Program-made: the position numbers and the translations under genes
The notes under the pieces: model-generated
What the model was told of the DNA's origin: nothing
Seen by the model: only the letters and a program-made list of their open reading frames with translations
Database searches by the model: none
Part shown: positions 1-64,000 of the stretch, one piece after another
Layout: every line of letters starts with the position of its first letter
How positions within the stretch are numbered: position 1 is the stretch's first letter
Source: Fimbriosthenelais zetlandica
Taxonomy: Eukaryota
Direction: 5' to 3'
DNA: 64,000 nucleotides
Assembly: GCA_977030845.1 (NCBI GenBank)
Contig: OZ365112.1
Span: 23,312,001-23,376,000 of the forward strand

Positions 1-3000
1 AACAGAATCAGAAAAGCTTCAAGAATAATAGTGGCATGTGTCGGGGTCGACATGAGCAGTTCAAAAAGGGCCTACTGTACTCTGAGCCGATATGAGCAGG
101 TCGTTAAATTATGGACTGAAAGCGTTGTTTGGGTTAGTGGAGTTTCGCTTAGGAAGCAGACCCCCATTTGTTTATGTATACATTTGTCTAATTGGTTTAT
201 GTGTGATGGGCGCGAAGGGCAAAGACAATAAGCATAAGGTGGAAGGGTAATGAGCAGTTCATAACCGTTCCAATGACCTGTGAGCAGATGTGAGCATATC
301 ATGACCTAGTAGTAAGAAGGCAATGATCCCTATCGAACAGTATCAGAAAAGCTTCAGGAATAATAGTGGCATGTGTTCGTGTCGACATGAGCAGTTCAAA
401 AAGGGTCTACTGTACTCTGAGCAGGTATGAGCAGGTCGTTAAATTATGGTCTGAAAGCATTGATTGGGTTAGTGGAGTTTCTGTTAGGAAGCAGACCCCC
501 ATTTGTGCATGTATACATTTGTCTAATTGGTTTATGTGTAATGGGCGCGAAGGGCAAAGACAATAAGCATAAGGTGGAAGGGTAATGAGCAGTTCATAAC
601 CGTTCCAATGACCTGTGAGCAGATGTGAGCATATCATGACCTAGTAGTAAGAAGGCAATGATCCCTATCGAACAGTATCAGAAAAGCTTCAGGAATAATA
701 GTGGCATGTGTTCGTGTCGACATGAGCAGTTCAAAAAGGGTCTACTGTACTCTGAGCAGGTATGAGCAGGTCGTTAAATTATGGTCTGAAAGCATTGATT
801 GGGTTAGTGGAGTTTCTGTTAGGAAGCAGACCCCCATTTGTGCATGTATACATTTGTCTAATTGGTTTATGTGTAATGGGCGCGAAGGGCAAAGACAATA
901 GACATAAGGTGAAAGGGTAATGAGCAGTTCATAACCATTTTAATGACCTCTGAGCAGATGTGAGCATATCATGACCCAGTTGTCAGAAGCCAATGATCCA
1001 TATCGGACATAATCAGAAAAGCTTCATGAATAATAGTGGCATGTGTCGGGGTCGTCATGAGCAGTTCAAAAAGGGTCTACTGTACTCTGAGCAGATATGA
1101 GCAGGTCGTTAAATTATGGACTGAATGCGTGGTTTGGGTTAGTGGAGTTTCGGTTATGAAGCAGACCCCCATTTGTGCATGTATACATTTGTCTAATTGG
1201 TTTATGTGTGATGGGCGCGAAGGGCAAAGACAATAGACATAAGGTGGAAGGGTAATGAGCAGTTCATAACCGGTCTAATGACCTCTGAGCAGATGTGAGC
1301 ATATCATGACCTAGTAGTCAGAAGGCAATGATCCCTATCGAACAGAATCAGAAAAGCTTCAAGAATAATAGTGGCATGTGTCGGGGTCGACATGAGCAGT
1401 TCAAAAAGGGCCTACTGTACTCTGAGCCGATATGAGCAGGTCGTTAAATTATGGACTGAAAGCGTTGTTTGGGTTAGTGGAGTTTCGCTTAGGAAGCAGA
1501 CCCCCATTTGTTTATGTATACATTTGTCTAATTGGTTTATGTGTGATGGGCGCGAAGGGCAAAGACAATAGGCATAAGGTGGAAGGGTAATGAGCAGTTC
1601 ATAACCGTTCTAATGACCTGTGAGCAGATGTGAGCATATCATGACCTAGTAGTCAGAAGGCAATGATCCCTATCGAACAGTATCAGAAAAGCTTCAGGAA
1701 TAATATTGGCATGTGTTCGTGTCGACATGAGCAGTTCAAAAAGGGTCTACTGTACTCTGAGCAGATATGAGCAGGTCGTTAAATTATGGACTGAAAGCAT
1801 TGATTGGTTTAGTGGAGTTTCTGTTAGGAAGCAGACCCTCATTTGTGCATGTATACATTTGTCTAATTGGTTTATGTGTAATGGGCGCGAAGGGCAAAGA
1901 CAATAGACATAAGGTGGAAGGGTAATGAGCAGTTCATAACCATTTTAATGACCTCTGAGCAGATGTGAGCATATCATGACCCAGTTGTCAGAAGCCAATG
2001 ACCCATATCGGACATAATCAGAAAAGCTTCATGAATAATAGTGGCATGTGTCGGGGTCGTCATGAGCAGTTCAAAAAGGGTCTACTGTACTCTGAGCAGA
2101 TATGAGCAGGTCGTTAAATTATGGACTGAAAGCACAGGTTGGGTTAGTGGAGTTTCGCTTAGGAAGCAGACCCCCATTTGTGCATGTATACATTTGTCTA
2201 ATTGGTTTATGTGTAATGGGCGCGAAGGGCAAAGACAATAGACATAAGGTGGAAGGGTAATGAGCAGTTCATAACCATTTTAATGACCTCTGAGCAGATG
2301 TGAGCATATCATGACCCAGTTGTCAGAAGCCAATGACCCATATCGGACATAATCAGAAAAGCTTCATGAATAATAGTGGCATGTGTCGGGGTCGTCATGA
2401 GCAGTTCAAAAAGGGTCTACTGTACTCTGAGCAGATATGAGCAGGTCGTTAAATTATGGACTGAAAGCACAGGTTGGGTTAGTGGAGTTTCGCTTAGGAA
2501 GCAGACCCCCATTTGTGCATGTATACATTTGTCTAATTGGTTTATGTGTAATGGGCGCGAAGGGCAAAGACAATAGACATAAGGTGGAAGGGTAATGAGC
2601 AGTTCATAACCATTTTAATGACCTCTGAGCAGATGTGAGCATATCATGACCCAGTTGTCACAAGCCAATGACCCATATCGGACATAATCAGAAAAGCTTC
2701 ATGAATAATAGTGGCATGTGTCGGGGTCGTCATGAGCAGTTCAAAAAGGGTCTACTGTACTCTGAGCAGATATGAGCAGGTCGTTAAATTATGGACTGAA
2801 AGCACAGGTTGGGTTAGTGGAGTTTCGCTTAGGAAGCAGACCCCCATTTGTGCATGTACACATTTGTCTAATTGGTTTATGTGTAATGGGCGCGAAGGGC
2901 AAAGACAATAGACATAAGGTGGAAGGGTAATGAGCAGTTCATAACCGGTCTAATGACCTCTGAGCAGATGTGAGCATATCATGACCTAGTAGTCAGAAGG

Positions 3001-5737
3001 CAATGATCCCTATCGAACAGAATCAGAAAAGCTTCAAGAATAATAGTGGCATGTGTCGGGGTCGACATGAGCAGTTCAAAAAGGGCCTACTGTACTCTGA
3101 GCCGATATGAGCAGGTCGTTAAATTATGGACTGAAAGCGTTGTTTGGGTTAGTGGAGTTTCGCTTAGGAAGCAGACCCCCATTTGTTTATGTATACATTT
3201 GTCTAATTGGTTTATGTGTGATGGGCGCGAAGGGCAAAGACAATAGGCATAAGGTGGAAGGGTAATGAGCAGTTCATAACCGTTCTAATGACCTGTGAGC
3301 AGATGTGAGCATATCATGACCTAGTAGTCAGAAGGCAATGATCCCTATCGAACAGTATCAGAAAAGCTTCAGGAATAATATTGGCATGTGTTCGTGTCGA
3401 CATGAGCAGTTCAAAAAGGGTCTACTGTACTCTGAGCAGATATGAGCAGGTCGTTAAATTATGGACTGAAAGCATTGATTGGTTTAGTGGAGTTTCTGTT
3501 AGGAAGCAGACCCTCATTTGTGCATGTATACATTTGTCTAATTGGTTTATGTGTAATGGGCGCGAAGGGCAAAGACAATAGACATAAGGTGGAAGGGTAA
3601 TGAGCAGTTCATAACCATTTTAATGACCTCTGAGCAGATGTGAGCATATCATGACCCAGTTGTCACAAGCCAATGACCCATATCGGACATAATCAGAAAA
3701 GCTTCATGAATAATAGTGGCATGTGTCGGGGTCGTCATGAGCAGTTCAAAAAGGGTCTACTGTACTCTGAGCAGATATGAGCAGGTCGTTAAATTATGGG
3801 CTGAAAGCACAGGTTGGGTTAGTGGAGTTTCGGTTAGGAAGGAGACCCCCATTTGTGCATGTATACATTTGTCTAATTGGTTTATGTGTAATGGGCGCGA
3901 AGGGCAAAGACAATAGACATAAGGTGGAAGGGTAATGAGCAGTTCATAACCATTTTAATGACCTCTGAGCAGATGTGAGCATATCATGACCCAGTTGTCA
4001 GAAGCCAATGACCCATATCGGACATAATCAGAAAAGCTTCATGAATAATAGTGGCATGTGTCGGGGTCGTCATGAGCAGTTCAAAAAGGGTCTACTGTAC
4101 TCTGAGCAGATATGAGCAGGTCGTTAAATTATGGACTGAAAGCACAGGTTGGGTTAGTGGAGTTTCGCTTAGGAAGCAGACCCCCATTTGTGCATGTATA
4201 CATTTGTCTAATTGGTTTATGTGTAATGGGCGCGAAGGGCAAAGACAATAGACATAAGGTGGAAGGGTAATGAGCAGTTCATAACCATTTTAATGACCTC
4301 TGAGCAGATGTGAGCATATCATGACCCAGTTGTCAGAAGCCAATGACCCATATCGGACATAATCAGAAAAGCTTCATGAATAATAGTGGCATGTGTCGGG
4401 GTCGTCATGAGCAGTTCAAAAAGGGTCTACTGTACTCTGAGCAGATATGAGCAGGTCGTTAAATTATGGACTGAAAGCACAGGTTGGGTTAGTGGAGTTT
4501 CGCTTAGGAAGCAGACCCCCATTTGTGCATGTATACATTTGTCTAATTGGTTTATGTGTAATGGGCGCGAAGGGCAAAGACAATAGACATAAGGTGGAAG
4601 GGTAATGAGCAGTTCATAACCATTTTAATGACCTCTGAGCAGATGTGACCATATCATGACCCAGTTGTCAGAAGCCAATGACCCATATCGGACATAATCA
4701 GAAAAGCTTCATGAATAATAGTGGCATGTGTCGGGGTCGTCATGAGCAGTTCAAAAAGGGTCTACTGTACTCTGAGCAGATATGAGCAGGTCGTTAAATT
4801 ATGGACTGAATGCACAGGTTGGGTTAGTGGAGTTTCGCTTAGGAAGCAGACCCCCATTTGTGCATGTATACATTTGTCTAATTGGTTTATGTGTAATGGG
4901 CGCGAAGAGCAAAGACAATAGACATAAGATGGAAGGGTAATGAGCAGTTCATAACCGTTCTAATGACCTCTGAGCAGATGTGAGCATATCATGACCTAGT
5001 AGTCAGAAGGCAATGATCCCTATCGAAGAGAATCAGAAAAGCTTCAAGAATAATAGTGGCATGTGTCGGGGTCGACATGAGCAGTTCAAAAAGGGCCTAT
5101 TGTACTCTGAGCAGATATGAGCAGGTCGTTAAATTATGGTCTGAAAGCATTGATTTGGTTAGTGGAGTTTCGGTTAGGAAGGAGACCCCCATTTGTGCAT
5201 GTATACATTTGTCTAATTGGTTTATGTGTAATGGGCGCGAAGGGCAAAGACAATAGACATAAGGTGGAAGGGTAATGAGCAGTTCATAACCATTTTAATG
5301 ACCTCTGAGCAGATGTGAGCATATCATGACCCAGTTGTCAGAAGCCAATGACCCATATCGGACATAATCAGAAAAGCTTCATGAATAATAGTGGCATGTG
5401 TCGGGGTCGTCATGAGCAGTTCAAAAAGGGTCTACTGTACTCTGAGCAGATATGAGCAGGTCGTTAAATTATGGACTGAAAGCACAGGTTGGGTTAGTGG
5501 AGTTTCGCTTAGGAAGCAGACCCCCATTTGTGCATGTATACATTTGTCTAATTGGTTTGTGTGTGATGGGCGCGAAGGGCAAAGACAATAGACATAAGGT
5601 GGAAGGGTAATGAGCAGTTCATAACCGTTCTAATGACCTCTGAGCAGATGTGAGCATATCATGACCTAGTAGTCAGAAGGCAATGATCCCTATCGAACAG
5701 AATCAGAAAAGCTTCAAGAATAATAGTGGCATGTGTC
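1..5737. repeat. 335-bp satellite DNA array, about 17 units, continuing beyond the left edge of the window
   Basis: Near-identical units recur at an exact 335-bp period (31, 366, 701 ... 5391, 5726). Each unit contains two internal subrepeats of the form ATGAGCAGTTCA-N19-CTCTGAGCAGATRTGAGCA. Confidence 0.99.
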
Positions 5738-5738
5738 G
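5730..5738 (+). other. Left target-site duplication, CATGTGTC (8 bp; 9 bp if G5738 is counted)
   Basis: Identical to 21946-21954. An 8-11 bp TSD is characteristic of Mutator elements. Confidence 0.9.
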
Positions 5739-5890
5739 ATTGCATGACAACTCACCCCCCGGCAACTCACCCCCTTCTCCATCTCATACCCGCCCATCTC
5801 ACCCCCATGCCAACTCATCCCCCGCTCACTCATCCCCTGGTCAACTCACCCCCCTACGCATTCCCCACCCCTTCCAACTCACCCCACTAC
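5738..5890 (+). repeat. Left modular terminal inverted repeat
   Basis: Begins GATTGCATGACAACTCACCCC and contains about 8 copies of a CA(A/T)CTCAYCCC motif. It mirrors the reverse complement of 21787-21945. Confidence 0.85.
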
Positions 5891-8055
5891 GGTAGGGCCG
5901 TGCAACTGCTACCGAAGTGACACGGGTGAATGCGGTAGGTACTCACGGCTCCTTCCCATCTAAGTATGGGAAGTATCTTTTGAGTAAGCATATAATAAAA
6001 TACACATAAAGAATCTGAAAAACAAATGAATAATAATATGTTTTCACCAATCTTTTAAACCATGTTGTCATATTGAGCATCATACTTTGATTTAATTTTT
6101 CTTTTTAACTTTCCTCGTTGAACTATTGAGTATTCTTTCTATTCTCATTGTCTGAACTGCGGGTGATTTTAAGATTAATGATGAGTAGACGAGGATAGGA
6201 GGAAGTGGTGAGTGGTGAGGCTATAGGTGAGAGAATAAAAGGATGCGCACGCTGGATTGGCGCTCTCTTTGAATGCGGGTAGAGACAATGTGGACGTGTC
6301 CTTTATCTTATCCAAGATACTTCATGCTCTATATGCCTCCATCATGACAGAATCGACCAAGACATGCAGAATTGCGGTGCCTTGCCTGATATTAATTGGA
6401 TACAAATTATATAAAAATTATAATGCCATAGGCCGATAAATAATACAGGTGTGGTGTTCGTACTAATGATCGAGTGCATGGCACGTTTAGGTGGATGGAC
6501 CGACTCTTTCAGGCCATTTAATAGGCCTATAATTAAAATAAGGAACTTTGGTTTCATACCACTTCAGCCCAGCGATAAATTCAGCCACTAAAGTTAATGT
6601 GATACTTGATGATGAGAAATTAGAATTAATGATGAAAAATTGTTAAATTCATGTTGTAAATTAGTCACGAAAAAGATGCGTCGAACAATAAACTTTTGGT
6701 TAAAAAGTATTAATGACGAATATGTGGAGTAATAGGATTGATTTGGTACATTATAAGGTAAATTACAGGATAAATCGGACCTAACCTTTTGATATGCAAT
6801 AATTGAACATATATACGATTGAGTCTATTTAAGGCAAACTATACATTATTGCTGCTTCTAATACAAAAAGAAATCATGACCAGCACTCCCGTCCCTCCCT
6901 GGCTTGCATCCCTTTATATGATACCTGTCAATCACCCCAAGATACACCGAGAGAATGGTCAAAATTTTTGTCTCCCATTATAATATAGCTTCCCTATAAC
7001 TATGCAATTAAAACTATACTGTTAAAAATTGTCAAGAATTCTGCATTTTTCCCAATCTAGTCAAGTTCTATAGACTAAGATAGTTATATTATTAAAAAAT
7101 AGCATACGGTACTTATGACATAACAAATTAAAGCGAACAATATCAAGTTCCATGTGGTATTTTGTATGTATTTTTTATTCAAATGCACAACACCTACACA
7201 GTATAAAAACATAAAACATAAAAACAGTATGCAATGTATAAATTCAATATAATATCTCAGTCACCGATATTAAATAAAATTATATGCATAACAATCTGCC
7301 CAGAAATACCCCATGGCAGCAGCCAGAAATATGTGATGCAACACAAATCCAAATTTAATTCAATATAAACAATCCCACACAGAATCACCCCATCAAAATA
7401 GGCTCTGATATATCACAGTCAATTGAATACATCCCAATCTTCAATGATTTAATCCATAGCAAGTTTCCAGATATCCTTAACAGGAGGAAAGTTAAATAAT
7501 ATATCACTGTTAATCCTGTTAATGTAATTGAATATACTCTCATCTACAACGAATGTACATTGTATGCATAGAAATTGTACTGATATGCATAACAGCGTGT
7601 TGTATAATAATTTATAACAGCCGTATTAATTGTAAATGAAAATACCATCTATCAAGTTGTTTTGACAGCGAATTATTTTATACATTCAGCTTATAAATAT
7701 GTTAAAACTATAAACTATCAGCCAGTAGTCACCTGTGCGTGACCACTGTTGTGGTTACATAAATATAAATCAATGAACACACTGGAGTATAACATATTAT
7801 CCTCCTCTTTTTAAGAAATTCTTCTCTCGAAGAAACAAAACATAATTAAAAGGTTGTTACCATATTAATACCTGAATTATCCAATTACAAAAACAATACC
7901 CTGTTAACATTTCATAACTGGTTATCTTACAAAGTATTGCGAATTAAAAATAACATAATTATACCGGTAATACAGATACATGATTATACCTAAATACCGA
8001 GGAAATGACATAAAGTATTTGAAATAAAAAAATACAAACGACAGGGCAAGGGCAA

Positions 8056-8554
8056 GAATTTGACTTCAATCAAAATGATGAACTACAAAATACAAAGCCA
8101 TGTCCCAGGCCGGGCAAAGTATCGGCACTTCCCACACATGCACCTGAGACATGAAGAATTGAACTTCAATCAAAATGATGAACTACAAAATACAAAGCCA
8201 TGTCCCAGGCCGGGCAAAGTATCAGCACTTCCCACACATGCACCTGAGACATGAAGAATTGAACTTCAATCAAAATGATGAACTACAAAATACAAAGCCA
8301 TGCCCCAGGCCGGGCAAAGTATCAGCACTTCCCACACATGCACCTGAGACATGAAGAATTGAACTTCAATCAAAATGATGAACTACAAAATACAAAGCCA
8401 TGCCCCAGGCCGGGCAAAGTATCAGCACTTCCCACACATGCACCTGAGACATGAAGAATTGAACTTCAATCAAAATGATGAACTACAAAATACAAAGCCA
8501 TGCCCCAGGCCGGGCAAAGTATCAGCACTTCCCACACATGCACCTGAGACATGA
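8056..8554. repeat. 100-bp tandem repeat, about 5 copies, just downstream of the transposase stop codon (putative 3' UTR)
   Basis: CAAAATGATG occurs at 8071, 8171, 8271, 8371 and 8471. The copies are nearly identical. Confidence 0.97.
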
Positions 8555-8581
8555 AAATAACAACAGGAATAAAGTGACCGA

Positions 8582-9889
8582 CTATATCACAGGTCCATAG
8601 ACTTTGCTGACAGCCTTGAGTACCTGGTAGGGAGTCTTCTCCTTTGTCAGGTACTGGTTCCAGATAGAGCTGATGACACCTTGGCATGTTTTGAACCGTT
8701 TTCTCTGGTGCCTGCGAAGCTGATCTTCACTCACAAGTACCATCTGTAGGGATACATATGTGGCCTCACTGTGAAGAAGATTGATCAGCTTGTAAACACC
8801 AAGAGTGCCGTTGTTAGCACGGCCATTCATGCGCTTGTGCCAACCTTCCGTGTCGTTGTTGGTCCGGATAGCTTTCTTGAAAACAGTCCAAGAGTCAGGA
8901 GGCCAGAAGCTGCTCTCTACCCAGGTGTTCCTCACATACGATAGAAGACGTTGGAGCAACTCGTCAGTCGGATCTACCCTCTGGCAGAGGTTATCAAAGG
9001 CGTCCGGAATGTCTGCTGCCATGAGGAACGGGAGTGCCAGGAGATGTCGAACAAACTTGTGGACTGCATCATCCTTGGTATAGTGAGACTGCAGTCCTAC
9101 TTTTGCGACATATCTCCATACACTCTGCGTCCAATGGAACACACATCCTGACACCTTGACACCAATGAAGACCTGTCGGATAGCCGACCAACAAGCTGCT
9201 TCAAAGTCTGCCACAATCTCTCGCAGTCGGAGGGATTGAGGGAGAGTATCCTTGACAGACTGGAGAACATGGACGTAGTCCTCCTTCCTTCGGCTGCTCA
9301 TGAAAACAAAGACCAATGGTACCTGCTTTATAGAGTCATCAGACTCTAAGAAGCCATGAATGGACCAAAGCTGCACAAAGGGACGGGCAATAATCTTAAA
9401 GGTGCCATCAACATACCACACAGGACACTTACGGAGGAGCTGCAACTGGGTGGTTGAAGCAAACACCATGTGTCTGCTCTCTCCCACCCATAGGTCCTTA
9501 ATCAGGAAGTTCTCAGGTATGTGGTCGGTGATGGTCTCAAAGTTTATGTCCGTCGGCTCTTTGGGCAGAAGCACCTGACGAGCTCTCTGAGCAGTTCTAA
9601 GCAGGTTTGATGGATTGACTCTGCTGCCAGATGGTTCGCTGCCTGTACCCATATACTTTATCATTTGCTCCTGGACAATCGCCTGAGCCGGTCGATTCAG
9701 GTTAGCCTTAGCCTCTTGCTTGATGGCAGTTTTGGTGTATATGGCATTGGCTAAGCCAGGTTTACCACAGTGGGTGTGGCCCACACTGCCTCGGATGTAC
9801 TCATCCCCCACTTGTGTCACTGCAGATCGACAGCGAACACCATCTTGCTGGAATGAGCACACCCACCTTGTGGTGTTGCTCGACTTTTT
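8582..9889 (-). CDS. Exon 3 of the transposase gene: C-terminal half of FLYWCH plus the MULE DDE catalytic domain
   Basis: Acceptor TATTTTCAG, then KKSSNTTRWVCSFQQDGVRCRSAV...GHTH (FLYWCH W-x-C...C...H-x-H). Catalytic motifs WYVDGTFK, VADFE, GCVFHWTQ (CxxH) and NNDTEGWH are present. The frame is open to the stop at 8582. Confidence 0.95.
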   Translation of the reverse strand, partial: KKSSNTTRWVCSFQQDGVRCRSAVTQVGDEYIRGSVGHTHCGKPGLANAIYTKTAIKQEAKANLNRPAQAIVQEQMIKYMGTGSEPSGSRVNPSNLLRTAQRARQVLLPKEPTDINFETITDHIPENFLIKDLWVGESRHMVFASTTQLQLLRKCPVWYVDGTFKIIARPFVQLWSIHGFLESDDSIKQVPLVFVFMSSRRKEDYVHVLQSVKDTLPQSLRLREIVADFEAACWSAIRQVFIGVKVSGCVFHWTQSVWRYVAKVGLQSHYTKDDAVHKFVRHLLALPFLMAADIPDAFDNLCQRVDPTDELLQRLLSYVRNTWVESSFWPPDSWTVFKKAIRTNNDTEGWHKRMNGRANNGTLGVYKLINLLHSEATYVSLQMVLVSEDQLRRHQRKRFKTCQGVISSIWNQYLTKEKTPYQVLKAVSKVYGPVI

Positions 9890-10119
9890 CTGAAAATAGA
9901 GAAATATGAAATATTAATAATATTATACAAGACAGATTTGGTGAGCTGCATTCAGTTATTAAAGCAACCCTATATAACTATACCCCCAGAGGTATGGAGA
10001 AATCTTTATTATCTCAACTTGCAGATAGAAAGTATTGAATAAAGTATGTACAGTCGCAGTAGAACTTAAATAACATTATGTGCTTCTAGACACACTTTAT
10101 AACAACATAACTTATTGAC

Positions 10120-12469
10120 ATAGGAGTGTCCCATGTTGTCTACGAGAAGGTTCCCTCCTCTCTGTGTCCCTCCCACGACAATCGTGAAGGTCAGGGATAG
10201 CTGGCTGGCATCATGGTTGTTTGTGTTAATGGGTGCGTCTGGTGATGTGTTGTTGTTTCTTGCTATTGTTGAGGTAGATGTGGCTGGCAGTGAAACATCA
10301 TCCTGGAGTGTAATGTCTATGTGATGTCTATTGGTAGGTGGTGGTCTGAGTGGGGGTGGAGATGGAGATGGTGCGGCTCTTCTGTTTTGGCGCCGAGCAC
10401 GGGAGGTGGGTGGGGGTGGAGATGGTGATTGTGGAGAGGGTGGAGATTGTAGTGGGGGAGATGGAGATGGCGCGGCTCTTCTTGTTTGAGCACGGGAGGT
10501 GGGTGGGGGTGGAGATGGTGATTGTGGTGAGGATGGAGATTGTAGTGGGGGAGATGGAGATGGCGCGGCTCTTCGGTTTTGGCGCCGAGCACGGGAGGTG
10601 GGTGGGGGTGGAGATGGTGATTGTGGTGAGGATGGAGATTGTAGTGGGGGAGATGGAGATGGCGCGGCTCTTCGGTTTTGGCGCCGGGCACGGGAGGTGG
10701 GTGGGGGTGGAGATGGTGATTGTGGTGAGGATGGAGATTGTAGTGGGGGAGATGGAGATGGCGCGGCTCTTCGGTTTTGGCGCCGGGCACGGGAGGTGGG
10801 TGGGGGTGGAGATGAAGATGGCGCGGCTCTTCGGTTTTGGCGCCGAGCACGGGAGGTGGGTGGGGGTGGAGATGGTGATTGTGGTGAGGATGGAGATTGT
10901 AGTGGGGGAGATGGAGATGGCGCGGCTCTTCGGTTTTGGCGCCGGGCACGGGAGGTGGGTGGGGGTGGAGATGGTGATTGTGGTGAGGATGGAGATTGTA
11001 GTGGGGGAGATGGAGATGGCGCGGCTCTTCGGTTTTGGCGCCGGGCACGGGAGGTGGGTGGGGGTGGAGATGAAGATGGCGCGGCTCTTCGGTTTTGGCG
11101 CCGAGCACGGGAGGTGGGTGGGGGTGGAGATGGTGATTGTGGTGAGGATGGAGATTGTAGTGGGGGAGATGGAGATGGCGCGGCTCTTCGGTTTTGGCGC
11201 CGGGCACGGGAGGTGGGTGGGGGTGGAGATGGTGATTGTGGTGAGGATGGAGATTGTAGTGGGGGAGATGGAGATGGCGCGGCTCTTCGGTTTTGGCGCC
11301 GGGCACGGGAGGTGGGTGGGGGTGGAGATGAAGATGGCGCGGCTCTTCGGTTTTGGCGCCGAGCACGGGAGGTGGGTGGGGGTGGAGATGGTGATTGTGG
11401 TGAGGATGGAGATTGTAGTGGGGGAGATGGAGATGGCGCGGCTCTTCGGTTTTGGCGCCGGGCACGGGAGGTGGGTGGGGGTGGAGATGGTGATTGTGGT
11501 GAGGATGGAGATTGTAGTGGGGGAGATGGAGATGGCGCGGCTCTTCGGTTTTGGCGCCGGGCACGGGAGGTGGGTGGGGGTGGAGATGAAGATGGCGCGG
11601 CTCTTCGGTTTTGGCGCCGAGCACGGGAGGTGGGTGGGGGTGGAGATGGTGATTGTGGTGAGGATGGAGATTGTAGTGGGGGAGATGGAGATGGCGCGGC
11701 TCTTCGGTTTTGGCGCCGGGCACGGGAGGTGGGTGGGGGTGGAGATGGAGATTGTGGTGAGGATGGAGATTGTAGTGGGGGAGATGGAGATGGCGCGGCT
11801 CTTCGGTTTTGGCGCCGGGCACGGGAGGTGGGTGGGGGTGGAGATGGAGATGGTGCGGCTCTTTTGTTTTGAAGCCGGGCACGGGAGGTGGGTGGGGGTG
11901 GAGATGGAGATGGTGCGGCTCTTTTGTTTTGAAGCCGGGCACGGGAGGTGGGTGGGGGTGGAGATGGAGATGGTGCGGCTCTTTTGTTTTGAAGCCGGGC
12001 ACGGGAGGTGGGTGGGGGTGGAGATGGAGATGGTGCGGCTCTTTTGTTTTGAAGCCGGGCACGGGAGGTGGGTGGGGGTGGAGATGGAGATGGTGCGGCT
12101 CTTTTGTTTTGAAGCCGGGCACGGGAGGTGGGTGGGGGTGGAGATGAAGATGGCGCGGCTCTTTTGTTTTGAAGCCGGGCACGGGAGGTGGGTGGGGGTG
12201 GAGATGGAGATGGTGCGGCTCTTTTGTTTTGAAGCCGGGCACGGGAGGTGGGTGGGGGTGGAGATGAAGATGGCGCGGCTCTTTTGTTTTGAAGCCGGGC
12301 ACGGGAGGTGGGTGGGGGTGGAGATGGAGATGGTGCGGCTCTTCTGTTTTGAAGCCGGGCACAGGAGGTGGGTGGGGGTGGAGATGAAGATGGCGCGGCT
12401 CTTCTTGCTTGTCGGTTTTGACGCCGAGCACGGGAGTTAGGCGGTAGTGGAGATATGACAGTTGTCTCC
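10120..12469 (-). CDS. Exon 2 of the transposase gene: Ser/Pro/Arg repeat linker plus the N-terminal half of FLYWCH (frame not shown in the ORF track)
   Basis: Acceptor TTTCTTTACAG|G GAG ACA. The frame reads ETTVISPLPPNSRARRQNRQARRAAPSSSPPPPTS... without stops to ...LTFTIVVGGTQRGGNLLVDNMGHSY, a typical FLYWCH start. The 3' donor position (GTCAAT at 10119) is the least certain boundary. Confidence 0.82.
10350..12420. repeat. Coding minisatellite of 60-bp and 99-bp units with a 258-bp higher-order period
   Basis: About ten 60-bp units (RAAPSPSPPPPTSRARLQNK) are followed by 99/99/60 blocks. The marker GATGAAGATGG recurs at 10811, 11069, 11327 and 11585. Confidence 0.97.
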
Positions 12470-14135
12470 CTGTAAAGAAAATGGGAAAATTAATTTGTGT
12501 TGACAGAATTGATATGTACAATAATATTTTTATTCGCATTCACGGTTTGAAGATGCGTTACTGCTAATCAAAAAGTACATGTCTGAAAGGGTTAACTTAA
12601 TAAGGTAATATCAACATTTCATGGAACACTAACTCAATCCATTTATTTATTACTGATAGACAGGCTTATTTCAATATAGAACCTGACGCAAAATAAAGAA
12701 AGGGTGCAGACAGGACTCCTTCATCTAGATAACAGGATTTAAAGATGGTGTTACATCCAATATCTAGTACCGTTTGAAAGTCAGTAATTGTACTGTAACC
12801 TTTAGAATAATGGTTGCTACTATTTGAGGGCTTATTTCTAATAATTTTTAATTTGGAAAATAGATAAAACAACATGAGTATTTAACAAATGTGAAGGTGA
12901 AAGAGATACTTCAAGTGAGATGCAAGTGTTATATCGAAGAACATTGTACCAGATTAAAGATAGATGCACATTTTTAGTACTACTTGCACATAGTTAGAGT
13001 GTAATTATTGAGGACTAACTAACTTAAGTAGATTCAGAATTTTCCAACGAGAATCCCAGATATTTACAGAATTCTTATTTTTCTTTGAGTAATTATTTCT
13101 AGCCATTGACGAAAATCTGCCAACCATTCAATGAAAGAACACTCTCTATATATCATGGATCAGTCTTCTCTTCATTCTATAAAATTTGATATGGATAAAC
13201 AGAGCACTTGTAAATCTAGTATTTTCACAATTAGTCAGTGAAGGTACAACGTATAGGGATCCTAACATTACGGGATGAAACAATAGTTAAGGATGCTATA
13301 ATCATTGTTTTTTCGGCGCGAATCCTAACTGAGAAATCAGAAGGCTATTTACTATGGTCACTTTAACCTTGAGTGAAAGATTTCTGGTTCCCCCACCTTT
13401 AATATTATCTTACTCATAAACGGGGTGGTCAGTTCCGATTGGGCATCTAGAGAATTGGACCCGCCTTGTACCCCCTCATTGGCTTCTGACTACCTCGGTC
13501 CCCACCATTCTATGAACAGTCCTTGTGGTCTGACCAACGCTACTTGTTATACATTCAGCCAGATCGATTAAAGCTACATATTAAAACTACATATTTTATA
13601 CATTCTTGAAACATACTGTTATCAAAATTTACTGTATATAAATTTTTCAACACACAACCCCCCAGAACCTATCACATGCATTCAATGAACCCCTTTCCAC
13701 CCCAAGGAGCTGACATACAGTACATTAGGTCTCATATTTTGTGAAGATGGATCGCTTCCCTGATATTATACACCCAATATATGCAAACGTACGCTCAGTC
13801 ATATGACTATTTAGGAGCTCTCGTGTTTTCACACTCCCTGTATAGTTCACAATTTATCCTATACCAAATCAGCTGTCATATAGATCGATCTTCAATACTA
13901 TAGTATATAATATATATACCTCCCTTTCAAGTTCTAATAATGTAGTCAAACATAGCCTTAAAAATAACCAACTTATTTGGAACCTTACAGACACCCTTCC
14001 GCATAAAAGTGCCCTAATAACGCCAGTGAAAATGTATACTATAAGCTTTGCACCCAGGATTTTCACCGAAGACAAACCAAAGTTAAGGCTAAAATAATTC
14101 TGCTACAAGAGCACAAAATATTTGAATAGACCGAG

Positions 14136-14469
14136 TTTATCCATGCACATCAATCCATGAAATTGAATCGAAAAAAGAAATAAAACAACATCTTAAACAA
14201 AAACCAAAACTCTTGGAGAAACTTTCAATTCCAGGTTCTGAATGTTAGCTTAATCCAAATATTATCCACATCACTTAAGGCTAATTAAATGACTATATAA
14301 CCGTAAACATGAAAGCACTGTAAAAGCATTATAAACCCTGTGATCTTTGTGAATACCAACTCAAAGTTAAATATAACTATCCATCGCCCCCAACGGGTGC
14401 TCTCTTACCATAAACTCCTTATATTGACTAATGAATTTAAAGATTGCATATTGTGCCATTAGCTTGCTA
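14136..14469 (+). repeat. Intronic direct repeat, copy 1 (~335 bp; partner at 15703-16038)
   Basis: TTTATCCATGCACATCAATCCATGAAATTG...GTGCCATTAGCTTG is nearly identical in both copies. A short upstream block is also shared (14037-14062 vs 15667-15692). Confidence 0.95.
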
Positions 14470-14533
14470 ATGTCGCACCTCATTCCAAATCCATTTGGTT
14501 GTTGAGGCTCCCACCTCCATGGTCTCTACTCCG

Positions 14534-15056
14534 CCACCCCGAGGAGGCAGCCTCGGGGTGGGAGGGAGGAAGCAATCTGGCAGTTCTGCCTTTTTCATAA
14601 TACTTCCAAACCATTTTTAATATCTAAAAACACTATAAATGACCTCAAACATAGAATATATCAATATAACACATAGCAAACAATACCAATTTCAAATACC
14701 AAACAATATCCAGACCAATATACCTCTGTCACAGAGCATGTAGAAAGTTGAGGGCAATCCCCTCGTCATTTCCAACAGTGAATAAATATCTGTTTTAGCC
14801 CATAATCATTCATTTTAATATACTTTGAGATTTCTTTTGATAGCCTCGTAATGAAAAACTTACATGTGAGGACAGAAGTATATACTATAAACATTCTACC
14901 ACACACACTCATTACTGTAATAATATTAATCTACCCTCTGCTTATACTGTACTCCACCGACTTCCAGACGTCTATTTCTCAGTATATCCAACCTCTAAAA
15001 CCCGTCTAACATTACATGTCTAATTCCCAACATGTCAGATACCTATCTCTACCACT
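14534..15056 (+). repeat. Dispersed repeat segment in intron 1, homologous in inverted orientation to 45008-45862
   Basis: Shared blocks include ATATCTAAAAACACTATAAATGAC, ACATGTGAGGACAGAAGTATAT and CCTCTAAAACCCGTCTAACATTACATGTCTAAT. Confidence 0.92.
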
Positions 15057-15702
15057 TTTATATATAATTTATATTTATATACTCTTCACTACAATATATA
15101 TATGAACAAATACTATCTGATTAAGCAAAGTTGAAAATGTATGTAATGTATGATAAAATACTGTTCCATGCCCGTAACACCATCACTTTATTATAAATCC
15201 TTTACCAATATAGACTGAGCCCCCCCCCCCCCCAAACCCTACCCCCTTCCAATCCTTCTCCTTAAAGTCTGAGGTATACGAACATATCTGTTAAAGTGAG
15301 AACCACTGATCCAATAAATGAAAATACTATTTACCTTATTAATGCACACAATACAGTGTACCATTACACGAAAGTGATTGGATACCTGTATCAGGATAAA
15401 TCCATCTTAATCACTCCACACATTTAAAATTGGACAGTAAAAACACTTTAACAAATAGGTCATTTTGATAAAACAGAATTATTTTATGTTAACTATGGTA
15501 ACTTGTTTTCAATTAATTTTCATTTATTTACACTAGTTTTGAACTTGACTATTATACATGTAAACCTGGATGCCCATGGAAACCAGGCTTTATGCCTAAT
15601 GAATTCAGGAGGGGGGGGATGACTAAAATGTATCCTAACTACAGCCCCGATGGTAAGGTGCCCTAATACTATAAGCTTTGCGCCCAGGATTTTTTGTGCA
15701 TT

Positions 15703-16038
15703 TTTATCCATGCACATCAATCCATGAAATTGAATCGAAAAAAGAAATAAAACAACATATTAAACAAAGACCAAAACTCTTGGAGAAACTTTCAATTCCA
15801 GGTTCTGAATGTTAGCTTAATCCAAATATTATCCACATCACTTAAGGCTAATCAAATGACTATATAACCGTAAACATGAAAGCACTGTAAAAGCATTATA
15901 AACCCTGTGATCTTTGTGAATACCAACTCAAAGTTAAATATAACTATCCATCGCCCCCAACGGGTGCTCTCTTACCATAAACTCCTTATATTGACTATTG
16001 AATTTAAAGATTGCATATATATGGTGCCATTAGCTTGT
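15703..16038 (+). repeat. Intronic direct repeat, copy 2
   Basis: Near-identical to 14136-14469. Confidence 0.95.
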
Positions 16039-16574
16039 TAACACATGGCTGACACATGGGCGCAGCTTTGACATTCTATGATCATTAGTTACAACCAAAC
16101 CCAATTTTTCAAGTGGAAATATACTGACTGCATTATAATTTACCTATTCAGGTTATTGTTTTTCATATGCTATAGATATTTATCTACCTTTATGGATCGA
16201 ATGTTATACAGATATTCTAGCTCAATACAAATCAGCTTTTTGATTCAGGGGATTGTGCATCGTAAGAGAAGTGGAAATTCTCGCGCATTATCCCTTTTGG
16301 GAGGGCTGTAACATTGTCTATGATAAGGATATTTCAATTCAGCCTTTTGTATTGGACTCCGTGATTTTTCTACTTCTCATTTTTGCATTTAAAATAAATA
16401 GGAGTTTTCCCTATATTCAAAGTTCGCCTAAAACCCCTAACACAGGAGGTTTCAAAACGGAAACACATCTTTACAGGACCAACATTTACAAACTATCAGG
16501 TTCCCAGCAGAAAGTAAGATATGAGCAGAAAGTAGAATGACGGATTAATTCTAATGATAAGTAAAATAACTTAC

Positions 16575-17227
16575 ATTGCTTCTGAACTTCTGAGAGTAGT
16601 TTCTCTGTTGGAATTGTCAGGCTCAGGCTCTATGGTCGACTCCATATCTGCTATTGTATCCTCAATAAAGGTCAGCCGTCGGGCACCCTGGAGGCCAGCT
16701 CCCCGGCGACTCCTTGACTTTGTTCCGTTCTTTGTTCCACGCCCATAACGATTTGGGGTGGAGGTTTTTGGTGGTGTGGAGGTTTGGTTTACAGATCCAT
16801 CATCCTGGGACATATCCATTGATGCATAAGAATGTGAACTGTCCATGGATTGTTTCAGAAAACACGTACCACATTTCCAGAACCATGTTTCCCGCATGCG
16901 TTCGATCTCTGAATAATCAGTGTCCTTAAAGTCTGAACCGCACCTGAGATGGGTGAAGATGTGACACGAAGAGCATTCGATCCATTTGTGTGTATCCAAA
17001 TTCAAACCTTTCTTACAAACGGAACAAACCTGTTGGTCACTTCCGATATCACAGTTATCACATATCCATGTATTGAGTTCTCCAGCAACTAGAAGCGCAG
17101 AGAACTTTCTACGGGAAAAAGATGTCCCACACGTTCTGTGGTAGAACCTTGGACAGGTTGAGCATTGAAGATTCAGCTGTGACTTGCATGATATGTTTTT
17201 GTCGCATCCGTAACACCTGACCTTCAT
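16575..17227 (-). CDS. Exon 1 of the transposase gene: two tandem PHD (C4HC3) zinc fingers plus a basic/serine-rich segment
   Basis: ATG at 17227. Finger 1: CYGC...CSTC...HRTC...WICDNC. Finger 2: CSVC...CSSC...HLRC...WKCGTC. The exon ends GCA AT|GTAAGT, a consensus phase-2 donor that matches the phase of the 12469 acceptor. Confidence 0.88.
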
Positions 17228-17239
17228 CTTGGTTCGTAC

Positions 17240-17470
17240 AGTAGTGACGGTGGCTTAACCGCAGATAATACTTTTTATAGCTGGAATGGTGTCACTGTCG
17301 CACCTCATTCCGAATCCAAATGGTTGTTGAGGCTCCCACCTCCATGGTCTCTACTCATCTCCCCCACCCCTCCTGCCACACCCTCGCACCCATGCAACCC
17401 ATATCCAAACTCCGCCCACCCCCAGCCCGGTTTCTCCCGCTTCCGCTCTTCCCTCTTCCCGGTATAGAGA
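17240..17470 (-). promoter_or_regulatory. Putative promoter of the PHD-transposase gene
   Basis: On the minus strand: TATAAAAAG at 17279-17271, an Inr-like TCACT about 30 nt downstream, ATG 45 nt after the TATA, and an upstream GC-rich segment with GGGCGG and CGGAAG motifs. Confidence 0.55.
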
Positions 17471-19885
17471 GTAGGCCTATGTGGGGATTATTGGGAAAAC
17501 AGGGAGATATATTACACAAATCTGGAGAACAGGAAAGAGAACATATTGCACTACGTTTTTCAAAATGTTGGAGTTTGGAATGTTATAATTATCTTTTTGA
17601 GGGTGCAGTATTTTATTAAAATTTATGGAAGGGTAATCGGGGGCAATGCCTCGTGGGGGTCTTTACCCATGCTAGGTAAATATGAATGACCATATTAATT
17701 AATTATGACCAAGTAAAATCCCGTGATCAATATTTTAGAGCTTTGCATTTTAATTAAAATGTCTTCGTTATATTTCGTTATATTTAAAAACGCCCACATA
17801 TAATGCATAATTATAATGCCTTATATTGCATGCGATTGGGGAAATCTGAAGGGGAGGGGCCAGACAGCGAGGGTCACTGACTAACTCACTCATTATACGT
17901 CTGATGTAGTTGTAGGCCTAAACAACTCAAGGGCTCGAACTGTATTACCATAAGCAACGCATCTATATCACCAGTAACGAATGACAATTAGTATATTGTC
18001 GTCACCTTTCATAAAATGTCGTAAGTTTATAAGGGTGTGTGTCTTTGAGTGACCACTTCTAACTCAGCTATAAACATGGTATCAATTAGCACTTTCGCTT
18101 GATGCCCAACCACTTACCTAACACTTCCCTTTCATACGCCCTTATGGCATACCGAATCAAATATCAAGGCAAGATTAATATCGATGTCAATGAGTTTTAT
18201 CATCAATTCACAAGGCATAGGCTTTGACAATGTTGAGAAAAGTTATCAGTTATGCTAAAAGTACATGCAGTATTAGTAGACTAGAATTTTTCTTTTGTAT
18301 TCCTTTACATTTTTTTCTGATGAAAAAACATTGTATGTAACAGTATTCCCTCATGTTGTTATTGTTTTATTTTCATCATAATTACTGTTTTATTATAATG
18401 ATATTAAATATATAAAGAAAATATGGTATATTTAAAGACAGGGATTCATAATCATTTACTTTATAATGGCCTCTGCATGTATATGCCTGCATGCATGTAA
18501 TTGGTATCTTGAATGTGAATTCCCCCCCTCGCCCCCTCTCAGCTTCGATGGGGTGGGTGGGGCGGGGGCGATGGTCACAGCAACGAGCTAGGCATACTCC
18601 TTGGGTTACAGTAAAGCGTGCAGGAGGCGCACGCGGAGTGCCAGGCTGGGTCCTGGCCGGGTGGGGGCGCTGGGCGGTAGGGGTACCAGGAGGAGGAAGG
18701 TAAATAGGATACATGAGAAGGGCAATGATAGGGACAGAAGCGGACAATTAATTAACACCAGTCCCACACATTACTTCTTAGGTCATCACACGTGGCCATC
18801 GATAGGAGCCATTTAGTATTATCTTGACCCCTCATATAATGTTATTTGATGTGCTCCTGGCATAGCCAAGGGTGGTCATTTTCACACCCGCCAGTGAACA
18901 TGGGATCAATAAGCCTAAACCTTATCTCTTCGCTTTTATAAGTACAGTAGACTTGACACAAGTTCTATGAATATCGTATGAGATTTTTATAATACCAACA
19001 TTAATGTTAGGTACTATGGTAGAAATTTTAAAATCGTTATTTTATCAAAGATTGGATTTTCGGCCAAATTACACAAAGCGATTTCAACTGAGTGAATAAC
19101 TTTATCCATTCAAAAGTTATCGGAGATTGACCGGCCAAAAAATTGCCATTTTTTCTCGCTTCTTTACTATAGGCCAGCGGAGGATATTTATTGGGATTGT
19201 CACATCACCTGCATTGATCGAATTTGCCATGTGACCGGAAACAAGAAATCAATTCTCCTGCGCCTTAAAGGATTGCTGCTAAATTATAATTTTAATAACG
19301 GCTCTTTCATCTACACATCTTAAGTAACATATAGGTTTTAATAACTAAAATTAATGTTTCGGTTTGGGGTTTTCTCACATAGCGCAGCGGCCGGTCACTT
19401 TCTGGGTAATGCCATACCTTATTAGCCTAAAAAGACTGCATGTTCTAATACAAATAGAAATTACTTATTGTTGGGCAAAAATGTCTGAAAAAGCCGCCTT
19501 GATCATCATCAGTCTGTAATTCTGCCTCTTGAGAAATGAGAAGGTTCAACGGAACATCGGGCCTATTTAGTAGATTGGAATTGCCAGGCTGATCACTTGC
19601 CAAATATAACAGCGAAAAATGGGACGAGTTTGATGATACTTAGAAGGTTAGAAGAGAATAATATAATATTTTGATATAAAATCAAGATATGATATTTGTT
19701 TGAGAAATAATTATTTTTACTCCTACTTCCCATATTGGTTCTTATATTGTTTTTTTTTTAATTTTCTTCTGAGGCGACACCATGTATTGGCAGACTTGCC
19801 TTTTTTGCTATTAACTTTGGCACATGAATGGAATGAAATTCTAACCCACGAAATATGTTAGGCTACATTGGGCATCATGACAATT

Positions 19886-19995
19886 CAGGGTTTCCAAACT
19901 CATGGAGAATCCCTGAAATCCTTAGAAAAAGAGTTGCCCTGGAATGTCCTGGAAAAGTCCTTAAATTTTGTCATTATTGCAAAAATTCTGGAAAT
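19886..19995 (+). mobile_element. Fragment resembling the end of a small non-autonomous DNA transposon (MITE)
   Basis: CAGGGTTTCC start followed by repeated (G/T)CCTGGAA/CCTTGAA-type subterminal motifs. No partner end was found. Confidence 0.35.
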
Positions 19996-20272
19996 TAGGA
20001 CTAAACAGTCATTTTTCTTACAACACACTGCATTAATATCCAGAGGGCCGAGTGTTTTCTATAAGAAATTACGTCCGGACATTATTTTGTTACTTGAAAG
20101 AAGGACAGTTTATAGTCCCTATATGGATATTGCTATGCTACAAATTAGGACTAAATTTATATTAGTTGTCAAAGATTAAAACAAAAATCAATTCTAAAAA
20201 AAAAATGTCCCTTGGCAACGGAATAATTTTAAGGGAATAAGAGCAAAATTTGTCATTTTAGGTACTTATATT

Positions 20273-20341
20273 TAACCTAACCCTAAACCTCAACCTAACC
20301 TAATCCCTAAAATATAGACCTAACCCTAACCTAATCCCTAA
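20273..20341. repeat. Degenerate (A)ACCTA/CCCTAA low-complexity repeat
   Basis: TAACCTAACCCTAAACCTCAACCTAACCTAATCCCT...CCTAACCCTAACCTAATCCCTA, followed by a YY1-like GCCGCCATCTTG. Confidence 0.6.
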
Positions 20342-20517
20342 AGACATCAACCTGCGAGACTTGGCCGCCATCTTGGATCAGGCCCCTAAAGTGCAGTTAA
20401 GCCTAAATTCATATTTTTAATATTTTTTTTTATCCCGCCCGCCCCCGAATAATTTAGAACCATTTTGTCCGTGAACCAAACAATAAAAATGTCTGGCCTA
20501 ATTAGATAAATGTAACA

Positions 20518-20590
20518 GCGCACGGCGAGAAGCGAACCACCGACCTTTGCATTTCAGACACGACACTCTAACCGTCTGAGCCACCACGAC
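20518..20590 (-). mobile_element. tRNA-derived SINE head or degenerate tRNA-like sequence
   Basis: The minus strand reads GTCGTGG-TGGCTCAGACGGTTAGAGT...AGGTCGGTGGTTCGCTTCTCGCC, with A-box and B-box spacing. The acceptor stem does not pair, so it is not a functional tRNA. Confidence 0.65.
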
Positions 20591-20772
20591 TGGTTGGGAG
20601 GGACAGTCACTTTAGCCTCACTTATAGGGTGGAGCCCCGACCGGTCGTGCCTCCAAGGCGTGTTTTAATCAATGGAGCCACGACCGTCGTGCCAATATTC
20701 AATGGAGGCACGACCCGCTTGAGTCGTGCCTCCAAGGCCTGCAATAATCAGTGGAGCCACGACGGTCGTGCC

Positions 20773-21264
20773 AATACATACTTCGAAAAAGATATGGTAT
20801 ATATAGGCAGAGTAAATTGGAATAAATTACCTGCTAGTATACGATCAATAGATGATTACGACCTTTTTAAATCCCGGTTAAAAGTACATTTTACCAATGA
20901 TTGAGCCTTTGGTTTGGACTTATCACTACTGTAGATTTAAATTATATTTGTAAATTTTTTGTCTGACCTTTTTAAAATGTGTTGCAGCAGTGTTAATAAC
21001 AATAATGCAGAGATTAGTGGTTTTTATGGTCGCAAAGATTTGTGTTCATTTTATTTTGTGTTTAATGTCATGTTAGTAATTTGTATAATCATATATAATT
21101 GTAATTTCCTTTTTGTATCAATCAATCAATGTATTGTATTACTAATTTGTTAATTCTATAACTATACTAACTATATTGTAAATATTGTAAAGTCGGACTG
21201 CCTGAAAATACGCCGAAAGGTGGAATTGTTATAAATAAAATTGTCCTCAAAACTAAAAAAAAAA
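20773..21264 (+). mobile_element. 5'-truncated non-LTR retrotransposon 3' end (CR1/L2-like ORF2 C-terminus, AT-rich 3' UTR, poly-A)
   Basis: ...YIGRVNWNKLPASIRSIDDYDLFKSRLKVHF* matches the WNxLP...FKxxLK tail of CR1/L2-clade ORF2. AATAAA at ~21234 and an A-run at 21255-21264. Confidence 0.75.
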
Positions 21265-21271
21265 GTCGACT

Positions 21272-21360
21272 TCGGTGGCCGTGTGTTCGAATCCCACTTC
21301 TGATGTGACATTTTTACATCAATTAGTCGGTGGGTGTGGGTTCAAATCCCACTTCTGACT
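21272..21360 (+). repeat. Two tandem Pol III B-box-like modules (SINE remnant)
   Basis: GGTGGCCGTGTGTTCGAATCCCACTTCTGA and GGTGGGTGTGGGTTCAAATCCCACTTCTGA. Confidence 0.55.
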
Positions 21361-21786
21361 TGACTATTTTCACCCATTGGAGGGATTGCATTGACAGCTT
21401 TTTATTAGCCCCTAATTATTTTGCCTTTTTTTCAATATGTGTATCAGTATGTGGTATATTGGTAGGAGTGAATGTATAAGAATATGTCTTCTCCCGTCAT
21501 GAGAAATGAAAAAGTTTACTAAAATTTTCTACAGAATTTTTACTCTAATAGTAAAGCCTTTTGGATTCTATCTGCTATGCACGATGTTTTAGTCTCATAA
21601 AAATTCAGACCACCTGAAAACATACTGTCGGTAAAACCCCCAAAAGTATAATTATCTGTATGCTTAACCATAATATATCGGGCCTATGTAGGTCTACGCG
21701 CTGCGCGCTGCGGAATGAAGGGAGTAGGACTGGTAGTGTGACCGCATGTCATTGAGTGTGCTCCGGTAAACGAGGGACGTTATTCT

Positions 21787-21945
21787 CCCCTGGGGGTATG
21801 AGTTGGTTAGGGGGATGAGCTAGCCGGGGTGTGGGATGGTCGTGGGGGCGAGTTTACCAGGGGTGTGAGTTGGAGGGGGGATGACCTAGTGAAGGGAGGA
21901 GATGGGTGGGGGATGAGATGACGGGGTATGAGTTGTCGTGATACC
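21787..21945 (-). repeat. Right modular terminal inverted repeat
   Basis: The reverse complement begins GGTATCACGACAACTCATACCCC and has about 8 CA(A/T)CTCAYCCC-like motifs, mirroring the left end. Confidence 0.85.
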
Positions 21946-22066
21946 CATGTGTCGGGGTCGACATGAGCAGTTCAAAAAGGGCCTATTGTACTCTGAGAAG
22001 ATATGAGCAGGTCGTTAATTTGTGATCTGAAACAGTGGTTGTTTTTTTGGAGTTTTGGTTTTGAAG
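21946..22066 (+). repeat. Right TSD plus the remainder of the interrupted 335-bp satellite unit, degenerating towards its 3' end
   Basis: CATGTGTCGGGGTCGACATGAGCAGTTCAAAAAGGGCCTATTGTACTCTGAG... continues the unit broken at 5737. Confidence 0.95.
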
Positions 22067-22071
22067 TTCTA

Positions 22072-22137
22072 GGTAATGAACTGCTCACTTCTGCTCAGAA
22101 CTGAGTACAGCTGTTATGAACTGCTCATGATCTCCCC
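22072..22137 (-). repeat. Inverted copy of the satellite core motifs closing the array
   Basis: The reverse complement GGGGAGATCATGAGCAGTTCATAACAGCTGTACTC...TCTGAGCAGAAGTGAGCAGTTCATTACC parallels the satellite's GGGGTCGTCATGAGCAGTTCA...TGTACTCTGAGCAGA. Confidence 0.8.
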
Positions 22138-25100
22138 AGCTTCTGACCATTGCCTATGAGGTCCCGTCCCTCTCACCATTATCCCATCTGGTAACAGTAA
22201 TTACGAAAATAGGGTCTCCCCGCAAGAGAAGGGCCTGCTAAGAGGAACAAAAATACTGAAATAGCCCTTAAAGAAATCACAGAAATATATTGTGGTTGGA
22301 TGAGTGGGACCTAAGAATTCAGGTATGGATGTTACATTAACATTTAATGTTAAATCTAACACCTATATATTTTCCTTACTGAAATAACCCCTGAGATGAT
22401 GGCCGGTCGCCAGTACTGGCTTGGCTTTGACGTTCATACTGCACTTGTTATAGATAAGATATCTCTCGTCCATGAAATGTGAGAGAGAAGCCTCTGCTCT
22501 ACCCTGTCAAGGAAGGGTATGTGAAGGACACGCTGAAGGACATATGAATAGAGGAAGCCATAGCAATTTAAAAGCATCCGTGTTATCCTTTAGGTTCCTT
22601 GCCATTAGGAAGACATTTGAATACTCTCTGAGTGGTACGTGCAGGTGTAGAGTCGAGCCCCCAAACAATGAGTAACTCGCTGCTTTATTAAAACCGCACT
22701 TACCCTCTTTTCAATATTATATAGAAGCCATAATATTATGAATAAAGAATTGTATCAAACATGACCTATATGTTGATCAATAAGTATGTGTCAATGTTTT
22801 ATTTCTGAAACATTTAAATTGATGCATTTTCAATTCGTCATACAGAAGTGCCTATTCATTCATTTACTCATTCATTCATATATGTATTTATTCATTCATC
22901 CATTCATTATCCGTGTATTCGCTCTCCAAATTCTTTGTTTATTCATATAAAATTGCAGAATGCTTACGTACTTAACATAATACTTTGTCGCCAAGAAAAG
23001 GAGATTGTAGATATGTTAGTATTTATAAGCAGAACTAAATAAGTTTATAATGCTCTAATCACATTTGTATACGTAGTTGTGATTGAGACTCACTGCTGTA
23101 TATTATATAATTTGAGGAAAGACCCTTATAATATCAGTAACTTCTGGTTAATGTGGACTTGGTTGCACCGTTTGAACTGATGATATGGAATGTTTATATT
23201 TCTTTTAGTGATTTTGATTGTGGAATCCATGGAGAGTAAGGGATACAACATCTTTTCGGAGAGTCCATTTAAGTATCAGGTAAGAAGAACATCTACCAAT
23301 CTACAATAAATCTACCATAGTAAATTATGTATGTAAAGACCAATACAGATCTCGGAATACGTTTGTACTTTTTATACAGAACAGTAATGTTTTTGGTTCT
23401 TGGTTTGGGTCAAACGTAGCGAATGTCCCAAGGCTTGATATTAACCAACTGCCCTTATATATCACACAAAGGTCTTAAGCCATCGGCGATGGATGACCTA
23501 TTCTTGCCAGATCATTCTTCCTCATGCCCCATCACTCAGCAAGCACGCATTCCCGTGGCCATTTTTCATTTCTTCTGGGATAAAGAGAGTTAATTCTCTG
23601 AGATCCCTTCTGCCCCAAATGCAGTGCATAATTTATTGCACATATTATTATACCCCAGTCTTATTACACATTCCCATTGAGGCTTCGGATGTATCTAATG
23701 AAACTGAAACCAACGTTGGGATTGATGAAGATATATAACAAAAGTCCGCAATTAGAATAAGAAGAAAACAAGATATTTGGCAATTTCTGTTATGGAAGTT
23801 TGCAAGAAGATTTAACAGGAAATAAGGTATAAATAAGTGTCTTTGATGTTTGTGGTAATTTAATTTTAATTAGAGAAAGTGATATATTTAGAGCCACCTG
23901 CGCCATATGTATATAAAAAGCATATAGATGAAAGGACTCTGACTCTTCAAAACATATTTTCTTTGTATGAGATAGCACCTATCTTGTCAGGGAATGTCCA
24001 GCATACAGACTCCGTTCAAGTGAGAGCCTGAGAAAAGGAGTTCTAGGAAGTCTTGAATAGTGAGATTATATTGAAGATGGCAGGAGGACTTTGCTCTGGC
24101 GCCGCTGTACAAGAGATGTAACGTCTCCTCTGACATCCGACTGACGTGATGGCAAAGGAGAGGCATAAGGCACCTCTATTTGTGGGTTAAAAATGAGACA
24201 GATAGTAAAGGCAATGGTAAAACAGTAAGATAAAAGACTGTTGGGAGAGAAGGGACTGAAGCCAATGTCTATATTATTATATAGAAGGCTGAAAAATGAA
24301 AAATAAACAACATAATATAATGATCTAGTCGATTATAGTCCTTTGTGAAGTGTGCTTATACTATTTCATGTAGCATATAAAGGAATCCTACATGTACTCT
24401 TTCATTGTCCACACTTTAACTATCATAACAAATCTCAAGGAAGTTATTCGGAATGTTATACATGTAGTCCCTTTGAGAAAGTTTCTCAGAAGTCTCTTGC
24501 CACAGGTCCCATCTTCTCAAAGGACAGGTGACTGCTAGTTATATACCAGGAACGTACGGCTCCATGGTGTGAATAATTCCACCTGTTGCAAGGTAAATGA
24601 ATGATTCACTTTGTCACTATTGCAAGTCCAAGCTAAGTGCTTATTGGCAGCTGACTGCTTTTGTTACTGCTCTCTTAAAGGACCTGTCACATTGCGAACT
24701 GGAAGGAAAAGGGATCTTGAAGGAAACCAGCGCCCACTCCATAGTTTAGCGGAATAATTATTTGAACTCCTTCTCTTAGGGACTAATCCCAATCATTGCT
24801 TTAAAGACATTACGTCTTCAGAGAAGCATTTGGATTTCAACTTGTAAGTGCCTCTGTAATAATTATAATGTTTAGAGTGCATTTAATCACATTAGGAGCA
24901 CTTAATACATAAGGGGTTATTTGTAAAGACAAATTGCTTCCGGGGATATTTATGGACGGGTAGGACTCGAATGGTCTAAGATTGAATGTGTACATATATA
25001 GCATATTTGCCCACTTTAAAATTAGCGTGTCAGAGAGAAAATTGACTTGGGGCCTAATTCCCTAATTGAGAGAAAAAGATTACATCTTGATGGAGTCTGG

Positions 25101-28100
25101 AGTCTTAAAATAGCTCAACATGAGCTCTGGCCGAAAAGTGGACCCCAACACGAGCAGCCCCTAAAGATGAGACATTAGAGCTGGGACCACAAGAACCAGC
25201 ACAATGGATATAGAAGATAAAATGAGAGTAGAAGTTGGTGAAGAAGTGACTATAAATGGGGCAGGAGCTGAAGGGGAACGCCTAGTGAAGGGAGACAAAT
25301 GGAGAGCTTCACATTTACCAAGGACCCTGTCCACCCTGTCTGAAAGCGATGGTTCACGATTCACTGCCTTGGGTCCTGACATTGGCTACTCCTTGCGCGT
25401 CTTGCTGCTGTAAAAGGTTTATTATAACTACAGTAAACAGGAGAAGTCTAGCACAGTAGTGCCGTGAATACTAGTAGATCACCCCCCTTAGCTCCAGAGG
25501 TGCGCAGGTGTTCTATGAAAGCAATATTTGACGACTGCTTTGATTAGGGCGTGCTTATGCATGATAACCTAGACAGCAGTGGTGGTGGTCGTGGCGTCTT
25601 CTGGCTTATTCTCCTATCAGTTCTACAGTTCCAAGCCTGCCCTGGTCAATCCGATTTCTTGGCCATCTCTCAAATTGTATGGGGCCCACATGGGCGAGAC
25701 TACATAGATTACCCACTCTTTAAAAGGAAAGATTTCTTGCCTGCCGAAGTTCATTGCTTGGGGCTCTATTCCCATTGACAGCTCACTCCAGTCCTGCCCT
25801 TTCAAAATCAAAGTGAAAGTTTTCTTGGCCTTCCCCACCAAAATCAATGACTGGGACATTGTGAAGAATTAGGAGCTGTCCTAGTGCACACCCTATCAAA
25901 TGGCCTGGCTGCAAAGGCCCAAATAATGTTTGTAAGTACATCAGGGCAGAAAGTGTCAAGGGTGAATGATTTTGCCTCGACAGACTACTTGGTTTATGCT
26001 ACAGGAGGCAGGGTTAAAGGAATAACCCCTGCTTGCCACGTCCCCCTGTGTAATAGGTGATAGAGGCCCAAGGGGTTAGGCTGTTGTTGTGAATGTGTAT
26101 ACAACCTGATCGCCTGAGGCACACACTGCCTTAACGCTGTGGCTGATAAGGCATATAAGGTGGGCAAATAAGAGAAGTGCAAGAGCCCGTCTACCACCAT
26201 GAATTAGACACTATCACACTCCTGATATGGCTTCCTTCTGCTCGGCTGAGCAGCTGGGCATAACTAACCCGCACCGATATTGTATGGCACGGGTAATGCA
26301 CTATTGATATGCGTGGGGGGCTGGTCTATTCCCAGGACCTCCTATATGGTACATAATCACATAAAGTACACCAAGTTATTATGATGTTGATCTAGTGCTC
26401 TCTCTGTTGGTTCTAAGTATAGAGACTTGGTCAACAATCCCATAAACTACCACACAAATATGTAACTGAGTCTGTGATACTGTGATGCAGATCTAGACGT
26501 GGCTGGTACTGATTATGGTGAACAGGGTCCCCTGACAAGACAAGTTCAACCATATATATATACACACGGATTCTATCTTTAAGACAAAACAAAACTGAGG
26601 TTTAGTCTGAATCAGATACATTTTGTAGGACCAAGCGCTGTAAGTCGGAATTTCATCCGTAACTGTGACACATCAAAATGACCTCACCAGAACATTTCTT
26701 TTCTGAACTCTGATGGAAATCCTGATTACGGTACTTGATATAATGCCAGAAATGCCAGAAAGGAACTGCTTCCTTCTCGAAAACTTCCTCTGTGATAGAC
26801 TTGAACCTCTGAGCTACCTCTATATATATGGACCAATTCAATATCTCCCCCAATCTTTTTTCCACCCCTTCTCATCCATTTGCCTTCTCCATACCATCAA
26901 AAGCCATGACCCCCTCTTCTACCAACCACATTACACACACTTCTCCCAATGGATTCCATTTGCTGAACAATCCACTCTTCATCAGTGGCAATGACTTTCT
27001 CTCTAACACCTCCTAACCTGCCTTAGCCAGCCAACTAGAAAGGTTGATTCGCACTGGACCTCCTGAACAACTCCTCCGACCCTTGGGGTTAGACCGGGCC
27101 AAGAAAACATTGAGCGACCCCAGGGGGTGCCTTGAGTCAAGTCCTGCCTGTAAAAAAACATTCTTCCTCTAAACCAGTCATTTTCGCACTACTGGTCAAC
27201 ATATTTTGCGGGATTTCTTGCAATTGCAATGGGAGGAATTCATTCAACGTTTGTGTCAGCTTCTGCTCAAGACCTCATTCGATTTACGCATATTAAAAAA
27301 GCCTGAGTGGTGGCGACAAGGAGTGGGTGTGAAACTATGCTGTGACCTGGAAGTGGGGATGACCTCAGCAGTTGTTGAGATAGAGTATGGACTTAGTACC
27401 TAGGGTTGTGGGGCTTTTGCCCAATGATGGGGTGGGGGTTCCTGGGGCCAAAGGGCAGGTTCTTAAGTGTATTTCCTTGGACAATCAGGATCGAATGCAT
27501 AGTTTTGGCATATGACACAGGAATGTTGGCAACAGGATATTGCTTTTCCCTCCTTGTGTTTCGGAAAAGATCATTATATCATATTGAGTTGAGGTAAGTC
27601 CAGCAAACGGTTTCATCCTTGAGTTATCGCATAACATGGTACCCAGATGTCACCATAGTTTCATCAAATTTGATAATTCAATATCCGAATAAGGTTGGAC
27701 CGGTCTTTGTTGTATATTTAATCCCGTCTTCAGGGATTTACTGCTCCTATAAGTGCACCTTGTCTCTACATGCAGCATGCCATTGATTACTGCTCGTATA
27801 TCAATAAGCCACTTCTCGAGGCCCCCTCCAATATATGGCCCTCTCTTATCATTCCATCTTTTGTATGCTACATACTGGTGAGAGGCTTTAATTTTCTCAG
27901 ACAATGGCGATATACTGTGAGCTGGCACACTTCATTAAATAGAGTTCCAGCCGCCCTAATGCGCTGGATATGATTTACGGCTGCTTAGCCGACAGGATCT
28001 TTAATTAAAGACACTATATCTGAGAATTAAAGTTTCTCAAAAAATGAATATTAATATCAGCCTTTTCTGGCTCAAGCCTGTCGCTTCTCCTTATCATAGG

Positions 28101-31100
28101 GGATCTGTTTACCTGGCAGCCAGCCCAGCATATATCCGCTCCCTGGTTTTAATCCCGTCCCTCTAGAAGCTTCAGTTGTGAAAGACTCCATGATATTGTT
28201 TTGACACACTACTCTACTATATTTATAATTCTCATTTCTAATTCTCAAGCATTTGGCCTACCATAGTGTCATTTCAGGAATCAGTTTGATTTCTGTTGCG
28301 ACATTTGACGCTTGATGTGGCATAACGCATTATGCTTGGAAGGTTTTGCATCAGATTATATTCAAGTGATTTGAATTGACAACTTTCATGCTAAAACCTC
28401 CTAGCTTCACTCTTCTGAAGCGCCTATCTTTCTACGATTGGTGGAGAACTCCGTGACCCACATCAGAATGGATTTGATTACGACATATATATGATTAGGA
28501 TAGAATTGATCGCCGGTTGAGGCAAGATAATATTTATTTTCTACCTCATTTGCTGTCTTGTTGGTTAATAAGGGACTATAGAAGTCCATCATATTTACAC
28601 CACGCTCATGTATTCTCAATGCGTTCTATCATCTATTGTGGCAACCCCGAGGTTCCATAAGAAAAATACATTCTATATCAGGTCTTCCCTCTCTCAGTCA
28701 TAGCCAGATTTGTTTCATTCGTTCGAAATGACGCCATTGACGCTAACACCCTCAAGGTGTAAACATCTGAATGAGAGAAAGATTACAATTACTGGTCTTT
28801 CACACGTGATTAACATATTCATGAGGCTGCGCATGGAAGTGTTTCCCTTTACAAGCCTGTGCCTTTATACCTGCCATAAACCTCGGCTATAACTGGGCCG
28901 AGAATATATCATCAGCGAAGGGATTTCCACCAGCAAAATGGAATTTAACATCACATCAGCTGTAGAGATTTCTAAGTGGGAACATTTTGTTCCTTCATTT
29001 TTATGGTGGAAAATGGCTGTGAGAAGAAATCATTTTAAGGCGTCACGCAACCTGCAATTGATCTTGTCTTCTTTCTGATTGCCTCCAATTCCGAGAGAAA
29101 AGCATCATTAACGAGAGGCGGTCGATTGTGGAACTAACACTGCAGCCGTCCAAATGTGTTCTCGCTGGAGTCTGGTGGGAAAAAGTGAAGTAAATTCATG
29201 CAGAAACTGGTTGAGAATAGTTTGAAGTTAAACAGTGGAAAGATTAATCAAAGCAGAAATGAGAAAAAAGAAAGACGTTTAAAAGGGCCTTTATTTGAGG
29301 TCATGCATTAGTAAAGGTCTCTCCGTCTTAATTCCTTTTCTCTGATGAAATGTTGCTGGACCAAATCACTTCATTGTTACATGCAGGCATGTGTGTGCAT
29401 GCAGCTGGGACAGATTGAGAAGCTGGCCTAACCGGAAGTTGGTATAAGTCCCATCAACTGGTCATTGAGCTGGCAGGGCCACCTGGTATGGGCTTTGGCC
29501 ACTCGCTTACCCTGGTGCCCCTGTACAGTAAGATCTGTTCGTTTACATATTCATAGCCCATGTTACAGCCATTGTGCATGGAAATTACTGTGGTGAGACC
29601 TTAATCAAGCTGTATAAAGGGCAGTTTGGCGCCTGTTGTATGGTCGGTACTTATGATTCAGTGGTGTGTGTTATCAGCAGACATGGACCGCATATATGTC
29701 TCAATATAAAGAGTATAAAGACCGACAGAGGCAGATCCATTGTGTTACCCTATGTTCCCCTCACCTGCGCAATACTAAAATATTATTCCTCATCCAAGTG
29801 AGCCTCACTGCAGCAGATAAAAGTAGAAGAAAAAGCCTTGACATTGAGGCCAAATGTTAGTAACTAATTGAATCCAGGTGTTTGGTGATTTTACCAGTCA
29901 ACTAATTGCCAAGTGAATGTTGCGAACATTGTCCTTCTTGCAGAATTTCAAATTCTTCCTGTTTTTTTTTTCTCAAGTACTCAATTTTGGCAGCCAACAC
30001 CCATTGAAGATTCCCGAAGAAGGAGCCAATCACACTTCTTCACTATGAATGGGTATTTAAAAAGCCACCACCCTAATCGGCCTGCAATGAACACTGATCA
30101 GATGCTCACAAAGTGTTTTTGTTAAAAATTCTTTTAATTCCAAGAGCAATGAGATAAAACTCGAATCACAAGGTGACTGGGACCAATGAGTGTGACTCGC
30201 TCCGACAAAAAAAAATCAGATGGACAATGAAGCTAATTGTTCCATGCATGATAAAATAAAGAGGATGGGTGAATATGGCATGACGGATGAAAAATAAGTG
30301 AAGCGCTTTCTCTCTTCAGACATGCATGGTCTCGTTAAGAGGGACAGATCCATGGGAAGCAATTGATGAGCTTTTTCCTGAATGTTTCCTGCTTTGTTTC
30401 TGCCATTAAACTGCCATAAAAACATGATCATTTACAAATGTGGAATAAATGAAATACAGGAGAAAAACTAATGGCGATGTTGTCTTAGTCTATAGCTAAT
30501 GCTGATGTCCATCCCACAGAACCATACCATGTTGGCTAAACCGCATTGCTGTGAACTCACCATATAAGCCGCAGACAAAGTTGCCATAGTCTAACCTGAC
30601 TTTAATTATGGAAGTCTTTTCTTGTATGCTACTCATAGCTCAGAAACATGAGGTTGTATAGGAGGAGGGGAAGAGGAGTCAAGTAAGCCCTCAGGTCTAG
30701 ACTATGGTCATTCTCTATGATCCAGACACTGAGAGCCTAAGGCAGAATATGGGGCTAATAGATCCAATCATCATAAAACATCCAGCCTTGTCTGCCTCCT
30801 ACTTTATACCAGGTTACAACAGTCACTCGAGAACATGATTTTGCAACTACAGCATGAAGAATTAGGCAGCTTAAACGTAAAAGACACCTCAAGGCTAATA
30901 TGTTTTTACATACTAAAGCTATAAAATATTCAAAAGTTGAGCTGAACTGCAATAAACATTCATTTATTCACTCAAAGGATACTGCTATAAAGTGGGGTGT
31001 TCTACAGTGCCTTTACTTTAGAAATGACTGTTGCACAAATGATAACTATAACATGCACCAAAGAGGCACCGTTAGCTAGAAAACAGTCTCAGAAAGTATG

Positions 31101-34100
31101 TAAAATATACTAACTGAATAATATATGACTTATGATAATGGAAAGTGAGATAATTTCATATGGACAGGCACAGTGCCTGGTGTTCCATCAGACACAACTG
31201 AGGATGATTATTACTCAGAGAAAGGAAGGAGAAAGGCTAGCTATATATATTGGCATGATAAGCCAAACAATCACACAAATCATACACCAGCTTGCTCCCT
31301 CCTAGATGACCAATCTCACAACAAGATTCTTTGTTATATATGACAAGATTTACCCAGCCCTCTCAAGATAACGAAATTGTTTCACAGCCACATGGCTCAG
31401 CTGACTCCCTACTGTAAGATATGTGAATCACGGGCCTGTTTCTGGCGGAAGGTTGTAAACGTACCGTTCTCTGCCTTAAGTCGCGAATCTTAACTTTGTC
31501 ATGAAACATACCCCAGGGAGCTTTTTCATCATATATAATAATGCATCCTTTATATCAGGCCCAATCATTTTTCAGCTCATAGAAAAGTTGCAATCTATAT
31601 TACTCATTATATACAAAGGGAACAAATCAAAGGATGTTACCAAATTACTGTTCAAATCTGAGAGGTATAGCGTTGTTAATTTATAGTTGGAATCTAGACA
31701 TTTATGACCTTTGTCAACAGGTCCGATATAAAAAACAACAGAAACAGCCCTAAAGAACGTAAGAGTGTTGTCGAACCTTATCGTATTGTTCTGAGTATTT
31801 TGTGTTAAAAAGATGATTACACAGCAAGCACCAGCACTGATTTACAGGTCTGGTGAAAATTGCAGATTTGCATGCTGAAGAGCAACTGAAATAATTTTCT
31901 CCCATGTCGTTTATTTAATTTAGTTTCGTTAAAGCTTTTATACTAAAGTGCACCTCTTTCTTCTCACCAAGCCAAATCCCGTGAGCTTTTAAACTTTCAA
32001 GAACATTAATTTTAATCCATTTTAGTCTAAATTTGGTTCTGGTTTAAACGTTAAAACCGACCCTTATTGGGGTAGATCCACTAGGGTCTTAAAGGCTTAA
32101 GACATCTCCTAAAACATTCGTATAGACAGGTTTCCAAAGTAGTCCGGTGGGATTTTTATGGAGAAAACCACTGAGGACAGAACATTTGTGCTCTTCAGAT
32201 GTCGGTGGATCAACCCATGCATTAATTGTTACCTTCATGCACTCGAGAACTGTACGCTATATCCATGTATACACATGCATGCATCTGTACTCAACATGCA
32301 TAACCAAACACAATTAGGGTTGCCTCGAACCCTCCAGCTGTCAGATAGCCATGATATTGTATGCCATCAGATTGTGTATACCCATGGGGAAAGTTTTATT
32401 GCAGTCACAGACTCCCCTATCTCTTCCCATCAGATCGTTATCAGACGGCATCACTGAGCTTAACAGTGGATCATGCCCCTAAACTTTGCCTCTTGCCATT
32501 ATTTACGCATTTATTATTTTGTTCTTTATTTCATTTTCCTATTAATCTGATCATCAGGCAAAGGCGTACGTCTGAAATAGTAATATATTGGGTTCCACTT
32601 GAAGATTTTTCTTGCATCAGCTTGACTGGAATGGGAGTTGATTTCACGAGTTCATTCAATCGGCAGTTTTCTTTGGAGGGAAAAGCCCATTGCTTGCACG
32701 GGCTTATAAAGCTGATCCATGTGGTGAAGAGATGAATGGTTATTTAGGTTGTGGGCGATGCTTGGTTGGAAACTACAGCAACTCCTGATAAATTAAGGGC
32801 TGTCCCATGAAAAAGATACCCCACATTAAGCCTATCACCTTCCCATCGGCTAAAGCTACGAACCGTTTCTGCGAAACATGCCCCTCTACCAAAATGTAAC
32901 GTCAACCAAGGCTGGCTCTTCCACAAATCATGTCACATTTTTTATGTCTGTTTTTATTTGCTTTTGCTTTTGTTTTTGACCTTTCGTCCACCGGACCTTT
33001 AAACTGCGATTTTCTGCGGTTAAGGCACTAGTTTGCCTTATATTCAAAGGTGTACAATTCATTGCATGGGACACCTTTTCAAATTGCCTGATGCATGGAA
33101 TCACTATTGTTTCCTCCTTTGTGTGTGGCTTTCCGTAATGTAATACATTGGGAATCCCCTTCCATGTAACTAGACTCTGATACTGTTGGAGCCAATTTGG
33201 GCGCAAAAAGTATTATGAAATCAGAATAAAGCCATCATTGATGTATTTACTTCAGGCATTTGGCATGCTTCCATTTTACAGGGAGATGTAAACAATGAAC
33301 ATTGATAATGGACAAATCCTAATAAAAAAAATAGCCGACATGCTGCGTATTGATATGATTTAAATCTATTTCACACATGTCTAATTAGTATATATAAATA
33401 AGTCCGATCATAGCTGCCTCCCATTCCATTTGTAAGATGTTTGATGCAGAAAATTTGTAAACCCTATTGAGAATAGCACAATAAGTCAAAATGTTCATTC
33501 GTTGACCGAGAATTTTGCTCCAATGCGGACATTTTACAAAGCCATGAGGGATTTTGTTGCCATTGAATGGATTGAATATTAATATGTCGACCACGTACCC
33601 AACACTTTGGAAACCTATTTGAGATCCTTATTTGTCCCGGTCCCGGTCTACAATATGAGAGTGGTTTCTAGACGTAAGAACCATCATTGATTTTCTACCT
33701 TCTGTTAAAAAGAATCTCCAGTTGGGAGAGGACCATGCCGCCCATATATGTTAGCTTTTCTGTAAAATACAACTTTAAAGACATATTCCTGGCACGATAG
33801 CTTCTTCAGAACTTCCTAAGTGGAGGACTTATTTTAGTCAATCATAGGGATATTATGGCTGCCAGTATGTAGCCCTCCTCCCAGAACAGCAGTTCTTTTT
33901 TCACCCTCTAAATATATCCATGGCTTTTATGTTGTCTCTCTCTTTCTGAGGGCCACATCAATAGTTTCCTTACTACCTCTAGTGGTGGATTTATATGTGT
34001 TTGGGTCATTGGGTTGTATACATGGGGGGAAAACGCTCGCCAGTAACTCAGCAAACTGCCTCCTCTCAGAATCGGTTGAAGGGCTTCTGAAGTGTGCAAT

Positions 34101-37100
34101 ATAATATCATCCTCTTGTTTCAACTGCCACCTATACACCAAGAGCATTACAATGCTGTCTGAACACGTCAAATCTAACCCGCAATCACTATACTGGATGG
34201 TAAGTGAGGGTGGAATGAACCATGTATACGAGGGCCGCCAAGGTCGCTACTGTTTGTCATGCAACCAACGGGACAATGTAATGTGTTTGTTGTGCAGTGT
34301 GTGAGGGTTCTTGTGATGTGGGAATATGTTTGTGGTGGGTATGTGGGTTCAAAGGGAAAAAAAGACACAAGGTTACAACTAGACGACACAGTGGTTGGTT
34401 TGGTTTGAGCCGACTGGTGGACAACGAGGTCCCCACGTCACTTGGGTTTGCAAAAAAAGAGGATACATTCTAAATTGGGTCCTAAAACACTTCCCTGTGG
34501 CACACCACTCTACCCGAACGTTCGAAGTGCCCCACTTGGGCTCGCTTGTTAATGCATTCTCTGTACAAGTCACTTGGGGAAAGGTGTGTATTGGGGAAGT
34601 AGTGGATTGTGCACTAATATTGTTCGCATCAGGCTCTTCAGGGATTCGACTCTAGTGTGGGCGATGGTCACTAGGGATTACTTAGTATTGTCATGAATAA
34701 CATTAGTTTGATAGCAGAGAAACATCACATGGGAATGCTGCTGTTTTCGCCCTGGAAATTTTCTTACAAAAAGAGATTTTAACCATTAGAATCTGAAAGA
34801 AAACGATTGTCTTTGATTTGCCTTTGGCTAAAATGAAAAGGAAAATGGCGAGATTAAGTTCTTTATACCAAGTATAGCAGTTGAGATATTAAATGAAATA
34901 TGGTTCAGAAGCTTTATGAACATTACTTCTGAAACCGGCTTAATGGAATGTGTTGCTGTATAATTGCACTTGCAATAAGGTATTGTTACTGGGTCAATGC
35001 CTCTGATATGAAATTTCGTTCATCTTGTTCATGTGTAGGATGAGAGGAAACCTATAATGATTTCTATCAGTATCACCTGTACATAGTGGGTTTCCCTCCT
35101 TTATGATATTATGTCAAGTTAACAGGCTCACTGACTGCTCGATCTCTATGGATCTTCCCAGCCGTAGGTTTCATCACGATCTAATAAGATTTCACTTGTC
35201 AATCTTGAGAGGGGATAGAAGGCGAATGAATGACTGAGACGACGAAAGGTTGAGAGGGTGAGAAAAGGAGGGGGGAGGATGGGAGAGGCATGGCAGGGAT
35301 GTTGGGACATTCTCTCGGTCTCTATATATCAGAGGCAAAGCATAATAGTACATCAGTTAACTAATACGGGAGAAATCGGATTCTACAATTGAGGATATAA
35401 TTTTATTTAGGATAAAGATTTTATTAGATATATCACCAGGCTCCATTATTACTTTGTAATTTACCTGCAAGAAAGATGATATTAAAAGATTACAGTGATT
35501 TGTGTCAGTGGCTGAGAGTATCAAAATGCCACACCCTCCTATTTCTTACAATTAATTCTAAATTCTATTGCATATCAGTGGGGATCCTGAAAGTGTATTG
35601 CTCATCCCTTTAGCCATACACTAACTTAATTTGATTATCATATATGTAGGAATTACATCCAATATATCACGACATAGATGAGGTAATATGTTTATAATTG
35701 GATGGATATAAAATAATTACACAGTAGTTTGTCCTGTTCGAAATGACGCTCCTCCTAGGGACATATTCTTTATTTAAGTTTCTCCAACCACATTTAATCC
35801 CTTTCAGCTATTTTGGACAACATTATTGAACTTCAAAGTATGTAATATTCTCAAATTGAGCACTGCATTTGCCTATATATTAAGTCAGTTTTGGAGGGTT
35901 TTTGCATGGAGGTTTTTTCAGTTCTTGAATGTGGCCATTTTAAAATAACATCGGTGCCAGTACGCACTTGATTGGCATCACTGATAGCTCTGGAAGCTCT
36001 GCTGATACACCATCTCTGATTCATTTGGTTCAGATATATATCATGAACATCGTCTTCTTGCTTGGTTATACCTGGGATGAAATACAAGACAGATCTCAAG
36101 GAATCATCGGAGAAATTAATATGGGTTTGCAGCTATATTGGGGGATGATAGCTCGCATAGCACATAGAGTTCTGAGACCTACCCTGGAAATAACATTTAT
36201 ATTGAGGAAGGTCTATTCCATTTAAACCGAATAGCAACGATGGTAAAGATCTTCAGGGATATAATACTTGACAATATGATGTGCAGAGCACGTTTTTCCC
36301 TTCCCTTACTTTGACAGATATTAATGCATGGCCAGTTTAGATATATGTATATGGTGCTAGGGGACACTTATTTTATAGGGTAGGGGTGTGCTGCTGAGGA
36401 TCAATTTATTGTGGGTTCTTCTTCAACGAGTCAAAGACTACAATATAATAGGACGTACAGGAAAATAAAACCTAAGAAATCTAATTATTGCCAAAATGGT
36501 TTTGTGTGACCAAGAAGTATAGCTGATACAGGTACCAACATGCTGTGTAATCAAGGAGAAGAGGATGGTAGGTGGGAGCGGTGGGAGGTAGATTCATTAT
36601 CTTATTATCTCGCTTCATCTCACTTTAATTGAACACTGCGTCTTGTCAATGAACATGTTCCTCATGGGTGCATTCCCTCGTTTTAGACGTGACTGAAAGA
36701 GTATGTGTTCATACACACATATCCAACAATGGTAGAAACTGCTCTAGTCATGATGGCCTGATGATCGGGAGAAATCAAGCTGGTTCAATTACTTAACTTC
36801 CATGCGAAACATTCTTATATATGACAATTGTTTTGAGGAGCCCAAATGACCAAATCAATATTTATTTGTACATGTTCAGTTCAGGTTATCTACTATAGGA
36901 TGCTATTTGCTATTTGCTTTTCAATCCTAACTCAGTTTGTGGTTTCACCAATAGACTTGTTTGTCTTGTGCGCTGGAATCAAGTTCAGGCTTCACCAGAC
37001 AATTGTTTTACCCCAAATTTGTAATCAGTTTCTAGGTGTTTGGTGACTCGCATGGTGATGAATCTGTTTGAGAGGCTGACTTGTTTGGAATGACAAATGG

Positions 37101-38750
37101 GTTACTTTTGTCATGCCTATAGGGGGCACTCTTCTTCCCTCTATCCCCCACCCCTCACTCAACCTCCCTTCACTCAAGACCCACTCAGGGAAAACTGATA
37201 GTTGCTTCCATTGCTATGGAGAGATACACCCCCTCCCCACTCTGCCACCACCGCCACCACTACCCAACCCTTCCCACAAATCACATTACCCTCTGAATAC
37301 CAATCATGATTTACACACGCCTGGTGAAAGCGATACTTTTATTAGATCCAGTAAAGATAGAAGGCCCATGTAACTCTGGATCATGTCTCAGACTGGCAGA
37401 GTTGCTGTTTACATGGCCAGTGAGTAGCACATTGGATGAGATATCTGAGCCTTTGTACTTGGGGCATCAATACTTGATAGGGAAGGGACCAAGTCTGCAA
37501 CTCACACCTCATAATACTACTATACACTTTTTATCTCTGCCTCTGTTTTTTTCTTCATGTGAATTGCTGTTCAAAGGAATGAATGCATATGCTTTTTGTG
37601 CCTCTCGTCGATGCTACTGAGTCTCTCCTTTGTTACCATATGTGTAAAAACTGCATGGAAGCTGTGTCAGCAAATTTCATTTTTTATGAAGGTCAGTCCC
37701 ACTCACAGGTAAAATTCACTCCATTGAATTACAGCATGCTGTCATAAATAGTTGGCATTGAATGAATCGTTCTATTACATGAGTCGCATCAGTTCAGCTT
37801 ATCAGTCATATATCTAAATTGTGAGAGTGAATTAACAATCCCAGAAATCCCTGAGAGGAGAAGCTCATAAATAGGGTATATAGGAACACATTGCTGGCTT
37901 TGCCCATGAAAAAAGATGTGGCTTCTGGAGAGATTAAGTGAGAGGCACAGACATAGATAGCTTTCTTCACTAATCCTCTTGAATGAGCTAAAGTGGGAAG
38001 CAATTGAGCGTATGGGAAAAGCTGTACTCTCAATGGAAAGAGCGAGGGATATGTTTTCCTGATTAAATGCAGCAAACGTGTATATATATCCATAGAGAAA
38101 ATGGGCAGGAAAGTTAATGTGGTTGGCTTTGGATAGAAATAAAGGAATATAGTTGGCATGCAATTACATTTAATGAGGTATGGAAGGGACGTAGGCCTAC
38201 GCATGATCTTTTGAAAAGAAATTCAGGTGAATATAGGGTGTGGCTTTCTTGTGGAGTGGAAGGATGCAGCCATGGAGTTGGTTGGAAAAGGTGCCGTGCT
38301 ATTGTAAGGGACTAATGAATTTCTCTCCGGCTTAAAGCTACAGGAATTAAGGACATTAAAGGCGTCTGAATCAAACTGATTAGCTGCTGGAAAAGGCCAG
38401 CCTGGTTGTTTTTTAACCTCCTTCCATTATGATGCGGTGAAAGTGGTGCGGTAGATTAACCCACCCTTCATCTACTAAACCAGGCAGTGTGCACATGTGT
38501 CTCTACATTTGTGTGTACTATAGGAGTATGTTTTTGTAACTATGTGTGTCTTATGTGCTTGTAATATCTGTTTTTTTTGCATACACATATTATGTGGCTG
38601 TATTTGAGGATATTTTTATTTTTATCAAGGTCTTCACACCAGGAAGACTGAGCCTGAATTCATGCAGCTTGTTAATGTTTTGTGAAACTCTGGAGGCTTA
38701 TCTTCTTGACATCACAAATTTTAATCCTGTTAAGGTAGAACACATAGGCT

Positions 38751-38992
38751 TCACAACCAATGACATATTTACACCTTTTGCCATAGGAATATCAACTTGT
38801 TATATGACATTGACATCACAACCAATGACATATTTACACCTTTTGCCATAGGAATATCAACTTGTTATATGATATTGACATCACAACCAATGACATATTT
38901 ACACCTTTTGCCATAGGAATATCAACTTGTTATATGACAATGGCATCACAACCAATGACATATTTACACCTTTTGCCATAGGAATATCAACT
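38751..38992. repeat. 65-bp minisatellite, about 3.7 copies
   Basis: TCACAACCAATGACATATTTACACCTTTTGCCATAGGAATATCAAC recurs at 38751, 38816, 38881 and 38946. Confidence 0.97.
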
Positions 38993-41900
38993 AAAAGTTA
39001 ATTAAATCTAACGGGTTTTTGTCATGGTAAAAAAGTTGAAGACTTCAACACGTTCTTCTGCATTGCTGTTAGGGATAGCCAACCACCAAATCTTGGTGAC
39101 ATTTATTGTATCAACCAGAACCACCCAAATCTTTGCCTACTGTATGATACTTATAAAGAAACCAATTCAGCTCGAAATTGGAGAAGTAGAGATTTTTCCT
39201 GTATGTGTCTCCGGATTTGGGGTTCTAGGACTTGAAACTTTATTTGCACAGCACTGCACAAAGCTTGATTCTCTAAAACAGATGAGAGAAGGCTATAGAA
39301 CGAACCTCCTCCTCATTTATCACAGATCTGTCTTTAGTCTGAACTCCTCCTCTCCTCTCGGGAGAGCCAATCTGTTTTGTCTTGAGCAAAAACATATTGA
39401 ATTATAGTTTGAGAGCGGGGTGAGTGGATGGTTGACTTCCATCCATGAAGAGCAAGCCCAGGCTCCTCCTTCACTACTTAACTATGAAGTCTCGCATGAA
39501 GTGTGGGACTGCTAAAAACTAGTCACACTCAAACACTGGAATCATATCAATTGTTTAATAAACAATGACTTTATAATTATGGGACAAATTCTTAATCAGT
39601 ATGTGGTATAATTGATGAAACAGGCCTCAGATCAAGGTTATATTATAGCTATGCAGTGTAATGAAATGGTTAAGACATGGTTGAAATATTGTGCATCTGT
39701 CAGCTGCATAATTCTAAGCACCTGCCCAATAGATTCATATATGTGCAGGCATTACTATGCATAGGCCCATATACATGTACTTTATGAATTATATATTTCA
39801 ATTTCAAGCAAGAGGTAGATTGATGTACGTAATTATTGGAGATTCCTTGTGGTTTCAAGTCCTGTCATCGATCAGGTGTATGCATGTCATCATTATTTTT
39901 GATGAATAACTGTTCTGCTCTTGCACCGTGGCACCTCATGCATCATCTTTTACCAACCTGTGTGTTACTTTCATCATTTTGCAGCCAAAAGAGACTGTCA
40001 TCAAGGCATCTTCCAATCAATTAGTGTTTGGGGTTCCATGTTGCTGCTATTTTTGTCATTCCTCTGTCTTAACTCCATTTCAAAAAACCATGCCTTTTTC
40101 TGCACAGGTTATTCCCACAAAACTGACTAAAGAAGAGCATGCTATTAGTGTCTAAATCAAAGATGTTCCTAGTGGTGTAGTTCCTATATTGTGGGTCCAG
40201 CTATAGAGCAATACTGGACCATGAAGTCTCCCTATGGTGTGAACAAACAATAAAGGATAGACATAAATTTGTGGAATACTATCACAAAAGTACCCCAATC
40301 CATAGTGCTTATAATGCCCCAACCTAGCTTTGTCCTCCTAAATCTAATAAAACCCACGCCCACATGTGTTTGCCATGTTTTTCCATGAAGACATGATGGA
40401 TGATGTAATGATACAATATCCCTTCTTGACTAGGAGTGTCTCATTCCATGCCATTCCACTGGGCATGCAGCCGTCCGCTAAAGCCCTCCCATCCCACAAC
40501 CACCCCCATCCCTATCCCTATCCCCCTCCCCCACCTTCCTGATTTGTCTCAATCTACATTCATTTCTCCCATCTCTCACTTGTTTCCTAATCCACCAGCA
40601 TTTATTTTTCTCCAAATGCACTTTATCTTCATGAGAGAGGCTGACTTACTGTGGCAGATAGTGCGCATGCGCAGGATGCACCAGGCTAGCCCATCCGCTG
40701 TTGGTTACTTCTTCTTGGCTTCCGTTGGAGGGGGACACTCGCACTTTTTTAAGTTGTATTGCACTATTAGCAGTAAATGTGTATAATGTTTAATGAAAGA
40801 GATTGTTTTCCATTGTGAATGGATGCCATTGAATGCTGAGATTATCAGTCTATGTTCAGACACCATGACAGTGAAGAAAATTGCAAAATGCCGTTGACAT
40901 CATCAATTGTCTGTTGCCTGTATACCCTTTCTCTATAGTCTAATGGCAGGCCATAGGAATGTGAATGCAATAAAAGTCATAGTTGCCCTTGCAAGCTTAT
41001 GGCACAGTCAAGGAAATGATAGGTTTCATAAACTTTTTGTATGAAAGAGGACTTGCGCTAATTTAAGATTTCTGTACACCTTCCACAGAAAAAATGAAGA
41101 AAAGTAAAAGTTCCCGCATTGCTTCCAAGCCTTCCAAGGTTTGTCCAGGCAGACTGCTCTGTCCATGCCATCGTATTCTTCAAATCATTCGAGTGTCCCC
41201 CTGAGCTTTGGAGATTCTCTCATAATAGGGACATATGTGGGGGTGCTGGGAAGTGTTATCAAGAAGAATCGCCGGCTAGATTACATTTTAGGAGATTGGA
41301 AAGGCTAGAGATTCTGGCGAGAGTAGGGGGCTTTTAGTTGATGCTCCCAGGCTGCTATTGTTGGTAGACACTGTAGGTGAATGAAGTTGAAAGTAGTCTA
41401 TGGGATCATTAGCGTGAATAACAAAGAACCATCCCGGCTCTATTTCCCATGCCTGTCTCTTAACTCGCATCCTAATCTAACTAGGCATACTCCTAATCTA
41501 CCAGCCAAAAGCCTTAGAAAGGCAAAGGAAATGACGAGCACTGGGCCCAAGAGCAATCTCCATATTTTGTTGCTATGATTGATTACAATTTACATAGGGA
41601 AATCAAAAGCCTTTTCAATGCTGGGATAAAGAAAATCCTCCGCTCTTCTTTCTTGGATCTTTCCTCATCAGCAGCTTGCACACAGCACCTTTCGCCTCAT
41701 TCTCCTTCCTATATCAACTCCACATCATGCTTGGGAAGGTGATTGCTCGTCCAGCTGACCCGGCTGGGCTCCCAACAGCAAATTAATTTCACAGGGCCTC
41801 GGTAATATGAGCCATGCGCTTGTTTGTACATTAAATTAATTGATAAAAAATAAGGCCGTTTTGGAGGCGTGGCATTACTGATGCAGTTGGCATTGTGTAC

Positions 41901-44900
41901 TATCGCCCACATAAAAGGCATATTAAAACAAGCTGCCCGGGCTTGGGGGATTGTTTTATCTTACCGGTACTATTAAATTTATTTACAAAACTACTTTAGG
42001 GTAATATAACATATGAAACGGCCCGTGGTCTCTCTGAAGTGTTTTGCTATATATATTTGAATGTCCAAACGTAGATATCTACTTAGCCAATATACCTTTG
42101 CAAATATCATTTGCAACAAAGACATCAGAGAGCAAAAATGGTTTGAGTTGAAAGATGACATGTTTGATCTGCCACCATACATGCTCTTCTGACGCTGCTG
42201 TCATCATAGTTACACATCATATGATTGTGAATATATTTGATCAAAACATGATCCCAAACACGTGCACTTTAGGGTGACCATTGGAGGCCAGGGGGTCGGA
42301 CGCTGAAAAATGATTAAACTGTTTTGTCATGTTTCAAACAGAAATGTACTTGTATCGCTGACAACAGCATATATATATCATTTGTATTTCAGCATTTTTA
42401 TATTGACATTTAGAAGTGTGATATGCATGGTGTGCATTCCTGCCTTATCAGATAGACTTTTAAGTCTGAAAACCGTAAAAAATATGATTGAAAAGCACGA
42501 TGTAATTCAAATGATACATATTTATATCCAGAAGGCAAAACTGTTGCTAGTAAGATGCCTTAAGAATGTGTGGCGGGTGTGTGAAATCGGGTGCAGCGGA
42601 GGATGGGCAATTGGATTTGCCTCCTTGCAGTGTTGGCAATTACCTCTCAGATACAATTGATATTGACACGCGAGGGCAAATATGATTATCTAATTACAGG
42701 AGAATGAAATCTGAGTACTGCTCATAAAGAATATGACTACCATTTGGTCTGGCAATGCTCAGGGCTGATTCCATGGGATTCAATGCAGTATGTATATTCT
42801 CTGCCAAATTGTGTTAAATGTGGCATATCAACGGGGCTTATACTGAGCCTGTGGGGGTAGACTCACTGAGGTCTTGTTAAAGGCTTGGGAAACTCTTAGG
42901 GTACCCCATGGACAGATTTCCTTAGAGGCCTCCTATAGGATTTCATTTTGGCAGCATAGCAGATACACCCACTACATTTTTTCTTCTAGAATCTAACCTA
43001 AGGTGACATGGAGAATAGCGGTCTCTCATAATGCTATATTTTAAAAATGTTATTACTATTAGTCAGAAGGATTTAGGAGGCCTTTATTAGTCCACATTTA
43101 CCTTACACTCTTCATGGTTCTATGAGAAAAAACACTTTGTTATTGATCCTACGGAGTAATCCATGACTCCATGCATGGGAAAAATATTGCAAGAAGAGCA
43201 ATGGGCCGCCTGCACCTGCACCGTGGATGCTATTATAGTCTTGATCATATTTCAACCAAGTCTCCACCGCTTATTTAAGAGCTGATAATTGACTGTGAAA
43301 AGGGCATAACAAATAAAATCCACACCTTCATAATTAGATCGTTTTTGCTTCTATATATTATATAGAATGTGCTCCATAGGGGATGTTGTATTACAACATT
43401 TTTCTTCAGATTGTAAATACCATTTTAGGCGGATACATGAAGAAGTAAATGCTCTTACCAGCCTTATGGCTGCTACCTTGGACTATATAGATCTGTGCTG
43501 AAGTCCCGAAATTACTGGGCAATTATATCCCTAATAGGACTGAAATAAGCAGGATAATGCTACATCATTACTGACCCAATTTTTCCGGGCTCTTTTTGAC
43601 ATAGTTACTTCTAACCATTTTGGGTGCATTTTTCTCCTCTACATTTGTCATCTTTTCACTCGTCCGTAAATAACATAATTATGTTCCTTGTGACTCCAAG
43701 ATAGGGACTGTACATAGATATTATCCATATTATGGCTACTCACACCAAAGAGATCGAGCCCAAGACTAGTCCTGAATGCATGGGTCCATTCATATTAAGG
43801 CAAGCCAACAGTGAACAGATTGCAATGGCTTGGCACTTGGTGCATTGCAACTATATGCAATGGGAGTCAGTCTATATAAAGGACGAGTCTCCTCTTCAGT
43901 CCGCTAGATGTGAACCCAAATTGTCCATTTGGGTAATGACTGCATTGTCCCGTAATTTAGACGATAATCCCATCTAGGCTAATGATGTCTGACCCCTGGT
44001 ATGCGGCACATACTTCATATCATTCCTCCGGCCTGTTTCAGAAAACATTAGCCAAAAATAGACCTCTCCAATGCTCACTGCATTCCTTGATAATACTTCA
44101 TTTCTGATTAAATTATCCATATATAGATCTATTTCCAACATTTCTCCCTTTCCCTTATACCGGCCCGCCCCTCTTAATATCCCGTCTGCCCCCAATCTCA
44201 CTCGTCTCTAGCCCCCCTCTCTCTTGAATGTTTTTTTCTCTGGTTCTCCCCTTCCATCGCATCATCTGTCCATATCTCCCTGTCTCTTTCCCTAGCTGTC
44301 TCTCCTCTTTCGCTACATATTCTCTATATCTTTCTCATTTTGCAGTCTCAGTTTCTTTCTTTCTATATCTCGACCTGGAGTATATGATGTATGGTTATGC
44401 CGCCAGGGTTATATTAATGGGATTGTTTTTACTCGGGCTATGGTCTCCCGAGTGAGACGAGAGCTGGCCTGAGGTTTCATGCCCATTAGCCGCGCTATCT
44501 CATGGAAGGAGTTCTCAGTACGCCCAGTGACTTCTACAAAAACATGACATTAGTGTATGCTTACAAATGGGCTGGATTCCCCGCGTATATACACTTAATG
44601 TTTAATGAGCTGGGCCCTGTGTGACCACTTGAGTAAGACTATGGATATTTCTTCAGCCATTAGACAAACACTTTAAATACCAGAGAGGGCTATTGGTTCT
44701 GTAAATCCAGTAGAGGAGGATTGTGTTATAATGTGGTGGCTATATCATCCCGTCTTTTGCAATTTAAATCACGTTTCTTTTAAACTTCATTCTGAAAGGC
44801 CGTCTTCTGTGGCTTGGTGGTTTGGTAAATGTGTAAAATCCAGGCGGATTTTTGCCTGGAAATCCTTAACTGACTCCTTCTCTCAAGGGTGTTGGCGAGA

Positions 44901-45007
44901 GCAGGGAGGGTAGGCTTACATGTGAATGGCTACATATTCTTAATTACAGGATCATACATGGAGGATCTTGAATGTTTCTTTAAGCCAGATAGGCATGTTA
45001 GAGGGGT

Positions 45008-46120
45008 TGTGGTAGAGATAGGTATCTGACATGTTGGGGATTAGACATGTAATGTTAGACGGGTTTTAGAGGTTGGGTATAATGATAAATAGACGTCTGG
45101 GGCTCGATGGAGTACAGTATAAGCAGAGGGTAGATTAATGTTATTACAGTAATGAGTGTGTGTGGCAGTATGTTTATAGTATATGCTAGGTCTCTGGAAA
45201 ATGGGAAGAACTTTTAGTATCCGGTGCACTTTTGTCACAATAGAAAGATGAAAATTCAAACGGCAGATTTCCTAGGTTTAGTTAATCATAATGTAATATC
45301 TAAGATATAATTAATAACTATAATGATATAATTTCAAGCTTTAGGCTAATAAGTTTAATAAGTGGAATTGCACCAGTTAAGAAATATTTGTGACAGGGGT
45401 GTATCCAGGAGAATCGTAGATTGTGTGTTACTGCCTAATTCATGGGTAATTAATTGGCAGGTTGTCCATTCATGATATACTTCTGTCCTCACATGTATGT
45501 CTTTCATTGCTAGGCTAATATCAAAAGCATAAAATCTTAAAGTATATTTAGAATGTACAATTATAGGCTAAAAGGGATATTTATAAATTCAATGTTGGAA
45601 ATGACGAGGTTAATTATTGTTCTCAACTTTATATGCATGCTCTGTGACAGAAGTATATTGGTCTGGATATGTTTTGGTATTTGGAATCATACTTATATTA
45701 TTTGCTAAGTGCTATACTAGTTTTATTCTAGGTTTGAAGTCATTTATAGTGTTTTTAGATATTAGAAATGGTTTGGTACTATTATGAACATGGTATAACT
45801 GCTTTCCCTCCTCCTGGTTGCATCCCCCCTCCCAACTCGAGGCTGCCTCCTCGGGGTGGGGGAGGGAGGGTGATCACGTGGGCTAGTTGGTCGTGCCAGT
45901 GGGTAGTTGACCATTGGTCACTGATTCTCTATGAGTAGCTCCCCACAGACCAATCAGGGTTGAGGAATCGAGATGGGTAGATAGTTGAGTGGTACCTATA
46001 CACCCTTGACCCTAATTTATGTCAGAGATGAATGAGCTCACCTCCCCACTCATGGCTACCTCCTTGGGGTGGGAGGGGGTTCATTGGCTGCATGTGATTG
46101 GCTCTGGGGGTTGTGTGCTG
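45008..46120 (-). repeat. Dispersed repeat homologous to pieces of MULE intron 1 (13651-13730 and 14534-15056)
   Basis: Collinear inverted matches: 45008-45184 vs 14884-15056, 45475-45862 vs 14534-14883, and 46060-46120 vs 13651-13709. Confidence 0.88.
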
Positions 46121-49100
46121 ACCATTGGTCAATGATATGAACTTATGTAAATGAGGGTGATGAGCACAGCACGGATAAAAGGTGCAGCTCGCCCTCTCTC
46201 TGGGTCTTCTTTTGTCTTGGTTTTGACACTGAGCTAAATCTCTAAGACTTGAGTTTGAATCTTTGTGAAGCTCTCTGGGGCTGGCCTGGCTTCGGCTAGG
46301 CTGGCCCTGGTTTGGCTTGGTCTTACTTAGTCTCTGGCTTGTATACTTTGACATGTATGGACTTTGAAATACACTACACACTTTTGACATGTAAACTACG
46401 ACTTGTCTTGCTTCATCTTCATCCAAATCTTCGTAAAGTTGGCTTCAGAAATAAGCCCGACTTTACAAATGGGCAAGATCTATGATACTCTTAAAATATC
46501 GCTTCTATACTTATCGCTTAAGATTGTTCAGACTGAAGGAGCAATGTTGCTATATATACCTACTGAGGATTTTATCAATGAAATATGTTGGCATATATTC
46601 CCACAGTTTCCCATGGAAAATTTATCACCGCACAAATACTTTGTATATTTATTGTTCCCATGTTCCCTAAACACATATCAATAATGAATGGTCCCACAGT
46701 TCAACCCCTTCGTCCCACCGCCACCGATTCTTAGTTAATCAATCGCTTATGTGAGCTCAAGCAGCCTGAAGGTTGACCGTTAGGGAGGCTGTCCCAGGTC
46801 TAACCATTGTCTACATATCCACTTATCACAAGATATTTATGGCTAGATACACATCTTCCTGATTCCTAGACTTATCTTCCTGTCCTTATTGTCACTCGTG
46901 GATTCAATATGTTACTAAGGGGTCCGGTCAGATTGTCTCTCTTCTACCCCTTTGATATAGAAAAGTGGTTCTATTGTATATCCCTTTCTCCTTTGATCTT
47001 TTTTTTTTGCCTTTTTACCGTTGAAAATAAAAACATATCGAGGATTTACTTACTGGTAAAATAAATAGAATAAAAGCATAATATCTTACTATATTTACTA
47101 TAGTAACTTACAAATAAAATGACATAGTCTAACCCCATGATGATCCTGAATTAGTGACACTTGAGTTCCCCCAAGAGATTGGTCGAGTCTCACCAACAGC
47201 GGAACAGCCACTTCAATTTCTTTTTCTCTCCTCTTGCAACCCTTCAACTGAATCCATTGCTCGTTCCCATAGCAACAACTCTTGTATGCTCCTCTAGTTT
47301 AATGGTTTTCTCTGCCTCTCGACCTAATGCCACGGGCCTGGCATTGTACATCTCGGAGAATATCAGTAATTTGTCTTCGCAAACCAGATAGGGAAAAATC
47401 CTAAGTGGGTATGATGCAAAACAAGTGGGCCTGCCCTCTATTACCGTGCCCTGTCTGAACAGGACTTACCAGAATTCCCAAGCATAGAAGGATTTAACCC
47501 CCAGTGACTGGTTAACTATAAACCTAAGCTAACATTGGAGGTGTTTCAGAAAGATATAGAACATTTCTGTAACAAACATGTTGTTTACAGATCCTGATGA
47601 AAACTAAGCCACTGCTTGTTGATTGATGTGCATGAGTATGACAAAAAATCAAGCAATTCATCACTCATCACTCATCTAATAAAATGTAATGGTTTCTTTT
47701 AATTTTAAATAACCTCTTAAATCCCGATTCATTCACTTGAAAATCCAGTGGAGTTTATGCAAAAGAGGAGACACAATTTAGTGAGATGCATGGAAGCTTA
47801 GCCGCCCTTCTGGAGAAAAATAACCAGTCCACCAAGCTAAGTGATGCAACACCAACCCTTCTGTACGAGGCAAAACACAACTCATCCTTCCCCTCATTTG
47901 CCACGTTATTTTTGCTTAAAATGAATGCGCCAAGAGAAATTGATCCTGGCAATCAAACCTCATTCAGCTAATTTCCCTGCTGATTTGTCCCATCCTGAAA
48001 GGGAGGCCGCTGTTTAGCGATTCACTTCCCTAAATCTCTCCTTCACCAACATTCTCCCGGCCACCTGGCATTGTCATGGAAAAAATTATCCTAAAGCATG
48101 ATAATATTTTGGTAATAATAATCACTTTTGTGAATCTATTCGTACATTTTTTGTCTCCTATGAATTGTGAAAAATGTTTTATGAATTGACAGAATTGTTA
48201 CTAATGAATTAAGATAACCTATTAAAATTAACCTGTTTTCAGAAGGGACGAGGTGTTTAAATACAAGTAAGGAAATGCCCTGGACATGAGTGTGAAAAAT
48301 GTCACGGAATACGTAGGTAGTTTGGAGAAGATGTTAGTTGAGGAGGGGAAGTGCGGCGAAAGAGATAGTATGAGGGAGGGAGTGAGGAAGGGAGAGAAAA
48401 TGACAGGGAGAGGAGGGCAGGAATTCAGCAGGAGGCATCCATTACTTGAATGGCATCTCACGTCGCTAATATTGAATTATGGCAAGTTTGCCTTATTTAG
48501 CGTCCTTTTGATGAATCACTGAGACTTTTGTTTCAAAGCTGCCCAATATTCCGTGAAAAATAAACAACAGAATTAAGAGGGTTGTGCTCACCATGGCAGG
48601 CATTCAATCCCTTAACAAACCCCCCTCGTTGAATATTAGTGAGGGGGGCGAAGGCCTCCATCTCCCATTAACGCACTGATGCGACCTGCACCCTCAAATT
48701 TTAGCGAAATATTATCTTCAAAACATTTTCAATAATTAGCAATTCGTCTCCAAGCCTGCTGAATGATTGCTTTTGTATTCGGAAGGAAAGCGGGTCGTCT
48801 CTGCTGAGGTAGAAGGGATTTGACTTGAGGGAAATCTTAACCTTGTTCACGGCTGTAGCTGAATGTTCAATTGGCTGAATAGACATTAAAATCCTTCAAA
48901 TCCATTTGAGGTTAGTCTAATATAGGACACTATAATTTTTATCAATGAAAGTCTGTTATAAGAATTGTTATCTTCATTATTTTGTTACGTAAAACGTAAA
49001 GTGTCTTATAATACAAAATGATGCTGGGGTCTGTTCCATAAGAAAACAATATAGAGCTCTGCTCGTGCATCTTGTTATGAAATAGACCGAAATGTCAGTA

Positions 49101-52100
49101 TCTGATCCAGTCAAAAAAGCACTAGGCCCTATAGGACAATACCCAAAGCAGTCAGGACTTCACGCAGTAAATTGAATGCAGTAAATACAAGGGAGTGTTG
49201 GTCATAATTCATACAGTGAAAAAAGTATGCCTATATGGTGTATTGGGAAAAGGCACAAAGGAGTCTGGAGCGGTTTTTATGCAGCAACCTTGGAAATCAG
49301 TATAGGTCTATACATTTGTATACAATTCACAAAGGAGTCCCGCATTAGCCTGTATTAAGTCAGCACATGCATTCATTTTGTCATCCATAGGGAAACACGA
49401 GATAAATCCTATTAGGGGAGACGTAAAGCAATGTTTCAACGCTTTCTGCTCAGATTGTCGCATGTACTTGTGCAGGTTTCATGCTCTCAGACACCACATA
49501 TGACGTAAGGTCCCATGTGTAAGTCACCACATGTCGTATCTGTGACGTTTTGTCACCGAGGCGTCCAGACGTTCATCATGTCATGTCTATGAGTCTTTCC
49601 GCTTCATACAGACCCGTCAATGTACCCTCACCCCTGCCATGTTGTCAAAGTCCCACCCTCTTAAACATATTAATTTGGTCATATTTTCTATTGTATTTTA
49701 GTAATTATGACGTCCTGTAGGCCACTGACACATAGCCAATATTTATTAAAGTAGGCAATTTGTAAAAAGAGAATATGAATTAAATTTGTTTTCTCTTGTA
49801 TTTCATGAGTATATTCTATTCTGTTGTATCCTTCCCTGGCAGTGTACAGCTAGATCACTTTTTGTCCATTTCCAGTATTGGAGAGCTTCCTTTCTGAGAA
49901 GTGAATTCTATCCATCAAGCTTGGACGTAGACATTCAGTCGTAAAATTGCCCTGCCTAACTATGTGTTCACTTAATATGATCCGACTGCAGATCGAGGTA
50001 GGGCATTCCATTTTGAGTTATATTGGAGATAAAATTGTGCTTTAAGAAAGTAAAGGAGACGAGATTCAGGACAACCCACACTATCTGTGCATGGATGCAT
50101 CACCATGTAAAGCTATCAATATTGAACGAATCCCTAATAAGACTGGATCCCATATGTAGTATAAGTTTGATCTCGTCTATCCGTTATCCCCAGCAGATTA
50201 TCTCTTAATGTATGCAGTCCAACGAGTACAAGACATGAAATATGTTACCAGATTTTCAAATCTTATGCTTTTGATACATTTGAATAAGAAGATAGGCCGC
50301 TTGGGCTTTACGCCTGCCATCCAGTAGTATATGTAGCAAGTAATATGCAGCAGAAGAGGCAAGACTTGCCAACCCATTATAGATCCCAGGAGGGTGCTCA
50401 AAACCCCCACTCCTCCACCCCATCCCATGAAGCTATTCCATCCCCATCATATACTCCCACAGTCCCATCCCTACCCCCATCTTCCACAGTCCTCCCCTTC
50501 ATCCCCCATCTCCCTCCCCCAAACTCCACCCACTCCATCAACACAATGCTTGTTTCCAGGCGAGCATAAATTGTAAAGTTGAGTTGTTTCGATTTCCATT
50601 AAGGAAGTGGTATAGCAGTTTCTATCTGTGTGCACACATAAGAAATCTCTCCAGGCTTGTGAGGAATGGGTCTCTAGATCCATCTATTTTAGAAGTTGTG
50701 TTGTCTGGTCTTGATGTTTTTCTTTAGTTTTTGTCCTGCGGATTATACTTCCGTGGATACACACCTTTATCTATCTTCATCGTTTTTCTCCAATTATTTC
50801 AATGATTAAATTATCAGCACAATGCCTTATCTACATTTAAGTAACAAAAACTAGTGCAAAATTGAGCCTACAGTATCAAAGATCAAAGCCTTCCTTCCTT
50901 GCAACTCTAATGCACAAAATGCACAAAATTAAGTTGTTGCACTGTTTTTGTGACGAGGCATTATGCAACAAAATGTATGTTGCATGTATGCTTTCATGTT
51001 CGTCGGGATGTTGCTCTCCATCAGTGCCTAATGCATCAGAGACCAAATGTTGTCTTTTTCGCGTATACTCCATCCATGTAACAAGCTTTGGCAGAACAGT
51101 ACAGTTGCCAGGGAAGGATTTCGGCAAGAAAAACGTTCCATGATCCATGTAGCGGGATCCATATGCGTATGCACATGTACATATGCACAGAGAAAGGGTC
51201 CAGTATAAGCGGTGCAGCACTCGCTTCTCTCACCCTCTCCTCTCTGGTTTGACAGAGGACCTTTGTCGACGTGGAATCAATTACTGCTTTCATTCACATG
51301 GGATCATCCTCCCAGTGCTGACTTTATGACCTGCTAGGCTTACAGTGGTGAATGATCCGACAACACAAGATAGAGCTTCTACGCCACACCAGACTAATTG
51401 CCACTCATTAGCTCTCCTTGTGATGGGGGAATTATTACAAGTTTAATATGTTTTGTAATGTTTATGCTTATGCCTGGATGATAAATCCTTTCAACATTAA
51501 TTGGATGGTTACACCAAAAAGATGGGCGAGTTTAGCATCTGGTGCAAGATTGTTCGCCATCCATTAAATGGGGTAGATCTACTGGATTCTGTCACATGTG
51601 TAACTGCACTAGCATGACAAGCCGTAACTAAATCGCAACATCGCATATGGAGTTACCCCATAACCTTCTTTTGTGTCTCGTAGATCTATGCTGCATCTAC
51701 CCAGACCCCGAGATAATGTGGTCAGTGTGAACTCTATAGCCTGTACAGACACTGCCAGATCCAGACCTTTTAGTTTTTAAATCTGCAGAAAGTACTGCAT
51801 GTGCTGAAAGTTTAAAAAAAATAGAATAGGATACAAGTACATAATGGGAAGAGTTGATAATGTGGTAGAGACGGTATGTGCGACCATTAGGTGGTTATTG
51901 TGCGCCCCCTAATGGTAGCTCACCGATGTAGAGACAAGTGCGCAGATGCGTGACAATAGGAGGAAGGAGTAAATATTTGGATGTAAGGGAAGCTGGGGAG
52001 GATATTGTCCAAGGCAAACCTTGCTCTATGGCAGAGCTTCAAAAGAAACAGCAGTAGTGACGGGCCAAATCTGGAAGGGTGCTTGTTTGAGAGCACTTTC

Positions 52101-55100
52101 TTCTCTCTTCCATTCTGCCTTCCAGACCATTGGGCTGTTATCTGATAAGATGCTGGCCAAACAGAAAGAAGATGGAATAGGTGCAAGACTCGTAATTACC
52201 TGTTATGATAAGCTCTAAATCAGAGGTTATACGAGATGTGCAGGTACTGACACTTGTAGGTCACGTACACTGCATAATGCATTATGTTTTGTTTTGTAGT
52301 AGAAGTACTATATATAGAGCCACACTCTCTAGACTCTAGCTTTCTTTGGATAATCTCTTTTAGACTCATGTTCGACTGGCAAGATTTCTCTTATGGCAGC
52401 CACTTTGCTGCAAGACGTTACTACAATATAAGTTGTAAAACGTGCTTCGTCCACGACATTATATTCATTGTGGGTTTATTTTATGTATATCAGGGGATGT
52501 AGATATAGGGGCATTCGAATATTGCGATATGAACATGAATAGTAAAAATGCATTGCTTTCCCCATATTGGCAATGCTAGAAATATCACTACGAAATATAT
52601 AGGGAAGCTTGAAAGTATAGCTAGAGAGCATGAAATTATCTCATAGACTTACTCTTTCTGTATGTACAGCTTCCCTGCATTCCTCACTATTAAAAGTGAA
52701 CCCCTCCTCCTCCACACATAGCACAGGCAAGCATTACATCATATTTTATTGTAGAATAACATAGCTACTGTTAAGTCTTCTGGGGATAAAACGGCTTTGA
52801 ATGTCCCTCACAGCTAGATATTATATATTTTTGGTACATCAAGAAATGGCTCAGTGGACCTAAGGTTTCATCCTGTGCTAAACTGATCTTTATGTACACT
52901 CTACAGCCAGCTGACCTTTTGATAACTCCCGAGTTGTTGTGAGAAGCTCATAACTACTCCCGGAGGACTTATAAAACGCTCTATTTAAAGCCTAGTGTAC
53001 ACTGTGTTGATTTCTCTTGAATACTAACAAATCCCCAACTATTCACTTTTTCTCTGCCAAGTTCTGTTCGGTTGATGTCTGTTAAGTACTGTGTATGAAT
53101 ATTCATCTCCATTTCAATAGGATTCCAATCAATTATTTTGCCATCATAGAGTTTTAGCTAACAGAGAGAGTCACATCCCCAGGTGCCCCCCACTCCAATA
53201 TGTCTCCAGTCAGAATGGAGAATGTCCACCTAGTGAAGGAGGACTGGTGGGACGTGAAGCACCCTTGACGTGACGCGTGAGTTGCACATCAAAACTAGTC
53301 TCTGCCCCGGGCTGCTGTGTAGGCGCACACAGCCTATTATAATACCTCATGTCCTCTATCCTACTCTCCCGCTGCTCATCTCTGGAATAATAGAAAGTAT
53401 TAATGTATTCCTCTCATAAATTATTTTGACTGTTTTGGGTCAAATCTCCCTTTAGTTACTGAATGTAATATATTAGACGTTTTGCTTTATGCTGAAAGAC
53501 TTAAATCATGGGATATTTTTCTTTGGGTATTTTTGGTGTGTTGCTGTGTTGGCTTAACATGTTTGGCAGGGATTTACAAAAAGGATGCGACACTTTAAGA
53601 GATCTAAGAACAATAATATATGACGCACTTTAGAAACATGAAAGGGAAGCCCATGGACTCATTTTGCCACCATATATATAAAGCCTTCACTTAGCTCCTA
53701 TATACATCACAATCTTCTATCCAACCATCTGTTTTCACCTTGTCCTTTCCCATCCCTTTCTCCCTAGTTTATCAATCTTAATGGCCATTGCTGGCCTCAC
53801 TGTTTGTTTTTAGGTGTTGTATGCATGGTATCTGCCAAACATGCCTGAAGCATGTTTAAAAAAAATAGAAGTTAAAGCATTACGATTGCAATGCTATGAT
53901 ATTGAAACAGGCTCATGGATGTTGTTGCCATGCCCTTGGGTAATAATGGGAGCATTTGGTAGATTTATATTTGGAAGGATCCGTCCCTCAAAATGATCTC
54001 AGTCATCTTCAGCTCTAGACGTTTCAATTGGAGGATTTGTATTTCATCTTAACCTCATCTTTGGACTGAAGTCATGGGATGAATTTCTCTCATTTCATTG
54101 GCCTTTGCTGGATCTTTGATGGATATCATCAAAACGATTTTATGTGAATTCATCTCTGCAACCAAAACATCTTCAATTGCTGACGTTAGTTTCAAATTCC
54201 ATAGCTGTTTTCCTCAATATTTATCTCACTACAAGTTTTTATTATTCTCATATATATATTATTTATCTGTGTCAACTGGCCTAAATAAAATGACATGTTC
54301 CAGACTTGACCATAATCAAAGCATCATGAGTGGCGACTACCGGAAGGAAGTGCCAAGTAACGATCTGCCACAACTGGTGAAACTTAATATGGTTGCCATG
54401 GAAACGAAGGAGTCGTGTGATTCACGTTGATCAAACGCTTAGCGTCTACATTGCCTGCAATAATTTATCTTCCCACTAGCCACAGCCTTCTAAGTACTAG
54501 TAGCGGTGTCTACTATTTCTTGCACCTTTTAAATACCACATGGTAGGTGTGCTTTTACAATTACAAACCTTTTTAGAGTTGCACATAGTTGAGTAATTAA
54601 ACTCTCGCACTCAAGTTTCAAGAGTATCGGTAATGTGGCATGGCCAAAATGCCCTCTGCTGACAGCACAAGCATATTGCTGCAGCATCCTGCAAATTATA
54701 CTAAATTATCCGAGAAAACCCCAAACAAAAACAATTAACTTCAAACTTCCTGCCCCAGTATCCTGCATTGAATAGCGTTAAAAATTCACTGAATGCAACA
54801 CTGATTATATGTAGATCCGATATATCTCATATTTGCATACCACACATTATCTATTCAGGTCGGCATTTTAGTGCCTAATCCTGGTATTAAATGCAGGTTC
54901 CACAGAATGACACCCGTACACCAACAGCTTTAAAGTATTTGCACCTTCTAGTGCAACGCATGTATCACTGCAATGGTTGATCGTATGCCAATATGTTTTC
55001 TAACACCAGCATGTTTGTGCATTATTTTGGCTTTCGTCGCGTGATCCTTTTTATAAATGTGTTTCAAGAAAAAACTGCATATTCCTCAGTCGAAATATAG

Positions 55101-58100
55101 ACTCATGCTGTATTATGTCAATTGGAAATGTCTTTGAATTTGGAGAAATTCTAGGGGAAGGTTTTGGTCTACATAAATGTGAAAAAACATTCAGTAATAC
55201 AAGCACACATGGGCTCTTCGTGCAGAGTCGTCTATATGTATACATGTAGCTGAAAGATAGAAATCATAAATATGTCTCTGACGTTGGGTAAGTTGAGTTC
55301 CAATCCTGGGGGGCATGCATTTCTGAAAGGCAATATTGGAGGACGTCCCACTGGCGCATGGACTTGTTAACGTTCAGGAAATGAGAAGCATGTAGCGTCA
55401 TATATGCATCTCTCCGCGCTCCTCTCTATAATACTATCTGTATCTTTTTACTCTATCGTTCTCTACGTGAGACTCTGTCATCCCATTCTCTGTTCCCCCC
55501 CTCTTTTGTTTCTTTATTCTTTTACGTTCTTGTTCTCAGCTCTCATTTCATTTGAATATTATCGCATGGGCGTTCTGAGAAGCTCAATTAATACTGCCAT
55601 GACCAATACACTTTCCATGAAGTGAAATTTCGCAAAACTTAAAAATCACATGCTGTTCACTCTCAGTGATTTACAGCTAAGGACGTCAAGAGTCTTTTTC
55701 TAAAATATGCTATCCAAGCAATTTAATGGATTGCGAAAGCCTAACCCTAATTATATTTTAGTATAGGGCGTTTATTTGCTTCCTCATCCTGTACTCCTGC
55801 AAAGCACTACTTTGCCAAGCAAGTATGTCCCTTCATTCAGGGATACTTTCCTTTAGAGTTTCCTTTCTTAGTAAATGATTCTGTTTAGTAGCTGAAAATT
55901 AATTCTAATTCTTACATTTCTTTCATTCCTTTTATTCTGTTATCTTCACGGAATCAAGGGCATGATATATTATACATCTGACTCAGATTATTTTAGTGCA
56001 GCTAGTATTTCTTTTGAAAGCCATTCCGTTCCAGCTTTTAAATATTCTCAGGTTCAGTCTTGCTGTCTTGTTTCCTTCTTGTATTCAAGTTTTTTCTGCT
56101 GTATCGTGAATTTTACAGACCTGTTTTCCCTTGATGTACATTCGTACATTCTGTACAACAATCTTTGCATTAATTCTCTTTCGCCATTTGAACTCGGAAT
56201 CTCTGTATGTGCTGTGCATGTCCCCTGCCTCCTCTTTTTGTTCTCTCTCACTTCCTACCACAAAAGCATGTCATCCTTCATGTCCTTCTTGCATCTTGCA
56301 CTGTGCAGCAACTTGTTTCATCAGGACGTGTCGCAGGGCCACCAGCCGAGCTGCTCTATGTAATCTACACCGTCATGAGCTGCTTACTACTGCACTCTTC
56401 TCGCTCTGCTCCTCCTCCTTCTCCCCCTCCAGCCGTCCCACAATGCAACACTGAGCAGCCGCAGTTTGAACAGGAAGCGACGGAGGCAGAGGAGGAGGAG
56501 GAGGAGAGCCCGGGACGCCCGCATGGCCCGTCAGCGTCCGACCAGCTACAGCTACTAGTACTACTACTAACGAGAACGTGTCGGTGCCACGACATTGCAT
56601 TGGACCAACAGCACCGATCCACAGGCTCCCGATCCCAGACCCCCCTCCCAGACCACTCATAATACCATGGATACGTACAAACCGTGTGGAGGAGGGAGAG
56701 GAGAGGGTACTGGAGGAGGACAACCAAGTATCAAGGATATTTCATTGTCAACTCTATCACTCCCAATTCTGGATTTACAGGTCATTTGTTGTGTGGAATA
56801 GACAATAAATTTGCAGGTACGTCCAATACTATGTGTTGTGGGACCTTCAGTTAGACTTCTGCATATACAGTGCATTTTGTTGTACGTTTGGTGGATGAAG
56901 GTAGGGGGATAGAGAAGTCAGGCGAGAAAGGGAAGAGATGGAGCAGGTGGTCGGAGATGAGCAGGACCTGTTTGTGGGGCTGGTGGCAGCTTTGTTGTGG
57001 TCTGAAGATGCATTTATAAAAGGAAAATGAAAGATTTGACTTCAATACAGAACATAGTGACAGGTTTCTCTGCTGCATGCCTTGATGCAGGCAGACAGAA
57101 CGCATAGTTCTTTCGCCATACCGTGGTTGAAATCCCACGTATTTGATTCTCATATGCGTCAGCTGTTGGGAAATGGAAGATGGTAGGAAAATCATCATCA
57201 CCATTACCATTGTGTATACCTGCCATTCCAATGATTTTCAAAACCACATAAATATAATTGATCTTTATATATCTTTCTGACTTCAAACTCAAACAAAACA
57301 CATTCCATAATCAATATGTATGACACCACTGAATAGGAGTGAATAACAAATGCTTGACATGATTGTGAAAGGATGGTTTTCACTATTGAGGCTTTCAAAT
57401 GTGCGGGCGCGTCCCCTATACGTGATACATATACGTCATTACAATTGCTGCGATACTTTAACACCTCTAGCTCAACTGTTGTTCATCAATTTTTTTTTTG
57501 TAAAACAACTTGTCAATTTGTACTTGGCATATACTCGCCCTGGCCCATTGCCTCCAGTAGCATGTGGCCATCCAGTGATTTTCCTGGTTTTTCTGGTCTT
57601 AATCCCCTCCATCTGTGTTTGTCCGTGGGCTGGGCTTATACACATATACAATCCTGGAACAGTTCCACGGATGGAACAGCAATCAGACTGAGCATTACCC
57701 TTAACTGCCATACCAATTATATGGAAGGCAATTATTAGAAAATTCAGTCCCTGCAACATTTTCTTCTTCAAAATTTAGACAGATATTACTATAATGATAT
57801 TATGCCTTTCAGGCCTGATTTGAGTTTTTATATAACTCTTGCCGTGTATTATACCCTATTGAGATAATGGTTTTGAATAATTCTATTAATACACATTAGA
57901 ACCTTTGAATGTTTTTGGATCGCCTGGAAATGTGTCCCTGATAATTGGACAGGTTTCAGTGACCTATGCCTGCATACATGTCATTGTAGGGGGCCTGACT
58001 CCGCTATACACATATTGAACTCGTCACACTGCAGGTGAAAGGTGCACGCACTGAATCCACCAACGAGAAAAAAAACTCCACATAGCTACAATGATTGTCA

Positions 58101-61100
58101 CACTAAAACGTCGGGATGCTTTTTAAAATATTTGGCACTTGGAAGATAGGGCTATAAAATATGCAGCTATCAATACACTTTGAATATAATTCGCTATAAA
58201 ATGCACCATTTTAACCCAAGTTTGACATATATAAGTTTTTGCAGTGTAGGCTGTAACAAGAGTGACAGGAAGGATGGGTGCTGGTAACTAGGGATTAATG
58301 AGACGGCAAGGGATCAAGAATTCTGTACTTGAGAAGAATGCTGATGGGACTTCACGGAGGTTAATAAAACATATCCCATTCAATTTCTCCCATAATAACC
58401 CTAATTTGCTCTCCAATTTTACACGGAGTTTGAATTAAACCGTGACCTACAGCATTAGTTGGGATAGACGCACCCGTCAGCACATTAGTTTAGGTTTAAT
58501 TTGTATCAGCAAATCAGCAAAAAGGTAATTCATGAGGTTAGGCATATTCCGCTTGAATAGATCAAATGCTTACCAATAACTCACCATTGGTTATGAGTGG
58601 TTGGGTTTAGTTTGAGGCTGAGAGCTGGTGCATTGTTTGGATGGTATATGTTGAGTTATAGAGGATTTTCAGCATTATGTTTAGGCAGGAGGAGGATAGA
58701 TGTCCGAGGATCCATTATACATATGGTGATGGTTGAGAAGCAGGTGGCTGACATCAGGCTCCTGGCTCCTGATGCTCAGCTGGATCCCACCCTGGAGGAG
58801 ATCTCACTCCTCCCCGCCCGGGCCCTCCTACTGCCCCTATTCCTGCACTCTATGATTTAAGTGCCATCTTCGTCTTACTCAACTTATCATGCGCAATAAC
58901 GTGTCTTATTTTTGTTTATTGTTCTTATTCTCGTAGTTCATCACCCTGTTATTTTTTTCTAGTATTTCTTGTCCACTTCTTCTTCTTCTGTGTCATCCCT
59001 CTTGTTATCACTTCTCATTTCCGACCACCTCATGCACCACTTAGCAGATTGTAATTATCCTCATGTTCTTCTGATTTCCATTCAATACTCGGGCCTGAGA
59101 TTACTATGCTGTAAATGGTCCTCTATTCTTTCTCTATACCTCCTGACCTGACCTTCTCATATTCTCCACATCCTCCTCTCCTATTTCACCACCACTCATT
59201 CTTTTATATCACCATAACAACCCTGCTCATACACCATTCCTATCTCGCACATGCTTCCAATTGATAAGCAATCGCCCAAAACACTTAACTGACACATTTA
59301 TACGTACCTGGTGCTGACCTCCACTCCACCTAAAACCCTACATCCCACTATAAAACCAGCATACTGTCAGGGACACACTAAACTGATTTCCTCCCATGAA
59401 ATAACAATTGCTATAATACGTACATCATTTCACAAATGTCTTCATATGTCATTCATTACTTACCCGGTATCACTACTGTTACAGCTAAGGACAATGACGA
59501 ATGTGGCGCTAAGACAACTTCAATAGGCAAAAAGTCAATAGTGAATTCCAGCCTTGAAAGGTCAGCGATTCCATTAGATTATTAGGACCAGCATCCAGCA
59601 CAGCCTCCACCATTTTGTTACAGCAAATGTCCGACATATCACCAGTGTAGTTAACTTGTCTAACTGTCAGCTCAATACTTGCATGGCGGAGCATGTGGAT
59701 GGATAGACCTGAACAGGCTCTTCTCCTCCAATCAACATGCAGATTGCCATCTATTACGTCCACTATATTGACACTGTCACTGAATTAAACATTCCCCTCC
59801 GTTGCCATTGTCTCGTATATATATGTCGAACTTTTGGTGGTGTCTTTGACAAGATGATTATTTGCAACATCATTAAGTTTTCTTACCAGATATAGGGTCC
59901 AATGTATCTACTTCACTTGAAGCATTTTTAGAGCGTAATCTGTTTCCACACATGTATTAGCTCTGCTCCTTTTTCAAGATGAATATTTCATAAGGAAGAA
60001 AACAGGGAATGAATATTCATCTGGCATCAAGAAATACAGCCTCCATTAACGAGCTCTATTGTAAAAGCTATCTGTATAATAATACAAAGGGTCGTGTAAG
60101 TCCATTATTAAGGGGGCCGTCTTGAATCCTTGTGAACCACTGGGAATTGGAGCCACCACAGTCCTTGCCGCATCACTGTATTGCTACGACAATACAGCCT
60201 CAGACTATTGCTGCTACCAAGGACCTGCTCAGAGCACCTGGAGCCGTTCTGAATGAGACAGACAGAGATTCATAGATGAGTTAATATTGAGGACTAAACA
60301 CTAGTCAATGCACAAGGATCAATACAATAATGACTATACTTGGTGTTGGATCACTATTATCTAAGACCCATAGCTCACCGGCATTCTACAGTCGCATTGA
60401 ACGATCAGAATAGTTGATAACGACATTTTCAATATTTTCCTATGTAAGCAGACAACGGCTGAATTGGTTGCGGGATCTCTAATCAATCTACTGTTTGCAG
60501 ATTTGCCTTAATACAAGGTCATTAAATATGTTGAGTTGATTGCCAAGAGATCTTATTTTAAGGATCCTTCAACATTCTCTTTGTTAATCGCTTGTCCACA
60601 TAACTTGTCGCGCATTAGTGGTCTGATCATAGAATTTCAGAGGCCTTAGTTGAAATCCAAGACCATGGCACATTTTTTTTCGATTTGGCAACGCTCATTT
60701 TGATCGAAAGTGTTAAACAAAGCAAATTAGGCAAAGCTCCAGAAGGGCTTTTAGTATTGAGCCCTCTCCATTGAGTATGTTAAAATTGCCTACCGAGGGA
60801 AGTTTCCCTTGCTTCTATACTGAAATATACGTAAATGATGCGGTTTATATATATATGAAGTAGAAAGTCATAATAATCAGAAACCAGCTTTAACATATTA
60901 AATGTTACAAAATTGTGTACTACGATTTTACTATTGAATCAAAACAGAATCAAGTACCAATATTGTTATGTTTTTGCCTGACCAAATGGTTTTCTGACCT
61001 GCCAGTCTGCAACCATTGTTCCAGGTTGTGTTCCTTTGGTTTAACTTTTTTGTTCCTTTTCCCCAATGAGCAGGATTCGCCTCCCAGATCCCAAGGATCA

Positions 61101-64000
61101 GAGTCACTCAGCCCATTGAGGGATAGTGAAGAGATCTTAAGAGGGCGTAATGATGCGACTATTAGATGGTGTTCTCACCTCGCAGATTGTACTAGCGGCT
61201 ATTTAGTCTCACTTTTGACTGACCCATAACACATAGTTATTGTATGGGTCATAAACAAGGACTTAGCTTTTAGATACTTTTCCCCAAAAGAGACCAATTC
61301 ATTCAGTTATCTTATTTTCTCATGCTTAAAGGAGTGGATCAGTTTACAGAGCGTCAAGTAAGGAAAGCAACTATTATTAAAGGAGTTTTTCTTTCCAATC
61401 CTGATCGATAATAAAGTAGCTTTGTACAGAAGGCCGACTGCCTTGCAAGAAAAACCAAGTGGGATAAGTTCCTTTCCCTCCGGCCTTGGTCCACAGATTT
61501 CCACAGCCTCAAAACACGTCGAGTGGGCCCTGCATGATCTGGCGCCTTTCTATTTTTATCCCTTCCTCCAGCCTCCAGCACAAATTGATCCCCTCTCGAC
61601 GCCTCACCTGTCACTCATCTTGTTAGCTCCTCCCTGAAATTCCTCCCAGTCTCCTTTCTCCCTGCAACAGGTGGCCCTGCCACAGTCAAGACATATCTTG
61701 TCTTTATCAAATGTACTTTAATGTATTTTAATGGGAGCCAGTCTGCTGAATAACTAGTCTACATATGGTGTGAACAACTCATTTATCATGTTTATTTATT
61801 GGTTGCATTACAAATTATATACGATATCTGCTGATGGGCATTTTATGATTCGAACTATAGCTGATGGTGGTAACCAGGAATTTAATATTCTTCAATTCAA
61901 TGACTTCTTTTTAGATTGAAATGGTCGGATTTTAATCGTGAGAAGTAGTTGTTTTTGTTGATGTCTGGCGATATGATGTGTCAGCATAGATGGAACAAGT
62001 ACTTTCTTACCTAACCCATAGAGGCTGAGCCAGAACATAGAAAAATAGAAATAAAGAGCATGCAGGTGGGTCTGATGGTAGAATAGCATCAGAAAGTAGG
62101 TCTAGGTCTGGGGTTGGGACGGAGAGGAGGGCCTCTCGAGAACCGTAATAAGCAGAAAATGTCACTTTCATAGTGTGCACATCCACCAATTTGATGAAGT
62201 TTATTGCCTGAAATGTTATGCTCTATACAGATAGATCCGGTTTCGAGTGAATGTAAGTCGATAAAACTAGATCTATATCTAATATTTCATAAAGTTAGGT
62301 CATGTGCATGGAATTTAAAAGGTTATCCTGGTTCATGCTATTGCTCAGTATGTGCCCATGGTAAAATTATATCCAATGGGCCTGTATTGATTTAGCAAGG
62401 AGAGACAGATGTTCATTTTGAGATGAGGGTGGATTCTGGGGCAGCGTGAATGGCAGGTGGGATTCTGATAAATAACTAGAAACCGGACTGCAGATATATG
62501 TGTAGATGTTTAGATATATCTAAATCTATAGTGCATAGGACGAAGGCTGTCATATTGAGGGGTCATTGCTGTAGACTAGTTTCAATTAAACTTTAAATTA
62601 TGGAAGTGAGTATCTGTGGAAGTAGTCGTTATAGATTACATTAAAGTCTGCTATTGCTCTGATTAAAATGGTATCTTTATAGTCATTTATCCATTGCTAT
62701 TGACTTGTATTGGGTGTTATTTAGGGACCTTACAACTGAGTGCACCCTGCCTGCCTGGCCTTCGCCTTCATTTTGTCGATGTTCTGACGTCACGTATTCT
62801 CGTAATCAACGAGACCCTTGGTGTTACGCAATTACTGAGAGGCACTGAAAATGATGGCGGGGAATGAATTCCAGATTAGCCACCTTATTTTCATTTTGAT
62901 GGGCTTTTTAGTGGGCAAACAGGCAACGTTGGCAGCTTGTGGTTGCCTGCATTGGTGGGCTGAGACTGTATTTACGTGCGGGTGCTATTTTGCACTAATC
63001 TGGGACATATATACAACAATGGTGGTTTTGGAATGGGCCGCAATGTACAGTATATATATTGGTTTTTATATTGTACTTGCTTATTTCGTTGTTTTTATGA
63101 TGTAATGAGTTCTGTATTTGCTATTGGTATGGGGGTCAATTGCTAAACCTGAGTGCTTCAATTCCTGAATAATGTTCAGCGTATTGCAGTTGCTGCGATG
63201 ATTCTTTATATCCAGTATATTGCATTTTACATTGTAAATGTTTTCATAGTATCCATTTGAATTGGACAATACATTACTTATTTTGTCTTTTAACCACTGC
63301 AAAAGTATTTCCCTTTAAAATGTACCGTAATCAGTTAGCAAATCATATCCTTTTCCATATTTCCTGTTTCGTAACGATGAATTTGTCCACTCTTTAAGCA
63401 CAGTCCCATGATTGAAGTTCCAAATGGGAGAGGGGACTTATGAGCCCATTTCCCCCGTCCTCTGGCCCAACCCTCTCCCTTACGTGGCTCTATTTGCTGG
63501 ACAAGCAAGCAGGTGCTTAGCTGCTCATAAATCATGCATTGTCACAATAACAGAGTCAACGTGGACGACTGAGGGCCACTAGGGAGTAGGTAGAATTCCC
63601 CACCCCACCTCCCCCATCAACCCGTACTCACTTAATGTTGGATGAACTTAGCCCTGTACTACTACTTATATCAACCTTGAAATAACAGGGTATCTATGGG
63701 CTACAGAATGCTAGCTGGGTAAGGCAGCTGTTGCTTTATATGCAACCATAGAAACATTTGAATTTGCGTTAGAAAAGAGAATATATTTCTGCTGTTTAAC
63801 ATTCAGAACCAGAAAGCATCACTATGTACAGCTCCACTAAGTCGTCAGATTTAGAGTGTATTTCCATGGGCTAGCGAAGTGGGGTTGAGGTGCTAAGCCC
63901 CAGGGGAGCGGATTTGGGCAGTGAACAGAATCACTATGAGGTTATCAATGACAGGCCAAATCAAAACAGGCCAAATCCAATGCTATGTAAATCATGGAGG

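What the first reader, a model, noticed from the sequence alone, without database searches (positions are those of the whole stretch)
5730..21954. A complete 16.2-kb giant Mutator element defined by an exact TSD and modular motif-array TIRs
Seen: the CATGTGTC(G) duplication 16.2 kb apart, and ends that share little linear identity but both consist of about 8 CAACTCAYCCC motifs aligned on GACAACTCA 8 nt from the terminus. Only about 4.3 kb is coding; the rest is intron and cargo. Known: an 8-11 bp TSD and motif-rich or foldback-like TIRs are typical of Mutator/Phantom elements. Inference: the exact TSD and intact ORF suggest a recent insertion of a possibly autonomous, unusually large element, with the motifs acting as FLYWCH binding sites.
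Basis: partly seen in the sequence, partly recalled or inferred. Interest (0 to 1): 0.75.

Follow-up and report, generated by a model that had tools for sequence, protein, structure and literature searches.

The report
Young giant Mutator-type jumping gene
This is a real, complete and very young 16.2-kb Mutator-type (FLYWCH/Phantom-like) cut-and-paste transposon inserted in a satellite repeat. It is well defined but belongs to a known kind, and its size comes mostly from introns, repeat arrays and other repeats nested inside it.

Summary
An element at 5738/5739-21945 is flanked by CATGTGTC(G). The 335-bp satellite it sits in carries the uninterrupted site 13 times in phase, so the window holds its own empty site.

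Both ends carry about 9 CAACTCAYCCC-like motifs at matching positions, roughly 16 bp apart, behind unlike 8-nt tips.

The genome holds three more complete paired copies with different 8-9 bp duplications:
- A 15.9-kb sibling on C30, 0.2% diverged, whose 8-bp duplication is confirmed by five paralogous empty sites.
- Two non-coding partners of 8.0 and 11.3 kb that share only the roughly 230-bp ends.

The minus strand carries a three-exon gene of about 4.3 kb: two PHD fingers, a Ser/Pro/Arg repeat linker, FLYWCH and a MULE DDE domain with all catalytic residues. PHD-FLYWCH-MULE proteins are common in marine invertebrates. Motif-array ends with unlike tips are published for Tm1. So this is a new member of a known kind.

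One caveat on autonomy: this copy has lost the canonical donor of intron 2 (GT to TT at 10110), which two other copies keep.

FLYWCH binding to the motifs is untested, and no sequencing runs were listed. The scan had already noted the gene (s1-217046) and its linker (s1-217093) on this same window, not on other DNA.

The parts
1..5737 (+). 335-bp satellite array (about 17 units) that hosts the insertion. It continues in phase at 21946-22060.
   Evidence: TRF; in-phase empty-site word; right-flank alignment.
5730..5738 (.). Left copy of the target-site duplication, CATGTGTC(G).
   Evidence: The final G may instead be the first base of the element.
5738..5955 (+). Left terminal region: 8-nt tip GATTGCAT, then about 9 phased CAACTCAYCCC-like motifs (5748-5885), then about 70 bp of conserved inner sequence.
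   Evidence: Conserved at about 94% in the otherwise unrelated non-autonomous copies, with divergence starting right after it.
8054..8555 (.). 100-bp minisatellite, 5 units, just downstream of the transposase stop codon.
   Evidence: TRF. Present in the C30 and C25 copies too; the blastn matches suggest about one unit fewer there.
8582..9889 (-). Exon 3: C-terminal two thirds of FLYWCH, MULE DDE domain, C-terminal region and stop codon.
   Evidence: Pfam MULE E 5.7e-11; FLYWCH positions 22-62, E 3.9e-4; D161, D228, E348, C249/H252 and W334 invariant; acceptor ttttcag at 9890.
9890..10110 (-). Intron 2. Its donor reads AAG|TTATGT in this copy and AAG|GTATGT in the C30 and C25 copies. A second change at 10095 creates an in-frame AAA|GTGTGT 15 nt downstream.
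10111..12469 (-). Exon 2: Ser/Pro/Arg-rich repeat linker (tandem array 10350-12440; units of 60, 99, 159 and 258 bp) plus the N-terminal part of FLYWCH. It codes 786 aa here and 375 aa in the C30 copy.
   Evidence: tblastn to the paralogue's FLYWCH N-half gives 61.5% identity, E 9.6e-7.
12470..16574 (-). Intron 1 (4.1 kb), largely pieces of other interspersed repeats.
   Evidence: Donor AT|GTAAGT at 16574 and acceptor ctttacag at 12470 are phase-compatible. Repeat hits.
16575..17227 (-). Exon 1: ATG and two PHD-type zinc fingers. A TATAAAA box lies about 45 bp upstream, near 17272-17278.
   Evidence: Pfam PHD E 1.5e-5, two stretches. 100% identical in the C30 copy. Sequence.
17228..21714 (.). 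Region upstream of the gene. No ORF there has a significant family match; it contains pieces of at least three other repeat families.
21715..21945 (-). Right terminal region: tip GGTATCAC (read inward), then about 9 phased motifs (21795-21935) and conserved inner sequence.
21946..21954 (.). Right copy of the target-site duplication, CATGTGTC(G).

Best explanation
The stretch 5738-21945 is one complete copy of a low-copy, recently active Mutator-superfamily DNA transposon of the FLYWCH type (Phantom-like, with Tm1-like composite ends). It moved by DDE cut-and-paste into a satellite monomer and made an 8-9 bp staggered-cut duplication.

Shown: about 230 bp at each end is the only sequence shared with giant non-coding partner elements that have also moved recently.

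Inferred: these ends are the cis-acting part, and their 16-bp phased motif arrays are probably multiple binding sites for the element's own transposase.

The transposase is read from the minus strand as three exons: two PHD fingers, a variable Ser/Pro/Arg repeat linker, FLYWCH, then a MULE DDE domain.

The 16-kb size is not gene cargo. It comes from a 4.1-kb intron, a 2.1-kb coding tandem array, a minisatellite and pieces of other repeats that were on board before the last jumps.

This copy has lost the canonical donor of intron 2, so it may depend on transposase from the C30 sibling or on a new in-frame donor 15 nt downstream.
For: - Exact duplication and in-window empty site.
- Three further complete paired copies with their own duplications: GACATTTC, GAGACCAT(G) and CTTGCGAGA.
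- Five paralogous empty sites for the C30 copy.
- The C30 copy is collinear and 99.8% identical outside the arrays.
- The C19 and C30b copies are 99.2-99.9% identical to each other and share only the ends with this copy.
- MULE, FLYWCH and PHD matches.
- DDE, C(2)H and W residues are invariant.
- Phase-compatible consensus splice sites.
- Same domain order in single-ORF paralogues and in proteins of corals, anemones, molluscs and annelids.
- Published MULE traits: 8-10 bp TSD, long TIRs, and a Muta1 transposase that binds its ends with subterminal repeats affecting transposition (PMC5499845). Tm1 composite TIRs: PMC3169594.
Against: - No RNA or read data could be obtained, so the splice model and the expression are inferred.
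- The canonical intron-2 donor is mutated in this copy.
- Binding of any domain to the motifs is untested.
- Placement inside the Phantom clade was not tested by phylogeny, because no named reference sequences were available as tool output.
- Only about 10 ends exist in the genome, so the family is small.
Confidence: 0.92

Rival explanations
1. A macrotransposon or chance bracket: two solo ends of a small non-autonomous MULE happen to flank unrelated DNA that includes a separate transposase gene, so the 16 kb is not one unit.
For: The ends also occur around totally different 8-11 kb interiors. Solo ends exist as well.
Against: The same 16-kb interior lies between the same ends at a second site with its own 8-bp duplication and clean empty sites. 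Most of it is also found in a third, rearranged copy. The unit has therefore moved as a whole.
Confidence: 0.03
2. A segmental duplication or assembly artefact rather than transposition.
For: No reads could be laid on the junctions. The insertion lies in a satellite, where assemblies are fragile.
Against: The boundaries are base-precise in four copies, each with a different 8-9 bp direct repeat. The flanks of this copy rejoin into an exact in-phase satellite monomer. The flanks of the C30 copy rejoin into a known repeat.
Confidence: 0.03
3. The element is real, but this copy is dead. The donor mutation prevents correct splicing, so it is a passive, non-autonomous passenger.
For: GT to TT at the canonical donor (10110), while two other copies keep GT. 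This copy also lacks about 0.73 kb that both others have, at 6208/6221.
Against: All three exons are open. Exons 1 and 3 are 100% identical in protein to the C30 copy. A second substitution creates an in-frame GT donor 15 nt downstream. This rival refines the best explanation rather than contradicting it, so its odds are not part of a sum to 1.
Confidence: 0.45

Closest known systems
Phantom family of Mutator-like elements, including Muta1 of Aedes (Marquez and Pritham 2010, as summarised in PMC6446971 and PMC3169594; PMC5499845)
   Same: N-terminal FLYWCH finger plus MULE DDE domain. 8-10 bp TSD. TIRs of tens to hundreds of bp with subterminal repeats. A minisatellite after the transposase ORF is reported for the aphid members.
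   Different: Two PHD fingers and a 375-786 aa repeat linker sit ahead of FLYWCH. The gene has three exons. The element is 16 kb, against a few kb. Clade membership was not tested by phylogeny.
Tm1 Mutator/Foldback elements of root-knot nematodes (PMC3169594)
   Same: Phantom-like FLYWCH+MULE transposase. Mostly 9-bp TSD (8-10). Composite TIRs built from a roughly 14-bp tandem motif behind unlike 7-bp tips. The ends of one element differ from each other. Non-autonomous partners share only the ends.
   Different: The motif sequence differs, and the spacing is about 16 bp with degenerate copies rather than tight tandem repeats. There are no histone-hairpin derivatives. The element is much larger and has a PHD-linker extension.
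Rehavkus elements (Repbase; PMC6446971, table 1)
   Same: [quoted passage not shown]
   Different: FLYWCH is not listed for Rehavkus in that table. The minisatellite here lies 2.3 kb from the end rather than next to the TIR. Sequence relationship was not tested.
PHD-FLYWCH-MULE proteins predicted in corals, sea anemones, bivalves, gastropods and annelids
   Same: Same domain order and 34-49% identity over the DDE exon. For example P0006, P0018 and P0014 have PHD, FLYWCH and MULE in that order.
   Different: Those listed are 240-760 aa, but the search sees only that size range. None is closer than 49% identical. Their transposon ends are unknown here.

Membership tests
Mutator superfamily (MULE) | DDE transposase with the MULE domain | tested here: met
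   PF10551 E 5.7e-11, 43.2 bits against a cut-off of 27.6. D161, D228 and E348 are invariant across 7 paralogues.
Mutator superfamily (MULE) | (C/D)(2)H motif 15-45 aa after the second D, and a conserved W before the E (PMC5499845) | tested here: met
   C249-x2-H252 lies 21 aa after D228. W334 lies 14 aa before E348. All are invariant.
Mutator superfamily (MULE) | 8-10 bp target-site duplication | tested here: met
   Four complete copies have 8 or 9 bp. The 8 bp of the C30 copy is fixed by five empty sites.
Mutator superfamily (MULE) | Long terminal inverted repeats (over 100 bp) | tested here: inconclusive
   The ends are inverted in motif content and register over about 150 bp, but only 54% identical. 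The first 38 nt look much more alike by eye. This is a composite TIR rather than a classical one.
Phantom family | FLYWCH zinc finger N-terminal to the MULE domain | tested here: met
   Exon 3 start matches PF04500 positions 22-62, E 3.9e-4; at 21 bits it is below the 23.6 cut-off because the domain is split by an intron. The N-half in exon 2 matches the paralogue's FLYWCH, E 9.6e-7. Full FLYWCH hits in paralogues. The joined exons were not scanned.
Phantom family | Phylogenetic placement with canonical Phantom/Muta transposases (group 20 of PMC6446971) | not testable with these tools
   No named Phantom, Muta1 or Tm1 reference sequence was returned by any tool. Hits were unnamed or 'uncharacterized' proteins.
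Tm1-like Mutator/Foldback structure | Composite ends made of a short repeated motif behind unlike terminal motifs | tested here: met
   About 9 motifs per end at roughly 16-bp spacing (TRF period 15), behind the tips GATTGCAT and GGTATCAC.
Rehavkus | PHD finger in the transposase and a minisatellite before one TIR | tested here: inconclusive
   PHD is present and a 100-bp x 5 minisatellite follows the ORF. It lies 2.3 kb from the end, and the relationship of the DDE domain to Rehavkus could not be tested.
Pack-MULE | Captured host gene fragments between the ends | tested here: not met
   Interior ORFs outside the transposase gene have no significant family hit. Non-gene interior DNA matches interspersed repeats. 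The 8-kb partner has no ORF of 120 aa or more.

The most novel reading that the evidence does not exclude
The family is active now and its transposase works with a hypervariable coding minisatellite as linker: 786 aa here and 375 aa in a sibling that is 0.2% diverged. The 16-bp phased motif platforms let it move units of 8-16 kb, including giant non-coding partners. This copy has moved its intron-2 donor by 15 nt through a paired loss-and-gain of GT, a compensated splice site inside a transposon.
Probability: 0.2. Interest if true: 0.5.

Novelty: new member of a known kind. Interest (0 to 1): 0.33.

Why it matters
The element gives a cleanly bounded animal Mutator family that looks recently mobile. 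Its pieces are an autonomous-type copy, giant non-coding partners, exact empty sites and roughly 230-bp minimal ends.

That makes it useful for annotating this genome and as a candidate for studying how FLYWCH/PHD-bearing MULE transposases recognise multi-site ends. It also shows that the 'giant' size reflects accumulated introns, arrays and nested repeats rather than captured genes.

It does not change what is known about Mutator elements.

Tried and rejected
- **Sequencing runs:** none was listed, so read laying could not be used. Junction-spanning reads, expression and splice joints remain untested.
- **Rest of the other copies:** The right half of the C30 copy, the left half of C30b and the ends of the paralogous MULE families could not be read. 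The loci were not cut out either.
- **Solved structures:** no relative of exon 3 was found (best E 0.016, unrelated).
- **Marquez and Pritham 2010:** the paper is not held, so its content is cited only through PMC6446971 and PMC3169594.
- **Pack-MULE or gene-cargo reading:** rejected.
- **Internal coding array as a bank of extra end motifs:** rejected. Motif hits with up to 1 mismatch are absent from 10350-12440, and the 71% inverted matches look like Pro/Ser codon composition.
- **Open array frame as proof of coding:** not used. All three minus frames and two plus frames are open there. The coding call rests on splice phases, continuity into FLYWCH and the paralogues' Pro/Ser-rich linker.
- **poly(A) signal:** no AATAAA or ATTAAA was found within about 680 bp after the stop.
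- **Joined spliced protein:** Exons were searched one by one by reference.
Full report
**Observation**

The 9-mer CATGTGTCG lies at 5730-5738 and at 21946-21954. The bases outside it differ on both sides.

The left flank is a 335-bp satellite of about 17 units that stops exactly at 5738. The 19-nt word that spans the site in an intact unit occurs 13 times without mismatch at 335-bp steps. The next occurrence is due at 5726, exactly where the array is interrupted; no shuffle gave a match. The right flank resumes the monomer from the duplicated bases for about 115 bp at 86-89% identity. The window therefore contains its own empty site. Left flank, one copy of the duplication and right flank together rebuild a satellite unit.

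**The ends**

CAACTCAYCCC with up to 1 mismatch gives 14 hits in 64 kb against 1.9 expected. Ten of them lie in the outer 200 bp of the element, on opposite strands.

With degenerate copies each end has about 9 motifs at matching positions: 11, 26, 42/43, 58, 74, 89/91, 105/108, 122/124 and 138/141. Both arrays start with GACAACTCA behind unlike 8-nt tips, GATTGCAT and GGTATCAC. Global identity of the ends is only 54% over 150 nt, against 43 +/- 5% for shuffles.

**Other copies**

Searching the whole genome with each end gave 11 and 7 places. The complete pairs are listed below.

| Copy | Position | Length | Duplication |
|---|---|---|---|
| This copy | C13 (window 5738-21945) | 16.2 kb | CATGTGTC(G) |
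| C30a | C30:181951-197826 | 15.9 kb | GACATTTC |
| C19 | C19:22973101-22981078 | 8.0 kb | GAGACCAT(G) |
| C30b | C30:868554-879823 | 11.3 kb | CTTGCGAGA |

- The C30 15.9-kb copy sits in an interspersed repeat with more than 40 copies. Five of these read ...gaccta GACATTTC ataatcc... without interruption. This fixes an 8-bp duplication and shows that the element begins with G.
- By the same reading the duplication here is 8 bp, and 9 if the G is counted. It is 9 bp in C30b.
- The C30 copy is collinear with this one, with 15 mismatches in 7035 aligned bp outside the arrays. Exons 1 and 3 are identical in protein.
- The C19 and C30b copies are 99.2-99.9% identical to each other. They share only about 230 bp at each end with this copy, at about 94%, and similarity stops abruptly after that.
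- The C19 copy has no ORF of 120 aa or more. C30b holds ORFs with reverse-transcriptase and tyrosine-recombinase domains, most likely a nested retroelement.
- This is the usual autonomous/non-autonomous pattern, and it marks the 230-bp ends as the cis-acting part.
- A third transposase-bearing copy on C25 is rearranged and frameshifted.

**The gene**

A single-ORF paralogue of 836 aa in this genome has PHD, a Pro/Ala/Ser-rich repeat linker, FLYWCH and MULE. Its parts map to three places on the minus strand here.

- Exon 1 runs from the ATG at 17227 to 16575 and ends AT|GTAAGT. A TATAAAA box lies about 45 bp upstream.
- Exon 2 starts after ctttacag at 12469. With the two carried bases it reads a Ser/Pro/Arg-rich frame with no stop through the 2.1-kb tandem array and on into the N-terminal part of FLYWCH, up to ...GHSYVNK at 10111.
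- Exon 3 starts after ttttcag at 9889 and runs to the stop at 8582.

The exons sum to 4320 nt.

- Pfam finds two PHD stretches in exon 1 (E 1.5e-5), FLYWCH positions 22-62 at the start of exon 3 (E 3.9e-4) and MULE (E 5.7e-11).
- D161, D228, E348, the C(2)H motif and W334 are invariant among seven paralogues, as MULE and hAT enzymes require (PMC5499845).
- With the junction VNK|KKS, the spacing between the FLYWCH Gly and Trp is 14 residues, the same as in the intronless paralogue.

**A flaw in this copy**

In the C30 and C25 copies the intron-2 donor is AAG|GTATGT. Here it is AAG|TTATGT, with T at 10110. This copy also has G for C at 10095, which makes an in-frame AAA|GTGTGT 15 nt downstream.

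If that donor is used, five residues (LCCYK) are added inside FLYWCH. If it is not, the message is mis-spliced. Both changes are specific to this copy, and they lie within 16 bp in a sequence that differs from its sibling at only 0.2% of sites. I cannot tell whether this is compensation or chance.

This copy also lacks about 0.73 kb that the other two copies have between 6208 and 6221. The linker codes 786 aa here and 375 aa in the C30 copy, in frame in both.

**Why it is so large**

- Intron 1 (12470-16574) and the 4.5 kb upstream of the gene contain pieces of several other interspersed repeats with many copies at 78-97% identity.
- These pieces are shared by the C30 copy, so they were on board before the last jumps.
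- The other interior ORFs have no significant family match.
- The 'cargo' is therefore junk and introns, not captured genes.
- The arthropod survey gives 1.4-10 kb for complete MULEs (PMC13359780). 16 kb is large for an animal MULE, but the reason is ordinary.

**Comparison with known families**

- Phantom elements are defined by FLYWCH plus MULE, with 8-10 bp TSD and variable TIRs. The aphid members have a minisatellite after the ORF (PMC6446971, table 1; PMC3169594). The 100-bp x 5 minisatellite here (8054-8555) lies right after the stop codon.
- Tm1 of root-knot nematodes is a Phantom-like element whose TIRs are arrays of a roughly 14-bp motif behind unlike 7-bp tips, with mostly 9-bp TSDs and partners sharing only the ends (PMC3169594). 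That is the same design as here.
- For Muta1, purified transposase binds the ends, and the subterminal repeats affect transposition (PMC5499845).
- Rehavkus shares the PHD finger and the minisatellite (PMC6446971).
- A protein search found PHD-FLYWCH-MULE proteins at 34-49% identity in corals, anemones, bivalves, gastropods and annelids. The domain order is therefore widespread.
- Placement within the Phantom clade was not tested, because no named references were available.

**Mechanism**

Shown:
- A DDE MULE gene with intact catalytic residues.
- Precise ends, 8-9 bp duplications and empty sites.
- Recent movement of both the coding and the non-coding subfamilies.

Inferred:
- Cut-and-paste with flank hairpins, as in Muta1.
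- The motif arrays as multiple transposase binding sites.
- FLYWCH as the domain that reads them. Some FLYWCH domains act in protein contacts instead (PMC3169594).

**Limits**

- No sequencing run was listed, so expression, splicing and junction-spanning reads are untested.
- A note from another agent calls this a worm genome (s1-210725). I did not verify the species.

**Verdict**

This is a new member of a known kind, of modest interest.

Noticed in passing
L053:9400-9440 (G000:C25:23072419-23072421): In the rearranged C25 copy a right end (242 bp) abuts a left end head to tail with no duplication between them. The right end has lost its last 3 nt and the joint shares GAT. This looks like joined transposon ends (a circle-type or tandem junction), with the rest of that element inverted 4.5 kb away.
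   Followed up: partly
L051:1001-8979 and L050:951-10000 (C19:22973101-22981078; C30:868554-879823): There is a giant non-coding partner subfamily of 8.0 and 11.3 kb, 99.2-99.9% identical to each other, that shares only the roughly 230-bp ends with the coding element. The longer one holds ORFs with reverse-transcriptase and tyrosine-recombinase domains, DIRS-like.
   Followed up: partly
window 10095-10117: Three of the five differences between this copy and the C30 copy in 1.8 kb cluster within 23 bp at the exon 2/intron 2 border. They are a synonymous GTC/GTT, the loss of the donor GT, and the gain of an in-frame GT 15 nt downstream.
   Followed up: partly
window 6208-6221: This copy lacks about 0.73 kb that both the C30 and the C25 copies carry at this point, so it is probably a deletion here.
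   Followed up: no
window 21946-22130: The satellite ends about 115 bp to the right of the insertion, and a short piece of it follows in inverted orientation (22069-22130). The array also has a strong GC skew of about +0.25 over 1-5000.
   Followed up: no
L057-L062 (for example G000:C39:1498304-1502892): The C30 copy sits inside an interspersed repeat of at least 1.5 kb that has more than 40 copies at about 88-94% identity. Its kind was not determined.
   Followed up: no
L022-L040 (for example G000:C29:9321329-9322612; C10:13195019-13196296): Several other PHD-FLYWCH-MULE families live in this genome. One, at 41% identity, has four intronless open frames of 831-852 aa. Another, at 47% identity, has its PHD exon 5-12 kb upstream of the DDE exon, so it also has large, split genes.
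   Followed up: partly
window 45009-46121: A copy of one of the repeats nested in intron 1 of the element lies elsewhere in the same window (79-93% identity to 14529-15055).
   Followed up: no

What the first reader, a model, noticed from the sequence alone, without database searches (positions are those of the whole stretch)
8582..17227. Hidden three-exon gene fusing tandem PHD fingers, a giant repeat linker, FLYWCH and an intact MULE DDE transposase (~1,436 aa)
Seen: the PHD ORF ends on a perfect GTAAGT donor in phase 2 (16574). The repeat exon starts at a TTTACAG acceptor needing phase 2 (12469), giving AT|G-GAG = Met-Glu. That frame, absent from the ORF track, stays open for 2.35 kb and ends in the first half of a FLYWCH domain whose second half begins exon 3. 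Exon lengths 653+2350+1308 = 4311 nt form one reading frame with D, D, CxxH and E intact. Known: PHD fingers are histone-tail readers, and FLYWCH-MULE transposases occur in animals, some with a PHD finger. Inference: a double PHD on a ~690-aa flexible tether could let the transposase read chromatin state and choose its target. Both fingers have Phe, not the Trp of ING/BPTF-type H3K4me3 readers, two residues before the zinc-binding His, so they may prefer unmethylated H3K4 or another mark.
Basis: partly seen in the sequence, partly recalled or inferred. Interest (0 to 1): 0.88.

Follow-up and report, generated by a model that had tools for sequence, protein, structure and literature searches.

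The report
Split PHD-FLYWCH Mutator transposase gene
This is the transposase gene of a complete 16-kb Mutator-type jumping gene in an animal genome. Its chromatin-reader-like PHD start, DNA-binding FLYWCH finger and cutting domain match the usual layout of its relatives, but here they are split by introns and probably stretched by a huge in-frame repeat.

Summary
The three minus-strand pieces (17227-16575, 12469-10120, 9889-8582) add to 4311 nt and give one 1436-aa frame with a single, terminal stop. Pfam finds PHD in piece 1 and MULE plus the second half of FLYWCH in piece 3.

The gene sits inside a complete Mutator-like element (5739-21945). The element has a 9-bp target duplication, and empty-site copies survive in the flanking satellite.

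The fusion is not special to this locus. At least 16 of the 150 best family representatives start with a homologous Pygo-type PHD finger, followed by a disordered and often repetitive Ser/Pro linker, then FLYWCH and MULE. Those whose contigs I fetched carry all of this in one uninterrupted ORF. Start, stop and catalytic residues here match the family.

Particular to this copy:
- a duplicated PHD finger
- Phe instead of the family's Trp in both fingers
- two introns
- a roughly 2.1-kb minisatellite inside the linker

No transcript data could be obtained. Two splice choices stay open:
- An in-phase acceptor at 10345 would skip the whole repeat and give 728 aa, a typical family length.
- A stronger donor at 10096 would add 8 residues.

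I put one spliced gene at about 0.85 and translation of the repeat at about 0.6. Chromatin-guided targeting is untested. Two earlier scan notes cover this same stretch.

The parts
5730..5738 (.). Left copy of the 9-bp target-site duplication CATGTGTCG
   Evidence: Aligning both junctions with two uninterrupted satellite units shows one CATGTGTCG in the empty sites and one on each side of the element.
5739..5900 (+). Left terminal inverted repeat, an array of CAACTCACCCCC-like motifs
   Evidence: It aligns with the reverse complement of the right end (alignment mean column identity 75%), and blastn gives 68% over 149 nt. TRF finds 15/31-nt motif periods.
8054..8555 (.). Non-coding minisatellite, 100 bp x 5, just 3' of the transposase stop
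   Evidence: TRF gives 99% matches. A period of 100 is not a multiple of 3.
8582..9889 (-). Exon 3: second half of FLYWCH, the MULE DDE domain and the stop codon (8584-8582)
   Evidence: Pfam MULE 5.8e-11. Full-length alignment to 13,074 relatives, best 42% identity. Invariant D/D/CxxH/E are present. The acceptor is TTTTCAG|A.
9890..10119 (-). Intron 2 (230 nt; 206 nt if donor 10096 is used), splitting the FLYWCH loop
   Evidence: Read-through hits a stop. Only GT-AG pairs 10120/9889 or 10096/9889 keep the frame with the good acceptor. A Branchiostoma belcheri relative has an intron within about 2 codons of this place.
10120..10344 (-). Unique 3' part of exon 2: linker tail and first half of FLYWCH (LTFTIVVGGTQRGGNLLVDNMGHSY)
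   Evidence: phmmer matches the FLYWCH N-halves of many relatives. Alignment is and the family HMM scores.
10345..12469 (-). Repeat part of exon 2: a minisatellite encoding about 27 Pro/Ser/Arg-rich units of 20 or 33 aa in the FLYWCH frame. It is skipped if acceptor 10345 is used.
   Evidence: TRF periods 60/99/159/258 nt at 93-98% identity. Units are listed. All length variants are multiples of 3. The strong acceptor lies at 12469 and an alternative in-phase acceptor at 10345.
12470..16574 (-). Intron 1 (4.1 kb), holding nested repeats
   Evidence: The donor GTAAGT is at 16574. 14136-14470 matches 15703-16041 (97%). 13647-15055 matches another repeat copy at 45009-46121. No ORF of 70 aa or more lies inside.
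16575..17227 (-). Exon 1: start codon, PHD1 (Cys5-Cys59), PHD2 (Cys68-Cys121) and a basic/acidic linker
   Evidence: Pfam PHD. Homology to the N-terminal PHD of relatives, E down to 3e-11. AF2 model with Pygo-like fold.
17273..17279 (-). TATAAAA, 52 nt upstream of the ATG; a candidate core promoter (inferred)
   Evidence: Read directly. Function is not tested.
21790..21945 (-). Right terminal inverted repeat (motif array)
21946..21954 (.). Right copy of the 9-bp target-site duplication CATGTGTCG

Best explanation
The locus is the transposase gene of a complete, probably autonomous, 16.2-kb Mutator-like element of the FLYWCH-bearing (Phantom-like) kind. The element inserted into the last unit of a 335-bp satellite array.

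Shown:
- The element has a 9-bp target duplication and long imperfect motif-array terminal repeats.
- Its only substantial coding capacity is the PHD ORF, the repeat and the FLYWCH-MULE ORF, all on one strand.
- Many relatives encode an N-terminal Pygo-type PHD, a disordered and often repetitive Ser/Pro linker, FLYWCH and the MULE DDE domain, in a single ORF wherever I checked the contig.

Inferred:
- Transcription starts just downstream of a TATA box.
- Exon 1 (two PHD fingers, the second an internal duplicate) splices from AT|GTAAGT to the acceptor at 12469.
- A 2.35-kb exon carries an in-frame minisatellite expansion of the family's disordered linker and the first half of FLYWCH.
- A short intron in the FLYWCH loop is then removed, from donor 10120 or 10096.

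Inferred mechanism: FLYWCH binds the motif arrays in the element's ends, and the DDE domain cuts and joins. The PHD fingers tether the enzyme to a histone tail or another nuclear partner, and the repeat acts as a long flexible spacer that is tolerated rather than required.

My estimates: PHD and transposase are one gene, about 0.85. The repeat is translated in the main isoform, about 0.6.
For: Element boundaries and the 9-bp duplication, with empty-site paralogues. No other ORF of 70 aa or more inside the element lies clear of the repeat and the exons, apart from short ones at 17.3-20.9 kb and 6342-6557 that were not examined.

Frame and splice signals:
- GTAAGT occurs only 4 times on this strand of the element, and one copy overlaps the PHD ORF's stop.
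- Strong acceptor-like sites occur about once per 1.3 kb. One lies in phase 21 nt after the last in-frame stop, at the edge of the repeat.

Family architecture:
- 16 of the top 150 representatives carry a homologous N-terminal PHD (phmmer E down to 3e-11).
- Pfam finds PHD+FLYWCH+MULE in P0005, P0011, P0016, P0106 and P0124.
- P0005, P0110 and P0011 are single uninterrupted ORFs on L002-L006.
- PHD-bearing members are scattered across the family tree.

The first Cys at residue 5 and the C-terminus match relatives. Catalytic residues are intact. The FLYWCH halves join to 72-75 bits.

For a translated repeat:
- Unit lengths of 60, 99 and 93 nt are all multiples of 3.
- There is no in-frame Met between the repeat and FLYWCH.
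- Relatives carry in-frame tandem repeats at the same place in their single ORFs: 15/30-nt in L006 and 51-nt x3 in L005.
Against: No RNA or DNA run was listed, so no junction is observed.

Against a translated repeat:
- It is also open in a second minus-strand frame.
- Codon usage does not favour the proposed frame: -0.26 bits per codon against -0.11 and +0.04 for the other two.
- Variants among units show no excess of silent changes: 6 silent to 6 replacement in the proposed frame.
- The in-phase acceptor at 10345, with a C-rich tract, would give 728 aa and a linker of family-typical length.

Other points:
- Donor 2 as proposed (GTCAAT) is poor. 10096 (GTGTGT) scores better both on a donor matrix I recalled from memory and on the family HMM.
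- A hypothetical uninterrupted join scores best of all (83 bits), so intron 2 may be a recent insertion.
- No second copy of the element or close relative (above 42% identity) was available to test conservation.
- A 2.35-kb internal exon is unusually long.
Confidence: 0.62

Rival explanations
1. Same gene, but the minisatellite is intronic. Exon 1 splices to the in-phase acceptor at 10345 at the far end of the repeat, giving a 728-aa PHD-PHD-linker-FLYWCH-MULE protein of ordinary family size. The repeat would be a non-coding minisatellite like the one after the stop codon.
For: - Acceptor 10345 (CTCCATCTCCACCCCCACTCAG|A) has 17 of 20 pyrimidines and is in phase and open to 10120.
- The product is 728 aa with a linker of about 150 aa, as in relatives of 600-730 aa.
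- Codon usage and variant patterns give no coding signal in the repeat.
- Non-coding minisatellites are a known feature of Phantom and Rehavkus elements (PMC6446971), and one lies at 8054-8555.
Against: - The first strong acceptor after the donor is the T-rich one at 12469, placed exactly where the frame opens.
- About four independent length variants in the repeat are all multiples of 3, roughly 1-4% by chance.
- The AG at 10345 lies inside a degenerate terminal repeat unit.
- Relatives do translate tandem repeats at this place.
Confidence: 0.22
2. The copy is no longer a working gene. An ancestral uninterrupted ORF was broken by insertions (the 4.1-kb and 222-230-nt stretches), and the splice-like signals are fortuitous or inefficient. 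At most a 218-aa PHD-only protein would then be made.
For: - The relatives whose contigs I fetched (L002-L006) have intronless ORFs.
- Intron 1 contains nested repeats and a duplicated 61-bp piece of the promoter region.
- The hypothetical uninterrupted FLYWCH join scores best, at 83 bits.
- Donor 2 is weak.
- The PHD ORF has its own stop.
Against: - All three coding stretches are free of stops and frameshifts across 2.2 kb of unique sequence, with every invariant residue kept.
- A perfect GTAAGT lies at the ORF end, and a classical acceptor in the right phase lies where the frame opens. I estimate joint chance at about 1e-4.
- A Branchiostoma belcheri relative has six canonical short introns, one of them in the FLYWCH loop.
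- The target duplication is intact.
- No free-standing PHD protein of this kind was found among proteins of 120-380 aa.
Confidence: 0.12
3. The PHD ORF is a separate accessory gene of the element, like the second ORF of some Mutator elements, and the transposase is expressed on its own.
For: - The ORF has its own ATG, TATA box and stop.
- Some MULE groups carry two ORFs (PMC6446971, Table 1).
Against: - The FLYWCH frame has no in-frame Met upstream of the domain.
- In relatives the homologous PHD is the N-terminus of the transposase itself.
- No stand-alone homologue was found.
Confidence: 0.04

Closest known systems
Phantom-type (FLYWCH-bearing) Mutator-like elements of animals (Marquez and Pritham 2010, as summarised in PMC6446971)
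   Same: - A MULE DDE domain with a FLYWCH zinc finger upstream of it
- A target duplication of 8-10 bp (9 bp here)
- Long terminal repeats
- A minisatellite after the transposase ORF (8054-8555 here)
   Different: - An N-terminal Pygo-type PHD finger is not listed for this group in the papers I could read, and here it is duplicated.
- The gene is split by two introns.
- The element is 16.2 kb.
- A second minisatellite lies inside the reading frame.

I could not open the original Phantom paper, and I made no alignment to a named Phantom sequence.
Uncharacterised PHD-FLYWCH-MULE proteins in public collections (P0005, P0011, P0016, P0023, P0124; Branchiostoma belcheri KAI8508520.1 = P0106)
   Same: - The same domain order, with homologous PHD (about 25-36% identity) and transposase (37-43% identity)
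- A disordered Ser/Pro-rich linker, sometimes with in-frame tandem repeats
- The same start and end points
   Different: - They have one PHD finger with Trp before the His, and linkers of 80-290 aa.
- Those whose contigs I fetched are intronless and sit on contigs of 2.2-4.6 kb.
- This copy has two fingers with Phe, a linker of up to about 850 aa, and introns.
Pygopus PHD finger (hPygo1, PDB 2vp7/2vpe; fly Pygo, 3zpv)
   Same: - It is the best solved-structure match by sequence (E 0.014).
- It is the best single-finger match by fold (TM 0.77, rmsd 1.8 A).
- Relatives hit Pfam PHD_Pygo.
- It shares the HR.C.TG...Y...W.C..C signature.
- Fly Pygo also has Phe at the pocket-divider position (PMC3851687).
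   Different: - Pygo is a Wnt co-activator with a C-terminal PHD that works with BCL9 HD1. No such partner is known here.
- Several Pygo histone-contact residues are not kept. For example Glu360 aligns with Ser, by my own reading of the alignment.
- Histone binding is untested.
Rehavkus elements (Repbase; described in PMC6446971)
   Same: - A Mutator-related transposase carrying a PHD finger
- A 9-bp target duplication
- Long terminal repeats
- A minisatellite near the 3' end
   Different: - PMC6446971 places the Rehavkus PHD in the transposase domain, not at the N-terminus, and lists no FLYWCH for the group.
- No Rehavkus sequence was available for comparison, so kinship is untested.
RAG2 PHD finger with the RAG1 (Transib-derived) recombinase
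   Same: By analogy only, and from my general knowledge: a PHD finger that couples a DDE cut-and-paste enzyme to a histone mark.
   Different: - The transposase superfamily is different.
- The PHD sits on a separate subunit.
- RAG2 reads H3K4me3 with a Trp-containing cage.

Membership tests
Mutator-like element (MULE) superfamily | Transposase matches the MULE DDE domain above the curated cut-off | tested here: met
   PF10551 at 43.1 bits against a cut-off of 27.6, E 5.8e-11. 13,074 relatives at E<=1e-3.
Mutator-like element (MULE) superfamily | Catalytic D, D, E and the CxxH motif are present | tested here: met
   D1162, D1229, C1250/H1253 and E1349 fall on invariant or >=90% conserved columns of a 24-sequence alignment.
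Mutator-like element (MULE) superfamily | Target-site duplication of about 9 bp (8-11) | tested here: met
   CATGTGTCG on both sides, present once in each of two empty satellite units.
Mutator-like element (MULE) superfamily | Terminal inverted repeats | tested here: met
   About 150-200 bp, built of CAACTCACCCCC-like motifs and imperfect: 68% identity over 149 nt by blastn, alignment mean column identity 75%.
Mutator-like element (MULE) superfamily | Transposition activity | not testable with these tools
   No second copy, no population data and no assay.
Phantom-like FLYWCH MULEs | A complete FLYWCH (WRKY-GCM1 type) finger N-terminal to the DDE domain | tested here: met
   Met only after splicing. 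The C-half alone gives Pfam E 0.011, below the cut-off. The joined halves score 72.0 bits (donor 10120) or 74.9 bits (donor 10096) against an HMM of 55 relatives. W, C, C, H are invariant.
Phantom-like FLYWCH MULEs | Groups with named Phantom transposases in a tree | not tested
PHD finger, Pygo type | C4HC3 zinc-ligand spacing | tested here: met
   Both fingers: Cys5...Cys59 and Cys68...Cys121. They align without gaps to each other and to the family finger.
PHD finger, Pygo type | Pfam PHD above the cut-off, and a PHD fold | tested here: met
   PF00628 at 25.4 bits against a cut-off of 24. AF2 model at pLDDT 78, with finger 1 at 83-92 and finger 2 at 58-75. Foldseek matches Pygo PHDs at TM 0.72-0.78 and rmsd 1.8-2.3 A.
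PHD finger, Pygo type | Trp two residues before the zinc-binding His, the K4me pocket wall (W366 of hPygo1) | tested here: not met
   Phe28 and Phe90 here. 14 of 16 aligned relatives have Trp. The role of W366 is from PMC2726290, and the natural W>F change in fly Pygo from PMC3851687.
PHD finger, Pygo type | Binds a histone H3 tail | not testable with these tools
   Needs peptide binding assays.
Double PHD finger (DPF) module of MOZ/DPF2/DPF3 | Two fingers packed as one rigid unit | tested here: inconclusive
   Foldseek E is about 7e-4, but TM is 0.32-0.35 and rmsd 12-14 A over both fingers. The model's inter-finger geometry has low confidence (pTM 0.49).
Rehavkus | PHD finger within or after the transposase domain, and a minisatellite before the 3' terminal repeat | tested here: not met
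   The PHD is N-terminal here. The minisatellite after the ORF is present. The criterion is taken from PMC6446971, and no sequence comparison was possible.

The most novel reading that the evidence does not exclude
A whole, largely undescribed lineage of animal Mutator transposases carries a Pygopus-type histone-reading PHD finger at its N-terminus and uses it to choose chromatin for insertion.

In this copy the finger is doubled and both copies have the fly-Pygo-like Trp-to-Phe change. That could shift preference from H3K4me towards marks of silent chromatin (H3R2me2a or unmethylated K4), which would fit its landing in a satellite array. The roughly 690-aa Pro/Ser/Arg repeat would act as a long tether or a multivalent interaction platform.

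A further possibility is that the Pygopus PHD finger and this transposase finger share an origin.
Probability: 0.1. Interest if true: 0.75.

Novelty: new variant of a known kind. Interest (0 to 1): 0.45.

Why it matters
How DNA transposons pick their targets is known for few families. A cut-and-paste transposase with a built-in histone-reader-type domain is a direct, testable candidate for chromatin-guided insertion, as RAG2's PHD finger does for V(D)J recombination.

The comparison here shows the PHD-FLYWCH-MULE layout is widespread among animal and environmental sequences, so it is a family trait and not a curiosity of one locus. The papers I could reach do not describe it.

This copy adds a natural experiment: a doubled finger with a pocket-wall substitution, and a linker expanded about five-fold by a minisatellite. 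It is also a practical warning for annotation. ORF-based calls would report only the 426-aa C-terminal piece and a spurious 740-aa repeat ORF.

Tried and rejected
- **Transcript evidence.** Two run searches, one on the whole locus and one on 8582-10340, listed nothing, so read laying could not be used.
- **Stand-alone PHD relatives.** A search for proteins of 120-380 aa found none.
- **Other copies in the window.** tblastn with the three pieces found only the locus itself.
- **Other copies in the genome.** Earlier scan notes on this genome named no other copy.
- **Close relatives.** The best hit among 1.84 billion representatives is 42% identical, so synonymous/non-synonymous tests or conserved-intron tests with close kin were impossible.
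- **Coding signal inside the repeat.** Variant positions by codon phase and codon-usage log-likelihood were both uninformative or slightly against the proposed frame. The sequence is one short unit repeated, so power is low.
- **Alternative acceptors near FLYWCH.** Those at 10302 and 10283 are out of phase by my hand calculation, and they are absent from the in-phase list.
- **Alternative donors.** Donor 10112 (phase 2) pairs only with poor acceptors.
- **The 740-aa ATG ORF (10317-12539) and the long plus-strand ORFs in the repeat.** These are by-products of a stop-free repeat unit. The 740-aa ORF starts inside intron 1 and ends before FLYWCH.
- **LTR-like reading of the 339-bp direct repeats in intron 1.** There are no TG...CA ends and no target duplication.
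- **The original Phantom paper.** It could not be opened.
Full report
**Observation**

Joined, they translate to 1436 residues with a single, terminal stop.

The splice signals are as described:
- Exon 1 ends AT|GTAAGT, so the ORF's TAA lies inside the donor.
- Exon 2 begins after TTTTCCCATTTTCTTTACAG.
- Exon 3 begins after TTTCTCTATTTTCAG.
- The second donor, TAT|GTCAAT, is weak.

The frame that carries the first half of FLYWCH is closed by a TAA at 12492-12490, only 21 nt upstream of the proposed acceptor. From there it stays open to 10120.

Pfam finds PHD in exon 1 (1.5e-5, 25.4 bits against a cut-off of 24, two stretches). In exon 3 it finds MULE (5.8e-11) and FLYWCH profile positions 22-62.

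**The repeat**

It is a minisatellite with periods of 60, 99, 159 and 258 nt and 93-98% identity between copies. In the proposed frame it encodes about 27 units of 20 or 33 residues of the type RAAPSPSPPPPTSRARRQNR. The composition is 31% Pro, 21% Ser and 17% Arg.

A second minus-strand frame is open over the repeat, which is the 740-aa ATG ORF at 10317-12539. Long ORFs also run on the plus strand.

**Context**

The gene lies inside a complete Mutator-like element. The window begins with at least 17 copies of a 335-bp satellite (1-5738). The element interrupts the last unit. The sequence CATGTGTCG occurs once in uninterrupted units and on both sides of the insertion, at 5730-5738 and 21946-21954. 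Only about 200 bp of satellite follow.

The ends are imperfect inverted arrays of CAACTCACCCCC-like motifs, 68% identical over 149 nt by blastn.

Within the 16.2 kb I saw no other convincing gene. The few remaining ORFs of 70 aa or more (17.3-20.9 kb and 6342-6557) are short and were not examined further. A second, clearly non-coding minisatellite (100 bp x 5) follows the stop codon. PMC6446971 lists that feature for Phantom and Rehavkus elements.

**Relatives**

An exhaustive profile search with exon 3 found 13,074 representatives at E<=1e-3. The best is 42% identical and aligns from the FLYWCH second half to the last residues. The collection therefore holds no near copy of this gene.

Of the 150 best representatives, 16 match exon 1 (phmmer full-sequence E 3e-11 to 4e-3). 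Each match lies at the protein's extreme N-terminus, with the first Cys at residues 2-19. Among 40 representatives with a Met start and at least 100 residues upstream of FLYWCH, 14 have the finger.

Pfam confirms PHD+FLYWCH+MULE in P0005, P0011, P0016, P0106 and P0124. The genes for P0005, P0110 and P0011 translate directly from contigs of 2.2-4.6 kb, so PHD, linker, FLYWCH and MULE form one uninterrupted ORF there.

On a tree of the transposase core, the PHD-bearing members are scattered (8 changes for 11 rows). That fits an ancestral finger that is often lost or missed by gene callers.

It also means the fusion is a family trait and not a discovery peculiar to this locus.

**How well this locus fits the family**

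- The ATG at 17227 puts the first Cys at residue 5, as in relatives.
- The stop codon coincides with the family's C-terminus.
- W, C, C, H of FLYWCH and D1162, D1229, C1250xxH1253 and E1349 fall on invariant or near-invariant columns.
- The tail of exon 2 (LTFTIVVGGTQRGGNLLVDNMGHSY) aligns with the first half of relatives' FLYWCH.
- Joined to exon 3, it scores 72.0 bits against an HMM of 55 relatives.

The FLYWCH frame has no in-frame Met upstream of the domain, so an upstream coding exon is required.

GTAAGT occurs four times on this strand of the element, and one copy overlaps the PHD ORF's stop. Strong acceptor-like sites occur about once per 1.3 kb, and one sits in the right phase in the 21-nt gap between the last stop and the repeat. 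My rough estimate of the joint chance is about 1e-4.

A TATAAAA lies 52 nt upstream of the ATG.

A Branchiostoma belcheri relative (KAI8508520.1) has six short canonical introns, one in the FLYWCH loop within about two codons of intron 2 here. Introns in this family are therefore real.

**What remains open**

No sequencing run was listed for the locus, so no junction is observed.

*Is the repeat translated?*

For:
- The classical acceptor lies at its 5' edge.
- About four independent length variants (60 nt, +39, -6, and the longer first unit) are all multiples of 3. I estimate about 1-4% by chance.
- Relatives hold in-frame tandem repeats at the same place in their single ORFs: 15/30-nt Ser/Pro repeats in L006 and 51-nt x3 in L005.

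Against:
- An in-phase acceptor at 10345, preceded by the C-rich end of the repeat, would skip the array. It would give a 728-aa protein with a linker of about 150 aa, which is exactly family-typical.
- Codon usage does not favour the proposed frame.
- Unit variants show no excess of silent changes.

*Which donor ends exon 2?*
- AAA|GTGTGT at 10096 keeps the frame and adds VNKLCCYK.
- It scores better than GTCAAT on a donor matrix that I recalled from memory, and on the family HMM (74.9 bits).
- A hypothetical uninterrupted join (…YVNK+KK…) scores best, at 83.1 bits. This suggests intron 2 arose by insertion into a once continuous ORF.

Intron 1 holds nested repeats and a 61-bp duplicate of the promoter-proximal region, so it has grown by insertion and rearrangement.

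**The fingers**

PHD1 and PHD2 align without gaps over 55 residues, and both match the family finger, PHD1 better. PHD2 is therefore a lineage-specific internal duplication.

- The best solved-structure match by sequence is human Pygopus-1 PHD (2vp7, E 0.014).
- The AF2 model has pLDDT 78, with finger 1 at 83-92 and finger 2 at 58-75.
- One finger of the model superposes on Pygo PHDs at TM 0.72-0.78 and rmsd 1.8-2.3 A.
- Matches to double-PHD modules of MOZ/DPF2/DPF3 cover both fingers only at rmsd 12-14 A, so a rigid DPF-like unit is not supported.
- Relatives carry precomputed PHD_Pygo hits, and the Atlas feature search agrees.

The position two before the zinc-binding His is W366 of hPygo1. 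It is the wall between the K4me and A1 pockets and is essential for H3K4me binding (PMC2726290). Note that 2vp7 is itself the W366F mutant. In the alignment, 14 of 16 relatives have Trp there, while this protein has Phe in both fingers.

Fly Pygo carries the same natural change. There it lowers histone affinity and borders a groove for H3R2me2a, a mark of silenced genes (PMC3851687). That is an analogy and not evidence.

**Mechanism**

Shown: a complete element with an intact, family-typical coding capacity.

Inferred:
- The three exons are spliced into one transposase.
- FLYWCH, a WRKY-GCM1-fold DNA binder (PMC1702500), recognises the motif arrays in the ends.
- The DDE domain performs cut-and-paste with a 9-bp staggered target cut.
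- The PHD pair tethers the enzyme to a histone tail or another nuclear partner.
- The Pro/Ser/Arg repeat is a tolerated expansion of an intrinsically disordered spacer.

The single insertion seen here is in a satellite. That is compatible with a preference for silent chromatin, but it cannot test one.

**Comparison and novelty**

- FLYWCH-bearing MULEs (Phantom) are known, as are PHD-bearing Mutator relatives: Rehavkus, and a C-terminal PHD in some WRKY-type MULEs (PMC1702500, PMC6446971).
- An N-terminal Pygo-type PHD ahead of FLYWCH-MULE is common in sequence collections, but it is not described in the papers I could read. The original Phantom paper was not available.
- I therefore rate the locus a new variant of a known kind. 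Its own peculiarities are the doubled Phe-type finger, the introns, the 16-kb size and the in-frame minisatellite.
- Interest is moderate. The family-level reader-transposase link is the valuable part, and it needs bench work.

Noticed in passing
window 1-5738 and 21955-22160: A 335-bp satellite with at least 17 copies at 95% identity runs to the window's left edge. The Mutator element sits in its last unit, and only about 200 bp of satellite follow it.
   Followed up: partly
window 8054-8555: A 100-bp x 5 minisatellite (99% matches) lies directly after the transposase stop. No AATAAA occurs on this strand until 7179, so the 3' UTR would be over 1 kb.
   Followed up: partly
window 14136-14470 and 15703-16041; 14471-14531 and 17296-17356: Intron 1 holds a 339-bp direct repeat pair (97%). 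Next to one copy is a 61-bp duplicate (95%) of the sequence just upstream of the TATA box of exon 1. This looks like a partial duplication of the 5' region with exon 1 deleted. No LTR-like ends were seen.
   Followed up: partly
window 13647-15055 and 45009-46121: An unrelated dispersed repeat (79-93% identity, opposite orientation) is nested in intron 1. A second copy lies elsewhere in the window.
   Followed up: no
L002-L004 (contigs encoding P0005): Compact relatives on contigs of 2.2-3.2 kb carry an intronless PHD-FLYWCH-MULE ORF. It starts about 240 nt after a 25-nt x 3 motif array and is followed by a 21-nt x 3 array. This mirrors, in miniature, the motif-array ends and post-ORF repeat seen here.
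   Followed up: partly
P0060 (1885 aa): A relative with an N-terminal PHD finger and about nine successive matches to the FLYWCH first half before the transposase, that is, a FLYWCH array.
   Followed up: no
P0008 (827 aa), N-terminal 390 residues: A relative whose N-terminal extension contains a DGNCFYHSLS motif. By eye this looks like an OTU-type cysteine protease box, and OTU fusions to MULEs are mentioned in PMC1702500 and PMC6446971. I did not check it with Pfam.
   Followed up: no
L001 6001-8299 (Branchiostoma belcheri, KAI8508520.1): This family member has six short canonical GT-AG introns (114-183 nt), one inside the PHD finger and one in the FLYWCH loop. Intron content clearly varies across the family.
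   Followed up: partly
P0110 linker (L005 538-695): Its 51-nt x 3 repeat encodes ...TSRAPRRAAQPP... units, which resemble the TSRARRQNRRAAPS units here. This may be chance similarity between low-complexity sequences.
   Followed up: no
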